Source of the DNA: Thermoplasmata archaeon
GTDB lineage: Archaea > Thermoplasmatota > Thermoplasmata > Lutacidiplasmatales > SKW197
Assembly (NCBI GenBank): GCA_026414225.1
Contig: JAOAJK010000002.1
Location: forward strand, 13,640 to 77,639
Direction: 5' to 3'
DNA: 64,000 nucleotides
The notes beneath the pieces were generated by a model. The model saw only the letters and a program-made list of their open reading frames with translations. It was not told where the DNA came from and searched no databases. Positions 1 to 64,000 of this stretch are shown one piece after another (position 1 is the first letter of the stretch; each line of letters begins with the position of its first letter). The translations under genes were made by a program, and so were the position numbers.

Positions 1-16
1 AAAATACTGGGAGAAT

Positions 17-646
17 TTGGCAAAGAGCCCGTATGCCGGGGCCATCAGGTCTGCTTTGAATACAAGGATGTGTGTTGGCATAGAGGTCCCTGCGTTTCCG
101 AACAAGGCGAAGGAACTGGGAAGGTTGCTGAAGGACGGTTTCAACCTTGGAATTGAATTTGTGAACCTGAACGAACTGGAGTTTTCGGATACAAACTGGG
201 AGGGTCTGAGGCGGCTCAAAATCAGGGAAAAGGGGGGAGTTTCTGCTGCTGCGAAGGGGAGCGAGGAAGTGGCCCTCAGAATGCTGAGAGAATTTGAGAA
301 TTGCAGGGTGCACTACTGCTCCTCCGCATTTAAAGATGCAGTTCAACTGCGGAAGAGGTTGCTGAGGAGGGCAAAAAATGTGGCAAAGCCCTACGAGGTG
401 ATCACGGAGGAAGGCACTTTGCTGAGGGGCGTAATTTATGCAGAAAATCCGCTGAAATTAAAGCAGAAATTAATTGAGGAATTTAAAATTCCAGCAAATC
501 TCGTGGAGGTTGTGAGGGGAAAAAACCTCGTGCTCACGCACCCAGGTATTCTGGAAGAAATTGCGGAGGAACTTGACGGGAAGGCCTACATTGTGGAAGT
601 TTATCCAACCGAAGATGGGCTGGAAGTGGAGAGAATTCCGCTGTAA
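17..646 (+). CDS. Probable C-terminal fragment (N-terminus lies upstream of the window) of a radical-SAM-like/HhH-family protein, paralogous to the C-terminal half of the 32901-34544 product
   Basis: The ORF starts 16 nt from the window edge. Segments such as NWEGLRRLKIRE and LLRGVIYAE align with VRRINIRQ and FGRQIATYP in the 547-aa protein at 32901-34544. No other recognizable motif. Confidence 0.35.
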   Translation: MAKSPYAGAIRSALNTRMCVGIEVPAFPNKAKELGRLLKDGFNLGIEFVNLNELEFSDTNWEGLRRLKIREKGGVSAAAKGSEEVALRMLREFENCRVHYCSSAFKDAVQLRKRLLRRAKNVAKPYEVITEEGTLLRGVIYAENPLKLKQKLIEEFKIPANLVEVVRGKNLVLTHPGILEEIAEELDGKAYIVEVYPTEDGLEVERIPL

Positions 647-3600
647 TCACTCCCTCATCGTATCGTACAGTTTCCTTAAGTAGTAAACCCTCGCCCCGAT
701 CTTTTCGAACATCGCATACGCCTTTTCAAAGCACTCGATTGCCTCGTCCTTCCTCAACTGGTTCTTGTAGAGGATCCCGAGTTCGAAGTAGGTTTCTGCG
801 AGACGGTGCGGAAGATTTAGCTTTTCGAGAATTTCGACTGACCGCTTGAGATTCTCCTCAGCCCCGACAAAATCGCCTTTCAGACGCTTCGCAACCCCCA
901 TGTAGCGGTGAACACTCGCCAGTCCATGGAGGTCCCCGATTCTCTTCAGGTTCACATACGCTTCTTTCAGATACTCCTCTGCCTTTGCTACATTCCCCTT
1001 TCCCCTGAGATATACCTCTGCAAGGTTGAACATTGTCCAGTATGTTTCCCTGAAATAGCCCAGTTTCTTGAAAATTTCCAGGGCCTTTTCATAGCACTTT
1101 ACGGAATTCTCAAAGTCATGGATCTCAAGATAGGCCCCGCCGATGTTGTGGTATGCCCTTGCCATCTCGTAGTAAAAGTATTTTTCCTCGGCACACTTTA
1201 TCGCATCGCTGTATTCTGAGATTGCAGAATTGACATCACCCAGTTCAGAGTAAATCATTCCGGTCTCAATCTTGAGATTTACGAACAGGGAAAGGTCATT
1301 TACAGTTTCCGCATGTTTAAGTGCATCCCTGATATACTGTTTTGCCTTTTCATATTCGCCAGTTCGCCAGTAAATCAGGGCGAGCCCTTGCTCAGCGTAG
1401 GCGATTCCACATGCATCGTTGAGTTCCCTTGCAATTTTCAAACTTTCCTCGTAGTTCTTTATTCCCTCAATCCACTCACTTCTGTTATAATGCACATGTC
1501 CAATTCTTTCATAAAGCTTCATCAATTTCACTGCCCTATCTTTCTCGCTGAGCAAATTTCTCGCAATGTTCAGGGCTGCACCGTACGCCTTGAGCGAATC
1601 GTTCCATCTGGCAAGTATATCGTAGATCGTGCCCTTCAGCACATACATGTCAATCCTGCTCGAGAATGCAATTTCTGGCAGATTTTCAAGCAATTCCAGA
1701 ATGTCATGAATATACCCCTGCTGGAGGAGACGGAAGGAGTTTGTGGAGATTACATCCACAAGTTTTTCAAAATCCTTGGTTTTGTACAGGTGGTAGCCAC
1801 ATTCAAGATAAACCCTCTCTGAAAATGTGCCTTCCCTATTAATAATATCTAGATAATAGTGGGCAGCCCTGCTGTGAGCTTCATGTTTCTCGCTCGGAGA
1901 CATCATGTTGTAAAAGAATTCCCGCACGAGTTCATGGACCTCATAGTGATTGTTGGTAACATGGGTGAGCAAACCCCTGTTTATCAGGTTTGTGATGGTT
2001 TCGGTTGTGTAGGAGGGGAAAGTGTAGGCGATAGTGTCGAGTGAGACAGGGTGCCTGAAGACGGAGACATTCTTCAGGAAGGATTTTTCTGTTTCCCCTA
2101 GCTTCATGAAAATTTCGTTGAAAATAAACTTATAAATTCCGCTGCTCGTTTGCTTCACGTCCTCTGGAGATTTCAGGAATTCAAGTGCGAGGGGGTGCCC
2201 TTTTGTGAGGGCATAAATCTGCTCAAACATGTGTTCCGGAAAACCCTTCAATTTGAGAAACTCAAATGTGCTTTCCTTATCCAAACCCTTAAGCTCAAGC
2301 TCAAGCACAAGTTTTCGCTGCTCCACATCCCTTATGTCGTAGAAGGGCACAATATGTCTTGAGAGCATGATAAATTTTACACCTTCAATTCCTGCCACCA
2401 CATCCAGAAGGGAAGTAAAGAACTGCCTTATTTCCTCATTTACCTTCTGGAAATCGTCGATAAACACGATGAGTCCCGTGTTCTTTAACTCCCTCTCCAG
2501 AATGCCCAGCACCTCCCCGATATCTATCGTGGGCTTCGCTTCGATGTAATTTTTGAGATTGTGGCGTTTCAGCAAAAACAGAATCTCACTTAACTCAACA
2601 ACAATCGTCCGCAGATTCACCCAGTCGTAAATTCGCAGCCAGAACACATTGCATTTTTTCAGATAATTTCTGGCTACCTTCGCACCGAGCGTCGTCTTTC
2701 CCATCCCGGCAATTCCATGGATTACCATAAATTTGTGGGTCTTTGAATTTATGAAATCGTCTATTTTTTTCAATTCCTCGTGTCTGCCAAAGAAGTGAAC
2801 GATTGCGGGAATTTTGGCATGGAAGCTTGTAACTTCTTCTGAAATTTTTTCCAGAAATTCGGAGAGCGATGGAGTGCCAGGTGTAGCCGTGGATGTGGTT
2901 ATGACCTGCGGTTTCTCCACTGCTGGCTCACTCCTCCCCGTCTCCTCTGCCTTACTCAGTCCCTCTTCCCTTATCACCTCAAATTCTCTTTCAAGGAGGG
3001 CCAGGAAGCCAGCATCGACTGCAGCTGGGGAGAGGGGGATAATCAGGATGAGGTTGTTCGAGATTGTGAAGTCCTCGACCATGTGGATGAACTTTATGAT
3101 GGGGTCAAGTCCGTTCTGGGCAATCAGGTATTCCAACCCGTCAATCACCACGGCACCTGTCTTCATTTCTTCGGCAAAGCTCTTGATGATCGAGAAGATT
3201 CTGACCAGGTTGGTGGCGCTCACAGAACCTTCGCTCTCAATCCCGCTCAACCAGTAAATTTTCATTTTCTCCTCGCCGAGAAGTGTCTTTATCCGCTGCG
3301 GCGGGATTCTTGAGAGGAACAGACAGTTCTTCCCGTGCAGTTCCTTTCTGAACAGTGAGAATACAAATTCCTGTTTTGAAAACTCAATCAGATAGCACAC
3401 ACCTTCCGTTAAGGCCTTCTTTTCCTTCTGGGTGGGGATTTTCTCCTCTTTTTTAGCGAGAGCTTCCTCCTTCTTCGAGACCTCCATCACTTCCTTCAGA
3501 ATCTGCTCCTCTTTTTCCTCAGGGAGCCCGAAAATCCATTCCACCGCCTTCACATCTTCCCTTATTTTTTTGGCGTGCGCTATCCCCGGGGTCGTGAGAA

Positions 3601-3844
3601 AATACACCTTTCTTCTGCGTTCCGAACCGATTACATGGGCAAGTTTTTCCTCAATGTATCCCTTATCCAGGAGACCCTTGAGTGTTCTGGGCACATGGCT
3701 CCGCAAAATTCCCACTGCCTCCGCAATTCCATCCTGTGTTACTGCAAACGGCACCTCAAAATGATCCACATACTTGGTGTATTCATACAGGTGCAGCAGA
3801 ACCTTCTCTGCAGCGGTGAGCTTTATTCTGTGTCCATTAGCCAT
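647..3844 (-). CDS. Multidomain STAND-type P-loop NTPase: N-terminal winged HTH, DUF835/KaiC-like degenerate domain, NB-ARC/AAA-like NTPase (Walker A GIAGMGKTTL, Walker B LIVFIDDF), C-terminal TPR repeat array
   Basis: 1065-aa ORF. The N-terminus resembles ArsR/MarR wHTH regulators. Residues about 150-290 (YWLSGIESEGS...VIDGLEYL) look like DUF835. The Walker A sits at about residue 380. The C-terminal 400 aa are repetitive TPR-like helices with an AYxNIGxAYxxxxxxxxAxxxYxKAL periodicity. Confidence 0.6.
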   Translation of the reverse strand: MANGHRIKLTAAEKVLLHLYEYTKYVDHFEVPFAVTQDGIAEAVGILRSHVPRTLKGLLDKGYIEEKLAHVIGSERRRKVYFLTTPGIAHAKKIREDVKAVEWIFGLPEEKEEQILKEVMEVSKKEEALAKKEEKIPTQKEKKALTEGVCYLIEFSKQEFVFSLFRKELHGKNCLFLSRIPPQRIKTLLGEEKMKIYWLSGIESEGSVSATNLVRIFSIIKSFAEEMKTGAVVIDGLEYLIAQNGLDPIIKFIHMVEDFTISNNLILIIPLSPAAVDAGFLALLEREFEVIREEGLSKAEETGRSEPAVEKPQVITTSTATPGTPSLSEFLEKISEEVTSFHAKIPAIVHFFGRHEELKKIDDFINSKTHKFMVIHGIAGMGKTTLGAKVARNYLKKCNVFWLRIYDWVNLRTIVVELSEILFLLKRHNLKNYIEAKPTIDIGEVLGILERELKNTGLIVFIDDFQKVNEEIRQFFTSLLDVVAGIEGVKFIMLSRHIVPFYDIRDVEQRKLVLELELKGLDKESTFEFLKLKGFPEHMFEQIYALTKGHPLALEFLKSPEDVKQTSSGIYKFIFNEIFMKLGETEKSFLKNVSVFRHPVSLDTIAYTFPSYTTETITNLINRGLLTHVTNNHYEVHELVREFFYNMMSPSEKHEAHSRAAHYYLDIINREGTFSERVYLECGYHLYKTKDFEKLVDVISTNSFRLLQQGYIHDILELLENLPEIAFSSRIDMYVLKGTIYDILARWNDSLKAYGAALNIARNLLSEKDRAVKLMKLYERIGHVHYNRSEWIEGIKNYEESLKIARELNDACGIAYAEQGLALIYWRTGEYEKAKQYIRDALKHAETVNDLSLFVNLKIETGMIYSELGDVNSAISEYSDAIKCAEEKYFYYEMARAYHNIGGAYLEIHDFENSVKCYEKALEIFKKLGYFRETYWTMFNLAEVYLRGKGNVAKAEEYLKEAYVNLKRIGDLHGLASVHRYMGVAKRLKGDFVGAEENLKRSVEILEKLNLPHRLAETYFELGILYKNQLRKDEAIECFEKAYAMFEKIGARVYYLRKLYDTMRE

Positions 3845-3991
3845 TCAGGCGAGATAATGCAAAGGCAATAAATTAAACTTTCTGTTTACGGATTTTGCCG
3901 CATTCCAGGCGGTATTGCTTCCCTTTCTTATCCATGGAAAGCAGAGCATTTAATATATTTCCCAAGTATTCCAAAATCAAGAGGTAATTCC

Positions 3992-5404
3992 ATGGACGAA
4001 AACATAAGGTATATGTTCCATCCGAGAAGCATCGCCATAATCGGGGCATCAAACAAACTCTGGAAGGTGGGTCATGCCGTGATTGCGAATGTGCTTTACG
4101 GGGACTGTCTCAGACGGGACAGGCATCTGGGATACAAGGGCAAAATTTACCCAGTGAATCCCAACGAGGATGTCATATTTAACCTGCCTGCCTATCCCTC
4201 TATTCTGGCAATCCCTGATGAGGTTGACCTTGCCGTGATTGCAGTGCCTGCCAGGGCAGTGCCAGGGGTGATTGAAGAGTGCGGAAAAAAGGGGGTGAAG
4301 GCGGCAATAATAATTTCTGCTGGATTTGGAGAGACAGGTGAGGAGGGAAGGCGGGTTGAAGAGGCAATGGTGAAGACCGCCAGAGGTTATGGAATGCGAA
4401 TTCTTGGACCCAACTGCCTCGGGATCTACAGCCTGTATGAGGACCTGAACACCACATTTGCAAGGGCAATGCCTGCAAGGGGGCCAATTTCCTTTATCTC
4501 GCAGAGCGGTGCCTTCTGTGCCTCGGTAATCCAGTACTCGCTTGAGGAACATTTCGGTTTCTCAAATTTCGTGAGCATCGGAAACAAGTCAGACATCGAC
4601 GATGCCGACATAATCGAGTACTATGCCACGGATGAAAACACGAAGTGTGTGGCAATGTACATCGAAGCCCTGAAGAACGCAAGAAAGTTCCTGAAGGTGG
4701 CAAGGGAGGTCTGCAAGAAAATGCCAATTGTGGCTCTGAAGTCCGGGAGAACGGAAATCGGGAGAAATGCTGCAAAATCCCACACGGGCAGCATTGCGGG
4801 CAATGACATCGCCTACGAAGCCATGTTCCGCCAGACAGGCATCTACAGGGCAAGAACCATGAGCGAACTTTTCGATGCCGCAAGGGCTCTGGCTTACCAG
4901 CCACCGCCATCCCTCGATGGAGGAATTGCAATAGTGACGAACTCGGGTGGCCCTGGTGTTGTTGCCACCGACGCAGCCAGCGACCTAGGTTTGCCCCTTG
5001 CAAAACTCTCAGAACAAACCATCAATGAATTGAACAGGGTGTGTCCCCCCGAGTGGTCGCATAGAAACCCTGTGGACATTCTGGGTGACGCGAGCCCTGA
5101 CAGGTATGCAGAGTCAATCAGGGTGCTCCTCGAGGCGAAGGAGGTATCTGGATTGATTGTAATTACCGCTCCGCAGGCAATGACAGACCCTGAGACCCTG
5201 GCGAAAAGGATTGTGGAGGCAGCAAGGGGGACACACAAACCTGTGATTGCCTCGTTCGTCGGGATGATTTCAAGTCCAGCTGAAAATTATGTGGAGACCC
5301 AGGGAATACCTGAGATGTCGTTTCCGGAGGATGCCGTGTTTGGAATGCACGCGCTTGTGCATAGGGCCAGAATCTTGAGGAGGGAAGAAATATGGCAGGA
5401 ATAG
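3992..5404 (+). CDS. acdA: Acetyl-CoA synthetase (ADP-forming), alpha subunit (CoA-binding/succinyl-CoA-synthetase-like domains)
   Basis: IAIIGASNKxxKVGH CoA-binding N-terminus, then AAIIISAGFGE and GPNCLG motifs typical of NDP-forming acyl-CoA synthetase alpha. TATA TTTAATATA at 3949-3957. Its stop overlaps the start of the next gene. Confidence 0.8.
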   Translation: MDENIRYMFHPRSIAIIGASNKLWKVGHAVIANVLYGDCLRRDRHLGYKGKIYPVNPNEDVIFNLPAYPSILAIPDEVDLAVIAVPARAVPGVIEECGKKGVKAAIIISAGFGETGEEGRRVEEAMVKTARGYGMRILGPNCLGIYSLYEDLNTTFARAMPARGPISFISQSGAFCASVIQYSLEEHFGFSNFVSIGNKSDIDDADIIEYYATDENTKCVAMYIEALKNARKFLKVAREVCKKMPIVALKSGRTEIGRNAAKSHTGSIAGNDIAYEAMFRQTGIYRARTMSELFDAARALAYQPPPSLDGGIAIVTNSGGPGVVATDAASDLGLPLAKLSEQTINELNRVCPPEWSHRNPVDILGDASPDRYAESIRVLLEAKEVSGLIVITAPQAMTDPETLAKRIVEAARGTHKPVIASFVGMISSPAENYVETQGIPEMSFPEDAVFGMHALVHRARILRREEIWQE

Positions 5405-6108
5405 AGGCAAGCGAGGTTTTCGGGAAGGTGCTGGCAGAGGGCAGGACTGTGCTTTCCCTGGATGAGGCAAGAAGTGTGCTCGAGTCCATCGGGATAAAGT
5501 TCAATGCCTATGGATTTGCCGGAAATCTGGAGGAAGCGATTCAGCTCTCAAGGAAGATAGGCTACCCGGTGGCGATGAAAATTGTATCGCCCGATATAAT
5601 TCACAAAACCGAGGTGGGCGGGGTCAAGCTCTACCTTCAGAGCGAGCTGGATATTGTGCATGCCTACGAGCAGATGATGGAAAATGTGCGGAAGCTGATG
5701 CCGAATGCAAGGGTGCTTGGTGTGAGCGTTGAGGAGATGTTGAGGGGCACCGAGCTGGTGATTGGCGTCACAAGGGACGAGCAGTTCGGGCCGATGCTTA
5801 TGTTCGGGCTCGGCGGCATCTGGGTTGAAATTTATAAGGATGTATCGTTCAGAATAATCCCGCTCGAGCGTGTGGATGCCTGGGAGATGATCCATGAAAT
5901 AAAGGGAATAGAGATAATCGAGGGCGCCAGGGGCTTCGAGCCGGTAAACAAGAAAAAGGTTGTGGACTACATTATGAAAGTTTCCAGTTTTGTGGAAAAA
6001 CACCAGGAAATCGAGGAGATGGATATAAACCCTCTGATGGGGATCCGGGGGGACCTTTACGCAATTGACGCCAGGATAATTTTGAGGGGAAGAGAAGAGC
6101 AGAAATAA
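5392..6108 (+). CDS. acdB: Acetyl-CoA synthetase (ADP-forming), beta subunit (ATP-grasp)
   Basis: ATP-grasp signature (GYPVAMKIVSPDIIHKTEVGGVKL). The start is embedded in the last codons of acdA (ATGGCAGGAATAG), giving translational coupling. Confidence 0.75.
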   Translation: MAGIEASEVFGKVLAEGRTVLSLDEARSVLESIGIKFNAYGFAGNLEEAIQLSRKIGYPVAMKIVSPDIIHKTEVGGVKLYLQSELDIVHAYEQMMENVRKLMPNARVLGVSVEEMLRGTELVIGVTRDEQFGPMLMFGLGGIWVEIYKDVSFRIIPLERVDAWEMIHEIKGIEIIEGARGFEPVNKKKVVDYIMKVSSFVEKHQEIEEMDINPLMGIRGDLYAIDARIILRGREEQK

Positions 6109-6139
6109 TAAATACTCCCTTTTTCATAAGTTAAGATGT

Positions 6140-8095
6140 ATGTCATTAAAGTGCAGTAACTGTGGGACTGAACTTCCCGAGGATTCAACCGTCTGCCCGA
6201 AATGCGGGACACTGGTCGCGTTTGTTTCTGCCGAGGAACGGGACAAAAAATTGAAGGAACTCGCTTCCCTGCTTGAAATTGAGGAAGCCCCACATGAAGA
6301 GGTGGAGCCGAAACTCACTGAAGGGCCCTCTGCAATCCATACGAAGAAGGAGAACGGAAGGGTAGGTTTTACCAACGGAAAGGTGAATGGACTGAGTGAG
6401 AGAACCGGGTTTACAAATGGCAGGAAGAAGGGAATTGAACGCAGGGCCTATGCTGAAAGAAAGTGGATAGTTATTGCACTGGGTGTAGTCCTTCTGGTCA
6501 TTGCATCAGGATTCCTCGTGTATTTCATGCTCCCTCACCCGGCTGGCAAAATTTCGGTCGATGGAGATTTCGGCGACTGGGATGAAGTCCCGAGGACAAT
6601 GGTAAGTTCGTCGGTGCCCAGGGATTCGATTGCACCTGTGGAACTGGCTACATTTGTGGAGGAGAAGTGGGTCTCCTTTTATGTGAAGGTCAGGGGAAAC
6701 ATTTTCTCTGGCTCTCCCCAAGCGATGGCAGATAGAATCACGGACGGATGCTACATTTTGATTGACAGCGATAGGTCTCCTGAGACGGGCTACGCTGCAC
6801 TCGGCTACGGATTCGACTACAAAATCACAGTGTTCGGCGAGGGTGGCGGTGTAAGGAGCAGTGCCCTGTACGCTTACGAAGGCACGGAGAGCAGGATTAA
6901 CTGGTCGGCCTGGAAAATGGTATCCTCGTTGAGAGCCGCAAATTCCGGTTCCCAAATGGAAGTCCAGGTGGGCAGAAATACTGCATCATTCGGTGAGAAT
7001 TTTACCGCAATGCTCATAATGAAGTCCTGGGATGGGATTGCTGCTGAGCCATTCCTGTTCTCAAAGAACGGGATGTATCTTGAGGTGAAGGTTTTGCCTG
7101 CTGCCCCGCTTGTTCTGGGAGATACACCGGAGTTTCTGAAAATTGAATTCTGTGCGAAGGGCGGTGATGCCTCCCTGAATAAAATTTCCTTCAAGGTTCT
7201 GGGCGACGCGAGGAATTATACCGTATCCCTCGGAGACGGGAGCAAGGCTATCGGAAGTGCCGAGGTAAGCGGCGATGCTGCAGTTTCAATCGACGCAGGT
7301 GGATATAAACTGAACAAGAATGCAATCGTCACAATCGTGCTTTCCGGCAATCTGAGTGGAGTAGCGGGCGGAAGCACCGCGGGTTTTAGGCTGGATTCGG
7401 CATCAGCCATCGATGCCAGTGCTGCGGTTTTACTCAGGTACCCTGCAACATCCGTTGGGAATTTTGTGGGTTACTACCAGGCAATTCCAGAGATTGTCGA
7501 CATTGACGGTGCCTTCGGTGAATGGAAGGAAGTTGAGCAAGAACCTGCAAGAATTGCAAATCCAAATGTGGACATCAAGGAGCATGCTGTTGCCTTCGGA
7601 ACCACGCTGGGAATGTATGTGGGGGTTGAAGGCAGAATCTTCAACGGGGAGGTTGTGCCTGAACGCACTCCGGTCATTGGCACTGGTGGTGGCACTCAGC
7701 AGCCACCGGGCTATGTTTCCGGGGAGGATATCCTCCGGGTCTACCTCTACACCACCCTTTCCTACACGAGCCCAGATTATATGGTGGAAATCACGGGGAA
7801 GGACAATGAGATAAGAAGTTCGGCGTTCTACACCCGTGCAAACGGGACATGGGTGAAGTTACAGAATGTGAATGCAAGGGTTTCGGAGTGGCAGGTGGAG
7901 TTCGAGGTTCCGAATGTTGTGAAAAACACATTCTTCTATGTTGAGATGGAATTCAGGGACTGGAACAGTTCGGGTGTCAGCAGAATAATCCTCAGTCCTG
8001 GTGTTGGTGAAGGTGTCCAGGTGCTAGTTGTGATTCCCCTGGTTCTTATCGCAACCTGGGTAATTTATAGAAAAAGAGAAGAACGGTATGATTGA
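6140..8095 (+). CDS. Membrane protein with N-terminal cytoplasmic zinc ribbon (CSNCG...CPKCG), one TM, large extracytoplasmic domain with two DGxFGxW repeat modules, C-terminal TM anchor
   Basis: CxxC...CxxC in the first 25 aa. Hydrophobic segment IVIALGVVLLVIASGFLVYFML. The repeats are ISVDGDFGDWDEV and IVDIDGAFGEWKEV. C-terminal VLVVIPLVLIATWVIYRKRE. The stop overlaps the start of the ABC ATPase gene. Confidence 0.5.
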   Translation: MSLKCSNCGTELPEDSTVCPKCGTLVAFVSAEERDKKLKELASLLEIEEAPHEEVEPKLTEGPSAIHTKKENGRVGFTNGKVNGLSERTGFTNGRKKGIERRAYAERKWIVIALGVVLLVIASGFLVYFMLPHPAGKISVDGDFGDWDEVPRTMVSSSVPRDSIAPVELATFVEEKWVSFYVKVRGNIFSGSPQAMADRITDGCYILIDSDRSPETGYAALGYGFDYKITVFGEGGGVRSSALYAYEGTESRINWSAWKMVSSLRAANSGSQMEVQVGRNTASFGENFTAMLIMKSWDGIAAEPFLFSKNGMYLEVKVLPAAPLVLGDTPEFLKIEFCAKGGDASLNKISFKVLGDARNYTVSLGDGSKAIGSAEVSGDAAVSIDAGGYKLNKNAIVTIVLSGNLSGVAGGSTAGFRLDSASAIDASAAVLLRYPATSVGNFVGYYQAIPEIVDIDGAFGEWKEVEQEPARIANPNVDIKEHAVAFGTTLGMYVGVEGRIFNGEVVPERTPVIGTGGGTQQPPGYVSGEDILRVYLYTTLSYTSPDYMVEITGKDNEIRSSAFYTRANGTWVKLQNVNARVSEWQVEFEVPNVVKNTFFYVEMEFRDWNSSGVSRIILSPGVGEGVQVLVVIPLVLIATWVIYRKREERYD

Positions 8096-8795
8096 ATGCA
8101 AGGCAATCACAAAAAAATTCGACAGTTTCGTAGCCCTCTCAGAAATTTCATTTACAGTTGAGAAGGGTGTTTTCGGACTCCTTGGCACCAATGGAGCTGG
8201 CAAGACCACAACGATAAAGATTCTCGTGACGCTGCTCAGGCCCACATCGGGCACCGCGTTGATAGATGGAATCGATGTGGTGAAATCGCCGATGGAGGTT
8301 AAGAAGAAAATAGGTTACCTGCCGGAGATGCCAATGCTCTTCGAGCATTTGACTGGTAGGGAATTTCTGGAATTGCTGGGGACCCTGAGAATGATGGATA
8401 AAAAGGCAATAGAGGGAAGGATTGAGGAGTTAGCCAGAATGCTTGGCATCGTTGAGTATCTGGATGTGCTATGCTCCACCCTTTCAAAGGGCACAAGGCA
8501 AAAGTTAGCGTTCGCCGGCGCGGTCTTTCACGAGCCCGAGTATCTGTTCCTGGACGAGCCGATGCTCGGAATGGACCCGAAATACTGGCATGTGGCCAAG
8601 AATTACATAAAGGATTATGGGCGAAATCATGTGGTGTTTATGAGCACCCACATTACGAATCTTGCGGAAGAAATCTGCGATAGCATAGGAATTATCCATA
8701 GGGGGAAACTTCTTGCATGCGGAAAACTGGGCGAGGTGAAGGGGGCACTCAGCCTTGAGGAATCTCTGATAGAGAAGATTGACGCTGCAGGGTGA
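8088..8795 (+). CDS. ABC transporter ATP-binding protein
   Basis: Walker A GTNGAGKTT, signature LSKGTRQKL, Walker B LFLDEP. Its start overlaps the previous gene by 8 nt. Confidence 0.8.
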   Translation: MIECKAITKKFDSFVALSEISFTVEKGVFGLLGTNGAGKTTTIKILVTLLRPTSGTALIDGIDVVKSPMEVKKKIGYLPEMPMLFEHLTGREFLELLGTLRMMDKKAIEGRIEELARMLGIVEYLDVLCSTLSKGTRQKLAFAGAVFHEPEYLFLDEPMLGMDPKYWHVAKNYIKDYGRNHVVFMSTHITNLAEEICDSIGIIHRGKLLACGKLGEVKGALSLEESLIEKIDAAG

Positions 8796-10234
8796 GGGCT
8801 TTGATTTACAATGTATTCAACAATGCATGTGCCGAAGGGCTGAGAAAATTCTATCTGAGGGCAAAGGAACATCCTTTCATGGTGGGCTGGTTTTTTGTGC
8901 TGCTTCTAGCCGGGGAGTGGATGATAATTCAGGTCATTTCTCTCTCGGCCCTTCTGAAACTTAACACGATCGTGTCTTTCTCGTACCGTGATGTGCTGAT
9001 TTTCGGGTTCTTCCTTTTCACGGGAATTGCCTACTCCACCGCTCTCAACCATTTCGTGAAGGAGAGGAAACTTGTGTGGTATTTTTCGCAGCCGGTTGAG
9101 CTCTGGAAAGTTTTTGCCGGAACCTGGCTACTCACATTCTGGCTCATAGAAGGCGTGATTGCGATCGGGCTTTCTACAATGGTGGGAATGGTGCTTCTCC
9201 TCCAGGCACCCGTCTCGATTCCGTTTGATTTTGGCTGGAAACTTGTTTTGGTTGGGGCCCTGGGAAGTTTTGCAGGATTTGCTGGCGGGATTTTCGTATT
9301 TCTCAAGCCAATGAGAAGGAAGATAGGGTATCTCTACCTTTTCTCGATGGTCTACCCCGGGGTATGGTATGCCCTTGAACACCCTCTCCTCTTTGTTCCT
9401 GTGTTCGGTTATGTCTGCCTCCTCCTCTATCTCGCCTACAGGGCGGGACTGGAGGGCTGGAACAACGGCATCGTGCTTGAGAGAGTGCCGAAGAAAACCC
9501 AGATAAGAATTCCCGTCTGTCTGAAAGGGCAGGGAATTAAAAAGCTGGCCCACGCTGAATGGCTTTACATAGTCCGCAACAGCGAGCATGTGAGCATTCC
9601 GCTCGTGGTAGTGTTTGCGTTCTTCGGGCAGATGCTTGCACTTCGCGTGCTTCCGGCCGAAACCCTTACTGGCGCTACAGGAAAGTACACCTATGCCGCA
9701 GTTGCTGGCACAGCCCTTTTCGTTGCCTCGGCCCTGCTTTCAGTGATCAGTGCTTTGAGTGTTGTGGGCAAGGATGGTAGGGCATACTGGGTGCTTAAAA
9801 CTGTGCCTCTGAGCGGGGAAAAAATTATGCTGGCAAAAACCTACTGGGTTCTGCTAACATGCCTGGTTGCTCTGCCGCTGGTGCTTCTTGCTCTGCCCCT
9901 GTACATGTTCAGAAAAATTCCGCTGATTCTGTTTGTGGTTGCCTCTGGGATTTCAAGTGCGTTCATCTCCACTGCAGCTGGAACATGGGGGGCTGCAAGG
10001 TATCCGGATTTCTCGGCGTGGCACCGGGGTTCAACTGATATAATTACCACATACAATGTGCTGATTCTTGCACTCTTGCTGAATGTGGTTTTCCTGGGAA
10101 TTCCCTTGCAAATTTATTTCCACGACAAGGTGCTGGGCATCCTAGCGGCAATATTCTCTGCGGATATGGGTGCTCTGGCTTATCTGGTTGCCTGCAGGGT
10201 GGGGGGCAGGGAGTATGAGAAGATTGAGAAGTAG
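8792..10234 (+). CDS. ABC-2-type exporter permease / polytopic membrane protein
   Basis: GTG start overlapping the ATPase stop. More than 10 predicted TM helices and no soluble domains. Confidence 0.5.
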   Translation: MRALIYNVFNNACAEGLRKFYLRAKEHPFMVGWFFVLLLAGEWMIIQVISLSALLKLNTIVSFSYRDVLIFGFFLFTGIAYSTALNHFVKERKLVWYFSQPVELWKVFAGTWLLTFWLIEGVIAIGLSTMVGMVLLLQAPVSIPFDFGWKLVLVGALGSFAGFAGGIFVFLKPMRRKIGYLYLFSMVYPGVWYALEHPLLFVPVFGYVCLLLYLAYRAGLEGWNNGIVLERVPKKTQIRIPVCLKGQGIKKLAHAEWLYIVRNSEHVSIPLVVVFAFFGQMLALRVLPAETLTGATGKYTYAAVAGTALFVASALLSVISALSVVGKDGRAYWVLKTVPLSGEKIMLAKTYWVLLTCLVALPLVLLALPLYMFRKIPLILFVVASGISSAFISTAAGTWGAARYPDFSAWHRGSTDIITTYNVLILALLLNVVFLGIPLQIYFHDKVLGILAAIFSADMGALAYLVACRVGGREYEKIEK

Positions 10235-10236
10235 AG

Positions 10237-10310
10237 TGCGGGTGCCGGGATTTGAACCCGGGTTACAAGCTTGGCAAGCTTGAGTGATAGCCAGACTACA
10301 CTACACCCGC
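10237..10310 (-). tRNA. tRNA-Gly (anticodon GCC)
   Basis: The reverse complement folds as a cloverleaf. Acceptor is GCGGGTG/CACCCGC, anticodon stem CAAGC/GCTTG with loop TTGCCAA, and T-arm CCGGG-TTCAAAT-CCCGG. Coordinates are accurate to about 2 nt. Confidence 0.75.
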
Positions 10311-10405
10311 TTGCAAGAGGCAAATACCAAGATGGAATATATATCTTTCTTTTGCCTGATAAGTGAAACAGTTTTATATCCCCAGGGATTTACGGACTAC
10401 GCACA
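10311..10405. promoter_or_regulatory. Shared AT-rich divergent promoter region for tRNA-Gly (minus) and tRNA-Pro (plus)
   Basis: ggaatatatatc lies about 30 nt from the tRNA-Gly 5' end on the minus strand. ttttatatcc at about 10371-10380 lies about 28 nt upstream of tRNA-Pro. Confidence 0.45.
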
Positions 10406-10480
10406 GGGGCCGTGGGGTAGCTTGGACTATCCTTCTAGCTTGGGGTGCTAGAGACTCCAGTTCAAATCTGGACGGCCCCA
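10406..10480 (+). tRNA. tRNA-Pro (anticodon GGG)
   Basis: Acceptor is GGGGCCG/CGGCCCC, anticodon stem CTAGC/GCTAG with loop TTGGGGT, and T-arm CTCCAG-TTCAAAT-CTGGA. Confidence 0.75.
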
Positions 10481-10518
10481 TGGAAGTATTTATTATCTAG
10501 CCGTGAATTTCCCCTTTC

Positions 10519-11106
10519 ATGGGAACGAATTTGCATGAAGTGATCGGGCAGGCAGTTGCTGAACTGGATGAAATAGAGGCCGTGAGAGAAATCGCAATAA
10601 AGAATGCAAGAACCATCATCAAACTTTCCAGAAAGATAATCCATATGTCGCACCTCGGCAGCGATGTGAAGGAGGAGTTCAAGAAGCTGAGGGAAGAGAT
10701 GCTGACGGTGAGGGGTCTGTGCGAGAAGATCGATGCCAACAAAATTTTGCCAGTGCTGGAAGATGCCTACCAGGAATTTGGCGAGGTCTGTATTTTTCTT
10801 TCGGTGCTTCGCGGGGAGCCCCTCCCGTCTCACAAGGATTTGGGAATCACGCCGGGGGCATACCTGCTCGCGTGCGGGGATGTGATAGGGGAGTTACGGA
10901 GGTACTGCCTTAACTGTCTGAAGAAGGGCGATGTCGAGAAGGGCACGAAAATTCTCGAAATGATGGAGGAAATTTACAGCGAAATTGAGGTGCTGGATTA
11001 TCCGGCCGCCCTGGTTCCCGTGAAACACAAGATTGATGTGGCCAGGAGCATCATTGACAAAACCAGAAGCGATGTGGCCTATGCAGTAATGACGCGGAGG
11101 GGGTAA
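10519..11106 (+). CDS. All-helical protein, possibly translin family (C3PO-like)
   Basis: 195 aa with a helical composition. It has conserved acidic positions (LEDAYQEFGE, GDVIGELRR) reminiscent of archaeal translin. This is an assignment from memory, not a computed match. Confidence 0.3.
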   Translation: MGTNLHEVIGQAVAELDEIEAVREIAIKNARTIIKLSRKIIHMSHLGSDVKEEFKKLREEMLTVRGLCEKIDANKILPVLEDAYQEFGEVCIFLSVLRGEPLPSHKDLGITPGAYLLACGDVIGELRRYCLNCLKKGDVEKGTKILEMMEEIYSEIEVLDYPAALVPVKHKIDVARSIIDKTRSDVAYAVMTRRG

Positions 11107-11160
11107 AGTTCCCACAGAAAACCCCAAATATTCTTTCCATCTGCAGGGCTTTGTGTAAGA

Positions 11161-12096
11161 ATGGAAACAAGACAGCTAAAGGGTGGCACAAAGAAGAAAA
11201 AAGCCGCCTATGTCTCGGTTGCCTCGAACTCGTTCCTCACACTCTTTAAACTGATTGTTGGCCTCCTCTCCGGTTCCATCAGCATAATTTCCGAATCCCT
11301 CCACTCCCTCAACGACCTGGTTGCCGCCCTGATTGCCACCTATGCGGTCCGTGAATCCTCCAAACCGCCGGATAGGGAGCACCGCTATGGCCATGGCAAA
11401 ATCGAGAGCGTCTCTGCGTTACTGGAGGCATCCCTGATAATTTTTGCAGCCGTTTTCATAATTCACGAGGCCATCGACCGTATAATCAACCCGAGAGAAA
11501 TAATTTTCATGGAACTTGGAATAGCCGTGATGCTCGTCTCGACGGTCCTCAACCTCTTTGTTTCCATCTACCTGAGAAAGGTTGCAAGGGAAACAACCTC
11601 CGCGGCCCTGGAGGCAGACGCAGCCCATCTGAGTGCCGATGTTTACACCTCGCTTGGCGTTTTTCTCGGGCTTGTGGTCATAAGAATGACTGGCTATGTG
11701 CTTCTAGACCCGGTAATCGCAATCCTCGTCGCGGTTTACATCATAAAAATCGGTGTTGAGCTAATTCTGAAAGCGAGCAGGGAATTGATGGACACGGGCA
11801 TAAGCAGAGCCGAGGAAAAGAAGGTGATGGCAATAGTAAATTCCCACAGGGAGCAGTTTGTGGAATTCCACAAATTCCGTTCCAGAAGGTCAGGAAGCGA
11901 AACCTACCTTGACATGCATATTGTGGTTGCAAGGGACAGGACAATCCAGGATGCCCATGAACTCGCAGACCACATCGAAAAGGAAATTGCAACCGAGATG
12001 CCTGGCACCCATGCAATGGTCCACATCGAACCTTGCAACGGCAACTGCAGGGCATGCAATCAAAACATCAGATGCACCAAAAAAACCAAACGCTAA
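11161..12096 (+). CDS. Cation diffusion facilitator (CDF) family metal efflux transporter
   Basis: HSLNDLVAALIATYA and HRYGHGKIES motifs, six TM helices, a cytoplasmic C-terminal domain, and a Cys-rich tail CNGNCRACNQNIRC. Confidence 0.8.
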   Translation: METRQLKGGTKKKKAAYVSVASNSFLTLFKLIVGLLSGSISIISESLHSLNDLVAALIATYAVRESSKPPDREHRYGHGKIESVSALLEASLIIFAAVFIIHEAIDRIINPREIIFMELGIAVMLVSTVLNLFVSIYLRKVARETTSAALEADAAHLSADVYTSLGVFLGLVVIRMTGYVLLDPVIAILVAVYIIKIGVELILKASRELMDTGISRAEEKKVMAIVNSHREQFVEFHKFRSRRSGSETYLDMHIVVARDRTIQDAHELADHIEKEIATEMPGTHAMVHIEPCNGNCRACNQNIRCTKKTKR

Positions 12097-12138
12097 AATT
12101 AATATATTACAACCCCATTATCAAGCGGAGATGAAAAA

Positions 12139-13284
12139 ATGGACATGCTGATAGTTCTCCTGGCAGTTGTGCTAATTTTGGTGGTGCTGGCGATTGCAGC
12201 TAGTGCCGTGAAGATAATCGCACCCTATGAACAGGGGATAAAAGTGGTTCTGGGAACTTACCGCGGGATAATGCACTCCGGTGTAAACTTTGTCGTTCCG
12301 CTGATAACCGATGTGATAAGGATGGACCTGAGGACCCAGGTTCTGGATGTGCCAAGACAGGAAGTAATCACCAAGGACAACTCACCCACGAATGTGGATG
12401 CGATAATTTACATAAAGGTTATTGACCCGAAGAAAGCATACATGGAGGTAACTAACTACAGGATTGCTACAGTCGCGCTCGCCCAGACAACGCTCAGGTC
12501 AGTCATCGGTGACATGGAGCTTGACGAGATTCTCTACAACAGGGCGAAGATAAATGCAAGGCTGCGGGACATTCTGGATGAGGAAACGGACAAGTGGGGA
12601 GTTAAGGTGGAAGCCGTGGAAATCCGCGAAGTTGACCCTGTGGGCCCTGTAAAATCCGCAATGGAGGAGCAGACCGCTGCAGAGCGGCAGAGAAGGGCTG
12701 CAATCCTCCGGGCTGATGGTGAGAAACGCTCCGCGATTCTGGTGGCAGAAGGCAAGAAGAGGGCAAAAATTCTGGAGGCAGAGGGAATCAGGCAGTCAAG
12801 AATTCTGGTGGCAGAAGGTAACCGCCTCGGGACGATTCTGGAGGCACAGGGTGAAGCCCAGCGGCTCAGAATTCTCTCGGTTGGTGCGTTACCCCTTGAC
12901 CAGAAATCCCTCACAGTCCTTTCCCTTGAGGCAGTAAAGAAACTCGGCGAAGGCGCATCCACCAAGTTCATAATTCCATTCGAAGTGACAAAGCTCGTGG
13001 AAGGGGCTGCGGAGTATCTGGGAATGGGCAGGAAGGTGCCTGAAAGGGAGCCGGCAAAAGTTGAAGAAATCGAGAAGGCGGTCGGAAGCGTTGACGATGT
13101 GCTCGGACCGATTCCAAAGCACTCTGAGATAGAAAGCGAAATCAACGAACTTGACAGGGAATTCAAGAAGGAAGCGGAGCAGACAGACATGCTCACCAAG
13201 ACAGGAGCGGACAGATTCCGCCCCCCCGAGGAAGAAAATCCGCCTGAAAGAAAGGTTGTGAAGAAGGAGCGGCTCACAAACTAA
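12139..13284 (+). CDS. SPFH/band-7 (stomatin/prohibitin-like) membrane protein
   Basis: N-terminal TM, then an SPFH core (GIKVVLGTYRGIMHSGVNFVVP...) and a repeated Ala/Arg-rich coiled coil (AILRADGEKRSAILVAEGKKRAKILEAEG). Confidence 0.8.
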   Translation: MDMLIVLLAVVLILVVLAIAASAVKIIAPYEQGIKVVLGTYRGIMHSGVNFVVPLITDVIRMDLRTQVLDVPRQEVITKDNSPTNVDAIIYIKVIDPKKAYMEVTNYRIATVALAQTTLRSVIGDMELDEILYNRAKINARLRDILDEETDKWGVKVEAVEIREVDPVGPVKSAMEEQTAAERQRRAAILRADGEKRSAILVAEGKKRAKILEAEGIRQSRILVAEGNRLGTILEAQGEAQRLRILSVGALPLDQKSLTVLSLEAVKKLGEGASTKFIIPFEVTKLVEGAAEYLGMGRKVPEREPAKVEEIEKAVGSVDDVLGPIPKHSEIESEINELDREFKKEAEQTDMLTKTGADRFRPPEEENPPERKVVKKERLTN

Positions 13285-14270
13285 CTCCCTTTTTCAATCT
13301 CTTTTACAATAAGGTCTGCAAATTTTTTCGTTCCTGTTTCTCCACCGATATCTCGGGTTTTCACACCTGAAGCATAGACAGCGGCAATGGCTTTCCGGAT
13401 ACGGGCCGCCTCTTCCTCCATCTTCAGGTAGTCCAGCATCATGGCGGCGGAGAGTATCATTGCGGTCGGATTTGCTGCATCTTTCCCAGCGATGTCCGGG
13501 GCACTCCCATGCACTGGCTCGAACATTGCATAACTCTCACCAATATTTGCGGACGGTGCAAATCCCAGCCCGCCAACAAGCCCCGCGGCAAGGTCCGATA
13601 GAATGTCCCCGTAGAGGTTGAGGGTGAGGATTACATCGAACCGCTCGGGTGATGTCACCAGCCTGAGAGCGCATGTATCCACATAAACTTCTTCGGTCTC
13701 CACTTCTTCATCCGCCACCTTCTCCCTGAAAATTTCTGCAAAAAGCCCGTCCGTTTTTCTGAGCACATTGCTCTTGTGGACGCATGCAATCTTTTTCCTC
13801 CCGTGTTTCCTGGCATAATCCAGTGCAAAATTCACAATTCGCTCCGATGCCTCCCGTGTGACAATTTTTGCAGCAACCGCATAACTGCCATGATATTCTT
13901 CAAGCCCCACATAAAGGTCTTCGGTGTTTTCCCTGATTATTACCATGTCAATCTCTGGTCTGCCTGGCAGCAAGGTTCTCACGGGGCGAACATTGGCATA
14001 GAGTTTCAATCCCTGGCGTATCGCGAGGAGCGGCGAACGGTAATCTGGAGACGAAGGTGTGGTCAATGCCCCGAAGAGGCAGGCATCCGTGTGCTGGAGC
14101 AGCTGGACAGTTTCTTCGGGCAGGTATTTTCCGTATTTTTTGTAGGCATTCACCCCGATTTCTGCATGGACAAATTTCAAGTTATCGGTGAGGTTTTCTA
14201 GGACTTTAAGGCAGGCATCCATTACCTCTGGCCCGATTCCATCACCTGGTATAACGCAGACCCTATGCAT
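13281..14270 (-). CDS. Isocitrate/3-isopropylmalate dehydrogenase family enzyme (LeuB / homoisocitrate DH-like)
   Basis: N-terminal IPGDGIGPEV, an SPxxxLR-like motif and a C-terminal GSAPDIAGK metal-binding region. Length 329 aa. Confidence 0.75.
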   Translation of the reverse strand: MHRVCVIPGDGIGPEVMDACLKVLENLTDNLKFVHAEIGVNAYKKYGKYLPEETVQLLQHTDACLFGALTTPSSPDYRSPLLAIRQGLKLYANVRPVRTLLPGRPEIDMVIIRENTEDLYVGLEEYHGSYAVAAKIVTREASERIVNFALDYARKHGRKKIACVHKSNVLRKTDGLFAEIFREKVADEEVETEEVYVDTCALRLVTSPERFDVILTLNLYGDILSDLAAGLVGGLGFAPSANIGESYAMFEPVHGSAPDIAGKDAANPTAMILSAAMMLDYLKMEEEAARIRKAIAAVYASGVKTRDIGGETGTKKFADLIVKEIEKGS

Positions 14271-14357
14271 GATTGATTGATAACATACAGATATTTAAGT
14301 GGTTGCTGAAAGCTCTTCCGAAAGAATTAAAAATCACACATGTATTCCTCCTTCCAA

Positions 14358-14430
14358 GCCCTGGTAGTGTAGTGGTCTATCATCTAGGCCTGTCGAGCCT
14401 GGGACTCGGGTTCGAATCCCGACCAGGGCG
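14358..14430 (+). tRNA. tRNA-Asp (anticodon GTC)
   Basis: Acceptor is GCCCTGG/CCAGGGC, anticodon stem TAGGC/GCCTG with loop CTGTCGA, and T-arm TCGGG-TTCGAAT-CCCGA. An AT-rich element ttaaaaat lies about 25 nt upstream. Confidence 0.65.
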
Positions 14431-14435
14431 CTTGT

Positions 14436-15011
14436 CTATAGCAGGAAGGTCACGAGGCACATCACCCCGATTGCAGGGAAGGTGAGCAGAAGGAAATTAT
14501 CGTCCAGATAATAATTTTTCCAGGTTTCGCAGATAATCCCGATCGCGGCGGCTACCAGAGATACGAGTCCAGTATGGAGCAGGGAAAGGGGAGAGATGGA
14601 GACCAGCAACAAAAACATAATGAGGAAATAAACTGTAAAACCGAGCACCCAGGAAAAACCGTAATTCTTCCGTCTGAGTTCACCCATCAGCGGGTCCACC
14701 CATGCAGCAGCAACCACGATGGGAATGCCAACAAAGTAAGGACACATCAGGTAGCACACGAAGAGCCCGACTGCGGACCAGAAAACCGCTGAAAACCTGT
14801 AGCGTTCATAAGGCCTGATCCCGGGTATTTCCCAGTTCCTGGTCACTCTTATGTATTCAAACTCCATCACGCAGATGAGGGAAACAAGCATCGCGTAATT
14901 TTTGTCCAGGGGCGAGAAAAAAAGCGTCGAAGGAATGAGGTAGTAGATCAGGGTGAGCTGCAACCCTATGATGTGAACCGCCCTGCGCAAGAGGTGATGA
15001 TTTGGCTCCAC
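14436..15011 (-). CDS. Polytopic membrane protein of unknown function (small lipid/polyprenyl-processing-like)
   Basis: 191 aa with 5-6 TM helices. No confident motif; CarS-like or dolichol-kinase-like is possible but unsupported. Confidence 0.35.
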   Translation of the reverse strand: MEPNHHLLRRAVHIIGLQLTLIYYLIPSTLFFSPLDKNYAMLVSLICVMEFEYIRVTRNWEIPGIRPYERYRFSAVFWSAVGLFVCYLMCPYFVGIPIVVAAAWVDPLMGELRRKNYGFSWVLGFTVYFLIMFLLLVSISPLSLLHTGLVSLVAAAIGIICETWKNYYLDDNFLLLTFPAIGVMCLVTFLL

Positions 15012-15044
15012 GGAAGTGTTTAGACAGTCCCACTATATAATCTT

Positions 15045-15923
15045 TCAGAGATATTCGTATTTTCTCGCCATTTCCTCAAGCTTTGCAATCCGTTTTTCAA
15101 TGGGAGGATGGGTCGACAGCAAGTTCACAATTGTGCTGGCACTGAACGGGTTTACGATGAAGAGCGATGAGGTTGCTGGATTACCGGTAGTCATAGGTCT
15201 TCTTTTCACACCCTTATCCAGTTTTCGCAGAGCATCAGCCAGGGCCATCGGATTCCTTATCAACCTTGCGCCTGTAGCATCTGCCTTGTATTCCCTCGCC
15301 CTGGAAATTGCAAGTTGGACGAGCATTGCGGCAATTGGCAGGGTTATCGCAGCAACTACCGCAATCGCGAGGATCAATGGACTGACTTCCCTATCCTTTC
15401 TTCCACCGTAAAACATTGAGTAGAATACGAACCTTGCGATAATTGAGATTGCAGCGGCGATCACCGATGCAATGGTCATCACGAGGATATCGCGGTTTTT
15501 AATATGGGAAACCTCGTGGGCAATCACACCCGCCAATTCCTTATCATTGAGCAAAGCCAGGATGCCTTCTGTTACGGCTACCGTTGCATTTTTCGGGTTT
15601 CTGCCAGTGGCAAATGCGTTGGGTGTTTGAACGGGAATCACGGCAACTCTCGGCATCGGGATGTTTGCACGGTGGGCCGCATCCTCCACGATTGAGAACA
15701 ACCGGGGATACTGGTGCCTTTCCACTATTCTGGCCCCGTACGACCAGAGCACGATTCTGTCGCTGAAGAAGTAGGCAAACAGATTGACAAAGATTGCAAA
15801 ACCGAGGAAGAGAATCACGAACTCCATCGAGTTGCCGAGGAAATAGCCCGCCAGGTATCCGATTCCCACCAGGATGCCCGTGAGGAGTACAAACAATCCA
15901 GCAGTGCGAAGTTGCGGGTTCAT
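15045..15923 (-). CDS. htpX: HtpX-family M48 zinc metalloprotease
   Basis: HExxH in VIAHEVSHIKNRD, N-terminal TM helices, and an M48 C-terminal region. Confidence 0.8.
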   Translation of the reverse strand: MNPQLRTAGLFVLLTGILVGIGYLAGYFLGNSMEFVILFLGFAIFVNLFAYFFSDRIVLWSYGARIVERHQYPRLFSIVEDAAHRANIPMPRVAVIPVQTPNAFATGRNPKNATVAVTEGILALLNDKELAGVIAHEVSHIKNRDILVMTIASVIAAAISIIARFVFYSMFYGGRKDREVSPLILAIAVVAAITLPIAAMLVQLAISRAREYKADATGARLIRNPMALADALRKLDKGVKRRPMTTGNPATSSLFIVNPFSASTIVNLLSTHPPIEKRIAKLEEMARKYEYL

Positions 15924-15974
15924 GATGGATAATTTACGGAGGAGATACTTTAATTTTTCGGAGACCGCACCCGT

Positions 15975-16253
15975 TTGGGAGCGAAACTTTTATTTGGTAT
16001 GGCACAATTCGGGATAAATAGTGGTAAGATGCGCACATACATAACCCTCCAGCTGCACTCTGACGGTGCTACATTCTCAGAAGTAGCAGAATTACTCGAA
16101 GGCCTTGGTTTCAAGCCAGTTAAGGGCTACTATGATTTCGTGTATGAATGGGACAGAAAGGCGACAGTAAAGGACTCGCTCTGGTTTGCGGACAAGATTC
16201 ACACAGCTCTGAAAGGAAAAAAAGTTTATTTCAGAATTGAAACAGTTGACTAG
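15975..16253 (+). CDS. Small hypothetical protein (true start probably the ATG near 16029)
   Basis: ORF only. A TATA-like cttttatttgg lies about 30 nt upstream of the internal Met. Confidence 0.3.
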   Translation: MGAKLLFGMAQFGINSGKMRTYITLQLHSDGATFSEVAELLEGLGFKPVKGYYDFVYEWDRKATVKDSLWFADKIHTALKGKKVYFRIETVD

Positions 16254-16256
16254 TTC

Positions 16257-16448
16257 TCACATCATCCTCTTTACCGTTATCGGGATAACCCCTTTTTCAA
16301 ATTCTGCCTCTGCAATTTTCACAGGGTCTATCTCACCCCTGGGAACATCTATCAGCACCGGCGCACCCATCGAAATTTGGAGGGCCCTCGCCCCGATAAT
16401 TCTTGCTTTTTCAAACCTCGTATATTTCATCATCTTCATCATCTCCAT
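16257..16448 (-). CDS. rpoK: DNA-directed RNA polymerase subunit K (Rpo6/omega)
   Basis: [22 protein letters not shown] is the conserved RpoK/Rpb6 core. Confidence 0.75.
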
Positions 16449-17028
16449 TTGCGCTAGAGTAAAGGGAAATTAAAATCATTTTCCGTCTCTCTTTTTCATG
16501 CAACTTCATTATCTTGTTCTTTCCTATTTCCATCGCGGTGTTGAGGAGGAAAACGAGCGATTTCTCCTCCTCCTGGAGTTTTTTCATCTCTTCCTGCAGC
16601 TCCCGGATGAGTTTGCGAAGTTGCTGGAGGCTCTTCTCACCCTCTTCTTTTGCGATTTGGTCAATCTGTTTGAGGTATTTCCTGTGTTTATCCAAAACCT
16701 CATTTTCGTCCATCCCTGGCACAAAATAAACTTCATCAAAGAGATTCGGCTGGAGTGAAATCCACAGAACAAATGAGCGTGTGGGAAAATAACATTTCCG
16801 CTTTGGGCCTTCATGACTTTCCTCCTCAACGCACTCAACTATTCCATACCTCTCAAGAATCTTGATATGCTTCATCACCGCCTGCTGGGTCGTTCCGAGT
16901 TCCCTTGCAAGCTGGAGTGTGTAGCACCTACCCTGCACTATCCTGCTCAGAATTTTTCTGCGAAGGGGATTGTGCACCACCATTAAAAAATCGTCGATCG
17001 TCAGCGCATTCTTCTGCTTTGGTTCCAT
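16411..17028 (-). CDS. ArsR-like winged-HTH transcriptional regulator with C-terminal coiled coil
   Basis: [46 protein letters not shown] is a wHTH. The C-terminal 90 aa are heptad-rich with an acidic tail. Confidence 0.5.
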
Positions 17029-17054
17029 AGTAGTTAACCACCCATTTATAACCT

Positions 17055-19754
17055 CTATTTAAGGGTTACTCCTCTCCGTTTCATCATCCTTCTAACTCCC
17101 TTGTCAATTTCAACCAGTGCAATCACAGTGCTGGAAACCAGCAGCACAATTATCCAGTCAGTCGGGGAAAGGGGAGTGGTGTGAAAAACCGCCTGGAATG
17201 GAGGCAGGTAGATAAAAGCAATCTGGAGAACTACCGCTCCCGCCAAACTGAAAAACAGGAATTTGTTGCTCAGCGGGGGAATTCTGAAAATGCTTTCCCG
17301 TTCGGACCTTGAATTCCAGCACTGGAAAAACTGGAAGAATACCATCGTGGTAACTGCAAGTGTTCTGGCATGTTCCAGTGTGTTTCCTGCGGCCAGTGCT
17401 GCCTGAAACACGAGGAGAACTCCCACCGAAATTAGTGTGCCTACGATAATGGTGCGGATGATCAGCACATCGTTCATTATTGGCTCTTTCGGATTGTTTG
17501 GAGGTCTATCTATAACATCTTTTTCACCCGGCTCAAATGCAAGTGCCACATCCTGGAGCCCGTTTGTAACAAGATTTATCCAGATTAACTGAACAGCGAT
17601 GTAGGGAATTGGAAGGTTCAGCATCATTGCAAGGAGAATTGAGATCACAGCGGCAAGCCCCGTGGGAATCAGGAAAAACACGACCTTTCTTATGTTATCG
17701 AAGACCACCCTCCCTTCACGCACAGCGTTGAAGATGCTTGCAAAGTTATCATCGGTCAGCACGATATCTGCTGCTTCTCTGGCAGCATCCGTGCCCGACT
17801 TACCCATTGCCACTCCCACATGGGCTGCCTTCAGTGCAGGGGCATCGTTAACTCCGTCGCCTGTCATAGCAACAATCTCTCCGTGTCTCTTGAGCTGCTC
17901 CGTGATGCGGAGTTTGTGATGCGGGGAAACCCTTGCGTATACGGATACCTTCTTCACGGCGTTAAACAGTTCTTCGTCACTCATCTTATCCAGTTCAGCG
18001 CCCGTGAGCACCTTCGCATTCTTATCAGCAATTCCCAGCATTTCGGCAATCGCCATTGCGGTGATGGCATGGTCACCTGTTATCATCACGACCCGGATCC
18101 CTGCCCTTTTGCATCCCTTTACCGCCTCGATTGCTTCGGGCCTCGGAGGGTCTATCATTCCCTGCAACCCGGCAAATACAAAGCTGTCTTTAACAAGGGA
18201 AACAAGTATCTCATGCGAAATTTTCGTCACTGTTTCCGGCACCCGTGCATATGCAAATGCAAGCACTCTCAACCCCTTCCTTGCAAATTCCCCAGTTACC
18301 TTCATGATTGTTTCACTTTCTACAGTTTTCCCGTCGCAGTCCTTTGCACAAAAACCCAGAACCTTTTCCGGTGCCCCTTTGATAAAGATTATATTTCCCT
18401 CGTGGGAGCCGTGCAGGGTTGCCATGTATCCCCGCTCGGACTCGAAGGGAATTAAGGATAAAAGGGAAAATTTGCGTCTCTCTTCCTCCAGTTTCAATCC
18501 CGCTTTCATCGCTGAGATAAGCAATGCACCCTCTGTGGGGTCACCGTCCACGGAATAGTTTCCATTTTCTTCTTTCAGATTTGACTCGTTACAGAGGAGC
18601 CCTATTCTAAGAACAGTGAGCAGTGTCTCTTCCCTGCCAGGTTCAATCTCCCTTCCACCGAGCAAGAACTTCCCGTCTAAATTATATCCGCTACCCGTAA
18701 CTTCGTATATCTTCCCGGCAGCATACACGCTTTTCACTGTCATCTCATTTTTCGTGAGTGTGCCGGTTTTGTCGGAACAAATCACCGTGGTGCTTCCAAG
18801 GGTCTCCACGGATGGAAGTTTCCTGATAATTGCATTCCTCCTGGCCATTCTCGCCACACCGATGGCCAATGCAATTGTGACGACTACGGGCAAGCCCTCC
18901 GGGATGGTGGCCACAATCGTGGCAATCGATGTGAGCAGCATCTCCTTCACGGTCCTGCCTGTAAGAATTCCGTAAACAAATAGCGCAGAAACTGCAGCCA
19001 GAACAAGCGCTCCGAGCTTCTTGGTGAACTGCGAAATCTTTGTTTGCAGGGGGACCTCTCCTGTGCGGACATCCTTCAAACTTTTTGCAATGCTCCCAAG
19101 GACTGTGGCACTGCCTGTAGCAACAACGACACCCTTTCCTCTGCCATGTGCCACAATCGTGCCCATGAATGCCATATTTTTCTGGTCTCCCAGGGCGAGG
19201 TTTTCTGCCTTCATGGCACTTACCGTTTTCTCGACTGGATAGGATTCACCTGTAAGCATTGCCTCGTTTATTTTTAGTTCAGTGGTTTCTAACAACCGCA
19301 GATCCGCCTGGACTCTCGTACCCGAGCCGATTAGCAGGATGTCTCCAGGCACCACATCCTCGCTCGGAACCTCAATTTCTTTCCCATCTCTCAGCACTCT
19401 AGCTTTCGGCACGACCATCTTCTGGAGTGCCCTTATACTTCTTTCCGCCCTCGCCTCCTGGACATACCCGATGACTGCATTCAGCACCACGACAAGAAAA
19501 ATTACCGAGGCATCCACAAACTCTCCCAGCAACAGGGCAATTGCACCCCCGATAAGAAGCAGATAGATAAGAGGACTCGCAAACTGGTGGAGGAAAATTT
19601 TGATTCTGCTGATGCCTTCTTCCTCAGGAAGCTTGTTTGGCCCGTAGATTTCCAGCCGTATTTTTGCCTCTCCAGATGCAAGCCCCTTTTCAGATGACTG
19701 GAACTTTTCCAGAACTTCCCTTGTATCCAGAGCATACCATTTGCTAGCTGCCAT
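17055..19754 (-). CDS. P-type ATPase, type II (SERCA/PMCA-like Ca2+/cation pump)
   Basis: CSDKTGTLT phosphorylation site, KGAPE, MITGDH, GDGVNDAPALK hinge, PEGLPVVVTIALA in M4, and about 10 TM helices. Confidence 0.85.
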   Translation of the reverse strand: MAASKWYALDTREVLEKFQSSEKGLASGEAKIRLEIYGPNKLPEEEGISRIKIFLHQFASPLIYLLLIGGAIALLLGEFVDASVIFLVVVLNAVIGYVQEARAERSIRALQKMVVPKARVLRDGKEIEVPSEDVVPGDILLIGSGTRVQADLRLLETTELKINEAMLTGESYPVEKTVSAMKAENLALGDQKNMAFMGTIVAHGRGKGVVVATGSATVLGSIAKSLKDVRTGEVPLQTKISQFTKKLGALVLAAVSALFVYGILTGRTVKEMLLTSIATIVATIPEGLPVVVTIALAIGVARMARRNAIIRKLPSVETLGSTTVICSDKTGTLTKNEMTVKSVYAAGKIYEVTGSGYNLDGKFLLGGREIEPGREETLLTVLRIGLLCNESNLKEENGNYSVDGDPTEGALLISAMKAGLKLEEERRKFSLLSLIPFESERGYMATLHGSHEGNIIFIKGAPEKVLGFCAKDCDGKTVESETIMKVTGEFARKGLRVLAFAYARVPETVTKISHEILVSLVKDSFVFAGLQGMIDPPRPEAIEAVKGCKRAGIRVVMITGDHAITAMAIAEMLGIADKNAKVLTGAELDKMSDEELFNAVKKVSVYARVSPHHKLRITEQLKRHGEIVAMTGDGVNDAPALKAAHVGVAMGKSGTDAAREAADIVLTDDNFASIFNAVREGRVVFDNIRKVVFFLIPTGLAAVISILLAMMLNLPIPYIAVQLIWINLVTNGLQDVALAFEPGEKDVIDRPPNNPKEPIMNDVLIIRTIIVGTLISVGVLLVFQAALAAGNTLEHARTLAVTTMVFFQFFQCWNSRSERESIFRIPPLSNKFLFFSLAGAVVLQIAFIYLPPFQAVFHTTPLSPTDWIIVLLVSSTVIALVEIDKGVRRMMKRRGVTLK

Positions 19755-19809
19755 TACCGGTAAAATACGCCATTGTTATATAAAATCTCGGTAGATTTCT
19801 GGGTCCCTG

Positions 19810-19882
19810 TGGGCCGGGGCGGATTCGAACCGCCGACCTCCACGTTGTAAGCGTGACATCATAACCACTAGACTACCGGCCC
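19810..19882 (-). tRNA. tRNA-Val (anticodon TAC)
   Basis: Reverse complement: acceptor GGGCCGG/CCGGCCC, anticodon stem TCACG/CGTGG with loop CTTACAA, and T-arm GGCGG-TTCGAAT-CCGCC. Confidence 0.7.
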
Positions 19883-19969
19883 GTGGATAACCTGCAGAAT
19901 ATTTGGTGGGATTTATTACTTACTCTCTTTTCTGTGGAATAACCTTTAATACTCCTCTCCATTTGCATT

Positions 19970-21502
19970 TTGAGAACGATGCTTGCAAGAAAAACCGTGT
20001 TCGTGATATTGAAGGAAGGGATTGCCGGTGCCCTCGGTTTCATCACCCTTTTCTTTGTCGCCAGATTCATGGGGGCCGAGCCGCTCGGTGTGGCAAGTTT
20101 TGCCCTCGCCTTCGTGAATGTATTTAACATAATTGCAGACATGGGATTCAACGCCGCCCATGTGAAACGGGTTTCTGAAAAGCTGGATCTGAGGAACTGC
20201 ATCGCAGTTTACGCTAGAATCAAGATAGTTCTCACCCTTGCGGCCCTTGGAATATTGGTGTGTTTTCTGGTGCTTCTCGAGATTCTGAAAGTCAACTTCT
20301 ACGATTCAACCTATCCAGAAGTAGTTTACATGATGATTGGTTACTTCATGTTTGTGCAGATAATGTCAATTCCCAAATACACATATGATGCGAAACTCCA
20401 GATTTACAGGAGCCAGCTTGCGGCACTGGCAGGAGTTATCGGGAAGGACATTCTGGTCATAGGTGCAGCGGTGCTGATGACCATTGGACCCTACACGGTG
20501 GTTCAGAAAGGCGTGGCACTTGCTGTCGGCTATATGCTCGAGGTCCTCATCGCGACAGTAATTCTCTACGGGTTCTTTATAAGGGAGGAAAAGATTGGAA
20601 CCTATGACCGGAGGATTGCAAGAAGATATCTTGAATTTGCAATCCCATTTTTCCCAGTGGCAATATTTTCAATGCTCGCAATCAATGCAGACCGCCTCAC
20701 CATCGGATATTTCTGGGATGCGAAGGAAGTCGGGGTTTACACCGCCGTCCAAGCGATTGCGAACATGCTCGTGGTAATCCAGAGTGCGGTAACCCTCGTG
20801 CTCTTCCCGGCGGTTTCTTCACAACACAAGGGCGGGAATCTGAACGAGGTTGTCCGGATGACCAAGGATGCAATGCAATACATTCTTCTTGTGCTGATGC
20901 CTGTTGGCGCAGCAATCACAGTGTTCAGTGCAGACATCATCCATGTCGTTCTTTCAGACGAGTTTCTGGTAGCGGAATACTGCTTCATCTTCCTTACCTG
21001 GTATTACATCCTGTTTTCCGTGAGCAACACCGCGGCGGTTACAATCGGGGGCACCGATAGACCAAAGCTCGGTGCAAGAATCACACTGGTTTCCGCGATT
21101 TCAAACATCCTTCTGAATTTCGCCTTTGTGCCCTGGTGGGGTGCCACGGGTGCTGCCCTCGCCACATTGATGTCAGGCGTAGTTTATTTCATCCTGGCTG
21201 CCTACTTCTCAAGAAAGGTGCTCAGCGCAAATATCTTCCCGCTCCGTGCGGTTAAAATCATGGCTGCTGGAGGTATAACTGTTCTTCTATTTTACGCGAT
21301 GAAATTCACCATTCTTCCGCCCCCGACAGAGATGAGAATTTACACGCTGGTTCCAACCCTTCTCGGGATGCTCGGTTTCTTCCTGCTGGTCCTCCATCTC
21401 GCCGGTGAATTCGGGAAGAAGGAGATCGAGTTCTTCAAGAATGCATTGCACATAAGGGAGATGGGTAGGGGGATAAGAGAAGAGATAAAAATCAGAAAAT
21501 AG
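19970..21502 (+). CDS. Polysaccharide/oligosaccharide flippase (MOP superfamily, Wzx-like)
   Basis: 510 aa with about 14 TM helices and the typical Wzx/MATE-like N-terminal layout. Confidence 0.6.
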   Translation: MRTMLARKTVFVILKEGIAGALGFITLFFVARFMGAEPLGVASFALAFVNVFNIIADMGFNAAHVKRVSEKLDLRNCIAVYARIKIVLTLAALGILVCFLVLLEILKVNFYDSTYPEVVYMMIGYFMFVQIMSIPKYTYDAKLQIYRSQLAALAGVIGKDILVIGAAVLMTIGPYTVVQKGVALAVGYMLEVLIATVILYGFFIREEKIGTYDRRIARRYLEFAIPFFPVAIFSMLAINADRLTIGYFWDAKEVGVYTAVQAIANMLVVIQSAVTLVLFPAVSSQHKGGNLNEVVRMTKDAMQYILLVLMPVGAAITVFSADIIHVVLSDEFLVAEYCFIFLTWYYILFSVSNTAAVTIGGTDRPKLGARITLVSAISNILLNFAFVPWWGATGAALATLMSGVVYFILAAYFSRKVLSANIFPLRAVKIMAAGGITVLLFYAMKFTILPPPTEMRIYTLVPTLLGMLGFFLLVLHLAGEFGKKEIEFFKNALHIREMGRGIREEIKIRK

Positions 21503-21503
21503 A

Positions 21504-22058
21504 TTACTTCGCTACAAATATGTGATACTTTTCCTTCGGATTCTCAAGCTCCAGCTTTATTCTATCAGCAATCAGTTTGTCGGGTGCATGAATTTTCACC
21601 CGCTTCACTATATCCTCGAATGAGGTAAACTTGCCCTTCTTCCTCTCTTCCACAATTGCCCACATTGTTTTCTTTCCCAGTCCTGGTAGCAACTCGAGCA
21701 TATGGAACCGGGTGGTGATTGGCTGGGCGGTGTTGTAGAAATCCACAAACCTCTTTTCCTGTTCCCTAACAATCTGGAGTATCACATATGGGAGTTCAAC
21801 CTGTGCGGTGGGCGTGAGTTCATCAAAGCCAATTCTTTTCTTTATCTGGTGAATTTCGGTTCTTCTCTCAATGTCCTTGCCAATGTAAACCCTGTCCCCT
21901 ATCGATGGCGACACATTCGGCTTGATTATGAGTTCAAACAGTTTGAATTCCATGTCCCCTATTGCCAGGGCGATGGGTTCTTTCTTTATCCGCTTATCAT
22001 CGTATCTTCCCTGTGGCAAAAAGTCAAGAATGTAAGCGTATTCTTCATATCGCTCCAT
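21504..22058 (-). CDS. DUF655-family protein (archaeal RNA-binding/HhH-like protein conserved next to rpoF)
   Basis: The conserved L21e-RpoF-DUF655 gene order, plus the ILDFLPQGR and ELLPGLGKK motifs. Confidence 0.5.
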   Translation of the reverse strand: MERYEEYAYILDFLPQGRYDDKRIKKEPIALAIGDMEFKLFELIIKPNVSPSIGDRVYIGKDIERRTEIHQIKKRIGFDELTPTAQVELPYVILQIVREQEKRFVDFYNTAQPITTRFHMLELLPGLGKKTMWAIVEERKKGKFTSFEDIVKRVKIHAPDKLIADRIKLELENPKEKYHIFVAK

Positions 22059-22081
22059 TTCTCATCTCCCCACAGTACCAG

Positions 22082-22408
22082 TTATTTCTTCGGAATGTAC
22101 TTTTTCACAATTTCCAGTGCGGTGGAAACCTTGTTTTCGTCGACGTCTACCTCCTTCTGAAGGACTGCTCTTGCTTCCTCAGGTGTTGCAGGTAAAATGT
22201 CTGCAATCTTCACAGCTACTTCCTCTGAAAATTTAGCGTTCAACAACTCTTCAATCAGTTTCTTTGTTTCCTTCGCACTCAACCTCGCAAAATTCCCTGC
22301 ATGTTCTCTCGCGGCACTCGAGAATTTTCCCAACTCCCTTGTATTCGCCTCTGCATCCAGATATTCCTTTACCTCGGCCAGTGTGAGATATTTTCGCATA
22401 AAAGCCAC
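22082..22408 (-). CDS. rpoF: DNA-directed RNA polymerase subunit F (Rpo4, Rpb4 homolog)
   Basis: 108-aa helical protein immediately upstream of rpl21e, as in many archaea. The motif EVKEYLD...ETKKLIEEL is Rpo4-like. Confidence 0.6.
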   Translation of the reverse strand: MAFMRKYLTLAEVKEYLDAEANTRELGKFSSAAREHAGNFARLSAKETKKLIEELLNAKFSEEVAVKIADILPATPEEARAVLQKEVDVDENKVSTALEIVKKYIPKK

Positions 22409-22705
22409 CTACTCAGAGGTCCTCTTCAGGTGCTGGGGTGCACAGATAACCTGCTTCAACTTGTTCCCTTCCCTTACCTGGACCAGGTAACATCTTCCCT
22501 GGATGCCGACAACTGTGCCCGTGAGACCATGAAAGCGTGGATGTGGCATACCTTCTGGAGAACTCGGATCAAGAATAATTGCTGCCTTTTCCCCGATCTC
22601 GAATTTCTGAAGATAGTGTGTGACGGGGGGCATGCCCTTTTCTCTTGGCTTTTTTCTCAGTATTCCTCTTGTCCTGCATCTTATTCCTTTTGACGCCTTT
22701 ACCAT
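22409..22705 (-). CDS. rpl21e: 50S ribosomal protein L21e
   Basis: THYLQKFEIGEKAAIILDPS....HPRFHGLTGTVVG matches the L21e family. Confidence 0.8.
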   Translation of the reverse strand: MVKASKGIRCRTRGILRKKPREKGMPPVTHYLQKFEIGEKAAIILDPSSPEGMPHPRFHGLTGTVVGIQGRCYLVQVREGNKLKQVICAPQHLKRTSE

Positions 22706-22707
22706 AT

Positions 22708-23937
22708 TTATTCCTCCAGCATGTCGTTTATCCGGATTACATCCAGTGTTTGTACCCTGCAGGGCACACCTGTGAGTTCAGCAATACTCGGTGTCGTTCG
22801 TCCCTGGTCACCAGAGACAAATTCCTTCACATAGGTTCCAGCATCGCACTCGATTTCCAGCTGTGCAATGTGGCCCCGCAACCAGCAGAGCTTCAAGTCA
22901 TGGACTCTTCTCTTTCTTGTGAGGTCAGAGCGTCTGTGTAACACTCGGTTAGGAGTTTTCTGATATATATCCTTTTCCCTCAACTCGTTGATTGCATTTT
23001 CAAGTTTTTCAGGTAGAATCTGGGAAGCAAATTCTACAATTGCCTGGTATCTCTTCGTGGCTTTTTCTTCCTTGATTTTCTCCACGAGTTTCCCGCTTAC
23101 CAGCTTCAAACCCTCAACTTCCACGCGTCCCCTTGCGAATTCGTTTATTTCCTGCTCAAGTTTACCAACATCGAGGGTTCTTTTTACTGGCTCTCGGATT
23201 TCCAGAATAAAGGGTCTGCCGTTGCCCAGCATTCTCACATCTATGTCCTCTCTCCCCATTCCATGGAAGAAGTGTTCCTTACCGCCTGTGGCCTCAATCA
23301 CCTTTGTGGCAACCAGTTCCTGAACACTGGTCTCATACATCTTTCCCTTCCAGTTGCATCTCCTGCAGCCCTTTCCCCTGCAATTCCTGCATAGCCAGCG
23401 TGTCTGTGGAATCTCCCTTGAAAATTTTCTGTATCTGCCAAAGAGAAACAGGGGCCGGACTTCAAGGTGGGCTGTGTCAAATCTTGTGTCCATGATAACC
23501 ACACAATCTGGCTCAGAGAAGTCCGCCCTTTTTCCTGTCAACTCTGAAATCTTTTTACCAAGTTCACGGTTGAATTCCACCTTGATACTCTCTGCGTTTG
23601 TGGCACCCGCGTCAATCACGATTTTTTCTTCCTTTGCAAGAATTTCCTCATCGAATCTAGAGCCGACGAGAAAGGTATGCCATTCAACTGTATCCATCAA
23701 TTCGATGGCAATTCTTGCGTAATGTTCAATTTTCGCAAAGATTCCGTTACAGAGTTCGCACTGCTCCGCTCCCACAAATTTACTGCCGGTTTCCAAAGAA
23801 ACAATTTCAGCGCGATGGATGTTTGTAAAACCAGTGCCAACTCTACCGAACATCCTCCCCAGACAGTTTCCACACAGAGTACGGGTTTTAAGTTTTTCAG
23901 CGACCTTTTTACCGTTCTCGTCAAGAAACATTCTCAC
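22708..23937 (-). CDS. pus10: tRNA pseudouridine(54/55) synthase Pus10
   Basis: N-terminal CxxC zinc ribbon (CGNCLGR...CELCNG), a THUMP-like region, a second Cys cluster (CRNCRGKGCRRC), and the catalytic GREDIDVRMLGNGRPF motif typical of Pus10. It sits next to rpl21e. Confidence 0.55.
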   Translation of the reverse strand: MRMFLDENGKKVAEKLKTRTLCGNCLGRMFGRVGTGFTNIHRAEIVSLETGSKFVGAEQCELCNGIFAKIEHYARIAIELMDTVEWHTFLVGSRFDEEILAKEEKIVIDAGATNAESIKVEFNRELGKKISELTGKRADFSEPDCVVIMDTRFDTAHLEVRPLFLFGRYRKFSREIPQTRWLCRNCRGKGCRRCNWKGKMYETSVQELVATKVIEATGGKEHFFHGMGREDIDVRMLGNGRPFILEIREPVKRTLDVGKLEQEINEFARGRVEVEGLKLVSGKLVEKIKEEKATKRYQAIVEFASQILPEKLENAINELREKDIYQKTPNRVLHRRSDLTRKRRVHDLKLCWLRGHIAQLEIECDAGTYVKEFVSGDQGRTTPSIAELTGVPCRVQTLDVIRINDMLEE

Positions 23938-24158
23938 ATCACGGTAGTGACTTCATACCTGATCTGGGTGCCCTTCAAGGATTTGTGCATCCTGCTTATG
24001 AGTTTCAGAACATCGTCCATCTTTGCCTGCTTCTTCCACTTATACTGGAAGTCATGCATGCCAAACGCTTCTTCAAATCCAAGATCATGCATTATCGGCA
24101 CAATTTCCTCTGGCGATGCACCTTCCGTGCTGAATATCATTCGAACATAGGTTCGCAT
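23934..24158 (-). CDS. Small hypothetical protein (4-nt overlap with pus10 start)
   Basis: ORF only. Confidence 0.3.
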   Translation of the reverse strand: MRTYVRMIFSTEGASPEEIVPIMHDLGFEEAFGMHDFQYKWKKQAKMDDVLKLISRMHKSLKGTQIRYEVTTVM

Positions 24159-24269
24159 GGACTACACCAACAGTAGGAAATACATGATACTATAAATTCT
24201 TTCGCTTCTGCCACCTTGCTCATCCCCGCATTTCTTGGAAAAACATGGAGGTCCTCGCACACCATACAA

Positions 24270-24298
24270 AAAAATTATATATCACCCCCCTTTAAATA
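24270..24298 (+). promoter_or_regulatory. Archaeal promoter (TATA boxes aaaattatatat / tttaaata) for the S13-S4-S11-rpoD operon
   Basis: TTTAAATA at about 24291-24298 lies about 34 nt upstream of the TTG start at 24332. Confidence 0.5.
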
Positions 24299-24331
24299 TC
24301 GCAACACAGATAAGTTTACGGAGGCATTATC

Positions 24332-24922
24332 TTGGCTCCTGAAGAACAGACCAAAGAACCCAAGGAAAAGAAGGGCAAGAAGAAAGAGAAGGAAGCGAAA
24401 CCGGAAGAAAAAAAATCCGCTAAAGAGAAAGGGTTAAAACCGGATTTCAAGTACATCGTTCGGCTCGTAAATACGGATATTTCCGGCCTGAAAAGTGTGC
24501 TCATGGGACTTACCCAGATAAAGGGGATTGGAATCAGGACCGCCCATTCCATTCTGAACACAACCACTCTTCCGAAATTCGAGAAGATAGGCAATCTTTC
24601 AGATGAGCAGATCACGATGCTCGAAGAGGCAATTCAGAATTACTGCAGGAACGGACCGGAATGGGCGCTTAATCGCCAGAGGGACTTTGCAACAGGCGAA
24701 AGTTTCCATCTGCTCGGCACTGACCTCGACCTTGGAAAACTGGAAGATATTAACATGCTGAAGATGATTCGTTGCTACAGAGGTGTGAGGCATGAGAAAG
24801 GGAAGAAGGTGCGGGGCCAGAGAACTGCAAACCATGGCAGGAAGGGCATCACGGTCGGAGTCACAAAGAAACCTGGTGCCAAGACGACCCAGCCAGGCAC
24901 GCAGACCCCGGAGAAGAAGTGA
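24332..24922 (+). CDS. rps13: 30S ribosomal protein S13 (uS13) with Lys/Glu-rich N-terminal extension; apparent TTG start
   Basis: DFKYIVRLVNTDISG...IKGIG core, then the basic C-terminus. No in-frame ATG lies between the TTG and the conserved core. Confidence 0.8.
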   Translation: MAPEEQTKEPKEKKGKKKEKEAKPEEKKSAKEKGLKPDFKYIVRLVNTDISGLKSVLMGLTQIKGIGIRTAHSILNTTTLPKFEKIGNLSDEQITMLEEAIQNYCRNGPEWALNRQRDFATGESFHLLGTDLDLGKLEDINMLKMIRCYRGVRHEKGKKVRGQRTANHGRKGITVGVTKKPGAKTTQPGTQTPEKK

Positions 24923-24935
24923 ATGAGGTGATCAC

Positions 24936-25514
24936 ATGGGCGATCCGAAGAAACCCAGAAAAAAGTTTGATAAACCCTCCCATCCCTGGATTATTGAAAG
25001 AATTCAGGAGGAAAATGAACTTGTGAAAAACTACGGGCTGAAGAACAAGCGCGAAGTGTGGAAGGCAGAATCAATGCTCAGGAGCTGGAGAAGGCAGGCA
25101 AGGGACCTGCAGGCAAGGATCAGGAGGAAGGAAGCCCAGGCGGAGGTGGAAATGAAGAACCTGTTCGGTAAACTCCAGAATCTGGGCGTCCTCACGATGG
25201 ACAACCCCACACTTGACGATGTGCTCGCCCTGGACATTGAAAAAATTTTGAGCAGGCGGCTGGAAACCCTCGTGTACACGAAGGGGCTTGCAAGCTCCTA
25301 CAGGCAGGCAAGGCAGCTCATTGTCCATGGTCATATTTCAGTTAACGGACACAAGGTGACGGTTCCGAGCTACCTGGTGAAAAAAAGCGAGGAACCCACA
25401 ATCCAGTATTTGCCAAAATCTCCCCTGAACGACCCGATGCATCCGTGCAGACCCAAGCTGCGGGAAGAAAAAGACCAGAAAAAAGAGGTGAAGGAGGTGG
25501 AACCCAATGCCTAA
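24936..25514 (+). CDS. rps4: 30S ribosomal protein S4 (uS4)
   Basis: S4 RNA-binding domain [26 protein letters not shown]. Confidence 0.85.
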
Positions 25515-25890
25515 GGTAGGGATTGCGCACATCTTCGCTTCGTACAATGATGTGATTATCACAATTACTGACATAACTGGTGCTGAAACGCTGGCCAGAT
25601 GCTCTGGGGGCATGGTGGTGAAAGCAGACAGGGAGGAGGGCTCCCCCTACGCTGCAATGAAAGCAACTGAGAGGGCAGCGGAAATGGCAAAGGAGAAGGG
25701 TGTGGAAATGGTCCACATCAAGGTGCGGGCTCCGGGTGGCAACAAGAGTTTAACGCCTGGTCCAGGTGCCCAGGCAGCAATTAGGGCACTGGCGCGCTCG
25801 GGTTTGAAGATAGGGAGAATTGAAGATGTGACACCGATTCCCCACGACGGTTGTAAGAAGAAAGGCGGAAGAAGGGGCAGAAGGGTATAA
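25507..25890 (+). CDS. rps11: 30S ribosomal protein S11 (uS11)
   Basis: [25 protein letters not shown]...[10 protein letters not shown] matches uS11. Confidence 0.85.
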
Positions 25891-25896
25891 AGCAAG

Positions 25897-26736
25897 GTGG
25901 CCATAATGAAAATAAAATTTCTTGAACTCACAAACACGAGTGCAAGATTTGTGCTGAGCGATGCCACGCCTGCGGAAGCAAATGCCCTGAGGCGAACGCT
26001 TCTCAGTGAGATTCCCAAGCTTGCGATTGATAAGGTGGAAATCCTGCTCGGAAACATCCGTGATGAGAGCGGGAAAGAGTATGAGAGCGTTACGCCCCTC
26101 TTTGATGAAATCATTGTCCACCGTCTCGCCATGGTGCCACTTCCAACAGACCTTTCGATGAAGTTTCCGTCTGAATGCGGCTGCAAGGGAGAGGGCTGCC
26201 AGTCCTGCTCTGTCATATACACGATCAACAAGAAGGGCCCGGGTATGGTTTATTCAGGTGACCTGATTCCCCTCGGCGACCCTAAGTTCAAGCCGGTGGA
26301 TGACCTGATACCGATTGTCAAAATTAACGAGAAACAGGCAGTGTTGCTGTATGCAACTGCAATAATGGGGAGGGCAAAGGAACATGCTAAATGGCAGGTC
26401 GCGCATGCAGTGGGTTACAAGTATTACCCGGATGTGAAAATCAACGGGGAGAAATGCACCGGCTGCACGGAATGCATAAATTCCTGTCCAAAGAAGGTGT
26501 TTGAAAACCAGGATGGCAAGGTGGTGGCTAAAACAGTGGATGCCTGCGACCTTTGCGGTGCGTGTGTGGAAGCGTGTCCCAAAGGTGCCTTGAGTGTAAC
26601 CGGTAGCGAGAAAGATTTCATTTTCACATTTGAAACTGATGGTTCTCTCTCTGCGAAGGCGGCTTTGATTAAGGCCCTGGATATTCTCTCAACATCCTTC
26701 GGCCGCGTCAAGGATACGCTTTCAATGCTTGGTTAG
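25897..26736 (+). CDS. rpoD: DNA-directed RNA polymerase subunit D (Rpo3) with ferredoxin-like 2x[4Fe-4S] insertion
   Basis: Rpb3-like dimerization domain plus CTGCTECINSCP...CDLCGACVEACP. Confidence 0.8.
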   Translation: MAIMKIKFLELTNTSARFVLSDATPAEANALRRTLLSEIPKLAIDKVEILLGNIRDESGKEYESVTPLFDEIIVHRLAMVPLPTDLSMKFPSECGCKGEGCQSCSVIYTINKKGPGMVYSGDLIPLGDPKFKPVDDLIPIVKINEKQAVLLYATAIMGRAKEHAKWQVAHAVGYKYYPDVKINGEKCTGCTECINSCPKKVFENQDGKVVAKTVDACDLCGACVEACPKGALSVTGSEKDFIFTFETDGSLSAKAALIKALDILSTSFGRVKDTLSMLG

Positions 26737-26744
26737 GCAGAGTT

Positions 26745-27101
26745 ATGGTGCGACGGGGGAGACGGAGAACCAAGGAGGACATCCAGATTGCGGAAGAGCG
26801 GATCCGTCATCTTTTCGAGACCGCAACGGGGTTTTTCAATTCCGGATGGCTGGACCATTCGAGGCGGTGCATTCAACTTGCAAGGAAAATCGGAATGCGT
26901 TACAATGTGAGGATTCCACGGGACCTGAAACGGCTCTACTGCAGACAGTGTCATACGCTCCTGCTTCCTGGCAGGACGGCAAGGGTGAGGGTGAAAAAAG
27001 CCAGGGTGATAATCACATGCCAGAACTGTGGCAATGTCGCAAGATACCCTTATATCAGGGAAAAACTTGCAAGGAAATTGGAACATGCGAGAGGCACATA
27101 A
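26745..27101 (+). CDS. rnp4: RNase P protein component 4 (Rpp21/Rnp4)
   Basis: Basic N-terminal helices and the C-terminal zinc ribbon CRQC...CQNC characteristic of Rpp21. Confidence 0.6.
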   Translation: MVRRGRRRTKEDIQIAEERIRHLFETATGFFNSGWLDHSRRCIQLARKIGMRYNVRIPRDLKRLYCRQCHTLLLPGRTARVRVKKARVIITCQNCGNVARYPYIREKLARKLEHARGT

Positions 27102-27327
27102 AATTGAGGCAACAGTGCGTGTGGGAAAGAACGGTCTCACAGACAGCGTGATTAATGAGATAAGAAACCAGCTAAAGAAAAGAAAGGTCATTAAGATTAA
27201 GTTTTTGAAAACCACGAAGGACCTCGGAACCATGCACGAGTTTGTGGAGATACTGGCAGAGAAGACGGGGGCAAGAATTCTGGATGTGCGGGGTGGCACC
27301 GTGGTCTTGACCGTGAAGGGGCGATGA
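27085..27327 (+). CDS. YhbY/CRS1 (CRM) domain RNA-binding protein
   Basis: KIEATVRVGKNGLTDSVINEIRNQLKKRKVIKIKF...GGTVVL matches the CRM domain. The start is taken at the internal Met. Confidence 0.55.
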   Translation: MREAHKIEATVRVGKNGLTDSVINEIRNQLKKRKVIKIKFLKTTKDLGTMHEFVEILAEKTGARILDVRGGTVVLTVKGR

Positions 27328-27328
27328 A

Positions 27329-28213
27329 ATGAGGAAACAGCGGGCTGAAGGATTTGCACCCGGGCATATTTCCGCCTTTTTCGCACCTTTCTATCACGGG
27401 AATGTATTTAGAACAGGCTCATACGGGGCCGGGGTGGCTATCTCATCTGGCTGCACGTCTGAGGTATGGGTGGAGGATGCAGAGGATATCGAGGTTGTGA
27501 CAATGGCAGATGGGGAGGTGCGGGTTCTCGAGGTGACCGCCGGAGCAGTTCGGGCAGTTCTCGAGGAATCCAACCTGAAAATGCGGGTGGTGTGCAATCT
27601 GAAGCATGCCCTTCCCGTTTCCCAGGGCTTCGGAATGAGTGCCTCTGGCACACTGAGCGTCCTTCTCGCCCTCTGCAAAATTTTTGGGATGCCCGCAAGC
27701 ACTGCCTTTCGTGCGGCCCACAGGGCAGAGGTACTCCAGAGAACAGGCCTGGGTGATGTGGCTGGAATATGTGCTGGAGGTTATGAAATCCGTCTGAAGC
27801 CAGGCATTCCTCCTTACGGAATTGTGGATGGCATAGTCAGTTCGGATGAGGAGACCACCCTGGTTCTCTGTGTGCTTGGCGATGCACTGGAAACCAAGAA
27901 GGTGCTTGGAAATAGAGAAACTCTCGGACGGTGCTCGATTGCGGGAAGAAAAGCCCTGGCAAAGCTACTGAAAGAACCAACCGTCAAAAATCTCTGCAGG
28001 TGCGGGTTTGAATTCGCCAAAGAAACAGGACTTGCAAGCATGGAAATTCAGGAGTGCGTAAATGCCCTCTGGAAAGCAGGGATACCTGCCAGCATGGTCA
28101 TGCTCGGGAATTCAGTTTTTGCGGTTGCAGGAGGAAGGAGAAGAAAGAGGGCTGAGACGATTCTGGAGAGTTACGGGAGAGTTTACCGCACACAGGTGTG
28201 GCATCCACTATAG
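27329..28213 (+). CDS. GHMP-family kinase, pantoate-kinase-like (archaeal CoA pathway candidate)
   Basis: GHMP motif GFGMSASGTLSVLLAL and an N-terminal FAPGHISAFFAP resembling pantoate kinase. Archaeal shikimate kinase is an alternative. Confidence 0.45.
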   Translation: MRKQRAEGFAPGHISAFFAPFYHGNVFRTGSYGAGVAISSGCTSEVWVEDAEDIEVVTMADGEVRVLEVTAGAVRAVLEESNLKMRVVCNLKHALPVSQGFGMSASGTLSVLLALCKIFGMPASTAFRAAHRAEVLQRTGLGDVAGICAGGYEIRLKPGIPPYGIVDGIVSSDEETTLVLCVLGDALETKKVLGNRETLGRCSIAGRKALAKLLKEPTVKNLCRCGFEFAKETGLASMEIQECVNALWKAGIPASMVMLGNSVFAVAGGRRRKRAETILESYGRVYRTQVWHPL

Positions 28214-28708
28214 GGTTTTCAGGTACTCAATCAATCCCCCTGCCCTCCAGATATTCCAGAGTTTCTCAGGAGGCCTCTCAAATTCTGCTTTTACATCGCC
28301 CGCGGTGACCATGTCCGTCCTGAAATCAATCTGAATTTCATCACCATCCTTCAGCAAATTTCCGAGCGGGGCCTTAATTTTGAGCGGAAGGATTCCGTTG
28401 TTCACGCAGTTCCGGAAAAAGATTCTGCCGAAGCTCCTAGCCAGAATCAGGTTTACTCCAAGCACTTTGAGCACAAGGACCGCCTGCTCCCTGCTTGACC
28501 CGCACCCGAAGTTTCTGCCTGCAACTATCACATCTCCTGGCTTTGCCCTTCCTGCGAAATCGTCCTTTGTATTCTCAAACGCAAATCTGGCTAGCTTCCG
28601 CATGTCCCTCTCACCAAGCCGTTTTCCAGGGATGATTTCGTCCGTGGACACATTGTCTCCGAAGACCCAGATGGGGGCTGAAATAATTTTGTTGAGGGAG
28701 GAAACCAT
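28208..28708 (-). CDS. leuD: Aconitase-family small subunit (3-isopropylmalate/homoaconitate dehydratase small subunit, LeuD-like)
   Basis: 166 aa with VFGDNVSTDEIIPG and GxNFGCGSSREQA motifs. Confidence 0.75.
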   Translation of the reverse strand: MVSSLNKIISAPIWVFGDNVSTDEIIPGKRLGERDMRKLARFAFENTKDDFAGRAKPGDVIVAGRNFGCGSSREQAVLVLKVLGVNLILARSFGRIFFRNCVNNGILPLKIKAPLGNLLKDGDEIQIDFRTDMVTAGDVKAEFERPPEKLWNIWRAGGLIEYLKTL

Positions 28709-28775
28709 GTTTTAGCCCAATTACTTCGGACATAAAAAGTTTGGGAGGTATGTGGCCCGCCTTTATCCACCCCCT

Positions 28776-28783
28776 TTATATAT
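28776..28783 (+). promoter_or_regulatory. TATA box (TTTATATA) about 25 nt upstream of the gltX ATG; likely leaderless transcript
   Basis: cccctttatatatccc precedes the start at 28805. Confidence 0.45.
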
Positions 28784-28804
28784 CCCGTTCTTCTTTCCCC
28801 AAAC

Positions 28805-30475
28805 ATGGATGAGAGCGTAAAGCAGGCGGTGCGCAATTTTGCCCTCCAGAATGCGGTGCAGCATGGTGGAAAGGCTGACCGGAAAGCGGTGATGGGCAGG
28901 ATAGCCAGCAGTTTTCCTGAGTTGAAGTCCAGAATCAAGGAAATGCTACCAGAAATTACGGAAATTGTTGAGGCGGTGAATGCCCTCTCACATGACCAGC
29001 AAATCGAAGAACTGCAGAAAACCGCACCAGAGCTTCTGCAAAAGGAGAGAAAGGAAAAAGGGTTTGTATTGCCAGAGCTGCCCGATGTCAAGGGTACAGT
29101 GGTAATGCGGCTTGCCCCCTTCCCCTCCGGGGCACCGCACATAGGGAATGCCAGGAGCTTCATACTCAATGACGAGTATGTGAGAAAGTACAATGGCAGG
29201 CTTTACCTGGTATTCGATGACACGATTGGCTCCGAAGAAAAAATTCCGCAGGCAGAGTCATACGACCTCATACGGGAAAGCCTGGCATACCTTGGCATAA
29301 GGTATGAGAAGGAATTTTTCAAGTCAGATAGGATGGAGATATTCTACGATTGGGCAAGAAAGATTATAGAGAAGGGCTATGCGTATGTGTGCCACTGCGA
29401 TGCTCCAACCCTTCGTAAATACCGTGAGGAAGGGAGGGAGTGCGAGCATCGAAACCAGAGCGTGGAGGAAAACCTCGAAAAATGGGAAAAAATGCTCGCA
29501 AACGGGTATCCTGAGGGCGGGGCAATTTTGCGGATAAAAACCGACATGCAGCACAGGAACCCTGCATTCCGGGACAGGGTGCTCTTCAGAATTACCGGAC
29601 GGGAGCATCCACGGGTAGGCTCAAAATACAATGTCTGGCCCTTGCTTGAGTTTTCCTGGGCTGTTGATGACCATTTGTTAGGCATTACCCATGTGCTCCG
29701 TGGCAAGGACCTCATGATGGAGGACATGATGGAGCAGTACATCTGGGAAATCTTCGGGATAAAGGGTCCCGTGTTCCTCCACTATGGAATGCTCATGCTT
29801 TCGGAAATGAAGCTGAGCAAGAGCAAGTCAATGAAGGAAGTGCTCTCGGGCACATACACAGGATGGGACGACCCGCGAACCTGGAGTTTACTCTCGTTGA
29901 GAAGACGGGGGATTCAGCCCGGGGCGATAAGAAATTTCATCACCTCCTTCGGGGTGAGTTTAGCGGATATTGAGGTGCCGGCTGAGAACCTGTATGCGGA
30001 GAATCGGAAAATTGTGGACGGCATTGCCCCCAGATATTTCTTCGTCCAGGAACCGGTGAGGATAAACCTAAACCTTGAAAATCCCGTGGAACTTGAACTT
30101 CAGAACCATCCTGTCAACCACGAACTCGGAAAGCGGAAACTCACAGTGGAAACCGCTGTCTTCATTCCAAAATCCGATTTTGAGGAATACAGGGGCAAAG
30201 AAATCCGCCTGAAGGATTTCTGCAATATTGTCTGCGAGGAAAATGCAACGGTCACCGCGTGGGAGAACAGGAACATTCCCAGAATCCAGTGGGTTCCATG
30301 CAACGAATTTGTAAACATGGTGGTTGTTCACACCGATGGAAGCCCTGTTAAAGGCGTGGCTGAGAAAAATTTGGCGAATGCGAATGTGAACGACATTGTC
30401 CAGCTTGAGCGATACGGGTTTGTGAGGATAGATGCGAAGGGAGAGGCCGTGAAGGCATATTTCGGACACAGGTAA
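28805..30475 (+). CDS. gltX: Glutamyl-tRNA synthetase (archaeal-type GluRS)
   Basis: HIGH-type motif PSGAPHIGN, KMSKS-type MKLSKSKS, a class I catalytic core and an anticodon-binding C-terminus. Confidence 0.8.
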   Translation: MDESVKQAVRNFALQNAVQHGGKADRKAVMGRIASSFPELKSRIKEMLPEITEIVEAVNALSHDQQIEELQKTAPELLQKERKEKGFVLPELPDVKGTVVMRLAPFPSGAPHIGNARSFILNDEYVRKYNGRLYLVFDDTIGSEEKIPQAESYDLIRESLAYLGIRYEKEFFKSDRMEIFYDWARKIIEKGYAYVCHCDAPTLRKYREEGRECEHRNQSVEENLEKWEKMLANGYPEGGAILRIKTDMQHRNPAFRDRVLFRITGREHPRVGSKYNVWPLLEFSWAVDDHLLGITHVLRGKDLMMEDMMEQYIWEIFGIKGPVFLHYGMLMLSEMKLSKSKSMKEVLSGTYTGWDDPRTWSLLSLRRRGIQPGAIRNFITSFGVSLADIEVPAENLYAENRKIVDGIAPRYFFVQEPVRINLNLENPVELELQNHPVNHELGKRKLTVETAVFIPKSDFEEYRGKEIRLKDFCNIVCEENATVTAWENRNIPRIQWVPCNEFVNMVVVHTDGSPVKGVAEKNLANANVNDIVQLERYGFVRIDAKGEAVKAYFGHR

Positions 30476-30544
30476 GGTGCGGGAAAAGAAGTCCGGTGAA
30501 GTTTGCACAATCCTAATAAACACCTTTTGCTATATCTCCATGAA

Positions 30545-31672
30545 ATGGTAAAAAGAATAGTCCTCTGCGTGGATAGGGATAATGACTTAGGTGAGAAAAC
30601 CGGGATTGCTGGACCTGTCATTGGTAGAGAGGAAAATCTTGAAGCAGCTAAAGCTTTGGCTCTCAAGGACCCCGAGGAGAGCGATGCCAATGCAATCTTC
30701 GGGGCGGTCTCGCTCCACGATTCTTTGAAGCAGAGCGGTGAGGATGTCGAAGTGGTGACGATAACCGGCGACATCCGTGTGGGGACCCACTCCGATAAGA
30801 AAATTGCCGAGCAACTGGATATGGTAATCGCCCGCCTGCATCCCGAGTCCGCGATTTTTATCACAGATGGGGCCGAGGACGAGTACATTCTCCCAATCAT
30901 TATCTCCAGGTTGAAGATCGACAGCGTGAAACGGATCTATGTGCGGCAGAACCCGAACATCGAAAGCACCTATTATCTTATCGTGAAAGCCCTCAAGGAT
31001 GTGAAGTTCCGCTCAAAACTCGTGCTCCCTGTGGCCCTTCTTCTGATTGTGATTGGTGGTGCGTTTCTCCTCCCCGTGCTATTCCGTCTGAAACGGGAGG
31101 GCTGGCTCGGGATTGATTATCTACCTGCTGTCGGGATTTACTCAATCCTGATATTCTTCGGCTTTTACCTCATTTTCTGGGCATACAGGGTTATCGAGTG
31201 GCTTGGCGAGACAGTGAATTCCTTCAGGGAGGACATTGTATCTGGTAGCTTGACCCTTTCAACGAGCATCCTCGGTTCGATCATGATTTTTATTGCCTTG
31301 ATTCAGGGCTACAATTCCTTCAATGCAAGTAATTCCGACATCTGGATTAGAGTACTTGACTTTTTCAGTGGCTCGATCTGGTGGATTTTCATAGGTATCT
31401 GGATATTTGAGATCGGGAAGGTTCTGTCCGTTGTGGTCAAGAAAGGGGCGTTTTCAAAGACCTTCTGGGTGACAAGTGCCTCGCTGGTGGCGGTCACAAT
31501 CACGATTTTCGGAGCGATAGGAATAATAAAGACGATTCTAGGAGCCAATGTAAGCTGGGACCCCCTTGTGGTGCTCACGATCGTTCTGGGGGTTTCGGTC
31601 AATCTGCTGGCTGTGAGCATGTACACCTACCTGAAGAGGGAGAGCATAAGCGAGGAAAGATGGAGGCATTGA
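30545..31672 (+). CDS. DUF373-family archaeal membrane protein
   Basis: Soluble N-terminal domain (IVLCVDRDNDLG...) followed by about 6 TM helices. The start is moved to the ATG 42 nt inside the ORF-track TTG start. Confidence 0.45.
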   Translation: MVKRIVLCVDRDNDLGEKTGIAGPVIGREENLEAAKALALKDPEESDANAIFGAVSLHDSLKQSGEDVEVVTITGDIRVGTHSDKKIAEQLDMVIARLHPESAIFITDGAEDEYILPIIISRLKIDSVKRIYVRQNPNIESTYYLIVKALKDVKFRSKLVLPVALLLIVIGGAFLLPVLFRLKREGWLGIDYLPAVGIYSILIFFGFYLIFWAYRVIEWLGETVNSFREDIVSGSLTLSTSILGSIMIFIALIQGYNSFNASNSDIWIRVLDFFSGSIWWIFIGIWIFEIGKVLSVVVKKGAFSKTFWVTSASLVAVTITIFGAIGIIKTILGANVSWDPLVVLTIVLGVSVNLLAVSMYTYLKRESISEERWRH

Positions 31673-31675
31673 ACG

Positions 31676-32920
31676 ATGAAGTTCACATGGTATGGAAGGA
31701 TGCTATTTGCCCTATATACCTCCACATTCATAATCCGTCTCTGCTTTGGAATTATCTTGATAGTGTTACCCTACTATCTCCGCCACACGGTCTCCGACTT
31801 CATGTTCGGGCTTATCTGGGGTGCCTCTCCATTCGCCGAGATGATTTCGGTGATGTTCATCGGGCTGGCTGTGGATAGATTTGGAAGAAAGAGGGTTTTG
31901 TTAGTTGGACTTCTAACTGGTGCACTTTCTCTTGTGTTGTACGGAGTGACACAAAATCCCTATCTTCTTATGGCAATCAATGCCTTCCATGGGGTCGCTG
32001 CTGCTGCAATTTTAGTTTCCTCGCTTGCTCTGGTTGCCGACTATGCTGCAAAACACACCAGGGGGAGAGAAATGGGTGCGTTTGATTTTGCAAACCTCTT
32101 TGGCTGGTTTAGTGGCTTTCTGGTGGGCGGTGTGCTTGTGGACTTGTTTTCGACCTCGCTTGCAATCCCGTTCGTGCTTGGTGGTGTCCTGGCTCTTCTG
32201 GGCTTCGCCTTTGCCTACATTGCTATAGTTGAGCCAGAAGTTCACAAATTCACTGCGAAAGATATCACGCCGAAACATGTGATAAATGTCCTGACCTCCC
32301 GGGAGATTCTGCTGCTCGTGCTTCCCTGGCTCATGCTCTACATCATGATCGGGGTCATTCTGTCGTTCTTCAGCCTGGAAAGTGCCCAGATTTCGATGCC
32401 GGGCACGAGCCTGGCCCTTGTGCTCGGAGGTGGTGGCACAATATTCCTTGCCACCCAGATTTTTTACGGAAAGATGGCAGATAAGTATGGAAGAACGCCC
32501 GTGCTCTTCATCGGCACCGTCGGGGTAATCGGGGTTGTTTCCACAGTTGCTTACAGTGTATATCTCTCGTCAACCAAGGATGTGGAGGGCCTCATCGGAG
32601 TGCTCATGGGTTCCAAGCCGTTGCTTGGATTGCTGGGTATCTCCGCCTTTCTGGCAGGTGCCTTCGGGCCCAGTGCCCTTGCTTCGCTCGCCGATGAATG
32701 CCCCCAGAGGGCAAAGGGTGTAACGATGGCTCTCTACAGCATCGTGATATCCGCAGGAATGAGCATAGGCCCGCCAGCAGCGGGTTTTCTGAGCGATCAC
32801 TCAGGCACCCTGGCGGTCTTTCTGTTTCTGGTGGCGTGCGCAGGGTTGATGCTGCTTTTCGTGGTGATCCGATACATGGACTTGAAAAAGAGGGAAGCAG
32901 TTGAGGGTGGCCATAGTTGA
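31676..32920 (+). CDS. MFS transporter
   Basis: 12-TM protein with MFS motif A-like GRKRVLLVGL between TM2 and TM3. Confidence 0.7.
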   Translation: MKFTWYGRMLFALYTSTFIIRLCFGIILIVLPYYLRHTVSDFMFGLIWGASPFAEMISVMFIGLAVDRFGRKRVLLVGLLTGALSLVLYGVTQNPYLLMAINAFHGVAAAAILVSSLALVADYAAKHTRGREMGAFDFANLFGWFSGFLVGGVLVDLFSTSLAIPFVLGGVLALLGFAFAYIAIVEPEVHKFTAKDITPKHVINVLTSREILLLVLPWLMLYIMIGVILSFFSLESAQISMPGTSLALVLGGGGTIFLATQIFYGKMADKYGRTPVLFIGTVGVIGVVSTVAYSVYLSSTKDVEGLIGVLMGSKPLLGLLGISAFLAGAFGPSALASLADECPQRAKGVTMALYSIVISAGMSIGPPAAGFLSDHSGTLAVFLFLVACAGLMLLFVVIRYMDLKKREAVEGGHS

Positions 32921-34544
32921 TTGCTATGTGGATGAGCCAAGTGTTCTCGGGGTGCCTCCATATATTTCCCCGTATCCAAGGTATGCCTGGGGTGCGGTGG
33001 TAAGTGCAGGCCACGAGCCGGTTTATGCGACCGTGGATACATGGCGGAGGAAGGAAAAATTCTGGGAGAAGGTCAGGAATGCGGACATCGTGTATTTTAC
33101 TGGTGGGGCGTTGGTTCCAGGCAAATACCTCCGGACAATGCCAGCATCGATGCACGAAATTCTTGCAATGGCCGGAGAAGTGGAAGGAAAGAAAATTCTG
33201 GCAGGCCCCGTGGCTAGGTTTTCATATACGGGGAGGGTCCGGAGAGAACTGGAGGATAGGTTTGACTGGATAGCGGTTAAGGACGGGGAGGCACTGGTCT
33301 ATGACATTCTGTCAGGAGAGGGAACGCTGCACCGTCGTAAGTCGAGCACGGAGTGGAGAAGGTGGGCTCAAGCAGGGGCGCCCTGCATCCAGTTTGTGAA
33401 GGACTTTCCCAGTGCGGTCATCGCTGAGATCGAAACCTACAAGGGCTGCGTCAGATGGATTTCGGGCGGCTGCAGTTTCTGCACCGATGTGCTCTTCGGC
33501 GAACCAGTTTTCAGGGAGCCGGCGGCTGTGGTTGAGGAAATTGCCGTGATGTATAATCTCGGATTGCGGAATTTCCGCATCGGCGGGCAGACCTGCATCT
33601 ATTCCTACATGGCGGATGGTGTGGGGGAGACAGAGACACCTGAGCCGAACCCCGGGATGATAAAGAAACTTTTCAGCGGAATCTGGACCGCGTGCCCGGA
33701 AATAGAAGTGCTCCATCTGGACAATGCAAATCCCGCGGTGATTGCAACCCACCCAGAGAAAGCAAGAGAAGTAACAAAGATCCTTGTTGAGCACACCACG
33801 CCCGGGAATGTGGTCGCTTTCGGAATGGAGTCCGCAGACCCTGTAGTGATTGAGCGGAACAACCTGAATGCAACGCCAGACCAGGTGATGAAGGCGGTAG
33901 AGATTCTGAATGAGTTCGGAAGGGCCCGGGGAGAAAACGGGTTGCCCCTGCTGTTGCCTGGAATCAATTTCCTTGGCGGACTTGACGGAGAGACAAAAAA
34001 CACCTACAGGTTGAATTATGCGTTTCTGGAGGAGGTTTTGAGGAAGGACCTGTGGGTCAGGAGAATCAACATCAGGCAGGTGGCTGGCGTGCGGAAGGAA
34101 TTCAGGTTGAGACACAGGTCAGAGTTCCAGCACTTCAAATTTCTCGTGAGGAAAAACATTGATATGCCAATGCTCAGGCGGGTCGTCCCAGAAAATACGG
34201 TTCTGAAAAGAATCTGGACCGAGGTTCATGAAGGCAAAACCACATTTGGAAGGCAGATAGCTACCTATCCGTTGCTTGCTGGTTTCCCCTATCAGATCCA
34301 GCTTGGGAAGTTTGTGGATGGAATTATCATCGGACACGGGGAGAGAAGCATTACCTGCATCGAGTACCCGCTGGATGTGAACCGCTGTCCCCTCGCAGCA
34401 CTCAATGCGGTCCCCGGGCTTCCCAAGAAACTTGCCGGGGATATCGTGGCAGGAAGACCGTTCAAACCGGAGGAACTGGCAGCCCTTTTGAAAGCCCGTC
34501 TGGGTGAGGCGGAAGCCCGGGCGCTCCTGAAATACTTCTCCTAA
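32901..34544 (+). CDS. Radical-SAM-like protein with N-terminal Rossmann/B12-like module, CX7CX2C cluster (CVRWISGGCSFC) and C-terminal helix-hairpin-helix
   Basis: Cys triad plus a TIM-barrel-like core (NFRIGGQTC, GMESADP). The C-terminus LNAVPGLPKKLAGDIV is an HhH. It is a paralog of the partial ORF at 17-646. Confidence 0.4.
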   Translation: MRVAIVDCYVDEPSVLGVPPYISPYPRYAWGAVVSAGHEPVYATVDTWRRKEKFWEKVRNADIVYFTGGALVPGKYLRTMPASMHEILAMAGEVEGKKILAGPVARFSYTGRVRRELEDRFDWIAVKDGEALVYDILSGEGTLHRRKSSTEWRRWAQAGAPCIQFVKDFPSAVIAEIETYKGCVRWISGGCSFCTDVLFGEPVFREPAAVVEEIAVMYNLGLRNFRIGGQTCIYSYMADGVGETETPEPNPGMIKKLFSGIWTACPEIEVLHLDNANPAVIATHPEKAREVTKILVEHTTPGNVVAFGMESADPVVIERNNLNATPDQVMKAVEILNEFGRARGENGLPLLLPGINFLGGLDGETKNTYRLNYAFLEEVLRKDLWVRRINIRQVAGVRKEFRLRHRSEFQHFKFLVRKNIDMPMLRRVVPENTVLKRIWTEVHEGKTTFGRQIATYPLLAGFPYQIQLGKFVDGIIIGHGERSITCIEYPLDVNRCPLAALNAVPGLPKKLAGDIVAGRPFKPEELAALLKARLGEAEARALLKYFS

Positions 34545-36439
34545 TGGTGCGGTTCCGCCATCTTCCACTCCTCTTCGAGCCCGAGTTCCTGGATTTTCTC
34601 CATTCTCGGGTATCCATTTTCATCCCAGTTTCTGAGGGCATAGTAGTCCCTTATCATCTCCTCTATTTCCACGACCTGTCCCTTTGCAGCCCCATCTGGC
34701 ATCGGCTCCTTTGTGAACCTCTCTGGCAGCACATCGTCCTTAGCTGAGAAGCCCTCACGGATGTTGAACAGACGGTTGAGATTGACAATTCTCTCGCCGA
34801 CAATCTCAAGTTCCCGCCTGGTGAATTCCATACCTGTTGTGAGTTTGAGCCCGAGAATCACTTCCGGGTAGTAGAGTGCAGGCGGCACCATCGTTCCGTA
34901 TTTGCATGCTCCGAGCGATTCCACGACCGTGGCGAAATTCTCGTTGACGAAAACCATGTATCCCTTGTACTTCGGGCTGAGCTTGTCCCCGATTTCAGGC
35001 AGATACTGCTCTCCATAAACCTCCTTGATTTTCTCCACAAAGCCCGCTTCGTCCAGCACAGGGAAAGCGTAGAGATGGTCTGCACCGCGGGGCGAAACGG
35101 TCATTGCGAGCCCCATCGATTTCTGGGCCCTCCCATCCTGTCCCGCAATCTCCATCTTCTTCACATGCATCACATACTTTTCCGTGCCTCTCCCGATTTT
35201 CCTGGCAGCCCGGTAACTGCCCTCCGCAAGCAGGTCGCCGAAACCCTTTCTGCAGGCAATCATCTCGAGCAACATGCAGATTGCCTCATGGTTGCCCCAC
35301 TTCAGGTCAATTCCCTGGGTATCATTCTTGTCAATCAATCCAAGTTCATAGCATTCCATCGCCCAGGAAATTGTGGCTCCAGCTGAAATTGTGTCCATTC
35401 CGAGGTCGTTGCAGAGATAGTTGGCGTAGAGCACTGCCTCGAGGTTTGAATTCCCGCACCGTGAGCCGAGCGAGGAGAGGGTCTCGTATTCAGGACCACC
35501 TGAGATGCATTTGTATCTCCCGTTCTCTACCTTGCAGTATCTCGCACATCTCTGGGTGCAGGCGAAGTCCGCCCTGGGTTTTATGAGATATTTGGCATTG
35601 ATTGCGTCCCCGTTTATTTTATCCGCCTCTGGATAGTAGCCAGTTCTGCAGTTGTAGGTCGGAAATCTTCCGATTTCATTCATCAGGTCCACGAGGGCAG
35701 TGGTGCCATACTTTATTCTCCCGGGCGTTAGCGGGTCCTTTTCCATTTTTTCATGGAATTCCCTGATGCCATCCAGGTATCTCTCACTGTCGTATATTTC
35801 GACCGGTTTGCTCCCGGAAACCGCGATTGCCTTCAACTTCTTTGAACCCATCACGGCTCCGACCCCACATCTGGCTGCAGCCCTGTCCAGGTCGTTCATT
35901 ATGGCTGCAAATCTCACGAGTTTTTCGCCAGCGGGACCTATGGAAGCCACGCTGAACTCCTTCCCGTCGTCCTTTTTTATCGTTTCCTCGGTTTCCTCAA
36001 CCCTCTTGCCCCAGAGGTGCGTGGCATTCTTTATTTCCACCTCCCCGTCGTGTATGAGAAGGTAAACCGGTTTTCTTGAAGCGCCGGTGATAAATATTCC
36101 ATCGTACCCTGCAAATTTGAGCTGGGGACCCCAGAACCCCGCAGAATGGGCCTCTCCCCAGCCGTCGGTGAGCGGGGACTTGCACGCAACCGTATATCTT
36201 GAGCCCTGCGGCCAGAGCGTGCCAGTGAAAGGGCCTGTTGCAAACATCAGCACATTTTTCGGAGAGAGGGGTTCAATCCCCTTCCTCAGCATGTGGAAGA
36301 GGTAGTAGGAGCAGAAGCCGGCACCACCGATGTATTTCCGGACAATCTCGGGCGGAATCCTTCTTCGCCTGACCTTTTTCTTTGTCAGGTCAACATGCAG
36401 CAGGGCATTCGCATAACCAGGAATCTTCATCCTTTTCAC
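34541..36439 (-). CDS. aor: Tungsten-containing aldehyde:ferredoxin oxidoreductase (AOR family)
   Basis: AOR N-terminal domain and pterin-binding domains (DxxGxD and EL/GR motifs). Length 632 aa. Confidence 0.85.
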   Translation of the reverse strand: MKRMKIPGYANALLHVDLTKKKVRRRRIPPEIVRKYIGGAGFCSYYLFHMLRKGIEPLSPKNVLMFATGPFTGTLWPQGSRYTVACKSPLTDGWGEAHSAGFWGPQLKFAGYDGIFITGASRKPVYLLIHDGEVEIKNATHLWGKRVEETEETIKKDDGKEFSVASIGPAGEKLVRFAAIMNDLDRAAARCGVGAVMGSKKLKAIAVSGSKPVEIYDSERYLDGIREFHEKMEKDPLTPGRIKYGTTALVDLMNEIGRFPTYNCRTGYYPEADKINGDAINAKYLIKPRADFACTQRCARYCKVENGRYKCISGGPEYETLSSLGSRCGNSNLEAVLYANYLCNDLGMDTISAGATISWAMECYELGLIDKNDTQGIDLKWGNHEAICMLLEMIACRKGFGDLLAEGSYRAARKIGRGTEKYVMHVKKMEIAGQDGRAQKSMGLAMTVSPRGADHLYAFPVLDEAGFVEKIKEVYGEQYLPEIGDKLSPKYKGYMVFVNENFATVVESLGACKYGTMVPPALYYPEVILGLKLTTGMEFTRRELEIVGERIVNLNRLFNIREGFSAKDDVLPERFTKEPMPDGAAKGQVVEIEEMIRDYYALRNWDENGYPRMEKIQELGLEEEWKMAEPHH

Positions 36440-36816
36440 CTCATCTTCAGGACTCTGGGCGGGCAGAACTCAACGCACTTCCCGCAGAAATCGCATTTAA
36501 TTGCCTTTTTCTTCAAGGGATGCAGCTTTATGGCCCCAAACGGACAGGCAGGGATGCACTCCCCTCCACCGGTGCATTTCCTCTCGTCAATCAGTACCTT
36601 TCCATCCACGATTGAAATTGCGCCTGACTTGCATGCAGCCATGCATTTTGGGTTTTTGCAGTTCCTGCACGCATTTATGCAGTCCCTTCCACTCTTCTCC
36701 CTGATTACCTCAACTCTTGCACTGGCAGGCCAGATTTTATGTTCCTTGTTGAAGGAACACACAAGCTGGCAGATCCTGCAGCCAGTGCAGGTCATCGGGT
36801 CAACATATAGCTGCAT
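36436..36816 (-). CDS. 4Fe-4S ferredoxin-domain protein (AOR-associated)
   Basis: Four CxxCxxCxxxCP-like clusters in 126 aa. Overlaps the aor start by 4 nt. Confidence 0.7.
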   Translation of the reverse strand: MQLYVDPMTCTGCRICQLVCSFNKEHKIWPASARVEVIREKSGRDCINACRNCKNPKCMAACKSGAISIVDGKVLIDERKCTGGGECIPACPFGAIKLHPLKKKAIKCDFCGKCVEFCPPRVLKMR

Positions 36817-36866
36817 TTTTCACCTCAAGGAGATATCGCCAACAAGGGCATAAATGTTTTGGTGGA

Positions 36867-37286
36867 TTACATATAATCTCCCAGCACAGCCCTTGAAACT
36901 ATGCTCAGAACGATGCCAATCCCAAAGAGTGAGCCGACAAAAACCTCGAATCCCTTCCACAAATTCATGTTGTATTTAACGGCAAGAAATACCAGAAGTT
37001 CAAGGATGCCAAAACCCGACCCAGTGCTGATGAGAAAACATCCAACCTTCACATGGTTCCTTGCCGCCGCATAACCTCCAAGAATGACAGTAATTCCCCC
37101 AAGCGCCCCGAGAAGCACGAGAATGTAGAGGAGAATGCTCACGAAGGGCGTTCCAACTCCGAGGTTCAGGAGATAGCCCAGCAGTCCCTCAATCAGCTCA
37201 TTGTGGGCAGAGTAACCAGCAATTATCAGGAGGAAGCCGCCCGTGTAGGCCAGGACCGAAGAGAACCTTCTTTTGCTCTTTTTCAT
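36867..37286 (-). CDS. Small 4-TM membrane protein
   Basis: ORF with four hydrophobic helices. It lies between nadC and the ferredoxin-aor pair on the same strand. Confidence 0.35.
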   Translation of the reverse strand: MKKSKRRFSSVLAYTGGFLLIIAGYSAHNELIEGLLGYLLNLGVGTPFVSILLYILVLLGALGGITVILGGYAAARNHVKVGCFLISTGSGFGILELLVFLAVKYNMNLWKGFEVFVGSLFGIGIVLSIVSRAVLGDYM

Positions 37287-37289
37287 CGC

Positions 37290-38150
37290 TCACACAACCT
37301 CGAGCGAAAAATCTATGGCCCTGGCTGAATGCGTGAGCATTCCAGCAGAAATCACATCACAGCACCTCGCATACTTCTTTATGTTGGACCTGTTCACCCC
37401 TCCCGAGACCTCGACCACGATTCCCCTGTTAATTTCCTTGATTTTCCTGTATGCCTCTTCAGCATCGCTGAGCTTGAAATTATCCAGCATTATAATATCA
37501 ACTCCCAACCTGGCACAGCTCACGGCCTCCTCCATCGTCTTCACCTCAACCTCAATCTTCTTTGTGAAGGAGATATTCCGTGCAAGCTTCACAGCCTCCT
37601 CAATATCTCCCACAACTGCAATATGATTCTCCTTTATCAGCACCGCATCGCTGAGCGAGAAACGGTGGGGTTCTCCGCCCCCAATCATCACCGCCTTTTT
37701 CTCAAATTTTCTGAAACCTGGTGTGGTTTTCCGCGTGGCTGCAACCCTTATCTCTGGATTCACTTCTCTTGCCATCTTCACGAGTTCTGCGGTCATCGTG
37801 GCTATACCGCTCATCCGCATCAGAAAATTCAGGGCCAGGCGTTCCCCGAGCAGGATTTTCGAGGCATCACCAGCAACAAACATCACCTTTCTGAACTTTT
37901 CGATGGTATCTCCGTCTTTGAACTGCAATGTCACATTGCACCCGAGGTGCTCGAAAATCCGCTTCGCCTCCTCCAGCCCTGCCACAACACAATCCTCCTT
38001 GCACTGGACATAGGCTTTTGCATACCTGTTACCCTGAATAAGGGCAGCGCTGGTAATGTCCCCGAATGGGGCATCTTCATGCAGATATTTTTCAATTTCC
38101 TCGTCAGTGATACTCAAGTCGTTCATAATATCAGCAAATAGCATCGGCAC
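37290..38150 (-). CDS. nadC: Nicotinate-nucleotide pyrophosphorylase (quinolinate phosphoribosyltransferase)
   Basis: GDITSAALI, ATRKTTPGFR, LIKENH and LDNF motifs. Confidence 0.8.
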   Translation of the reverse strand: MPMLFADIMNDLSITDEEIEKYLHEDAPFGDITSAALIQGNRYAKAYVQCKEDCVVAGLEEAKRIFEHLGCNVTLQFKDGDTIEKFRKVMFVAGDASKILLGERLALNFLMRMSGIATMTAELVKMAREVNPEIRVAATRKTTPGFRKFEKKAVMIGGGEPHRFSLSDAVLIKENHIAVVGDIEEAVKLARNISFTKKIEVEVKTMEEAVSCARLGVDIIMLDNFKLSDAEEAYRKIKEINRGIVVEVSGGVNRSNIKKYARCCDVISAGMLTHSARAIDFSLEVV

Positions 38151-38169
38151 TAAAAAAGGTTTGGGCTTC

Positions 38170-40113
38170 TCAATCTCCGAAAAATTTTTTGATTGCCTCC
38201 CCGTGCTCCTCCACTTTTATGAGTCCCTCCAGAAAATCGGAAAAATGGACTGCCCTGCGGTCCAGAATGATGCCCACGCCTCTATCGGTCTCGTTCCTTA
38301 TCAATCTCCCGATTGCCTGCCGCATCTTTCTTGCGGTGGGAGCGTGCACCGTGTATTCCCAGCCCTTTCGGAATTTCATGTCGTAGTAAAGCTGGAGTGC
38401 CTTCTGTCTTGCGGACGGTTTCGGGTAAGGAATTCCAACAATCACCACAACCTCCAGTTGCCTGTCTGGAAAATCCATTCCCTCGCTCAATCTTCCCCCG
38501 GCAACCGCAAACATCACCTTGGCCCTCGTGCAATCCCTGAACCGCTCAACCATGGTCCCCATTTCCACACTGCTCAGCTCACGGTTCTCCACATAGACAT
38601 CCTTCTCAATCCTGTTCTCAATTCCGGATGCGATAAACCTATCCAGAAGAGCAAAGCTCGGAAAAAACACAATCATGTTTCTTTCTGTGGAATTGCAGAT
38701 TTCCACGACCTTCTCCCCAATGTGGTCAAGGATTTCAGGGAATGTGGAGATTTCCTCGTATCTAGTCGTAATGGTCGGGTCATACAGCAGGAGCAGATTT
38801 TCCTTAGGAAATGGAGATGGCAGGGAGAGGAGCACGCATCTTTCCTTCCCGAGACCCATGCTGTCCCTGTATTCTGCAAGGGGTGCAAGCGTGCCTGACA
38901 TGTGGATGCTCGCATGGACCGAACAGAGTGGGAGGGCAGCCACACCAGGGTCCAGGCAGAACCCGAGAATCTCAGGATTATCTCCGCCCCGGACAAGTTT
39001 CGTGTATTCCTCTCCAGTTATTGTAAACCACGAGAGCATGAAGTTGGCGACGGCCCGCATGTAGGAGCGGGGAAGCTTTCGTTCGAGCCGTTTTCTCTCG
39101 CTGTAAATCTCACCCGTTTGCAGAAGGTCCAGAATAATTGCTTTCAGCTTGTTTGAATCCACTTTCAATCTGGAGAGAATGTGTGTCTCGACATAGTCAG
39201 GCGGCACGAACCCCTCTTCCTCCTTAGCAAACTCCTCCGCACATTCAATCAGCATCTTTTCAATTTCGCCCAAGAACAGGGTGGCAGGTACAATCTTTCC
39301 CACCACGGGGTCTCCCATCTCCTCCGCCTCGTTGATTGCCGCATGCACCGTAAACCTGCTTAAACCGATGCTCTGCAGCTCCCTGCAGTAGTCCAGCATG
39401 TTGTGGGCTTCGTCTATTACCACGATTAGATGCTCTGGCCTTGCGTTCCACCATGTAAGGAGTGCCCTCTGGATGTGGGGCATGAAGAAGTAGGCGTAGG
39501 GGGCAACGACCACATCTGCGTCCTTCAAGTTTGCCTTTATCCACTCGTACGCGCAGAAGTTATGCTCCCTGGCATGCTGGTATACCTCCTCGACACTGTT
39601 CACTCTTTTCGAGAAACTGAACTCAGGATTATCGGCAGTTAGCAAATTTGCAAAGAACGGGCATCCTTCAGATACCTCCAGAATTTTACCGCTATCTTCA
39701 TCCACAAAGAAAATTTCGGTGCTGGCCGGGGCAGTTGCTAAACTTTTCAGGGTGTGCTTCTTTCTATCCCTGCAGAGCTTGGCTAGCTCCTCTGAAACTG
39801 CGGACTCAAATTCCTTGAACAGCATGCAGAGATTTACCCTGCCCTGGAGTCCGAGGGCCGTGAACTCTGTTTTTTCACGGATTTTTTTCAATTCCTTGAA
39901 GACCTGTTGCTGTTGCGTGTTGGTCTTCGTGAGGTAGAGCACTTTTTTTCCATGGCTTATCGCATACTCAACGCAGGGGACAAGGACCGCAACCGTTTTT
40001 CCGCTGCCCGTGGGCGAATCAATCAGCACATGTTGCCTTCCTGAAAGGGCTTTCCTGACAACCTCCACAATTTTTTTCTGGTTCTCTCTAGGTGTGTAGG
40101 GAAAAGATTGCAT
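38170..40113 (-). CDS. xpd: XPD/Rad3-family (DinG-like) 5'-3' DNA helicase with Fe-S domain
   Basis: Walker A DSPTGSGKT, DEAH-box-like VIDEAHNM, four Cys (C..C..C...C) between motifs Ia and II, and a C-terminal HD2. Confidence 0.8.
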   Translation of the reverse strand: MQSFPYTPRENQKKIVEVVRKALSGRQHVLIDSPTGSGKTVAVLVPCVEYAISHGKKVLYLTKTNTQQQQVFKELKKIREKTEFTALGLQGRVNLCMLFKEFESAVSEELAKLCRDRKKHTLKSLATAPASTEIFFVDEDSGKILEVSEGCPFFANLLTADNPEFSFSKRVNSVEEVYQHAREHNFCAYEWIKANLKDADVVVAPYAYFFMPHIQRALLTWWNARPEHLIVVIDEAHNMLDYCRELQSIGLSRFTVHAAINEAEEMGDPVVGKIVPATLFLGEIEKMLIECAEEFAKEEEGFVPPDYVETHILSRLKVDSNKLKAIILDLLQTGEIYSERKRLERKLPRSYMRAVANFMLSWFTITGEEYTKLVRGGDNPEILGFCLDPGVAALPLCSVHASIHMSGTLAPLAEYRDSMGLGKERCVLLSLPSPFPKENLLLLYDPTITTRYEEISTFPEILDHIGEKVVEICNSTERNMIVFFPSFALLDRFIASGIENRIEKDVYVENRELSSVEMGTMVERFRDCTRAKVMFAVAGGRLSEGMDFPDRQLEVVVIVGIPYPKPSARQKALQLYYDMKFRKGWEYTVHAPTARKMRQAIGRLIRNETDRGVGIILDRRAVHFSDFLEGLIKVEEHGEAIKKFFGD

Positions 40114-40117
40114 AGGA

Positions 40118-40828
40118 TTACTTTGCCACTATTTCAAACTCAAAGTTGGGTGTAATTACAAGCGGGTAGTATTTCCTGTCATGCTTGGTCTCCCTCATTT
40201 TCACCACACCAACAAACAGGTTCATCACACTGTTTATTCTCCGGAGGTCCGTGTGGATGATGCCGTCCGCAAGAAATTCCTCAACACCGTACTGTCCATA
40301 CTCGCTGTCTTCGCCCTTCATCTCGGTTATTAAAAACGCAGTTAGATTCATGTCCCTCAAGGTCTCGAAAAAGTAGAACAGCTGGTCTCTTGGGTTCTTC
40401 ATGTCGGAAATTGCGTAGAGCGCGTTGAGCGAGTCCAGGGCAAGAAAATCAAACCCAATATCCTGCTTGAAGGTCTTAATCTGGTTAATCAGCGACTCAA
40501 GCCAGTCCACTTTTTCGCTCGGAAACTCTTTCAGCTGCTTTCTCAAAAACCCGAGGTCAATTATTGCAAATTTGTCCTCTATCTCGGCCAGTTTCATTCC
40601 CACCTTTCCAGCCCTGCGGAGAATCAGGTTTCTCTTTTCCTCAAGAGAGATGTAGAGAGCTTTTCCGTTTCCGCGTGTCACATTTTCATAGAGGGCGTGG
40701 AGCACCAGGAGGGTCTTCATGCTTCCCGCTACCCCGCTCACTAGCACGACATGCCCATTTGGAATCCCTCCCTCCATCTTTTCGTCGAGTCCTTTTATGA
40801 ATGTGGGAATTCTGTCCATATCTAACAC
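40118..40828 (-). CDS. KaiC/RadA-like single-domain RecA-superfamily ATPase
   Basis: Walker A GVAGSMKT and Walker B hydrophobic-DSL, with a KaiC-like fold. Length 236 aa. A 4-nt gap separates it from xpd. Confidence 0.7.
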   Translation of the reverse strand: MLDMDRIPTFIKGLDEKMEGGIPNGHVVLVSGVAGSMKTLLVLHALYENVTRGNGKALYISLEEKRNLILRRAGKVGMKLAEIEDKFAIIDLGFLRKQLKEFPSEKVDWLESLINQIKTFKQDIGFDFLALDSLNALYAISDMKNPRDQLFYFFETLRDMNLTAFLITEMKGEDSEYGQYGVEEFLADGIIHTDLRRINSVMNLFVGVVKMRETKHDRKYYPLVITPNFEFEIVAK

Positions 40829-40832
40829 CTCG

Positions 40833-41087
40833 TCATGATGCCTGGTTTGACTTTTTCTCGATGATTTTTATCAAACCATCATAAATTTTTGCTGCAAATT
40901 CTTCTCCGCTCATGCCCACACATACCTTCCTGATTTCGTCAGCAAGTTTGAGGTATTCATCTCTTGAGAGGTCGCTTTTGCCGTTGAGACCGAGTTTCTT
41001 CTTCTGCATCTTGATTGTGGCACGCACCATATCCCCAAACATCATGCGGAGATATTCTTCAATTGCTGAATCAAGGTCTGTAGTCAT
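40833..41087 (-). CDS. Small helical hypothetical protein upstream of the KaiC-like gene
   Basis: ORF only. A 4-nt gap separates it from the KaiC-like gene. Confidence 0.3.
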   Translation of the reverse strand: MTTDLDSAIEEYLRMMFGDMVRATIKMQKKKLGLNGKSDLSRDEYLKLADEIRKVCVGMSGEEFAAKIYDGLIKIIEKKSNQAS

Positions 41088-41247
41088 GGTTCACCACAAT
41101 TCTTGAATGTCAATGGCATATATAATCTTTTTTAAAAGTGGAAACGAATCCACAGAACAGCTGACAATCACAGCATCGCCAGAGAAAACGGAGGGAAAAT
41201 GTGGAGAATTGGAAGGGAAGAGATTTTATGGACCCGAAAAATCCGGT

Positions 41248-41392
41248 TTTACTGGCCACCGATCTTGAAGACCTTAGTGCCGCAGTTTGGGCAGACACCC
41301 TGCATTGCTGGCTTTCCGTTTTTCATTGTTACTTTCTGAGCATTCTTCATCTCAACCTTCTTTTTGCATTTTACACAGTAAGCTTCTACCAT
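41248..41392 (-). pseudogene. Frameshifted small double-CxxC zinc-ribbon gene (DUF5679-like, about 47 codons)
   Basis: The minus strand reads MVEAYCVKCKKKVEMKNG, then a +1 shift continues as AQKVTMKNGKPAMQGVCPNCGTKVFKIGGQ*. An extra G in AATGGCTCAG breaks the frame between the two CxxC knuckles. Confidence 0.35.
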
Positions 41393-41574
41393 GGTTTTCA
41401 CCGAGGTGAAGGATAGTTGAGGGATATTTAAGGATAACTATGTTGTGGTCCTGGGCGGGATAAATGGAGGAACTGGGCATTTGAGATTAGTTCAAAAATC
41501 CCCCGAAAACTGAGCCAACACAATGCCTTTGCGATAAAGTTTAAATCCGATTTAGGATATGGGCACCGTGCAAA

Positions 41575-41649
41575 GGGCTCGTAGCTTAGACAGGATATAG
41601 CACTGGCCTTCTAAGCCAGGGGTCTCGGGTTCAAATCCCGACGGGCCCG
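41575..41649 (+). tRNA. tRNA-Arg (anticodon TCT)
   Basis: Acceptor is GGGCTCG/CGGGCCC with one G-U pair, anticodon stem CTGGC/GCCAG with loop CTTCTAA, and T-arm TCGGG-TTCAAAT-CCCGA. A TATA-like tttaaat lies about 30 nt upstream. Confidence 0.7.
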
Positions 41650-41733
41650 TTATAATCTAAGATGCCCGTCTTACTCGCAACAGTGGGCGACAATAAACAG
41701 AAATTGGCCACTTTCTGACCAACACTTTTCGGA

Positions 41734-42966
41734 TTGGTTATATACACGGTGGTGTTTTTCGTTACTGTGACACAGCACAATCTCCTTAAAAACAGGGACT
41801 TCGTGAAGTTGCTGATAGCCCAGGGAGTATCCGATTTCGGGGATGGCGTAGCTTTCCTGGGTTTCATAATGATAGCCCTTTATGTTTACTCAGGAGGTGC
41901 ATTTGAAACCAGCATTATTTTCATCTCCCTATCCCTTCCTGTAATTCTGGTCGGCCCCTTTGCAGGTGTTTTTGTGGATAGATGGAACAGGAAACACGCG
42001 ATGATTGCCTCGGATGTCTTGAGGGCGATAGCCGTCTGCATACTCCTGGTGGTGTCTACCCTCTGGTCCATCTATATCGTCTGTTTCGTGATTTCCACCC
42101 TTTCCAGATTTTTTTATCCATCCAGGGGTGCAATCATCCCCAACATTGTGGGCAAAGAAAATGTGCTCAGGGCGAATGCAATGTCCCAGTCAGTGATGTA
42201 TGCGATGAATGTAATCTCCCCTTCCGCAAGTGGTTTGCTGATTGCAATGTTTGGGGTTCAGAGCGTCTTCCTGATTGATGCTGCCTCCTATCTGTTTTCA
42301 GCGGTGATGGTGATGTCATTGAAATATACCGAGAAGCCAGGAAACCATCTGCCCGCAAGTGTGAATACGGTGGTAAAGGGTATGAGGGGAGGAATGCGGA
42401 TTTTGCTGCGAACTCCACCCGTCAAATACATCATTATTTCCTTTTCAGTCATCATGTTGTTCGCTGGAGCTGTTAATGTACTCTACCTCCTTTTTGTGAG
42501 GGATGTGATGCATCTGAACATTGTGTGGGTTGGCTATCTCGAGACCATCTTCGGGATTGGTGCCGTCATGGGAGGTGTAGTCATCACATCGCTTCCAAAA
42601 ACCACAAAGAATGCAGACCTCCTCGTCGCGGGTACATTCAGCGGCGCCCTCATAGCCCTCCTCGCCCTCTTTCCCCATCTGTATATCATTGTGCCAGGCT
42701 TCTTTTTTGTGGGGTTCTTCATGGTGTTTATCAACACGCCCCCCGCTGCAATCGTCCAGAAGACAATCCCGGATAGGGCAAGAGGAAGGGTGCTTTCGGT
42801 GATGAACGCCACCTTCCAGACAATGAGTTTGGTTTCGATGCTTACGGTATCTGCAATCCTGGCATTTGTTGACATTGTTTCTCTGTTCATCTTTGGTGGA
42901 TGCATGCTCTTTGTTCTCGGGCTTATCCTGTTCGAGAGGAAGAAGGTACGGGAGATGCTGGGATAA
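41734..42966 (+). CDS. MFS transporter
   Basis: 12 TM helices and a DRWNRK-type motif A. Confidence 0.7.
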   Translation: MVIYTVVFFVTVTQHNLLKNRDFVKLLIAQGVSDFGDGVAFLGFIMIALYVYSGGAFETSIIFISLSLPVILVGPFAGVFVDRWNRKHAMIASDVLRAIAVCILLVVSTLWSIYIVCFVISTLSRFFYPSRGAIIPNIVGKENVLRANAMSQSVMYAMNVISPSASGLLIAMFGVQSVFLIDAASYLFSAVMVMSLKYTEKPGNHLPASVNTVVKGMRGGMRILLRTPPVKYIIISFSVIMLFAGAVNVLYLLFVRDVMHLNIVWVGYLETIFGIGAVMGGVVITSLPKTTKNADLLVAGTFSGALIALLALFPHLYIIVPGFFFVGFFMVFINTPPAAIVQKTIPDRARGRVLSVMNATFQTMSLVSMLTVSAILAFVDIVSLFIFGGCMLFVLGLILFERKKVREMLG

Positions 42967-43011
42967 ACATCCATTCCAAATCTTAAAATATCCTTTTTCC
43001 ATTTCCCCCTC

Positions 43012-44091
43012 ATGCCAGAGGATGCAATTCAGAGAGTGGTCCAGGCGTTGAAGGACCTGGGCACCGGTGCTCCGGGCGTTCCTTACTTCCACGAAGGCAT
43101 ATACACACCTGTGGGTTTTGAGAGAGCGAATTTTCGGGTAATAGGAAATCTAATGGCAGGCATCCAGAAAAAAATCGTATGTGTGGACGGCGGAAATCTC
43201 GAAATTCTTTCTACACCTGGTTTTTCAATTTCTGTGATAAGGGTCGCAGGTATTGCCTTCAAAGGGTTTGAGCGGGCAAAAAACAGATTTCCGCAGAGGG
43301 TGGAGTGCTTCTGTATTGTGAAAACTGTTTTTGAGGGTAAAGAAAAGAAGTTCCAGATTTCATACTTTCCGGTTAAGGAAGAGCATGCAGAGTTTCTCCC
43401 AGGTGGTTACACGCTCTCTACGGAACCAGGCAGGATTGAGGCACTGTGGGAACTGAATCTCAAGCCCCTTTCTGCAATCTCGAACCACGCGAGAAAGTAC
43501 GCGGAATGGTTCTATCTCAAACGGATTCTTGAATTTCTGGAAGAGGGGGATGTAGTGCTTCGGGATGGAATTTTCCAGGTGAGCGATGAAATCGAGGCAG
43601 GAATTGCGAAGGAGATTTTTGAGAAAGCGAGAAACAGAAAGGTGGGACTTGCAGCCCTTGCGAAGACCACTTCTCTCCTCACAGACACAGGAATGCCTGT
43701 TGTTCAGGTGCTCCAGACCCTTGCAGACCAGTGGCAGATTGAAGCCCCCTGGTATTACTTTCCGGTTGCAGAGAACCTGGACCCCGATGTTAATGCCGAT
43801 ATTTACTTTGTGAAATTCTGCAATTCAATGGACTATGCCTTCAGGTTTGAAGTGATGAGACAAACGCTACCGGACCCCTTCCCTCTGCTCACCTTCCTCC
43901 ATGCCCACAGCCAGAACTGCATCTTTCCCGGCTATCCCTACATTCTCGTTGCCGCGGATAAAATTGCAAGGGTAGAGCAGAAGGAGGGTAAACCTTTATA
44001 TCTCCGCCTCCTCTCATTGCTTGGCAAGGACAGAAGAATCCGGAGAGCGATAAAGTCGCTCGATGCCCATGAGATGATAAGCAAGTACTGA
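43012..44091 (+). CDS. nurA: NurA-family 5'-3' nuclease (RNase-H-like)
   Basis: 359 aa. A candidate motif-I Asp sits in IVCVDGGNLEIL near residue 60, where NurA carries its catalytic Asp. It is immediately upstream of the herA-like gene with a 9-nt gap. Confidence 0.5.
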   Translation: MPEDAIQRVVQALKDLGTGAPGVPYFHEGIYTPVGFERANFRVIGNLMAGIQKKIVCVDGGNLEILSTPGFSISVIRVAGIAFKGFERAKNRFPQRVECFCIVKTVFEGKEKKFQISYFPVKEEHAEFLPGGYTLSTEPGRIEALWELNLKPLSAISNHARKYAEWFYLKRILEFLEEGDVVLRDGIFQVSDEIEAGIAKEIFEKARNRKVGLAALAKTTSLLTDTGMPVVQVLQTLADQWQIEAPWYYFPVAENLDPDVNADIYFVKFCNSMDYAFRFEVMRQTLPDPFPLLTFLHAHSQNCIFPGYPYILVAADKIARVEQKEGKPLYLRLLSLLGKDRRIRRAIKSLDAHEMISKY

Positions 44092-44100
44092 GGGGTTTCT

Positions 44101-45636
44101 ATGGATGTATGTGGACAGATTGTTTATGGAAGCTTCGGAGAGATTCTGATAAGGGCAAAGAAAGACGCGAAAATTGAGATTGGAAGTTTGCTGGTTGCCG
44201 GCGAAAATCCTGCCTATCTCCTGCAGGTGTATGACCTGGAATACGGAAGCCAGCTTGAGAAAACCCATCTTGAGCTTACCAGCGGGTTGCAGATAGAGAA
44301 TAAAGAGAAGCTGGAGTTTATTGAAGGTGAAATCCAGAACTATGTGATTGCAAGAGCAAAGGCAGTGCTGGAGGTGAGGAAGGATGGTGGTAGGGAAAGG
44401 GTGGGAGTTCCCAAGCGACTACCAGAATTCTTCGGCACCGTTCAAGAAGTTACCCCAGAGTTTCTCTCCTTTCTTGAGAAGGAAAATGAGGACGGGGTGT
44501 TTCTCGGCAATTTGCGCAGCGGTTCCAGGATTCTCCCGATTCCGGTTCGGATTCCCCTAGAAGAATCGCTCACCCACCATATTCTCATAACCGCAACAAC
44601 CGGCAGGGGAAAAAGCAATCTCCTGAAGGTGATGCTGGCGAGCATTCTGAAAACCAGGAAATGCGGGGTGTTAATCATTGACCCCCATGACGAATACTTC
44701 GGGAGGAGCGGGAAGGGATTGAAGGATTTGGAGGGTGCAGATGAAAACCTCGTGTATTACACGCCCCACACTGGAAATTTGCATGCGAGAAATGTGCGCC
44801 GCTTACTTGTAAATGCGGGAGATATAAAACCCTGGGATTTCGGAGGAGTTGTTGCCCTCTCGGATGCCCAGAGCCAGGGAATGTATGTGCTTTACGGGAA
44901 AGCGGGGGAGGAATGGCTCCTCACCCTTTTTGATGAAGAACCGGAGGCACTTGCGGGGAAGCTGGGCACTGTCCAGGTAGATACTGTAGCCGCCCTCAAG
45001 CGGAAACTAAGTTTTGCGATGGAGCGTTTTTACGGCGACGAGAGCAAGACGATTTTTACCATCCAGTCAGGCCTCGGTGTGAACACGATCTCAGAGATTG
45101 TGACCATGCTCACCGATGGTAAAAAGGTTGTAATTGATGCATCCTCCCTGAGCAATGAAGCCGAGCTTCTGCTAGCCAGCGCATTAGCTAGAAGGATTTT
45201 TGAGGAGTACAAGCAGAGGAAGAAAGACGGGACTCTGGAGCAGAGCCCTGTGGTGAGCATTGTGCTGGAGGAGGCACCGAGGGTGCTTAGAAATGAGGAA
45301 AGCATCTTCAGCAGCATTGCAAGGGAGGGCAGGAAGTTCAGAATAGGATTGATTGGAGTAACCCAGCTTGCCTCTCTTATACCGGGCGAGGTGCTTGCAA
45401 ACATCAACACCAAAATCATCCTCGGTACCGAGATGCAGCTCGAGAGAAAAACCCTGATTGAATCTGCCTCCCAGGACATTTCTACAGATGCGAAGCTGAT
45501 TGCAAGCCTGGAGAAGGGTGAAGCCCTTGTAACTTCCATTTTCACAAAGTTTGCAATTCCGATATACGCACCGCTGTTTGAGGCAGCATTTCGACAGAAA
45601 GAAAAAAAGGAGAAAAAGCTGCTGATAGGATATTAA
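44101..45636 (+). CDS. herA: HerA-family (FtsK/HerA superfamily) hexameric ATPase/helicase
   Basis: Walker A TGRGKSN, then the HerA-typical IIDPHDEY about 30 aa downstream. An N-terminal barrel region and C-terminal helical region are present. Length 511 aa. Confidence 0.8.
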
Positions 45637-45714
45637 ACTGTTATTGTTTCCATCATTTCTTGATTTCACCTGCACTATTGTGAAAACTATATATATCCGA
45701 TTTAGTTCAGCGTA

Positions 45715-46719
45715 GTGATGCAGCAGGACTTCGAGAGGGAACTGACGCTGGCAATGAACTGCCATGAGAAGGGAAATTCAAGGAAGGCCCTTGCATTGAT
45801 GAAAAAAATAAGGGAGAAATACACCGAGAAGCAGAATTTATGTAAGGTCTCTTTCCTTGAAGCGACCATCTACTATGACAACAACCGCTGGAAAAAGGCG
45901 GCAGAAAGATATGCCCGGGCAATCGAGGTCTGTGAAGACCCTGCGATGAAAATAAGGGCAATTAACGGGATTGCAAGAACCTACTGGCGACTGGGAAAAT
46001 ACGAAGAAGCGGTGGGCATGCTTGTCGATGCGGCCGAAGAGATTGCAAAAATAGATGATAAAAAGCTTGCCGGGGAGAGTAATATAAATATAGGGAATAT
46101 CTACCTTTCGATGGGAGATTATAGAGGTGCCATCCGCCATTTTGAGATGGCCATAAAAATCCTCACGGAAATTGGAGATGAATACCAGCTTTCCAGGGCT
46201 TACAACAACATCGGTGAGGCGAACAAGCTATCCGGAAATGTGGCTGAAGCAGTTCATTTTTACGAAAAAGCCCAGGAACTCGGGAAGAAATCAGGCAACA
46301 TTCGTATCTGGGGCTATGCCACTGAGAACCTTGCGGAATGCTATGCGAAGCTTCACAACTTTGAAAAAGCAGCGGAAAATGCGGAGCAAGCGTTGAAATA
46401 CTTCAGAAAAATGAAGGACACGATGATGACAGGAGTCACTTTCATGGCTTATGGAATGATATTCAGGGAAATGAAGGACTTTAAGAGGGCTGAGAAATAC
46501 TTCAAAAAATGCTTTGCCTACCTGAAGAGGGCTGAGGGTTACAATGATCTGATATTCACATACCTTGAGTATTCACGATTGCTCTGGGCAGAGGAGAAAT
46601 ACGGTTCTGCGATAAAAGTTCTTAAAAGGGCTGAGAAACTTGCGGTTAAACTCAATGCAACTAATATAATAGGAGAGATAAGAAAGGAAATCAAAAAATG
46701 CGAAATGATGGGAGAATAA
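45715..46719 (+). CDS. TPR-repeat protein
   Basis: About 8 TPR units (AxxYxxxGxxYxxxGxYxxAIxxYEKAL periodicity). GTG then ATG at 45718. TATA actatatata about 25 nt upstream. Confidence 0.7.
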   Translation: MMQQDFERELTLAMNCHEKGNSRKALALMKKIREKYTEKQNLCKVSFLEATIYYDNNRWKKAAERYARAIEVCEDPAMKIRAINGIARTYWRLGKYEEAVGMLVDAAEEIAKIDDKKLAGESNINIGNIYLSMGDYRGAIRHFEMAIKILTEIGDEYQLSRAYNNIGEANKLSGNVAEAVHFYEKAQELGKKSGNIRIWGYATENLAECYAKLHNFEKAAENAEQALKYFRKMKDTMMTGVTFMAYGMIFREMKDFKRAEKYFKKCFAYLKRAEGYNDLIFTYLEYSRLLWAEEKYGSAIKVLKRAEKLAVKLNATNIIGEIRKEIKKCEMMGE

Positions 46720-46720
46720 C

Positions 46721-47368
46721 TTGGAGTACGCAGAGATAAAATCAATCATGAAGCTAGGTGCGCTTGCAATGTCAGTTTTACTCACATTACTGATAGGTCT
46801 CAACATAAGGGCAAGGAAGGTCCACATTTATGCATGGACCGCTGCGTGGGCAATGATTTCGCTCAGAACCTTTGTTTCTCTCTCCGAGCCACTCCCGCTC
46901 GCCATCGCATTTTTAAGGGATTTGTTGATCGTACTCGCGGATGTGCTTTTCTATGTGGGCATCGCTCATCTGCTCGAAATGGACACCCATTACAAATATA
47001 TCATTCCCCTCTTTTTCCTCTTCCTCCATTTAGGAGTATCTGGAATTCTGTACCTCTTTTTCGAAAGTTCTCTGTACGGGGCCACATTCACGAACCTGTT
47101 TTCAAATCCAGTTCTTCTGTTTATCGTGTTCTATTTTTTCAATGAGGGCAGTGTCAGAACAGGGAATTTAGGGCTCAGGGTCATAGGGCTTGGTTTCCTC
47201 TTATGGGGAATTGACTTTGCAATTTTCGGGCCCCTTTATTACGGGGCCGGTTATGTATTTGCGGGGATGTGTGGCTGGACCATCGGGTTCATTGCAAGGT
47301 TAATAATCCTGCTAGGTTTCGTGCTTATCCTCCCGAAGAGAACGCTTGGAAAAATCACTGCTTCCTGA
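46721..47368 (+). CDS. 6-TM membrane protein, unknown function, adjacent to TPR gene
   Basis: The start sits 2 nt after the TPR gene stop. It is hydrophobic throughout. Confidence 0.4.
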   Translation: MEYAEIKSIMKLGALAMSVLLTLLIGLNIRARKVHIYAWTAAWAMISLRTFVSLSEPLPLAIAFLRDLLIVLADVLFYVGIAHLLEMDTHYKYIIPLFFLFLHLGVSGILYLFFESSLYGATFTNLFSNPVLLFIVFYFFNEGSVRTGNLGLRVIGLGFLLWGIDFAIFGPLYYGAGYVFAGMCGWTIGFIARLIILLGFVLILPKRTLGKITAS

Positions 47369-48209
47369 ATTTCCATGCGGAGGCAATCACCTCCCGCACG
47401 ATTCTTGCAGCAAGGGCGGAGGTGTTCCCGTTGTCGGAGGGCGGTGAGACCTCCACAACATCAAAGCCGGCAAGCCGTGGGGCAATGAAGTGAATTAACT
47501 TTTTTATCTGGAGCGGTGTCAGCCCGAAGGGTTCCGGTGTGCCAGTGCCTGGCGCATATGCGGGGTCTATTCCATCTATATCAAGCGAGAAGTAGATTTT
47601 TTCACAGCGGAGCATGTTCATTACCCTTTTCGCAACGCTTTCAATTCCCTCCTCATTTACCTGGTAGGCATCGATGTACTGTACCTTTGCGTCTCCCCCG
47701 AATTCGTCCTTTGAAACCGACCGAATTCCCAGGCAAACTACATTTTCCGGTCCAGCCATTTCAAAAATTCTCCTGGTGACGCAGGCATGGTTGTTCTTCG
47801 AGTTCATGTAACTGTCCCTGAAATCCAGATGAGCATCGACAATCAGAAAACCCGTCTCCTTGAAGCATTTTGCGGCTCCAATTGTGACAGAGTGTTCCCC
47901 GCCCAGCATTATTGGAAATTTATTGGCTCCCACGAGCTCCGCAGTGGTTTGCCGGACTAGTTCAACCATCTGGTCTACATCCCCGACTTCATCCAGATTT
48001 CCAAGGTCACACACGGGCACATCGAGGAGGTCAATCTGATGCTCGAAAAGGAAAGTTTCAAAGTTGTAGGAATGCTCCCGTATCGCATTCGGGGCGAATC
48101 TTGCTCCAGGACGGAACGAGGTAGTTCTATCGAATGGGGCCCCGAAAATTACGAATGTTGCCTCTCCAAATTCTGCAGAGGCATCCGCAAACTTAAGCAA
48201 CGATGCCAT
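47355..48209 (-). CDS. speB: Agmatinase (arginase/ureohydrolase family)
   Basis: GGEHSVT, DAHLDFRD and SLDIDGIDPAYAPGTGTPEPFGL Mn-binding motifs. Adjacent to aIF5A as in many archaea. Confidence 0.8.
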   Translation of the reverse strand: MASLLKFADASAEFGEATFVIFGAPFDRTTSFRPGARFAPNAIREHSYNFETFLFEHQIDLLDVPVCDLGNLDEVGDVDQMVELVRQTTAELVGANKFPIMLGGEHSVTIGAAKCFKETGFLIVDAHLDFRDSYMNSKNNHACVTRRIFEMAGPENVVCLGIRSVSKDEFGGDAKVQYIDAYQVNEEGIESVAKRVMNMLRCEKIYFSLDIDGIDPAYAPGTGTPEPFGLTPLQIKKLIHFIAPRLAGFDVVEVSPPSDNGNTSALAARIVREVIASAWKFRKQ

Positions 48210-48211
48210 AA

Positions 48212-48598
48212 CTAAATTCTCATTATCTTTCTTCTGCCCATCGCTTCCACATACTGAATTTCTTTGCCAGTTTCTATCTGGGCTTTCATTTCTTCATCTA
48301 TCGGCAAGGTAAACTGCTCGTAGGTCTGCATGTCCATCAGCTGCACTTCATTCCCGGTGATTGCGAGCACCTGGGCACTTCTCTTGTCTATCACCGGCAC
48401 CTGAACCTTGTGCTTCACCGGAAACACAACGCTCCGCTTCGAGCCGTCAAAGATGCCCACTGCATCAATCCTTGCCTTTGCCTCCCCGTGCTTCCCTGGT
48501 TTTGAGGTCTGGATGCTCAGAATCTTGCAGGGTTCATCGTCTATTATGATGTATCGGCCTTCCTTCAGTTCTCTTACTTCCGCCTGTGTCCAACTCAT
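48212..48598 (-). CDS. eif5a: Translation initiation factor 5A (aIF-5A)
   Basis: Hypusine loop [12 protein letters not shown] and OB folds. Confidence 0.85.
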
Positions 48599-48711
48599 GG
48601 TTATCCCAGTGCCGAGATTGTCTGGTTATATTTTAAGGTTTCTGAATGCTCCCGTTTCGTACCTTTTTTCACCTTTGAGCATGTTTTTATATTTCCTTTT
48701 TATTCTTAATC

Positions 48712-49341
48712 GTGATGTACCGCTACACGAAAGCCATAACATTCAGCAGCAGGGAGTTAAGGGACCTTTCGATTTCTGTGCTCGTGCTCTCCCTGGGCTT
48801 CACCATGGCGAGGAGCTGGGGAACCTGGATAATCTTAACGGACTGGACCCTGTTTTTGTATCTTTTCCTCATATCTTTCGTGGCTGTAATCACGGCATTT
48901 GTGTTTCACGAACTTGCCCATAAGTATGTGGCCAACAGATATGGTTACTGGGCCGAGTACCGTGCGTCGTACTTCTTTCTCCTTGTTGCACTTGCATGCG
49001 CCCTCTTTCTCGGTTTCGTGTTTGCAGCACCAGGAGCGGTGGTGATTGCCGGTTACCTTAGCAGAAAGGAAAACGGCATTATCAGCATTTCTGGTCCAAT
49101 GACAAACTACGGTGTTGCCCTCGCGCTCCTGCCCCTCTTCCTCACCAGTGCATTCTCCGGTTTTCTCGGAGCCCTGATAGAAACCGTGATTTTTGTGAAT
49201 CTGTTTATAGCCGGCTTCAATCTAATTCCGTTTGGAGATCTCGACGGGGCAAAGGTGCTTGCATGGAACTGGAAAATCTGGCTGCTTGCAGTAGCGGCAG
49301 TAGGAGTCACCTTCATCCTTGCATTCTTCGTGCTTCCGTGA
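48712..49341 (+). CDS. M50/site-2-protease-like membrane metalloprotease (COG1994-type)
   Basis: HELAH embedded in a TM helix, about 6 TM helices, and an LDGAKVL C-terminal motif. Confidence 0.5.
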   Translation: MMYRYTKAITFSSRELRDLSISVLVLSLGFTMARSWGTWIILTDWTLFLYLFLISFVAVITAFVFHELAHKYVANRYGYWAEYRASYFFLLVALACALFLGFVFAAPGAVVIAGYLSRKENGIISISGPMTNYGVALALLPLFLTSAFSGFLGALIETVIFVNLFIAGFNLIPFGDLDGAKVLAWNWKIWLLAVAAVGVTFILAFFVLP

Positions 49342-49407
49342 GACCGCACAGATGTCTCGCCAACAGCTAATCTTATATACACTCTCATTTTTCAAAACCT
49401 GATTAGG

Positions 49408-50643
49408 ATGACGGATTCGCAGCTAGCAAGGTACATCTTCAAGAAAAAACTAGATGAAATCAAGGCCTGCAGAGGCAGGGCTACGGAGTTAATTACCCTG
49501 TATGTGCCTCCAGGAAGACAGATTTCGGATGTTTTGAATTACCTCAGGAACGAGTATGCACAGTCGTCGAACATAAAATCAAGGACCACGAGAAAGAATG
49601 TGATGTGGGCAATCGAATCGCTCATGAACAAGGTGAAGACCTACAAGGAGCCCCCGCCAAACGGCGTGGTGTTTTTTGTCGGTACAAAGGCGGTGGGTGC
49701 AGACCAGAGCGAGCCCGTTTCATTCGTGATAGAACCCCCGGAACCGATAAACACCTACATGTACCGGTGTGATTCCTTTTTCTACACCGAGCCCCTTGAG
49801 GACATGCTGCTCGAGAAGGACCTTTACGGTCTCGTGGTGATTGACCGGGCCGAAGCCACCGTGGGCTTCCTCCAGGGCAAGAGAATTACGGTGGTAAAAA
49901 ACAAGCAATCCCTTGTGCCTTCCAAGCATGGCAGGGGCGGTCAATCCCAGCATCGATTTGAGAGGTTGATTGAGCAGGCCGCCCATGAGTTCTATGTGAA
50001 GGTTGCGGACATATGCGCGGAAGCGTTTTTACCCCATCTCAGCAATTTGAAGGGAATCCTGGTTGGCGGGCCTGGTGCCACCAAGGAGTACTTCATAAAC
50101 GAAGGTTATCTGCACCACGAACTGATGAAGAAGGTCATCAAACCATTTTTTGACACTGGCTACACGGACGAATATGGCCTGAAAGAACTTGTGGAAAAGG
50201 CGTCAGAGGTGCTTGCAGACCTCGACCTGATGAAGGAAAAGAAACTCGTGCAGCGATTTCTAAACGAAGTACGAAAACCAGATGGAGGACTTGCAGTTTA
50301 TGGTGAGAAGGAGGTAAGGGACTGTCTGGAAAATGGTTACATTGACACCCTGCTTATTTCTGAAGCAAATCAGAAGATGCGGGTCAACCTTTCCTGCAAG
50401 TACTGCGGTTACAAAGAGGAAAAGACGCTACCGAAAGAACTTGTGCCTTCGAACGCAAGCTGTCCCACGTGCAATGCCGTGGTCGAAATAAAAACTACCG
50501 ACATAGTGGAGGAAATTTCGAAGGTGGCTGAGAACTACGGGACCAAGGTGGAGATTATCTCTGAGGAGAGTGAGGAGGGAAAGATGCTGCTCAACGCGTT
50601 TGGAGGGATTGCAGGAATTTTGAGATATGCAGTAAGCAGATAA
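49408..50643 (+). CDS. prf1: Peptide chain release factor aRF1
   Basis: NIKS motif (SSNIKSRTT), GGQ motif (HGRGGQSQ) and a C-terminal zinc ribbon. Confidence 0.85.
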   Translation: MTDSQLARYIFKKKLDEIKACRGRATELITLYVPPGRQISDVLNYLRNEYAQSSNIKSRTTRKNVMWAIESLMNKVKTYKEPPPNGVVFFVGTKAVGADQSEPVSFVIEPPEPINTYMYRCDSFFYTEPLEDMLLEKDLYGLVVIDRAEATVGFLQGKRITVVKNKQSLVPSKHGRGGQSQHRFERLIEQAAHEFYVKVADICAEAFLPHLSNLKGILVGGPGATKEYFINEGYLHHELMKKVIKPFFDTGYTDEYGLKELVEKASEVLADLDLMKEKKLVQRFLNEVRKPDGGLAVYGEKEVRDCLENGYIDTLLISEANQKMRVNLSCKYCGYKEEKTLPKELVPSNASCPTCNAVVEIKTTDIVEEISKVAENYGTKVEIISEESEEGKMLLNAFGGIAGILRYAVSR

Positions 50644-50648
50644 CACGG

Positions 50649-52529
50649 TCAGGGCTTTTTCCGGTGCCGCAGGAGAATTATGATGGATGCAATGATAAGA
50701 ACAGATACGATAACTGCACAGCCCCATATCAGCCAGATATACCAGGGACCGGGTGTGAACTCCTGAACCGCGGTGCTTACTGTCACGGTAATAGTTGTGG
50801 TCTGGGTATTCCCTGATGGGTCCGTAGCCCGTGCATGGATTGTGTTTGTACCTTCATGCAGGGTGAGGTTTGCCATCCAGAGAGAAGTACCCACCGCGGG
50901 TAACCAGTTCGCACCATCTACGCTGACTTCAACCTTCTGAATCGCGACATTGTCCGATGCGGTCCCTGTAACCACCACCGATGTGTTTGTCAGAACCGCC
51001 CCGTCGCTTGGATAAGTTATCATCACGGTTGGCTTCACTGTGTCAGTACCGTTAGATAAATGCTCGTACGCGCCGATGTCGTAGCCATCACCCTGCGGGC
51101 GGGAGACACCATCAAGGTCGATACCTGGTGCCCCCGTGGCAGTACCGTTATCTATTGCTGGGCTTCCTGGCTGCAGGTGATAATTTCCACCTGTGCCGGC
51201 TGCAGGATTGAGGAATCTAGGATCTCCGTAGAGATTTCCAGTGCCAGTACTCCCGATTTCCGTGGAGTTGTAGACAGTACTGCCGAACTGAACCACATTG
51301 TCGGTGCAGTTTGGCATGTAAAAGAGACAGGACTCCATCACAAGGTCAACTGCACCAGCAATGAATATCCCTGAATTCTGCCCCCTGGCGCAGAAGATTG
51401 TGTTCCTCACTGTCAGATTAATCTGGGTGGTGGGGTTATCGTACTGCACATGCATGAGATAGTTCTCGCCCACGAAATCGTCAATTGCAAGATTTGTCAG
51501 CTCAAATGTGGAGCCAGCATATTCCGTGTGAATGACCACTGCTGACCAGGGCATCGGTGTCATGTTGCCGCCTCCCCTACCATATATCAGCGTGTTCACT
51601 GCTTTGCTCCCGGTGCCCCACAGCTTGATGCCGTCGCAGCGGTTGTTGGCTACCACGCACTCGTGGATATATGTGTTGTTTGATTTGGAATCGAGTCCAT
51701 CACCGAGGTTGAAGGCAATGAGTGAGTTTGCAATCTCAATTGGGCCGTTTGAGGTCTCAATGCCGAAGCCATCCGGGCGGTCGTACGGACTGACATCGGG
51801 AACATCCGGTCCTGTGTAATAGTTGCCTTGATAGTACCAGCCCGCATATGCCAGGCTGCAGTTGCGGATAGTCACATTCCGCCAGCCCCCCTCCACACCG
51901 GCAGGGCCGCCAATAGACCCGAAACCACAATGCGAAATTGTACAGTTGAGAATCTTGAGTTCGTTCACATCAGCCATGTTCAGCCCGAACTCGTCGATAT
52001 GGTGGATGTAAATCTCCCGGAGGACTATATTTTCCGCGGAGCCATCGAGCGCCGCGATACCATCACGGAACATCGCGCCGTCGTTGCTCGTTATCTCAAT
52101 GTTTTCCAGGACGATGTATCTCTTGCCTGACAGGTCAACCCCAGCTCGCAGGTTATCCTGGCCTGCAAGCACGGGCCTGTGGCCCTCCTCACCACGGATT
52201 GTTATCCATGCATTTTGCATTCCCGAGTTTTCAGGAAGGATTATGTCTTCCTCCGTGCTTAGATTGTACCTGCCACCGAGAATCACGAGTGTATCACCTG
52301 GCTGTAACTGTCTCGACCCGTAGCCGGGGGTTGCCCAAGGCTTGGAGAGCGTTCCCGGGTTTGAGTTGTTTCCAGTCGGGGACACATAATACACATTTCC
52401 AAGCGGGGAGAACTGGGGACCAGGCGATGCAGGCGGATGGAACATACTCTGCGAGAGGATTCCACCGTGAACTAGAAGCATTGTAGCCAGGAGCATCGTC
52501 ACAGAACCGGGGAAGCGCGTCCTTCGCAT
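50649..52529 (-). CDS. Secreted/surface-anchored right-handed beta-helix (pectate-lyase/NosD-like) protein with Ig-like domain and C-terminal TM anchor
   Basis: Signal peptide MRRTRFPGSVTMLLATMLLV. Repetitive beta-helix coils (NxxIxxN/G periodicity). A BIG/cadherin-like region (TVKPTVMITYPSDG...). C-terminus PGPWYIWLIWGCAVIVSVLIIASIIILLRHRKKP. The ORF-track start at 52601 is probably too far upstream; the Met at about 52529 is preferred. Confidence 0.55.
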   Translation of the reverse strand: MRRTRFPGSVTMLLATMLLVHGGILSQSMFHPPASPGPQFSPLGNVYYVSPTGNNSNPGTLSKPWATPGYGSRQLQPGDTLVILGGRYNLSTEEDIILPENSGMQNAWITIRGEEGHRPVLAGQDNLRAGVDLSGKRYIVLENIEITSNDGAMFRDGIAALDGSAENIVLREIYIHHIDEFGLNMADVNELKILNCTISHCGFGSIGGPAGVEGGWRNVTIRNCSLAYAGWYYQGNYYTGPDVPDVSPYDRPDGFGIETSNGPIEIANSLIAFNLGDGLDSKSNNTYIHECVVANNRCDGIKLWGTGSKAVNTLIYGRGGGNMTPMPWSAVVIHTEYAGSTFELTNLAIDDFVGENYLMHVQYDNPTTQINLTVRNTIFCARGQNSGIFIAGAVDLVMESCLFYMPNCTDNVVQFGSTVYNSTEIGSTGTGNLYGDPRFLNPAAGTGGNYHLQPGSPAIDNGTATGAPGIDLDGVSRPQGDGYDIGAYEHLSNGTDTVKPTVMITYPSDGAVLTNTSVVVTGTASDNVAIQKVEVSVDGANWLPAVGTSLWMANLTLHEGTNTIHARATDPSGNTQTTTITVTVSTAVQEFTPGPWYIWLIWGCAVIVSVLIIASIIILLRHRKKP

Positions 52530-52614
52530 GGCAACCATATTTTCTGGGATGTATTTAAAAATTTTGAGGTCTACCAGCAAATTTTTATAGCTATGGTGCA
52601 ATCATGGTTCCGAG

Positions 52615-53364
52615 ATGTACAATCCTTCGTTGAGAAAGATTGATGAACTTGTTCTCGGCTACCTGAAGGACAAACAGCTCAGGGCTGAAGAGGTAGGTGT
52701 TAAACCCCTCGTTTTGCTCATAGAAAACAGGAGATTGCACGAGCTGCTGGTTGAAAGTGTGAATGCCCAGCGAAGCCCTGACTGGCTCTACGATGCTACG
52801 GCCCCGCTCTATTTCGCAAAGCTGCCTGGAATTGAACTATCAGTTGTAGGTGTGCTCCCACCGTCGCATGCTTTTCTAACCGAAATCGAGGTGCTGAAGC
52901 ACCTCGGTGCAAGAATGTTTGTTGGTGTATTTGAAGCCATAGGGGTGGGTACGGGTGCCGGCAAACTTTTCCTGGTTGAAAGTGCGGCCTGTCTTGATGG
53001 GGCTTCTTACCGTTATTCGGGAGGTAGAAGGGAAATCAGTGCCAGTTATCGCCTCCACAAATTTTTGAAAGCAATATTTGAGATGGAGGAGATCAAGATG
53101 GTCGAGGCGAGAGCAGGTTCCATGGATACTCCTTATCTCCTCCTCGAAAACGATGTCCAGTATTTGCGGGCAAACAGGGTGAGCCTTATTTCGTTTCATA
53201 TTCCCCCGCTCTACGCCTTCAGTTTCTACTCGGGTTGCGAGGCAGTTGGACTGGCAGTAACAAGGGAGGACCTCTTGCTTAAGCCGAAAGTTGCAACCGC
53301 TGGGCTCTATGAGGGGCTTGCAGACATCCTTGCCAGACATCTGCATGAGACAGCATTCGTTTGA
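52615..53364 (+). CDS. Divergent PNP/UDP-phosphorylase (MTAN/PNP) fold protein lacking the canonical Gly-rich phosphate loop
   Basis: Manually alignable to DeoD. [38 protein letters not shown] aligns with [51 protein letters not shown] aligns with VIGMGACTDS. MVEARAG aligns with GVEMEAAG. Its stop overlaps the start of the GTPase gene. Confidence 0.4.
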   Translation: [249 protein letters not shown]

Positions 53365-54305
53365 TAAACTTTGTACATCACAACCTTTTAATCTCCGTGA
53401 GGGATATACCCATCATGAAGAGATTGGTGAAGAAGATTGCGTTGCTTGGAGATGGAGCGGTCGGGAAAACGAGTTTGATTGCAAGATATGTGCACAATGC
53501 ATTCGATGAAAGTTACATCCAGACAATCGGAACGCGGGTTTCAAAGAAGGAGGTGGCGGTGGAGACAATTGAGGACAGGTTTTCGATTAACCTCATAATC
53601 TGGGATATCCTAGGACAGAAGGAATACCGGGGTGTCCACTTCAATGCTTTTAAAGGGGTGGAAGGGGCAATAATGGTGTGCGATATTACAAGAAGGGAAA
53701 CCCTTGATAGTTTGGAGGAATACTGGATTCCCTCGCTGAAGAAGGTGACAGGGGAAATTCCACTCATATTTTTTGCAAACAAGTCAGACCTTATTTCCGA
53801 AAGAAAATTTGATTTTGCAGACCTCCAGAAAATTGCGAACGAAAATCTGCATACTGGCGCAGGAGGCAAACTCAAAAATGCCTTCCTCACCAGTGCCAAG
53901 ACAGGCGACAATGTGGAGGTAGGTTTCAAGCACATGGTAGCATTTCTGATGCTCCTGGAGGATGAGGAGAAGAGGGATGCCAGGAGTTTCATAATTGATT
54001 CATTGCTCCGCTCGATCGAGGCGATGGATGTGGACACCAGCACCCTGCATGGTGCCCTCGACGCAATCATGGTGGATTTCACGACAACCTTTGGGAATGA
54101 AAGCCAGGCAATGGACCTGTTAAGGGAGGCGTTTAAAGAGGCAAATCTGACGCTCAAAGAACCCACTTTCGTGGGTGTGGAAAAACTCATCTATGCCCTG
54201 TCGAGGAAGGAGCGGACAGCAGGGAAGCCCGAGGAGGTTATCAAGGCAAATCTGGAAAAACGGTTTTTGATGCTGAAGAAGGCAAAAAACCCCGGGACTT
54301 CCTGA
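53361..54305 (+). CDS. Rab/Ras-family small GTPase (eukaryote-like) with about 140-aa helical C-terminal extension
   Basis: G1 GDGAVGKTS. Switch I ESYIQTIG resembles Rab ESYISTIG. G3 IWDILGQKEY resembles WDTAGQE. G4 FANKSDL. G5 TSAKTGDNVE resembles Rab ETSAKxxxNVE. The probable start is the internal Met at about 53415. Confidence 0.7.
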   Translation: MINFVHHNLLISVRDIPIMKRLVKKIALLGDGAVGKTSLIARYVHNAFDESYIQTIGTRVSKKEVAVETIEDRFSINLIIWDILGQKEYRGVHFNAFKGVEGAIMVCDITRRETLDSLEEYWIPSLKKVTGEIPLIFFANKSDLISERKFDFADLQKIANENLHTGAGGKLKNAFLTSAKTGDNVEVGFKHMVAFLMLLEDEEKRDARSFIIDSLLRSIEAMDVDTSTLHGALDAIMVDFTTTFGNESQAMDLLREAFKEANLTLKEPTFVGVEKLIYALSRKERTAGKPEEVIKANLEKRFLMLKKAKNPGTS

Positions 54306-54428
54306 AGTTCTGGCTTTTTTTAATACTAACTTCACCGAGTGTGAAATTAATTAGAAAACTTTATATAGTAGTGCATACATACTCGTTTCTGATGACAAAC
54401 GAAGGTTAACAACTTGGAGGTGATACAC

Positions 54429-54947
54429 ATGTTTGGAAGAAAGAAGGATGATGAAAACAAAATCGAAATCCGGAAGAAGGATGTGGGTATTATGAGCAGG
54501 GACGACCATGACCCCTTCGAGGAGTTCGAGAGGGCCATGAGAAACTTTGAAAGGGCCTTCTTCGAGATGGCATTCAGAACACCGTTCTCATTCAGGAGAG
54601 AAATCGTAGAACCAGAGATACGGGCACCGTTCGTTGACATGATAGACACAGGCAAGGAATTCAAGGTGATTGCGGAGATGCCTGGGGCTACAAAGGACAA
54701 GATAGATATCTCAATCTCCGGCAACACCCTTGAGATTTCCTCTGAAACTGGCACCGAAAGCGAGAGCACAGAGGGAAATGTAGTCCACAGGGAGCGGAGC
54801 TTCAGGAAATTCTACAGATGCATCGAACTGCCCGAGGACATAATTCCTGAGAAGGCAACATCCAAACTGAACAACGGGGTCCTTGAAATCGTGCTGCCAA
54901 AGAAGAACCCCACTGAAAAGAAGAAGGTGAAGGTGAACATTGAGTAA
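54429..54947 (+). CDS. hsp20: Hsp20/alpha-crystallin small heat-shock protein
   Basis: ACD core [26 protein letters not shown]...[17 protein letters not shown] lies 6 nt upstream of the ATG. Confidence 0.8.
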
Positions 54948-55003
54948 ACGCTCTTCCTTTTTTTCTCTTAGTTTTTACCTTCGTTTTGTCAGGAGGTGGT
55001 AAA

Positions 55004-57196
55004 ATGTCAGGAAAGATTTCTGAAAAAGAGCATTTGAAGGTAATTGAGGCAACTCCCAGGGACGCAGGCAGAGGCATCGTTCGTATAGACACGGAGTACA
55101 TGGAGAGAAACGGACTTGAGCCAGGTGATGTAGTAATAGTGGAAGGCACCAGGAAAACCGCAGCAATCGTCTGGCCCAGTTATCCAGATGATGAGGGTAC
55201 TGGCACGATCAGGATGGATGGAATTACGAGAAAGAACGCTGGTGCAGGGATTGATGACAAGGTGGTGGTGAGAAAGGCAGATGTGAAGAAGGCCTCAAGG
55301 GTTGTGTTCTCTCCAACTGAACCGATAAAAATTTTCGGGGCAGAGTATCTTTCCCAGATTCTTGAAGGGAGAGTGCTCATGAAGGGGGATGCGGTGGAAC
55401 TCAACCTTATGGGCAGAAAGGTCACGCTCATTGTCACCTCTTACGCTCCTTCTGCAGATGTAGTGATGATAAACGGGAATACAGAGGTTGAGGTAAGTGA
55501 AAAGATTGCAAAGGAGAAGGAGGTAGGAGTGAGCAGGGTAAGCTACGAGGATATAGGCGGACTCAAGGAAGAAATCAAGAAGGTGAGGGAGATGATAGAG
55601 CTTCCGCTTCGCCACCCGGAGCTTTTCGACCGCCTGGGTATAGAAGCCCCGAAGGGTGTGCTCCTCCACGGACCACCTGGCACAGGCAAGACCCTGCTCG
55701 CGAAGGCAGTTGCCAACGAAACCAACGCAAATTTCTATTCAATTAGCGGTCCTGAGATAATGAGCAAGTTCTATGGCCAGAGCGAGGAAAACTTGCGGGA
55801 AATCTTCAAAGAGGCGGAGGAAAACGCGCCATCCATAATATTCATTGATGAGATAGACTCGATTGCACCGAAGCGGGATGATATCAAAGGGGAGGTCGAG
55901 ACCAGGGTTGTAGCCCAGCTCCTAGCCCTGATGGACGGGCTTAAAAGCAGGGGCAGGGTGGTTGTAATAGGGGCTACGAATAGGCCGAACGCTCTTGACC
56001 CTGCACTCAGGAGGCCAGGCAGATTTGATAGAGAGATTGAACTCGGAATTCCGAACAGGGATGCACGGCACGAAATTCTACAGATTCATACGAGGGGGAT
56101 GCCACTCGCCGAAGATGTGGACCTTGCAGCCCTTGCAGACCTCACCCATGGATATTCCGGTGCAGACCTTGCAGCGCTTGTGAAGGAAGCAGGGATGAAA
56201 GCCCTCAGGAGAATTTTACCTAACATAGACATGGAAAGCGAGAAAATACCCGTGCAAACTTTGAACTCGATCAAGGTGACCAAAGACGATTTTATCGGGG
56301 CTTTCAGGGAAATGGAGCCCTCAACGCTGAGGGAGGTCCTGATTGAACGCCCGAATGTGCACTGGGGTGACATTGGCGGGCTTGAAGCCCAGAAGGAGGA
56401 GCTGAAGGAGGCGGTCGAATGGCCGCTGAAATACCCTGCCCTGTTCAGGCACTTCAACACGAAGCCACCCAAGGGAATTCTGCTCTACGGGCCGCCAGGC
56501 ACAGGCAAGACCCTGCTTGCCAAAGCAGTTGCCACCGAGAGCGAGGCAAACTTCATCTCTGTGAAAGGTCCGGAATTCCTCTCGAAATGGGTGGGCGAGA
56601 GCGAGAAGGCGGTGAGGGAAACCTTCAGGAAGGCAAAGATGGCAGCACCCTGCGTCATCTTCTTTGATGAAATTGATGCAATTGTTCCCGTGAGGGGGCA
56701 GAGCTGCGATTCCCATGTGACCGAGCGGGTGATAAGCCAGATGCTGTCAGAGCTGGACGGAATCGAGGAGCTGCACAATGTGGTCGTGATTGCGGCCACA
56801 AACAGGCCCGATATAATAGACCCTGCTGTCCTGAGACCTGGCAGGTTTGACAGGTTGATCTATGTGCCTATGCCTGGTAACGAGGAACGGCTCAGCATCC
56901 TCAAGATTCACACGAAGAACATGCCCCTTGCAGAGGATGTCAAGATTGAGAGAATCGTGGAACTGACCGAGAACTACAACGGTGCGGACCTCGCGGCGGT
57001 AGTCCAGAAGGCAAGTTACCTGGCAATGAGGGAATACCTGAACGAGAGCGGCGGGAAGGTGGATGAGGAGAAGCTCAAAAATGTAAAGGTAACAATGAAG
57101 CACTTTGAGGAGGCGTTGAAGCAGGTGAAACCCCTTTCAAAACAGGAGATAGAGAGATACACCCGCATGTGCGAAAGCTTCAGGAAAAGGGAGTGA
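55004..57196 (+). CDS. cdc48: CDC48/VCP-like AAA+ ATPase (two AAA domains)
   Basis: N-domain double-psi barrel. D1 [17 protein letters not shown] with DEIDSIAP. D2 [17 protein letters not shown] with [11 protein letters not shown] motifs present. GGAGGTG lies 5 nt upstream of the ATG. Confidence 0.85.
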
Positions 57197-57224
57197 CCAA
57201 ATACTTCCCTTAAACCTCTTTTTC

Positions 57225-57245
57225 AACTAATTTTTTTAAGTCCTC
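57225..57245. terminator. Oligo-T tracts in convergent intergenic region (archaeal intrinsic terminator candidates)
   Basis: ctaatttttttaagtcc lies between the convergent cdc48 (plus) and membrane-protein (minus) genes. Confidence 0.3.
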
Positions 57246-57307
57246 TGTTCTACTTTCGCATAACTTCTGCCCTTCTCTCTTTATTAAAAAAAACTGAAAA
57301 GAGCAGT

Positions 57308-57769
57308 TCACTCTATCCCCTCCTCCCTGAAAACCTTCTCCATCATTCTATAAAACTCCTCACCGCTCTTCCTTATCCTTGTTTTTTCTGGCTTGTGCAT
57401 TAAAAATTCCAGGGCCTCTTTGTCCACAAAACCCTGGAGATGCTTTGGCTCGTTGACAGCGTAGAGCCGCATCCAGGATTCAAGCACACTATCTTTCAGG
57501 ATGTTCTGGCTCAGGGTGTAGCCCTGCATAGCCCTTTCTGCAGTTTTATCGAACCTCTCCCATCTCTCGCTCCTCCTCTCCTCCTCCCTCTCCTCGCTGG
57601 TTGTGTGGAAGCCGTAGTAATAAACCAGAAACACGGCGATGAGGGCCGTGAACGCTATGAATCCGAGCTGGACAATTCCGCTGTACTGCGCATAATACAC
57701 GAATGGAGAGAGCACCCCGAAGAACATTGCGAGGAAAAAGATTGCCACAAGAAGCTTCTGCTCCTTCAA
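57308..57769 (-). CDS. Small membrane protein (2 N-terminal TM, Glu/Arg-rich tail)
   Basis: ORF. Overlaps the upstream gene by 4 nt. Confidence 0.35.
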   Translation of the reverse strand: MKEQKLLVAIFFLAMFFGVLSPFVYYAQYSGIVQLGFIAFTALIAVFLVYYYGFHTTSEEREEERRSERWERFDKTAERAMQGYTLSQNILKDSVLESWMRLYAVNEPKHLQGFVDKEALEFLMHKPEKTRIRKSGEEFYRMMEKVFREEGIE

Positions 57770-58638
57770 CCTCCCACCTCACTTCTCAACCCTTTCAGGG
57801 CATTCAATGCCATTTCCTTCTCTACATCCCCGATCTGGTGGCTGCTGTATCTCGCGGTCTCGAACAGTTCCACGAGCGTGTCCAGGTTTTTACTTTCAAA
57901 CCCCATCTTTAGCTTCACCTCTTCCCTGAACTCTCTCGGCGTAAGGTAGAGAGCGTCCTTCACCCCGTGGGTAGCCAGAATTTCGGTCATTCGCCTGTAG
58001 CATCTTATGATGGCATCCCTGGCAGATACTCCCGTCTCGAAGAACGCAATCCCCTCGTCAATCGCTTTCGCAAACTCGAGATGGAACTCCTTTCCCTTTC
58101 CAGCACCTTTCCCGGTTCTTGTGGACAGATAGGAAAAAAGAAGCGTGGCGATTATCACCGCGATGAGCACGAACATTCCAGCTACAAGAAGCATAGAGAT
58201 AAGGGGAGGTGTGTTTGAAGTATTTGGGAGAGGCGTGTTTCCCGGATTTCCAGTTGAATTTGTGGTGAGATTTTCCCCGGCGTTTTCCTGGGCATTATTC
58301 ACAGCCATAACATAGAGAATCCCGACGAGAATAAGCACAGCCAGCAACGCACCGAAGAACGCGTGCATTACCTCTCTCCCACGCCTCATCGCAATCAGGT
58401 AAAAGATTCCGACTATTCCAAATCCGAGAAAAAGCCAGTATATCAAGAGACACGTATTCATGTTGATGGCTGGTGCATGTGGACTAATCGTTTCATTTCT
58501 CTGCGGGGCATCCGGTGGCAGCATCTCATCCTGGAGCGAGAGATTGAGCACAGCATACCCAAGCATCCCGCAGGCACACACAAAGAAGGCAAAAGCAAGA
58601 ATCACAGCGATGCCTCTATTTATTTTCAAGTCAAACAC
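57766..58638 (-). CDS. DUF4129-like domain membrane protein
   Basis: Three TM segments with an Asn/Thr-rich linker. The C-terminal helical domain carries LTPREF...ARYS, resembling DUF4129. Confidence 0.4.
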
Positions 58639-59044
58639 CTATTACCTTCACAATCACGCGTTTGTCCCTCTGGCCGTCAAACTCTGCATAGTAAATCTGC
58701 TGCCATGGACCGAAGTCAAGTTGTCCATCAGTGATGGGGACGATGACCTCATGTCCGATAAGCAAGCTTTTCAGGTGGGCATCTCCGTTCGTCTCCCCGG
58801 TCCGATGGTGCCTGTAGTCATGTCTGAAGGGCGCTAGCTTCTCTACCCACTCGTCAATGTCCCTTATCAGCCCGCTTTCGGCATCGTTGATGTAAACGCC
58901 CGCAGTAATGTGCATCGCGGAAACCAGCGCAAACCCTTCCTTTATTCCAGACTTCCGGACAATCTCCTCCACCCGTTCGGTTATGTTAATGTATTCCCGT
59001 TTGTTTTTCGTGTGGAACCAGAGATATTCCGTGTGGGCTTTCAT
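58631..59044 (-). CDS. YjbQ/UPF0047 family (secondary thiamine-phosphate synthase-like)
   Basis: [25 protein letters not shown] and [13 protein letters not shown] motifs. Confidence 0.7.
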
Positions 59045-60078
59045 TCCGCCTCACCCCGCATCTTTTTCACGCTCCTTAACGGAACGAGGTAAATATTATC
59101 TTCCCTCTTCAGCACCCAAACCTTCTCGGCTGCCTGCGGATAATCTATGTTTGTAAACTTCTCAAGTTTCATGGTTCTTTCATCCAGCACTGTAATTTCT
59201 TTCTCGTCCCTGTAGACCACCTTCAGCTCATCCAGCATCTCAAATTCGATTATCTCTGCATTCTTCAGGGTTTCCCCCATGACCACCCTTTCTTTCCCGC
59301 CCTGGTTCCGCAGGAGCAGTTTACCTGCCCTTTCAGGTGCCACGGTATAAAGGTCACCGTCGTAGTAAACCAGGTCTCCATCCTCAAACCTTTCAATTTC
59401 TACGAGGTAGGTGACCCTGTACACATCTTTTCCCTCCCTTCTTGTGTGCAATCTTGGAGAGGCCTTCACCCTTGCGCCAAATTTTCTCTTCAGTGCCTCA
59501 CATACCGCCCTGGCATAACCGTTATCAACGATGTAAATATCCACACCGTTCTCCACATCCTCACGCTGCACGACCTGCCTTTTCCCGGCGGCAGCACCTT
59601 CCACAATGTCCTCCATTTCCCTCAACAGTCGTGCCCCTATCTCCCTGCCCTTTCTCCTTATCTGGATCACGGCAGAAAACCCGTGTCCATGAATCCTTGA
59701 ACAGTCGGGGCAGAGATTTTTTCTCCTGAAGATAGTAACCTGGCGTTTCTGCTCATGGACCTCCCCATCATACTCCAAGCTCAGCTTTGCCTCACACGAT
59801 AACACATTCCTGTCCAACTTCTCGCATTCCGTATCAATTTCAGTGCACCTGAAACCCGGACTGCACTCCAGTTGCATGTAAATCAATTTTTTCAGGGCAT
59901 CGTTCTCGGTCTCAAATTTTTCCCAGTGTCTGCCCACGAGCACGGCACCACAGTCCGTGCAGACGAGCATCTCAATCCTCTCGGATACATGGACCGGCAC
60001 CTTCTCGGTAAACACGCAGTCGATGCAGAGCCCGGAATGAAGCTGCGAAACCGTTTTTCCGCACTTGGGGCAGAGCAC
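59041..60078 (-). CDS. nmd3: NMD3-family 60S ribosomal export/biogenesis factor homolog
   Basis: N-terminal CxxC x4 zinc module (CPKCG...CIDC...CTDCG, CPDC) followed by OB/SH3-like domains. Length 345 aa. Confidence 0.6.
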
Positions 60079-60429
60079 TCACATCACCACCATCTGAGCA
60101 TGCGGCACTCCCGCGATTTTGAGCACATTTTCCTTATCCACGAACCCTGCCCTTATCGCAAGCCCCACCGTGTGCTTTCCGAACAGGTTGGCAACAGTTG
60201 CGGAGCCCATGTGAATCAGGAAAACCTCATCAGTCACAAGCTCGCCCTTGTAAAACTCGGGGCTGAGATGGACAGAGAATTTCTCATCCTTCAGATATTC
60301 GTCAACAAGGTCTGCATCACACGCTGCAACCAGAATCTCGGGACCCCTGCGGTGCACCTTCAGGTAGATTGCAGGTTCAGTCCCTGATCCTCCTGTAGTG
60401 ACCTTCTTTCGGCTCATATATCTCTCCAT
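60079..60429 (-). CDS. Small conserved hypothetical protein (DUF424-like)
   Basis: ORF. Its first about 50 nt overlap the mcm 3' end. Confidence 0.3.
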   Translation of the reverse strand: MERYMSRKKVTTGGSGTEPAIYLKVHRRGPEILVAACDADLVDEYLKDEKFSVHLSPEFYKGELVTDEVFLIHMGSATVANLFGKHTVGLAIRAGFVDKENVLKIAGVPHAQMVVM

Positions 60430-62494
60430 TCTTTTTCATCTTCTCAATGATTTCATTCACACTGGTCTCGTCTATTCCTCTCTCCAGGGCAAGGTTTATC
60501 ACATCCTCCCTTGCGGCACCCGTATCCTTGTTCTGGGATTCAAGTTCTGTCAGGATATCCCTTATGGTTGCAATTGCATCCCGCTTGGACTTCGGCATGC
60601 CCGTATGAATAATGTCCACATCAAGTTTATTTGTGGCCTGATCATAAGCCACCATCCTGTAGCATTTCATGAATATCTCCACAGCGAGTAGGGCATCCTC
60701 CTCGGTTACAACCTTGCTTAACCGTAGTTTTGCAGCGGCTTCGGAAAGGCGGACCATCGCCTCCAGCTGTCTCGGTGTGATAGGAACCACTTCCTCCTCC
60801 TCGTTCACATACATTGTCCTGATTTCCACGTACTTTTTCTGGATAATCTCTCGCGCTTTGTCTGAAAGCACAGGAATACATTTTCTAGCATGGGAGATAT
60901 ATTTTTTGAGGAAATCCATTTGAAATGCCGGTTGTAAATCCTTGCCAGTATCCTCAATATCTGGTTTTCTCCCTTCACCGGCAAGTGCCAGGACCTCTCC
61001 ATGCAGATGGGCTTTCAGAATGTGGGTAGCTATGCTTTCGTCCCTTTCTGCATCAGGTTTATCTAGCACCGGAATCACAATGTCAAATCTGGAGATGAGA
61101 GTTTCCGGCAAATCAATCTGGTTGAAAAATAATTTATTGGGATTGAACCTTCCCTCCTTCGGGTTTGCAGCCGCAAGAACTGGGCATCTGGTGTTAAGCG
61201 TGGCATAAATCCCTGCCTTTGAAACAGTCACTGTCTGCTGCTCCAGTGCTTCATGCATCGCACTTCTGTCCTCCTTTGACATCTTGTCGAGCTCGTCTAT
61301 GCATGCGATTCCAGTGTCCGCGAGAACGAGCGCTCCGGCCTCCAGGGTCCATCGCCCCTCTCCGAACTCGTCTTTCACCGCCGCAGCAGTGAGTCCTGAG
61401 GCAGAGGTCGATTTACCCACAGCGTAAATTCCTCGCGGAACGATTCTGGCAACAAATGTGAGTAGCTGGGATTTCGCGGTGCCCGGGTCTCCGACGAGCA
61501 AAATGTGGATATCACCTTTCCTCCGCACCCCGTCCTCCAGCGTTTTCGGGACGCCCCCGACAAGCTGGAGGGCGATTGCCCGCTTTGCATCCTCCATACC
61601 AGCGATTGTGGGTGCAATTGAGTGGACCACCTTGTTAAATATATCGGGGTCATTTGCAGCGTTCTCAATCTCTTCAATCTCCTCCTTTGTAAGTTCCAGC
61701 TCCGTGTATTCCTTGCTCAGCTTCCTGAGATTGTTCACATTCAGCGTGATTTCAAATTCGGTGGTCTTGCCTTTTATCTTCTGGATTGCAAGAAGAATCC
61801 CGCTCAACTGAACCCTATCGCCTGGAAAAATCTGTCCGCAGAGGTCATCCTCAATGTAGCCCATCAACCGCTGGGGCTGGACTCCTCCCCGGGGCATTGT
61901 TTCGGGGCTCTCCTGGATTTCGATTTTCTGCTGGTCAATGAATTCGGAATCCTCCGGGCGGAGCACGAAATCCGTTTGTTGGGCTAACTTGCCGCAACCA
62001 CCCTGTTTCTGCTCGCATGAGACGGGCTTAATCAGGTCTCCAGTTTCCTGCCGCACCCTTATGACTGCCCCGCAGTTCTTGCATTTGAAGGCAGCAATGA
62101 TAATTCTCGGCCGCACCTCGGTGACCCTCCGCAGCAAGCCCTCCACCGTGATGAATCTGTACAGTGAGGTCTCCCTTATGTCCCTTATCGGGATTGGCGG
62201 CCTGTGGGTGGGCACGAGCCGTATCCAGAGTTTTTTGGTATCTATCTCCTCCTCGGGTGTAGGCATCATTTCCAGCATAACTTCTTTTCCGATTTCAAGC
62301 ACCTCAAGGGGGGCATTTAGAATTTCTTCCAGAAATTCTGGATTGAACTCATGAAGTTCCTTCTCTTCCACAAACAGGGACCTCTTCTCCGGATAGTTGT
62401 GGGCTATCTCAGCCATTCTCGGCACATAGTTGTAGGTTTCGAAAAATTCCCGCCATAGAGAACGCACTGTCTGCTCATCCATCTGCATTTTCAT
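60377..62494 (-). CDS. mcm: MCM replicative helicase
   Basis: Zn finger C4 in the N-terminal domain (CKNCG...C..C), Walker A GDPGTAKSQLL, Walker B IDELDKM, arginine finger SRFD and a wH C-terminus. No intein. Confidence 0.85.
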   Translation of the reverse strand: MKMQMDEQTVRSLWREFFETYNYVPRMAEIAHNYPEKRSLFVEEKELHEFNPEFLEEILNAPLEVLEIGKEVMLEMMPTPEEEIDTKKLWIRLVPTHRPPIPIRDIRETSLYRFITVEGLLRRVTEVRPRIIIAAFKCKNCGAVIRVRQETGDLIKPVSCEQKQGGCGKLAQQTDFVLRPEDSEFIDQQKIEIQESPETMPRGGVQPQRLMGYIEDDLCGQIFPGDRVQLSGILLAIQKIKGKTTEFEITLNVNNLRKLSKEYTELELTKEEIEEIENAANDPDIFNKVVHSIAPTIAGMEDAKRAIALQLVGGVPKTLEDGVRRKGDIHILLVGDPGTAKSQLLTFVARIVPRGIYAVGKSTSASGLTAAAVKDEFGEGRWTLEAGALVLADTGIACIDELDKMSKEDRSAMHEALEQQTVTVSKAGIYATLNTRCPVLAAANPKEGRFNPNKLFFNQIDLPETLISRFDIVIPVLDKPDAERDESIATHILKAHLHGEVLALAGEGRKPDIEDTGKDLQPAFQMDFLKKYISHARKCIPVLSDKAREIIQKKYVEIRTMYVNEEEEVVPITPRQLEAMVRLSEAAAKLRLSKVVTEEDALLAVEIFMKCYRMVAYDQATNKLDVDIIHTGMPKSKRDAIATIRDILTELESQNKDTGAAREDVINLALERGIDETSVNEIIEKMKKNGEIYEPKEGHYRRIRD

Positions 62495-62558
62495 GGTAAC
62501 CGCTCAATCACGATGGGGGTATTAAGGTTTTTCTGAGAATTCTCATTTTCACACCCGG

Positions 62559-63986
62559 TTACACCCCGGCAATCAATCCCACCCTGAAAATGATTCCGCC
62601 AAGAAGCAGTGCGAATCCAATCTCAAACCCGGTTATCGCAATTGCTTTTTTCCATCCGAGCTCTCGCACGAGGGCAGCAATTGTGGCAACGCACGGTACA
62701 TAGAACATCACAACTACCGTGAACACCAGCATTTGTAATGGCGAGAGCACCGCTGCAAAATTTGCGGTGCCGAGAAACACAGCCAGCATTACTACGGTCA
62801 ATTCCTTCCTCAAAACCCCGAAAATCAGGGTGAAACCCACCACGGCTGGTAATCCTAGCCACGAAACAATAAGGGGAGAGAGAGCCGCATTCACATGTCC
62901 GAGGACCCCATAGGTGTCAAGGACCACAATCGCGATGCTGCCAGCCATTATTATCGGCATCGCAATGACCAGGAACTCTTTTACACGGAACCAGGTCTGT
63001 TTAAGCACTACCAGGGGTTGGGGGACCCTTAACCCAGGAATTTCCATGATCAGGCCTGTGCCGGTGCCTGGCAAAAGTCGGGATATAATCTTCCCAACTC
63101 CGAATACCACCACGAGGTTGAAGGCATAGAGGGCAATGGCCCAGTGAATTCCCATGAAAATGCCAGTCACACCGAGAATCACGACAGTTCTCGCAGAGCA
63201 GGGTACAAGGGTGCTCAGGAAGGCGGCAAGGGTCCGCTCTCGCTCTGTCTCCATGATTCTGCACCCGACACACGCAGGCACATTGCAGCCATAGCCGAGA
63301 ACCAGTGGGATGAAGGCCTTGCCATGCAGGCCAATGCGATGCATCAGCGAATCCATCAGAAACGCAGCCCTTGCCAGATAACCGCTCTGCTCCAGAATTG
63401 CAAGCAATACATAGAAGGGAAGCACGAACGGAAGCACAACGCCCAGCGCACCTCCGATTCCACCGGCAACCAGTCCGTCCCAGATAATCCTTGTGGTTCT
63501 GCTCTCCCCGAACCGGGCAAAATAACCGCTGCCGAGCCACTCAAAAAAATTTTCCATTCCTGCAGCGATCAACGAACCGGTGTAGAAGACAAAGGTAAAG
63601 ATTCCGGCGATGATTCCACCAAGGAGGAGGTATCCGTAAACCCTGTGCGTGGAAATGTAATCCAGAAACTCGATGTTCTTCCGTCGTACGGTCCGTTTTC
63701 TCACAACCCTTCTCACAATCTCAGCGCACACGGCATACCGTTCTGCAGAAATCACTGCCTCACATGCTTCATGGTGAATCTCTGCAATTTCGTTAGCTAG
63801 AATGTCAGCAGCGGTTAGAATGTTTCTATCAATCTTTTCAGCGAGTTTTCGCATCTGCAAATCCTTCTCGAGCAACCTGATTGCCATGAACCTGGGGGGA
63901 TAAGGGATACTATATTTCTGCAAAAGCAGGGTTAGTTTTCTGATGCGTTTTTCGACCTCATGCCCGAATTTGAATTCCCCATGCAT
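62559..63986 (-). CDS. feoB: Ferrous iron transporter FeoB, membrane (gate) domains; probably extends beyond the window edge to the G-domain
   Basis: GYGCNVPA and LVPCSARTVVILG motifs. The frame is open through the last 14 nt of the window. Confidence 0.65.
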   Translation of the reverse strand: MHGEFKFGHEVEKRIRKLTLLLQKYSIPYPPRFMAIRLLEKDLQMRKLAEKIDRNILTAADILANEIAEIHHEACEAVISAERYAVCAEIVRRVVRKRTVRRKNIEFLDYISTHRVYGYLLLGGIIAGIFTFVFYTGSLIAAGMENFFEWLGSGYFARFGESRTTRIIWDGLVAGGIGGALGVVLPFVLPFYVLLAILEQSGYLARAAFLMDSLMHRIGLHGKAFIPLVLGYGCNVPACVGCRIMETERERTLAAFLSTLVPCSARTVVILGVTGIFMGIHWAIALYAFNLVVVFGVGKIISRLLPGTGTGLIMEIPGLRVPQPLVVLKQTWFRVKEFLVIAMPIIMAGSIAIVVLDTYGVLGHVNAALSPLIVSWLGLPAVVGFTLIFGVLRKELTVVMLAVFLGTANFAAVLSPLQMLVFTVVVMFYVPCVATIAALVRELGWKKAIAITGFEIGFALLLGGIIFRVGLIAGV

Positions 63987-64000
63987 CCGCTGTCGTTTTC

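Follow-up and report, generated by a model that had tools for sequence, protein, structure and literature searches.

Whether a nurA-herA pair that stands apart from mre11 and rad50 belongs to the recombination machinery of its host or to some other system is the question raised by positions 43012 to 47368 of the window (the whole stretch of DNA analysed, 64,000 nucleotides from an uncultured Thermoplasmata archaeon). Four consecutive genes are found here, all on the plus strand (43012-44091, 44101-45636, 45715-46719 and 46721-47368), at the places given by a first-pass annotation. The Sulfolobus/Saccharolobus operon has the order herA-mre11-rad50-nurA, whereas in the window nurA comes before herA and neither mre11 nor rad50 is adjacent. 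The first-pass annotation had called this order reversed and had offered two readings of it, anti-phage defence or a lineage-specific arrangement for double-strand break (DSB) repair.

Identity of the NurA and HerA proteins

The first gene of the pair (nurA, 43012..44091, plus strand) encodes a protein of 359 aa assigned to the NurA family of 5'-3' nucleases, with an RNase H/PIWI-like fold. Its score against the Pfam NurA family (PF09376) is 23.9 bits, above the cut-off of 21, and the match is confined to residues 201-321, the C-terminal half alone. Precomputed PF09376 matches are present on many of its homologues, and the NCBI record identical to it is named 'DNA double-strand break repair nuclease NurA'. 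A profile built from 25 NurA homologues retrieved S. solfataricus NurA (2YGK, E=8.9e-7), with which the DGG, AE...DG and GYP motifs of the window protein line up in the profile alignment. Moreover, when the AF2 model (pLDDT 89.7, pTM 0.87) was compared with the PDB by Foldseek, the best match was again 2YGK (E=6.5e-8, probability 1.0, TM ~0.5), followed by Argonaute PIWI domains.

Concerning the active site, the alignment of the 25 homologues shows no variation at D59, E165, D185, K218, G307-Y310 and H353. The roles of several NurA residues have been described, namely the D58/E116/D133 triad and K202/Y298 in the Sso protein and H411 in the Pf protein (PMC3326311, PMC3300031). The Sso residues correspond to D59/E165/D185 and K218/Y308 in the window NurA, and H353, matched by position only, may be the counterpart of H411. 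Identity with Sso NurA in the structural alignment is ~13%. Judged by its sequence and its modelled fold, this protein, barely caught by Pfam, is a genuine but divergent NurA and a predicted nuclease; the first-pass proposal of a NurA-like protein agrees with the profile search, the catalytic residues and the 2YGK match.

The second gene (herA, 44101..45636, plus strand) encodes a HerA-type ATPase/translocase of 511 aa belonging to the FtsK-HerA superfamily, also as first proposed. Against the Pfam HerA/DUF87 family (PF01935) it scores 83.7 bits (cut-off 23.2), and its profile retrieved S. solfataricus HerA (4D2I) with E=1.6e-33, residues 22-494 being aligned with residues 20-465. The Walker A motif TTGRGKSN (166-173) and the Walker B region EEAPRV (390-395) are invariant among 17 homologues, the invariant residues being G168-x-G170-K171-S172 and E390-E391, and K171 corresponds to the Walker A lysine K154 of SsoHerA. 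By these matches the product is a HerA ATPase, with SsoHerA as its best solved relative over the full length. The two proteins of the window belong to the same two families as the Sulfolobus/Saccharolobus HerA-NurA proteins (4D2I, 2YGK), and no solved structure matches either of them better than these.

With orthologues from various archaeal phyla, the window HerA shares 43-48% identity. It falls far below every cut-off of the NCBIfam HerA equivalogs, including HerA_Thermprot (85.5 against 800 bits) and helicase_HerA (75.5 against 970 bits) and, as far as sequence comparison goes, it is a member of a distinct, widely distributed HerA subfamily outside these curated equivalogs. A simple neighbour-joining tree, built without support values, groups the HerA proteins mostly by taxon (Nitrosopumilales, Bathyarchaeia, Methanobacterium, Thermoplasmatota), which is consistent with mostly vertical descent. 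As an observation on the pair as a whole, both NurA and HerA are divergent, and the Pfam match of NurA is marginal.

Organization of the locus

The 64-kb window contains a single NurA gene and a single HerA gene, separated by the 9 nt (44092-44100) that the first-pass annotation had given. A Shine-Dalgarno-like GAGGGG (44090..44095, plus strand) overlaps the nurA stop and lies 5 nt before the herA ATG, which is consistent with translational coupling of the two genes in one operon. In related loci, a nurA/herA spacing of 9 nt or a small overlap recurs. Upstream, a TATA-box-like element, TTAAAATAT (42983..42991, plus strand; TATA-like boxes were identified by eye), is located ~25 nt before the nurA ATG, and the TCTTAAAATA motif in this region is common to the related locus L001 and partly to L005. 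This element is a putative promoter, from which a leaderless nurA-herA transcript could start.

Profiles made from the mre11 and rad50 genes of the more distant loci L004 and L006 retrieved no Mre11- or Rad50-like ORF in the 64-kb window even at E<=1, in line with the first-pass reading. The pair is surrounded by housekeeping genes (eIF5A, aRF1, agmatinase, MCM, CDC48, GluRS and XPD), with an MFS transporter gene and tRNA-Arg as further neighbours. Composition is unremarkable, GC being 0.48 at the locus and ~0.49 in the window.

Gene order and linkage to mre11 and rad50 across archaea

The survey covered 78 genome loci with the HerA subfamily of the window, from many archaeal phyla; the best HerA match in the genome collection scanned was 70% identical. 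NurA was detected at 50 of the 66 loci with enough upstream sequence, in every case immediately upstream of herA and on the same strand. The order of the window is reversed only relative to the Sulfolobus/Pyrococcus cluster, and the first-pass description fails in this respect: by the gene orders compared here, nurA-herA(-mre11-rad50) is the normal order for this HerA subfamily in Thermoplasmatota, Bathyarchaeia, Nitrosopumilales and others, with no reversal.

Downstream of herA, Mre11 is usually found, mostly with Rad50. Among the 49 fully flanked loci, nurA-herA is followed by mre11 in 29, and the order nurA-herA-mre11-rad50 is seen in L004 (Methanohalarchaeum) and L006. The clusters of Thermoplasmatota, Bathyarchaeia, Nitrosopumilales, Methanobacterium and Methanohalarchaeum (L004, L006, L009-L087) resemble the window in having nurA and then herA, the two genes overlapping or lying apart by a few nucleotides, and with proteins 43-48% (HerA) and ~25-33% (NurA) identical to those of the window, but most of these loci run on into mre11 and rad50, which the locus of the window does not.

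On the other hand, nurA-herA without nearby mre11 or rad50 was found at 8 of the 49 fully flanked loci, all from Thermoplasmatota/DHVE2, and this stand-alone arrangement is common to the nearest relatives of the window (L001-L003, L005 and L008, three of them distinct). On this gene-order evidence, a pair set apart from mre11-rad50 is common and recurrent in Thermoplasmatota, and the alternative of a lineage-specific DSB-repair arrangement offered in the first-pass annotation proves essentially correct. The same annotation had reasoned that relatives uniformly keeping the pair unlinked, as their only copy, would mark it as the housekeeping set; L001-L003, L005 and L008 do keep it unlinked, which comes close to that outcome. 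No recurrent third gene was found after stand-alone nurA-herA in 16 Thermoplasmatota loci.

Predicted function of the pair

Taken together, nurA and herA probably form a two-gene chromosomal operon that is the host's copy of the archaeal HerA-NurA end-resection helicase-nuclease. The two genes would be transcribed as an operon and, as judged from the homologous complexes of Sulfolobus, Pyrococcus, Thermococcus and Deinococcus, their products would assemble and act as described for these (PMC3326311, PMC3300031, PMC9960219, PMC12977600). Powered by ATP, a hexamer of HerA would drive the ends of the DNA into a dimer of NurA, whose RNase H-like sites (D59/E165/D185, aided by K218/Y308/H353) would digest the strands; this would amount to long-range resection of ends in the service of homologous recombination. 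In the lineage of the window, the pair would have been split from mre11-rad50, or would never have been joined to them.

A similar layout is found in Deinococcus radiodurans, where a two-gene nurA/herA operon apart from Mre11-Rad50 is described as an end-resection machine (PMC9960219, PMC12977600) and NurA-HerA acts in recombination repair (PMC9960219). This operon is bacterial and thought to be horizontally acquired from archaea, and it is likened to the pair of the window by description, not by sequence. That HerA-NurA alone yields 3' overhangs is now questioned (PMC12977600). We give little credence to the idea that the small Thermoplasmata clade of the window, L001-L003, L005 and L008 is without any Mre11-Rad50 and uses NurA-HerA as a minimal resection machine, as in the Deinococcus proposal, or that the pair in the window and L001 is tied functionally to the TPR and membrane proteins encoded downstream. 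As a caution, a departure from the Sulfolobus operon layout should not be read as pointing to defence or to a novel function, and the significance of the locus beyond annotation is slight.

The defence reading would make the pair an anti-virus or anti-plasmid module degrading foreign linear DNA. It would then be analogous to Sir2-HerA, DUF4297-HerA or TdpAB (8WET); these defence-type HerA systems, and MADS mad8 likewise, combine a HerA-family ATPase with an effector, as does the pair of the window. The window HerA matches PADLOC mad8 (77 bits) and several HerA models, its profile reaches TdpA (E=2.5e-10), the NurA profile weakly reaches the NurA-like TdpB (E=0.018), and a defence side-role of the archaeal HerA-NurA complex has been speculated (PMC12977600). 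However, PADLOC gives NurA no match, and the window HerA scores 35.7 against 800 bits with HerA_antiphage and 15 against 850 bits with HerA_antiphage_2 (NCBIfam). Defence HerA structures are matched far more weakly than the repair HerA and over the ATPase core alone (E=1e-9 to 1e-14, while SsoHerA reaches 1e-33), and SsoHerA and SsoNurA are the best solved relatives by wide margins. Furthermore, neither Sir2, DUF4297 nor any other defence partner is encoded nearby, the neighbours are housekeeping genes without any compositional anomaly, the orthologues are found in synteny with mre11-rad50, and the HerA tree follows taxonomy for the most part; no mobile-element homologues were found when NurA was compared with plasmids and HerA with phages. 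The premise that bacterial NurA-HerA modules serve in defence is also not what the papers found describe, in which the partner of defence HerA proteins is Sir2 or DUF4297. A defence function of this pair is thus very unlikely.

Less improbable, although still unlikely, is a role mainly outside DSB repair, for example in replication-fork processing or, as an FtsK-like DNA pump, in the segregation of chromosomes, with the Mre11-Rad50 link being dispensable in this lineage. HerA is a member of the FtsK-HerA superfamily, and FtsK itself is not known from archaea. The pair is apart from mre11-rad50 in many Thermoplasmatota, and a possible part in cell division has been raised (PMC12977600). Nevertheless, all the nuclease catalytic residues are kept in NurA, the orthologues are physically linked to mre11-rad50 in most phyla, and the sequence offers nothing that separates such a role from repair.

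The TPR and membrane protein genes

The two genes after herA could suggest a single system of four genes, in which NurA and HerA act with the TPR and membrane proteins, for instance as a membrane-anchored machine for DNA processing or transport. All four lie on the same strand, separated by short spacers of 9, 78 and 1 nt, they occur together in the nearest relatives L001-L003, and HerA scores 74.9 bits against the NCBIfam model of the DNA-translocating ATPase CedD. However, L001-L003 are so close to the window (75-85% identity) that common synteny weighs little, and at L005 and L008 (66-70% HerA identity) the TPR and membrane genes are absent and convergent unrelated genes follow herA. In L088 and L089, the TPR-membrane pair adjoins agmatinase-eIF5A without NurA or HerA on the contig. 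Moreover, a TATA box, CTATATATAT (consensus CTATAAATAT; 45687..45696, plus strand), lies ~27 nt upstream of the TPR gene ATG at 45718, and its core is invariant in all four lineages compared, among them L088 and L089, which have a gene other than herA upstream; this putative promoter would start a separate transcription unit. Considering also that the 16 stand-alone Thermoplasmatota loci have no recurrent downstream partner, a four-gene system is extremely unlikely. By conserved synteny, the TPR and membrane genes stand outside the NurA-HerA module, as an unrelated unit of two genes that belongs to the agmatinase-eIF5A neighbourhood.

The TPR-repeat protein gene (45715..46719, plus strand; 333/334 aa; Pfam TPR_12, E=6e-48) most likely starts at ATG 45718, giving 333 aa as in its relatives, and not at GTG 45715. 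Its orthologues in L001, L088 and L089 are 56-85% identical, and the membrane protein gene comes directly after it in L001-L003, L088 and L089, the two being always paired. The first-pass annotation was right about the positions of both genes after the pair, about the TPR repeats, to which Pfam matches were obtained, and about six transmembrane segments, but not about an overlap between them: the TPR stop at 46719 and the membrane gene start at 46721 leave a 1-nt spacer. The polytopic membrane protein (46721..47368, plus strand; 215 aa) has six clear hydrophobic segments and a possible seventh by hydropathy. It matches no family in Pfam, NCBIfam or PADLOC and is lineage-restricted, its relatives among 5.8 billion proteins being only six clusters at at least 59% identity. 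At the 3' end, its gene shares 14 nt with the convergent agmatinase gene (47355-48209, minus strand).

Identity of the NurA and HerA proteins

The nurA-herA pair belongs to the known NurA-HerA system, of which it is a divergent yet ordinary representative. The genes nurA (43012-44091, 359 aa) and herA (44101-45636, 511 aa) are followed by a TPR gene (45715-46719, 334 aa) and a membrane-protein gene (46721-47368, 215 aa). The ORF list, Pfam and profile searches bore out the first-pass annotation in these four plus-strand ORFs, in the 9-nt spacer between nurA and herA and in the lack of mre11 and rad50, for which profiles derived from a pair of related loci gave zero matches in the 64-kb sequence with a threshold as loose as E ≤ 1. 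NurA and HerA are each present in one copy in the 64-kb window according to the profile scan, and the nurA stop codon is overlapped by a GAGGGG Shine-Dalgarno-like motif.

The 359-aa protein scored 23.9 bits with the Pfam NurA model (cut-off 21), which covers its C-terminal half only, and an identical protein has already been named "DNA double-strand break repair nuclease NurA" by NCBI. A profile of 25 homologues matched Sulfolobus solfataricus NurA (2YGK, E = 8.9e-7) with the motifs DGG, AE...DG and GYP aligned, and D59, G60, E165, D185, K218, G227, G307-Y308-P309-Y310 and H353 are invariant among these homologues. In SsoNurA, catalysis involves D58/E116/D133 and the K202/Y298 pair, and His411 is essential in Pyrococcus furiosus NurA (PMC3326311; PMC3300031). 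As read from the alignment, the conserved motifs of the window NurA are the counterparts of these SsoNurA residues, and His411 probably also has its counterpart among the invariant positions. The best PDB match of the confident AlphaFold model (pLDDT 89.7, pTM 0.87) was again 2YGK (E = 6.5e-8), with PIWI domains of Argonautes ranking next, a relationship already described for NurA (PMC3300031).

Concerning the 511-aa protein, the Pfam HerA central domain (DUF87) was recognized at 83.7 bits, and its Walker A motif (GRGKS, K171) and Walker B motif (EE) are both invariant in 17 homologues. Its profile matched SsoHerA (4D2I) over the full length (E = 1.6e-33) and the anti-phage HerAs in the ATPase core only (E = 1e-9 to 1e-14). 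Because all scores with the NCBIfam HerA equivalogs were far under their cut-offs, this protein is assigned to a separate HerA subfamily, a very large one with over 2,700 clusters in the database and members in at least 561 genomes of different species. HerA homologues of a distinct clade, at about 46% identity, are encoded in the loci L007 (7764-9557), L036 and L011. L007 has no NurA beside it, the upstream sequence of the other two is too short to tell, and Mre11 was not found within any of these loci; the clade may represent solo HerA paralogues of some Thermoplasmata and Methanobacteriota.

Gene order and linkage to mre11-rad50

Gene order was compared across 80 genome loci of the HerA subfamily (43-70% identity) from Thermoplasmatota, Bathyarchaeia, Nitrosopumilales, Methanobacterium, Woesearchaeota and Nanoarchaeota, Odinarchaeota and Altiarchaeota, plus additional loci from gene look-ups, and every locus was scanned with NurA, Mre11 and Rad50 profiles. 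The gene for NurA immediately precedes herA, in the same orientation, in 50 of the 66 loci with enough upstream sequence and is at any other position in none of them. Where at least 4 kb of downstream sequence was available, no more than 300 nt separate mre11 from the herA stop in 28/54 loci, mre11 lies further downstream in 13/54, and rad50 comes next after mre11 in most loci where mre11 is close to herA. Therefore, the normal order in this subfamily is nurA-herA-mre11-rad50, and the pair can be called reversed, as it had been, only against the herA-mre11-rad50-nurA operon of Sulfolobus and Pyrococcus.

Among the 49 loci with both flanks complete, 29 present nurA-herA with mre11 downstream, nine (mostly DPANN) herA and mre11 with NurA undetectable, eight nurA-herA alone and three herA alone. 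All eight stand-alone pairs come from Thermoplasmata, Thermoplasmatota or DHVE2; unlinked pairs are a recurrent trait of the Thermoplasmatota, and the arrangement in the window is typical for the phylum. The idea that relatives would uniformly keep the same unlinked pair is nearly borne out by the nearest ones: L001-L003 (75% identity in NurA, about 82% in HerA), L008 and L005 (70% and 66% in HerA) all have it without mre11/rad50 in the available flanks. The next NurA relative, Methanohalarchaeum (33%), carries nurA-herA-mre11-rad50. In a neighbour-joining tree of HerA, drawn without support values, the sequences group largely by taxon, as expected for a core gene inherited mostly vertically.

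Some loci showed other features. In the related locus L006, a nucleotidyltransferase/HepT-like toxin-antitoxin pair and a 103-aa ORF (9608-10539) are placed between herA and mre11 of an otherwise standard nurA-herA-mre11-rad50 cluster. Ten DPANN-type loci (L012, L019, L025, L033, L048, L058, L070, L076, L079 and L080), some labelled Methanosarcinales, have herA with mre11 0.2-7 kb downstream, and neither NurA nor Rad50 was detected in their flanks with the profiles used.

TPR and membrane-protein genes

The TPR ORF has strong Pfam TPR matches, and the membrane-protein ORF, with no Pfam match, presents six clear hydrophobic segments and possibly a seventh in the hydropathy analysis. These genes, reported as overlapping, are separated by 1 nt, and the probable start codon of the TPR gene is ATG 45718, not GTG 45715. 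The sole in-window relative of the TPR protein (73 bits) is the TPR part of a 1065-aa STAND/MalT-like protein (647-3844, minus strand) with an N-terminal HTH-like region, a GIAGMGKT P-loop and C-terminal TPR repeats.

Both genes follow herA in the window and L001-L003, the only loci where this occurs. In L005 and L008, herA is followed by convergent unrelated genes, and no downstream gene recurs across 16 stand-alone Thermoplasmatota loci. The membrane-protein family is very small, with six clusters in 5.8 billion proteins and identities of 59% or more. Together with a TPR protein of 333-339 aa, the polytopic membrane protein (208-215 aa) is encoded in a conserved unit of two genes whose TATA-like box is invariant (window 45687-47368; L001 12626-14354; and two further lineages, L088 4236-5950 and L089 4230-5965), always convergent to agmatinase-eIF5A. 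In L088 and L089 the pair adjoins agmatinase-eIF5A on contigs where neither NurA nor HerA is present; the genes upstream encode a GFO/IDH-type oxidoreductase plus a methyltransferase in L088 and hydrogenase subunits in L089. The box, CTATAAATAT, is located in the 78-nt herA-TPR spacer, some 27 nt upstream of the start codon of the TPR gene, and its core is invariant in the four lineages whatever gene is upstream. We infer that it is an archaeal TATA promoter of a leaderless TPR-membrane transcript; a similar box, TTAAAATAT, precedes the nurA start codon by about 25 nt. Given the lack of synteny in L005 and L008, the occurrence in L088 and L089 and the spacer box, the four genes are two independent, adjacent units, the TPR and membrane-protein genes are bystanders, and a four-gene membrane-linked system is extremely improbable.

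Possible role of the NurA-HerA pair

A defence role of the pair was also considered. HerA gave generic PADLOC matches, including mad8 at 77 bits, the NurA and HerA profiles match TdpB and TdpA weakly, and the destruction of foreign DNA has been speculated to be an extra role of archaeal HerA-NurA (PMC12977600). However, NurA has no PADLOC match, the anti-phage HerA models stay far under their cut-offs, Sir2, DUF4297 and other partners are absent, the pair lies among housekeeping genes in DNA of unremarkable composition, the orthologues are syntenic with mre11-rad50, and there were no NurA matches on plasmids or HerA matches on phages. The association of bacterial HerA-NurA modules with anti-phage defence did not agree with the literature found, where defence HerAs are partnered with Sir2 or DUF4297 instead of NurA, and the Deinococcus pair has a role in recombination repair (PMC9960219). 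The evidence for defence is thin, and such a role is very unlikely.

By homology, a HerA hexamer would feed the ends of duplex DNA to a dimeric NurA that would digest the strands. In Sulfolobus, F300/I295 touch the N-terminal barrel of HerA, and the GYPY patch (307-310) of the window NurA may do likewise. In vivo, the digestion would probably follow an initial processing by Mre11-Rad50, encoded elsewhere. This end processing is the likely role of the pair, and a non-repair, FtsK-like one seems unlikely.

Regarding the surroundings, the window comes from the chromosome of an uncultured hot-spring archaeon of the Thermoplasmata, with GCA_038891235.1 and GCA_038870955.1 among its relatives. In this stretch, housekeeping genes are abundant (MCM, CDC48, GluRS, RNA polymerase subunit D, aRF1, eIF5A, agmatinase, XPD and five tRNAs) and the composition is even (GC of 0.48 in the nurA-herA region versus about 0.49 window-wide). 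An MFS transporter gene is located directly 5' of nurA in the window (41734-42966), in L001-L003 (8751-9950 in L001) and in L008 (7631-8848), so this adjacency is kept further out than that of the TPR and membrane-protein genes; it is probably simply retained synteny. A tight minus-strand cluster (38170-41087), 2 kb upstream of nurA, comprises an 84-aa ORF and the genes of a 647-aa helicase of the XPD/Rad3 type and a 236-aa KaiC/RadA-like ATPase; this neighbourhood is not kept in L001, where ribosomal protein genes are upstream. In Methanohalarchaeum thermophilum (L004), two Csa3_N/HFX_2341_N-like genes (4886-5632 and 8847-9644) are found just upstream of nurA-herA-mre11-rad50, recalling the regulation of nurA/herA by Csa3a reported in Sulfolobus (PMC12977600).

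Follow-up and report, generated by a model that had tools for sequence, protein, structure and literature searches.

Rab-like proteins of Thermoplasmatales and Aciduliprofundum have been described as long, divergent branches lacking an extended C-terminal region, in trees that poorly resolved the placement of archaeal GTPases relative to Rabs (Surkont and Pereira-Leal 2016, PMC4915359). A Thorarchaeota Rab (Thor-Rab, PDB 7EZB) has been described in Commun Biol 2024 (PMC10933270). In the ArvA/ArvB/ArvC vesiculation operon of Euryarchaeota, a small GTPase gene is accompanied by small conserved genes: ArvA, which is annotated as PF01926 and comes closest to Arf among the Pfam families, is followed by the DUF2073 (arvB) and DUF2072 (arvC) genes (PMC10927574). 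Our literature searches on Ras-like GTPases in Thermoplasmatota and on nucleoside-phosphorylase pseudoenzymes gave nothing relevant. In the nucleoside phosphorylase-I (NP-I) enzymes PNP, UP and MTAN, a Met-Glu pair holds the ribose hydroxyls, and we know of no characterised NP-I enzyme that functions without this pair, the G-x-A-G-S loop and the Gly-rich loop.

The locus analysed here lies in a 64,000-nt stretch of Thermoplasmata DNA (the window) and consists of two genes on the forward strand. ORF1 (52615..53364, +) codes for a very divergent PNP_UDP_1-fold protein of 249 aa with degenerate active-site motifs, and the second gene (53415..54305, +) for a Rab-like GTPase of the Ras superfamily with 296 aa. 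The G domain of the latter comprises residues ~1-180 (53415-53954, +) and is followed by a linker and a conserved C-terminal domain at residues ~196-296 (54000-54302, +). The initial annotation of a 249-aa protein followed by a Ras-like GTPase agrees with our data, which place ORF1 at 52615-53364 (+) and the end of the GTPase ORF at 54305; its placement of the GTPase ATG across the ORF1 stop codon proved erroneous. The TGA of ORF1 is overlapped by a non-conserved TTG codon (53361) that is just where the mechanical ORF begins, while the first ATG of the GTPase gene is located at 53415 and yields the product MKRLVKKIALLGDGAVGKT with the G1 motif at residues 11-18. A spacer of 50 nt thus lies between the ORF1 stop and the GTPase ATG. 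The called GTPase orthologues consist of 292-296 aa and start 47-65 nt downstream of the upstream stop, so a conserved start touching the upstream stop was found neither here nor in the relatives. The N-terminus of ORF1 (MYNPSLRK) is common to all its orthologues in the alignment.

The single ORF1 sequence matched Pfam PNP_UDP_1 with E=0.011 and 15.6 bits, compared to a gathering score of 25.1. A profile of the five orthologues matched bona fide PF01048 proteins with E=1e-18 to 1e-9, and hhalign aligned ORF1 with bona fide NP-I members over 225 columns at a probability of 99.5% and E=1e-22. The orthologue profile alone gave no match among the PDB sequences, and no relatives were obtained with the ORF1 profile from metagenome contigs. 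An AF2 model of ORF1 reached a pLDDT of 93.6 with a 40-sequence alignment that is dominated by true NP-I enzymes, whereas the five orthologues alone resulted in an unusable model (pLDDT 47.8). The best Foldseek match of the model was Sulfolobus MTA phosphorylase (SsMTAP, 1jdv; E=2.8e-18, TM 0.77/0.81), and the fold is shared at TM 0.75-0.81 with the hexameric NP-I enzymes, namely Sulfolobus MTAP (1JDS/1JDV), bacterial uridine phosphorylase, DeoD PNP and the subfamily nearest to 4LNH, which are also homologous by profile comparison. ORF1 is a member of the NP-I superfamily (PF01048, PNP_UDP_1) by homology and fold, and the earlier assignment to a PNP/MTAN fold was borne out by profile searches, hhalign and Foldseek alike. 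Members of the ORF1 family form 5 clusters at 90% identity and appear to come from no more than a handful of Thermoplasmata lineages.

The alignment with these enzymes revealed that most of the active site is gone from ORF1. The GIGGPS motif is replaced by LPPSHA, which confirms the previously noted loss of the Gly-rich GxGxPS loop, (R/G)xGxAGS by GVFEA--IG with a deletion of two residues, the ribose-binding DMETSA by ISFHIPP, and YRE by YLL. ORF1 thus lacks both the phosphate-binding RxG(S/T)xG loop and the Met-Glu pair for ribose binding, whose position is occupied by Phe/Leu-His/Tyr in the ORF1 family. Compared to SsMTAP, equivalents of Gly21, Arg43 and the Arg86/Thr89 loop are missing from ORF1, and neither a GIGGPS loop nor the Met-Glu clamp for the ribose is left, whereas the position of Arg25 is still occupied by Arg or Lys in the family. 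In common with the hexameric enzymes, ORF1 has retained the EEL-helix Glu and the D-x-P-Y strand. The general-acid Asp also has an acidic counterpart, SD(E/N)L having changed to (R/K/T)EDL (E218/D219 in ORF1). Of the phosphate site, the ribose-binding Met-Glu pair and the general-acid Asp that mark an active NP-I enzyme, only this acidic residue survives in the alignment. The polar positions retained by ORF1 are E92, D128-G-x-S-x-R-Y134, D171-T-P-Y174 and E218-D219, and R53, D56, D60, R133, R138, E140, E156, E158, E178, D180, E218, D219 and H242 are charged residues invariant in the orthologues.

Despite these losses, ORF1 is under purifying selection, with dN/dS values of 0.08-0.12 that include a copy detached from the GTPase gene (L011). 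ORF1 is probably non-catalytic, as suggested by the missing motifs. It would have descended from a catalytic subfamily of the hexameric NP-I type, keeping the fold and losing the residues for phosphate and ribose binding, and would most likely no longer cleave nucleosides but serve a binding or scaffolding role instead. Because of the conserved polar positions, residual or new activity is conceivable, and ORF1 might still be an enzyme with a remodelled active site (a nucleosidase, a hydrolase or an enzyme for another substrate) without functional relation to the GTPase. Such a role would fit the strong purifying selection (dN/dS ~0.1), the many invariant charged residues from R53 to H242 and the acidic residue remaining at the general-acid position. 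It would also fit the properties of the nearest NP-I subfamily, which is widespread and uncharacterised, carries the motifs EEGTSxHY, WTTDAPYRE, DMETSA and SDEL, and is closest to 4LNH. This subfamily contains IGLG in place of IRxG and therefore lacks the phosphorylase Arg, so that it may be hydrolytic. However, we consider an enzymatic function of ORF1 unlikely in view of the Phe/Leu-His/Tyr replacement of Met-Glu, the deleted G-x-A-G-S loop and the conversion of the Gly-rich loop to LPP. A PNP-type effector of an anti-phage defence system was rejected as another identity, as PADLOC matched none of the four proteins compared with it, namely ORF1, the GTPase and two nearest-subfamily members.

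Promoter-like elements were recognised in front of both genes. A TATA-like box, AAATTTTTATAG, is present at 52579..52590 (+), 25-36 nt ahead of the start codon of ORF1, and may represent the ORF1 promoter; the block AAATTTTTATA occurs 5' of ORF1 also at loci L002, L010 and L011, and TAAACCTTAATAC at L001/L015. Judging from archaeal promoter architecture, a putative ORF1 mRNA starting from this box would be leaderless or carry a short leader. The spacer between the genes contains a BRE/TATA-like block, AACCTTTTAATCT, at 53382..53394 (+), corresponding to positions -33 to -21 relative to the GTPase start codon. In five lineages, represented by the window, L001/L015, L002, L010 and the detached loci L013/L014, this block is identical in 13/13 nt and equally far from the ATG, while the synonymous sites are saturated (dS>1.5) among the lineages that keep it unchanged. 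At L013/L014, the GTPase gene retains AACCTTTTAATCT even though a DUF3198 gene in divergent orientation takes the place of ORF1 upstream of it. We regard the block as the putative promoter of the GTPase gene itself, which would be transcribed into a leaderless mRNA. The 50-nt spacer with a conserved promoter-like element therefore argues against the previously proposed translational coupling, as does the retention of the TATA-like box where the GTPase gene is detached from ORF1. A T7 tract at 54315..54321 (+), 10 nt past the GTPase stop, plausibly serves as an archaeal intrinsic terminator, and a tract is found at the same place in L010 (T7) and L002 (T4). No T-rich terminator is present in the spacer sequence after ORF1, so read-through co-transcription of ORF1 and the GTPase gene may still occur.

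The conservation of the gene neighbourhood, which the initial annotation had considered for the pair, held only in part. Four of the five lineages (4/5) have ORF1 and the GTPase gene side by side on one strand, at saturated synonymous divergence, but in at least one lineage the two genes are apart, as observed at the L011/L012 and L013/L014 loci. The adjacency is part of a longer syntenic block with the order aRF1-ORF1-GTPase-Hsp20-CDC48. A scan of genome contigs with an 11-sequence alignment yielded 80 loci for the NP-I subfamily nearest to ORF1, none of which contained a gene for a Ras-like GTPase within 6 kb (0/80), and no PNP-like neighbour was present at the GTPase paralogues P0014 and P0045. 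An adjacency exceeding general synteny and reaching into distant relatives, as expected of a module, was thus not observed, and an obligate two-gene system found no support in view of the embedding in the aRF1/Hsp20/CDC48 block, the split loci and the GTPase-free loci of the nearest subfamily. The orthologue groups of ORF1 and the GTPase, with 5 clusters each at 90% identity, apparently occur in one and the same narrow clade only. A functional pair, too, would be expected to show adjacency in four lineages and a shared clade.

We therefore favour the interpretation that the locus contains two separately transcribed genes, whose proximity reflects local synteny within a narrow Thermoplasmata clade and which do not form a coupled module, and assign it a probability of about 0.68. 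It builds on observed homology, fold, motif loss, gene boundaries, intergenic-block conservation, broken synteny and purifying selection. The competing interpretation of a functional signalling pair, in which ORF1 binds a nucleoside, a nucleotide or the GTPase and acts as a GEF-, GAP- or GDI-like regulator or as an effector, would account for the same-strand adjacency persisting over saturated synonymous divergence, the restriction of both families to one small clade, the selection on a protein devoid of its catalytic motifs and the lack of an obvious terminator behind ORF1. Nevertheless, it appears rather improbable: start and stop codons do not overlap and the conserved promoter-like block travels with the GTPase gene, ORF1 is still under selection where the adjacency is gone (L011/L012, L013/L014), and the unrelated housekeeping genes aRF1 and CDC48 are equally syntenic. 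Moreover, neither the nearest NP-I relatives at 80 loci nor the GTPase paralogues P0014 and P0045 occur near a gene of the other kind, and PADLOC matched neither protein.

The GTPase matched the Pfam families Ras (5.9e-30, 104 bits at a cut-off of 21.6), Roc (3.6e-26, 92 bits), Arf (3e-9) and MMR_HSR1 (E=0.006), as well as the TIGR00231 small_GTP model (6e-18). All G motifs are intact, namely GDGAVGKT, the switch-I T37 in YIQTIG, DILGQ, NKSD and SAK; the motifs ESYIQTIG, IWDILGQ and TSAKTGDNV listed in the initial annotation are all present, with NKSD in addition. Judged by its sequence motifs, the protein is a Ras superfamily small GTPase, and with its complete G1-G5 motifs, switch-I Thr and the Gln of DxxGQ it would be a competent GTP switch. 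The best PDB match was the Thorarchaeota Rab 7ezb (E=9.6e-24, 88 bits), followed by eukaryotic Rabs. Nearly all top PDB matches of the single sequence were Rabs, as were all of the best 60 matches of the family profile, with 130 bits for Thor-Rab. This supports the proposed Rab-likeness: among the solved small GTPases, the protein is closest to Rab and not MglA-, Arf- or ArvA-like. The consensus of the RabF1-F5 motifs, said to go back to Pereira-Leal and Seabra in 2000, is reportedly IGVDF, KLQIW, RFRSIT, YYRGA and LVYDIT. The equivalents in the GTPase are IGTRV, NLIIW, EYRGVH, AFKGV and MVCDIT, of which 11/27 residues are identical to this consensus; by hand count on the Thor-Rab alignment, RabF5 and RabF2 are fairly good and RabF3 and RabF4 poor. 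The GTPase orthologues are 79-94% identical, form 5 clusters at 90% identity and show dN/dS values of 0.02-0.08.

Several known systems were rejected as identities of the GTPase. A relation to MglA/MglB was dismissed on account of the canonical G3 motif DILGQ, the neighbouring PNP-fold and Hsp20 genes and the absence of Robl_LC7 from any locus table. The Roc model scored 92 bits, but the C-terminal 112 aa contain neither COR nor another Pfam match, and LRRs are lacking, which excludes a Roco protein. As in the ArvA operon, a small GTPase gene is found beside small genes, but it is flanked here by a PNP-fold gene and by Hsp20, with CDC48 further downstream in place of DUF2073/DUF2072, and the best Pfam matches are Ras and Roc, with an E-value of only 0.006 for MMR_HSR1. 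Rab-type regulators (GDI, TRAPP, Roadblock) were not found among the genes next to that of the GTPase.

In its G domain, which is of the Ras-superfamily type and has all of the motifs G1-G5, the GTPase agrees with Thor-Rab and eukaryotic Rab1, Rab21 and Rab7, but it differs from them behind this domain. The protein continues for ~115 residues beyond helix alpha5 and ~130 beyond G5, close to the roughly 140 aa estimated initially. The C-terminal domain of ~100 aa (54000..54302, +) shows the conserved pattern D-x-I-x-x-D-F ... A-M ... P ... L-x-x-x-E ... N-x-x-x-R and is conserved over 120 family members, with D32, F38, P66, L78, E82 and R99 being invariant (numbering of alignment A3). Thor-Rab (182 aa) and the eukaryotic Rabs lack such a domain, and so do, by the description in that paper, the Rab-like proteins of Thermoplasmatales and Aciduliprofundum (PMC4915359), which come from the same taxonomic group and received the same Rab-like call by motif and HMM. 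A profile of the domain gave only chance-level matches against Pfam and PDB sequences and nine matches in a set of 5.8 billion proteins, all of them short fragments on tiny contigs. The GTPase ends with ...LKKAKNPGTS and contains no Cys in its last 100 residues and no prenylation motif (CC, CXC, CAAX), as Asgard Rabs likewise lack a C-terminal cysteine. A prenylated tail of the eukaryotic type was therefore rejected, and the family-specific domain, which sits in its place, would replace it. Presumably, this domain and not a lipid anchor provides the contacts for effectors or localisation.

More than 1,500 relatives of the GTPase were found at E<=1e-10, the best 120 of which share the same length of G domain plus extension; almost all of these with a source name are called Thermoplasmata, with several paralogues per genome. 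NCBI (PGAP) already labels members as 'Rab family GTPase'. As far as can be read from these sequences, the family is large, multi-paralogous, Thermoplasmata-wide and equipped with its own C-terminal domain. The proposed horizontal acquisition, in the form of a recent transfer of a eukaryote- or Asgard-type Rab (ESP), possibly together with ORF1, is therefore highly improbable: although a Thorarchaeota Rab is the best solved relative and eukaryotic Rabs follow, the identity to Thor-Rab is confined to the G domain, the closest relatives are those just described, the GC content equals that of the neighbourhood, the gene is placed within a conserved housekeeping block, and divergent Rab-like proteins have already been reported from Thermoplasmatales (PMC4915359).

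Because the ORF1-GTPase 'system' does not hold, the locus is of limited importance as such, and current views remain unchanged unless an interaction of the two proteins, or a function of either, is demonstrated. In a more far-reaching scenario, which we regard as quite doubtful, a clade-specific pseudo-nucleoside-phosphorylase that senses nucleosides or nucleotides took on the role of a regulator or effector for one paralogue of the large, undescribed Rab-like GTPase family of Thermoplasmata, whose unique C-terminal domain replaces lipid anchoring; if true, this would represent a new kind of archaeal small-GTPase module. Considered as two independent genes, ORF1 is a candidate pseudoenzyme and would provide a clear case of an NP-I fold shedding its catalytic motifs under purifying selection. 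The GTPase, in turn, stands for a large family with many paralogues in Thermoplasmata, in which a Rab-like G domain is joined to a conserved C-terminal domain of ~100 aa without detectable relatives. Because the published archaeal Rab-like proteins lack a C-terminal extension, this family would be a useful non-Asgard comparison for prenylation-free Rab targeting.

The gene at 52615-53364 (+), here called ORF1, codes for a 249-aa protein identical (100%) to NCBI protein N3F63_01470 and is followed by the gene for a Rab-like small GTPase at 53415-54305 (+). The initial annotation had identified both proteins from the raw sequence, assigning ORF1 to the purine nucleoside phosphorylase fold, and profile searches, profile-profile comparison and structural searches agreed with this assignment. 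As a single sequence, ORF1 matched the Pfam family PNP_UDP_1 at E = 0.011 and 15.6 bits (cut-off 25.1), and a word-indexed search returned five clusters at 90% identity, namely the window protein itself plus four clusters of orthologues; all sources that were named are Thermoplasmata. When the orthologue profile was searched exhaustively with HMMER, 86 representatives were recovered, and the ten closest non-family proteins scanned (E = 1e-18 to 7e-9) all matched PF01048 at 91–125 bits. Profile-profile comparison with the nearest subfamily of nucleoside phosphorylase-I (NP-I) proteins gave a probability of 99.5% (E = 1e-22, 225 columns). An AF2 model from a 40-sequence alignment dominated by true NP-I proteins reached a pLDDT of 93.6 and a pTM of 0.91, while the five orthologues alone produced a poor model. 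Foldseek placed the model among hexameric NP-I enzymes, closest to Sulfolobus MTAP (1jdv, E = 2.8e-18, TM 0.77/0.81), with uridine and purine nucleoside phosphorylases ranking next. By descent and fold, ORF1 belongs to the NP-I superfamily. Because its dN/dS amounts to 0.08–0.12, including a copy detached from the GTPase gene (L011), ORF1 represents a real gene.

The active site was assessed by aligning ORF1 with SsMTAP (1jds) and 4lnh, complemented by the hhalign alignment. The Gly-rich loop GIGGPS is changed to LPPSHA, as had been noticed before, and the phosphate loop carrying Arg86/Thr89 (FIRYGTTGAL; FIGLGxAGSL in the nearest subfamily) is replaced, with a two-residue deletion. The ribose clamp (D/E)ME(T/C) reads SFHI (SLYI in the homologue P0005), and the YRE motif conserved in the nearest subfamily reads YLL. 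Retained are E92, G98, G104, D128-G-x-S-x-R-Y134, D171-T-P-Y174 and E218-D219, the last pair at the general-acid position. Judged by this alignment, the active site of ORF1 does not qualify as that of a functional phosphorylase or nucleosidase. By what is established for PNP, UP and MTAN enzymes, a protein that has lost the Met-Glu pair and the G-S/T-x-G loop should no longer bind nucleosides in the catalytic mode; because ORF1 lacks both, its product is probably a pseudoenzyme. The nearest catalytic NP-I subfamily (80 loci) is widespread and apparently uncharacterised, occurring in Chloroflexota, Bathyarchaeia, Methanomassiliicoccales, Promethearchaeota, Bacillota, deltaproteobacteria and others. 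Its members share the motifs EE(L/M)IACGA, GLGxAGSLQ, EEGTSxHY, WTTDAPYRE, DMETSA and SDEL, lack the Arg that phosphorylases have in their RxGS/T loop, and reached no NCBIfam equivalog cut-off.

The two genes had initially been described as translationally coupled, with the ATG of the GTPase gene overlapping the ORF1 stop. The codon overlapping the TGA is in fact a TTG (53361), at which the mechanical ORF begins. We rejected it as a start codon: the first ATG (53415) gives MKRLVKKIALLGDGAVGKT and places the P-loop at residues 11–18, as in other small GTPases, and called orthologues are 292–296 aa long. Because the orthologous genes likewise start 47–65 nt past the upstream stop, the two genes are separated by a 50-nt spacer without overlap. 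The N-terminus of ORF1, MYNPSLRK, is kept in all orthologues. The block AACCTTTTAATCT at −33 to −21 of the GTPase ATG is shared without a single difference by the window and the related loci L001/L015, L002 and L010. L013/L014 also have it in identical form; their GTPase orthologue (79% identity) is separated from ORF1 and adjoins a divergently oriented DUF3198 gene. Given the saturation of synonymous sites among these lineages (dS 1.1–4), this 13-nt non-coding block is under constraint. In its composition and distance it would match a BRE/TATA element of archaeal type from which a leaderless GTPase mRNA is transcribed, a reading based on general archaeal promoter architecture, and this putative promoter and the spacer argue against translational coupling. 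ORF1 carries a similar block, AAATTTTTATAG, at −36 to −25, and the downstream Hsp20 gene a conserved CTTTATATAG followed by the Shine-Dalgarno sequence GGAGGTGAT. The region upstream of Hsp20 is strongly conserved (window 54348-54431 and orthologous loci); it contains a TATA-like box, CTTTATATAGTAGTGC, and then a leader some 55 nt long that closes with the Shine-Dalgarno sequence ahead of the ATG, whereas the ORF1 and GTPase genes appear leaderless. Hsp20 probably starts at ATG 54432, and the mechanical start at TTG 54414 is probably wrong. A T7 tract lies 3' of the GTPase stop; because no T-tract follows ORF1, read-through into the GTPase gene is possible, although three separate transcription units for ORF1, GTPase and Hsp20 are the simplest reading.

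The proposal that ORF1 and the GTPase form a functional module finds support in their co-directional adjacency in the window and three other lineages (L001/L015–17, L002–4, L010), and in the confinement of the ORF1 family and the GTPase orthologue group to the same few lineages. However, the conserved block is longer than the pair, with aRF1 preceding the pair in L001, L010 and L015 and Hsp20 plus CDC48 following it in all four lineages, and because it includes unrelated housekeeping genes, the adjacency reflects general synteny. Moreover, the pair is split in two contig sets, from the same or different organisms: in L011/L012 the gene after ORF1 (71% identity) encodes methionyl-tRNA synthetase and lies on the opposite strand, and in L013/L014 none of ORF1, Hsp20 and CDC48 accompanies the GTPase orthologue. 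The GTPase gene has its own promoter-like block, its paralogues P0014 and P0045 have no PNP-like neighbour, none of 80 loci of the nearest NP-I subfamily has a Ras-like GTPase within 6 kb, and neither protein matched a PADLOC defence model. We thus regard a functional module as improbable, at roughly 15%, and a dedicated two-gene system, as initially envisaged, is not supported.

The window belongs to a MAG of a Thermoplasmata archaeon, and the surroundings consist of ordinary archaeal housekeeping genes, with the same GC content (0.49) around the two genes as in the remainder of the window. They include an M50-like peptidase found by family search and, on the minus strand, genes which we take from their translations to code for agmatinase and aIF5A. 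aRF1 (49408-50643) was recognised from its translation and has syntenic counterparts with eRF1 Pfam domains in relatives. Between aRF1 and ORF1, only the window genome contains a gene (50649-52601, −) for a 650-aa surface protein that combines a right-handed beta-helix with a Big_7/Ig domain and is anchored by a C-terminal TM segment; because aRF1 lies directly upstream of ORF1 in L001, L010 and L015, this gene is a lineage-specific insertion or rearrangement. Downstream of the GTPase gene, translations and family searches identified Hsp20 and a CDC48-type AAA ATPase. The latter is followed in the window by a 153-aa protein without Pfam match and a DUF4129/DUF4064 membrane protein, but in L002–L004 by a BsaWI-like restriction endonuclease and an N6_N4 methyltransferase (L002 10594-12551, −), so the syntenic block varies at its end. 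Large STAND-type proteins combining AAA_16 and TPR are encoded just upstream of ORF1 in L002–L004 (L002 2839-5886) and, in L007 (1139-3865), some 1 kb ahead of a GTPase paralogue, and are absent from the corresponding position in the window; their recurrence may be coincidence.

The GTPase (296 aa) contains the motifs initially quoted, with ESYIQTIG, IWDILGQ and TSAKTGDNV all present alongside NKSD, and matches the Pfam families Ras (5.9e-30), Roc (3.6e-26) and Arf (3e-9) as well as TIGR00231 (6e-18). Its best solved relative is a Thorarchaeota Rab (7ezb, E = 9.6e-24), followed by Rab21, Rab1, Rab43 and other Rabs, with RhoA slightly lower. Because the top 60 PDB matches of a 12-sequence G-domain family profile were all Rabs (130 bits for the Thorarchaeota protein), the term Rab-like is justified at the level of sequence similarity, short of membership in Rab proper. 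The RabF motifs, read from the PDB alignment against the literature consensus, match in part, being identical at 11 of 27 positions, and the protein lacks a C-terminal Cys. In the scheme of Wuichet and Søgaard-Andersen, we infer an unclassified Rup-type GTPase. Other identities were rejected: ArvA is annotated as PF01926, with Arf as closest Pfam family, and has arvB/arvC partners (PMC10927574); MglA does not agree with the canonical DxxGQ of the GTPase and its lack of a Roadblock partner (PMC4316618); and for Roco, the protein has neither COR domain nor LRRs.

Past helix alpha5, a poorly conserved linker leads to a domain of about 100 aa, which is kept in all 120 closest homologues with the pattern D-x-I-x-x-DF ... 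AM ... P ... L-x-x-x-E ... N-x-x-x-R and had no match among Pfam families or PDB sequences. The family comprises more than 1,555 matches at E ≤ 1e-10 (the best 120 all 264–319 aa long), of which those with named sources are almost all from Thermoplasmata and one from Altiarchaeales. Members are already annotated as 'Rab family GTPase' by NCBI. Genomes contain several paralogues: GCA_038891235.1 has an orthologue adjoining an ORF1 homologue as well as, beside PRPP synthetase, a paralogue with 46% identity, and L007 has two family copies within 5 kb. Paralogues such as P0020, P0025, P0045 and others have DVLGR, DVVGS or DIIGR instead of DxxGQ and thus lack the catalytic Gln, which the window GTPase keeps; from these residues, they may be slow or GAP-dependent switches. 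DUF3198 proteins of L013 (4486-4923, −) and L005 (7959-8342, −) are 70–72% identical, the former adjoining the detached GTPase orthologue and the latter two genes away from the 46%-identical paralogue. This suggests that the orthologue and its promoter block moved into the neighbourhood of the paralogue's locus, although a recurrent DUF3198-GTPase association could also account for it. A 2016 study recorded Rab-like proteins of Thermoplasmatales on long, divergent branches and described them as without C-terminal extensions (PMC4915359), in contrast to the family described here. The large Thermoplasmata family, its paralogues and this 2016 report argue against a recent horizontal acquisition of a eukaryote-type GTPase, the alternative initially considered. 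What stands is a Rab-like archaeal GTPase family with a previously undescribed C-terminal domain, adjoining a clade-specific degenerate NP-I homologue.
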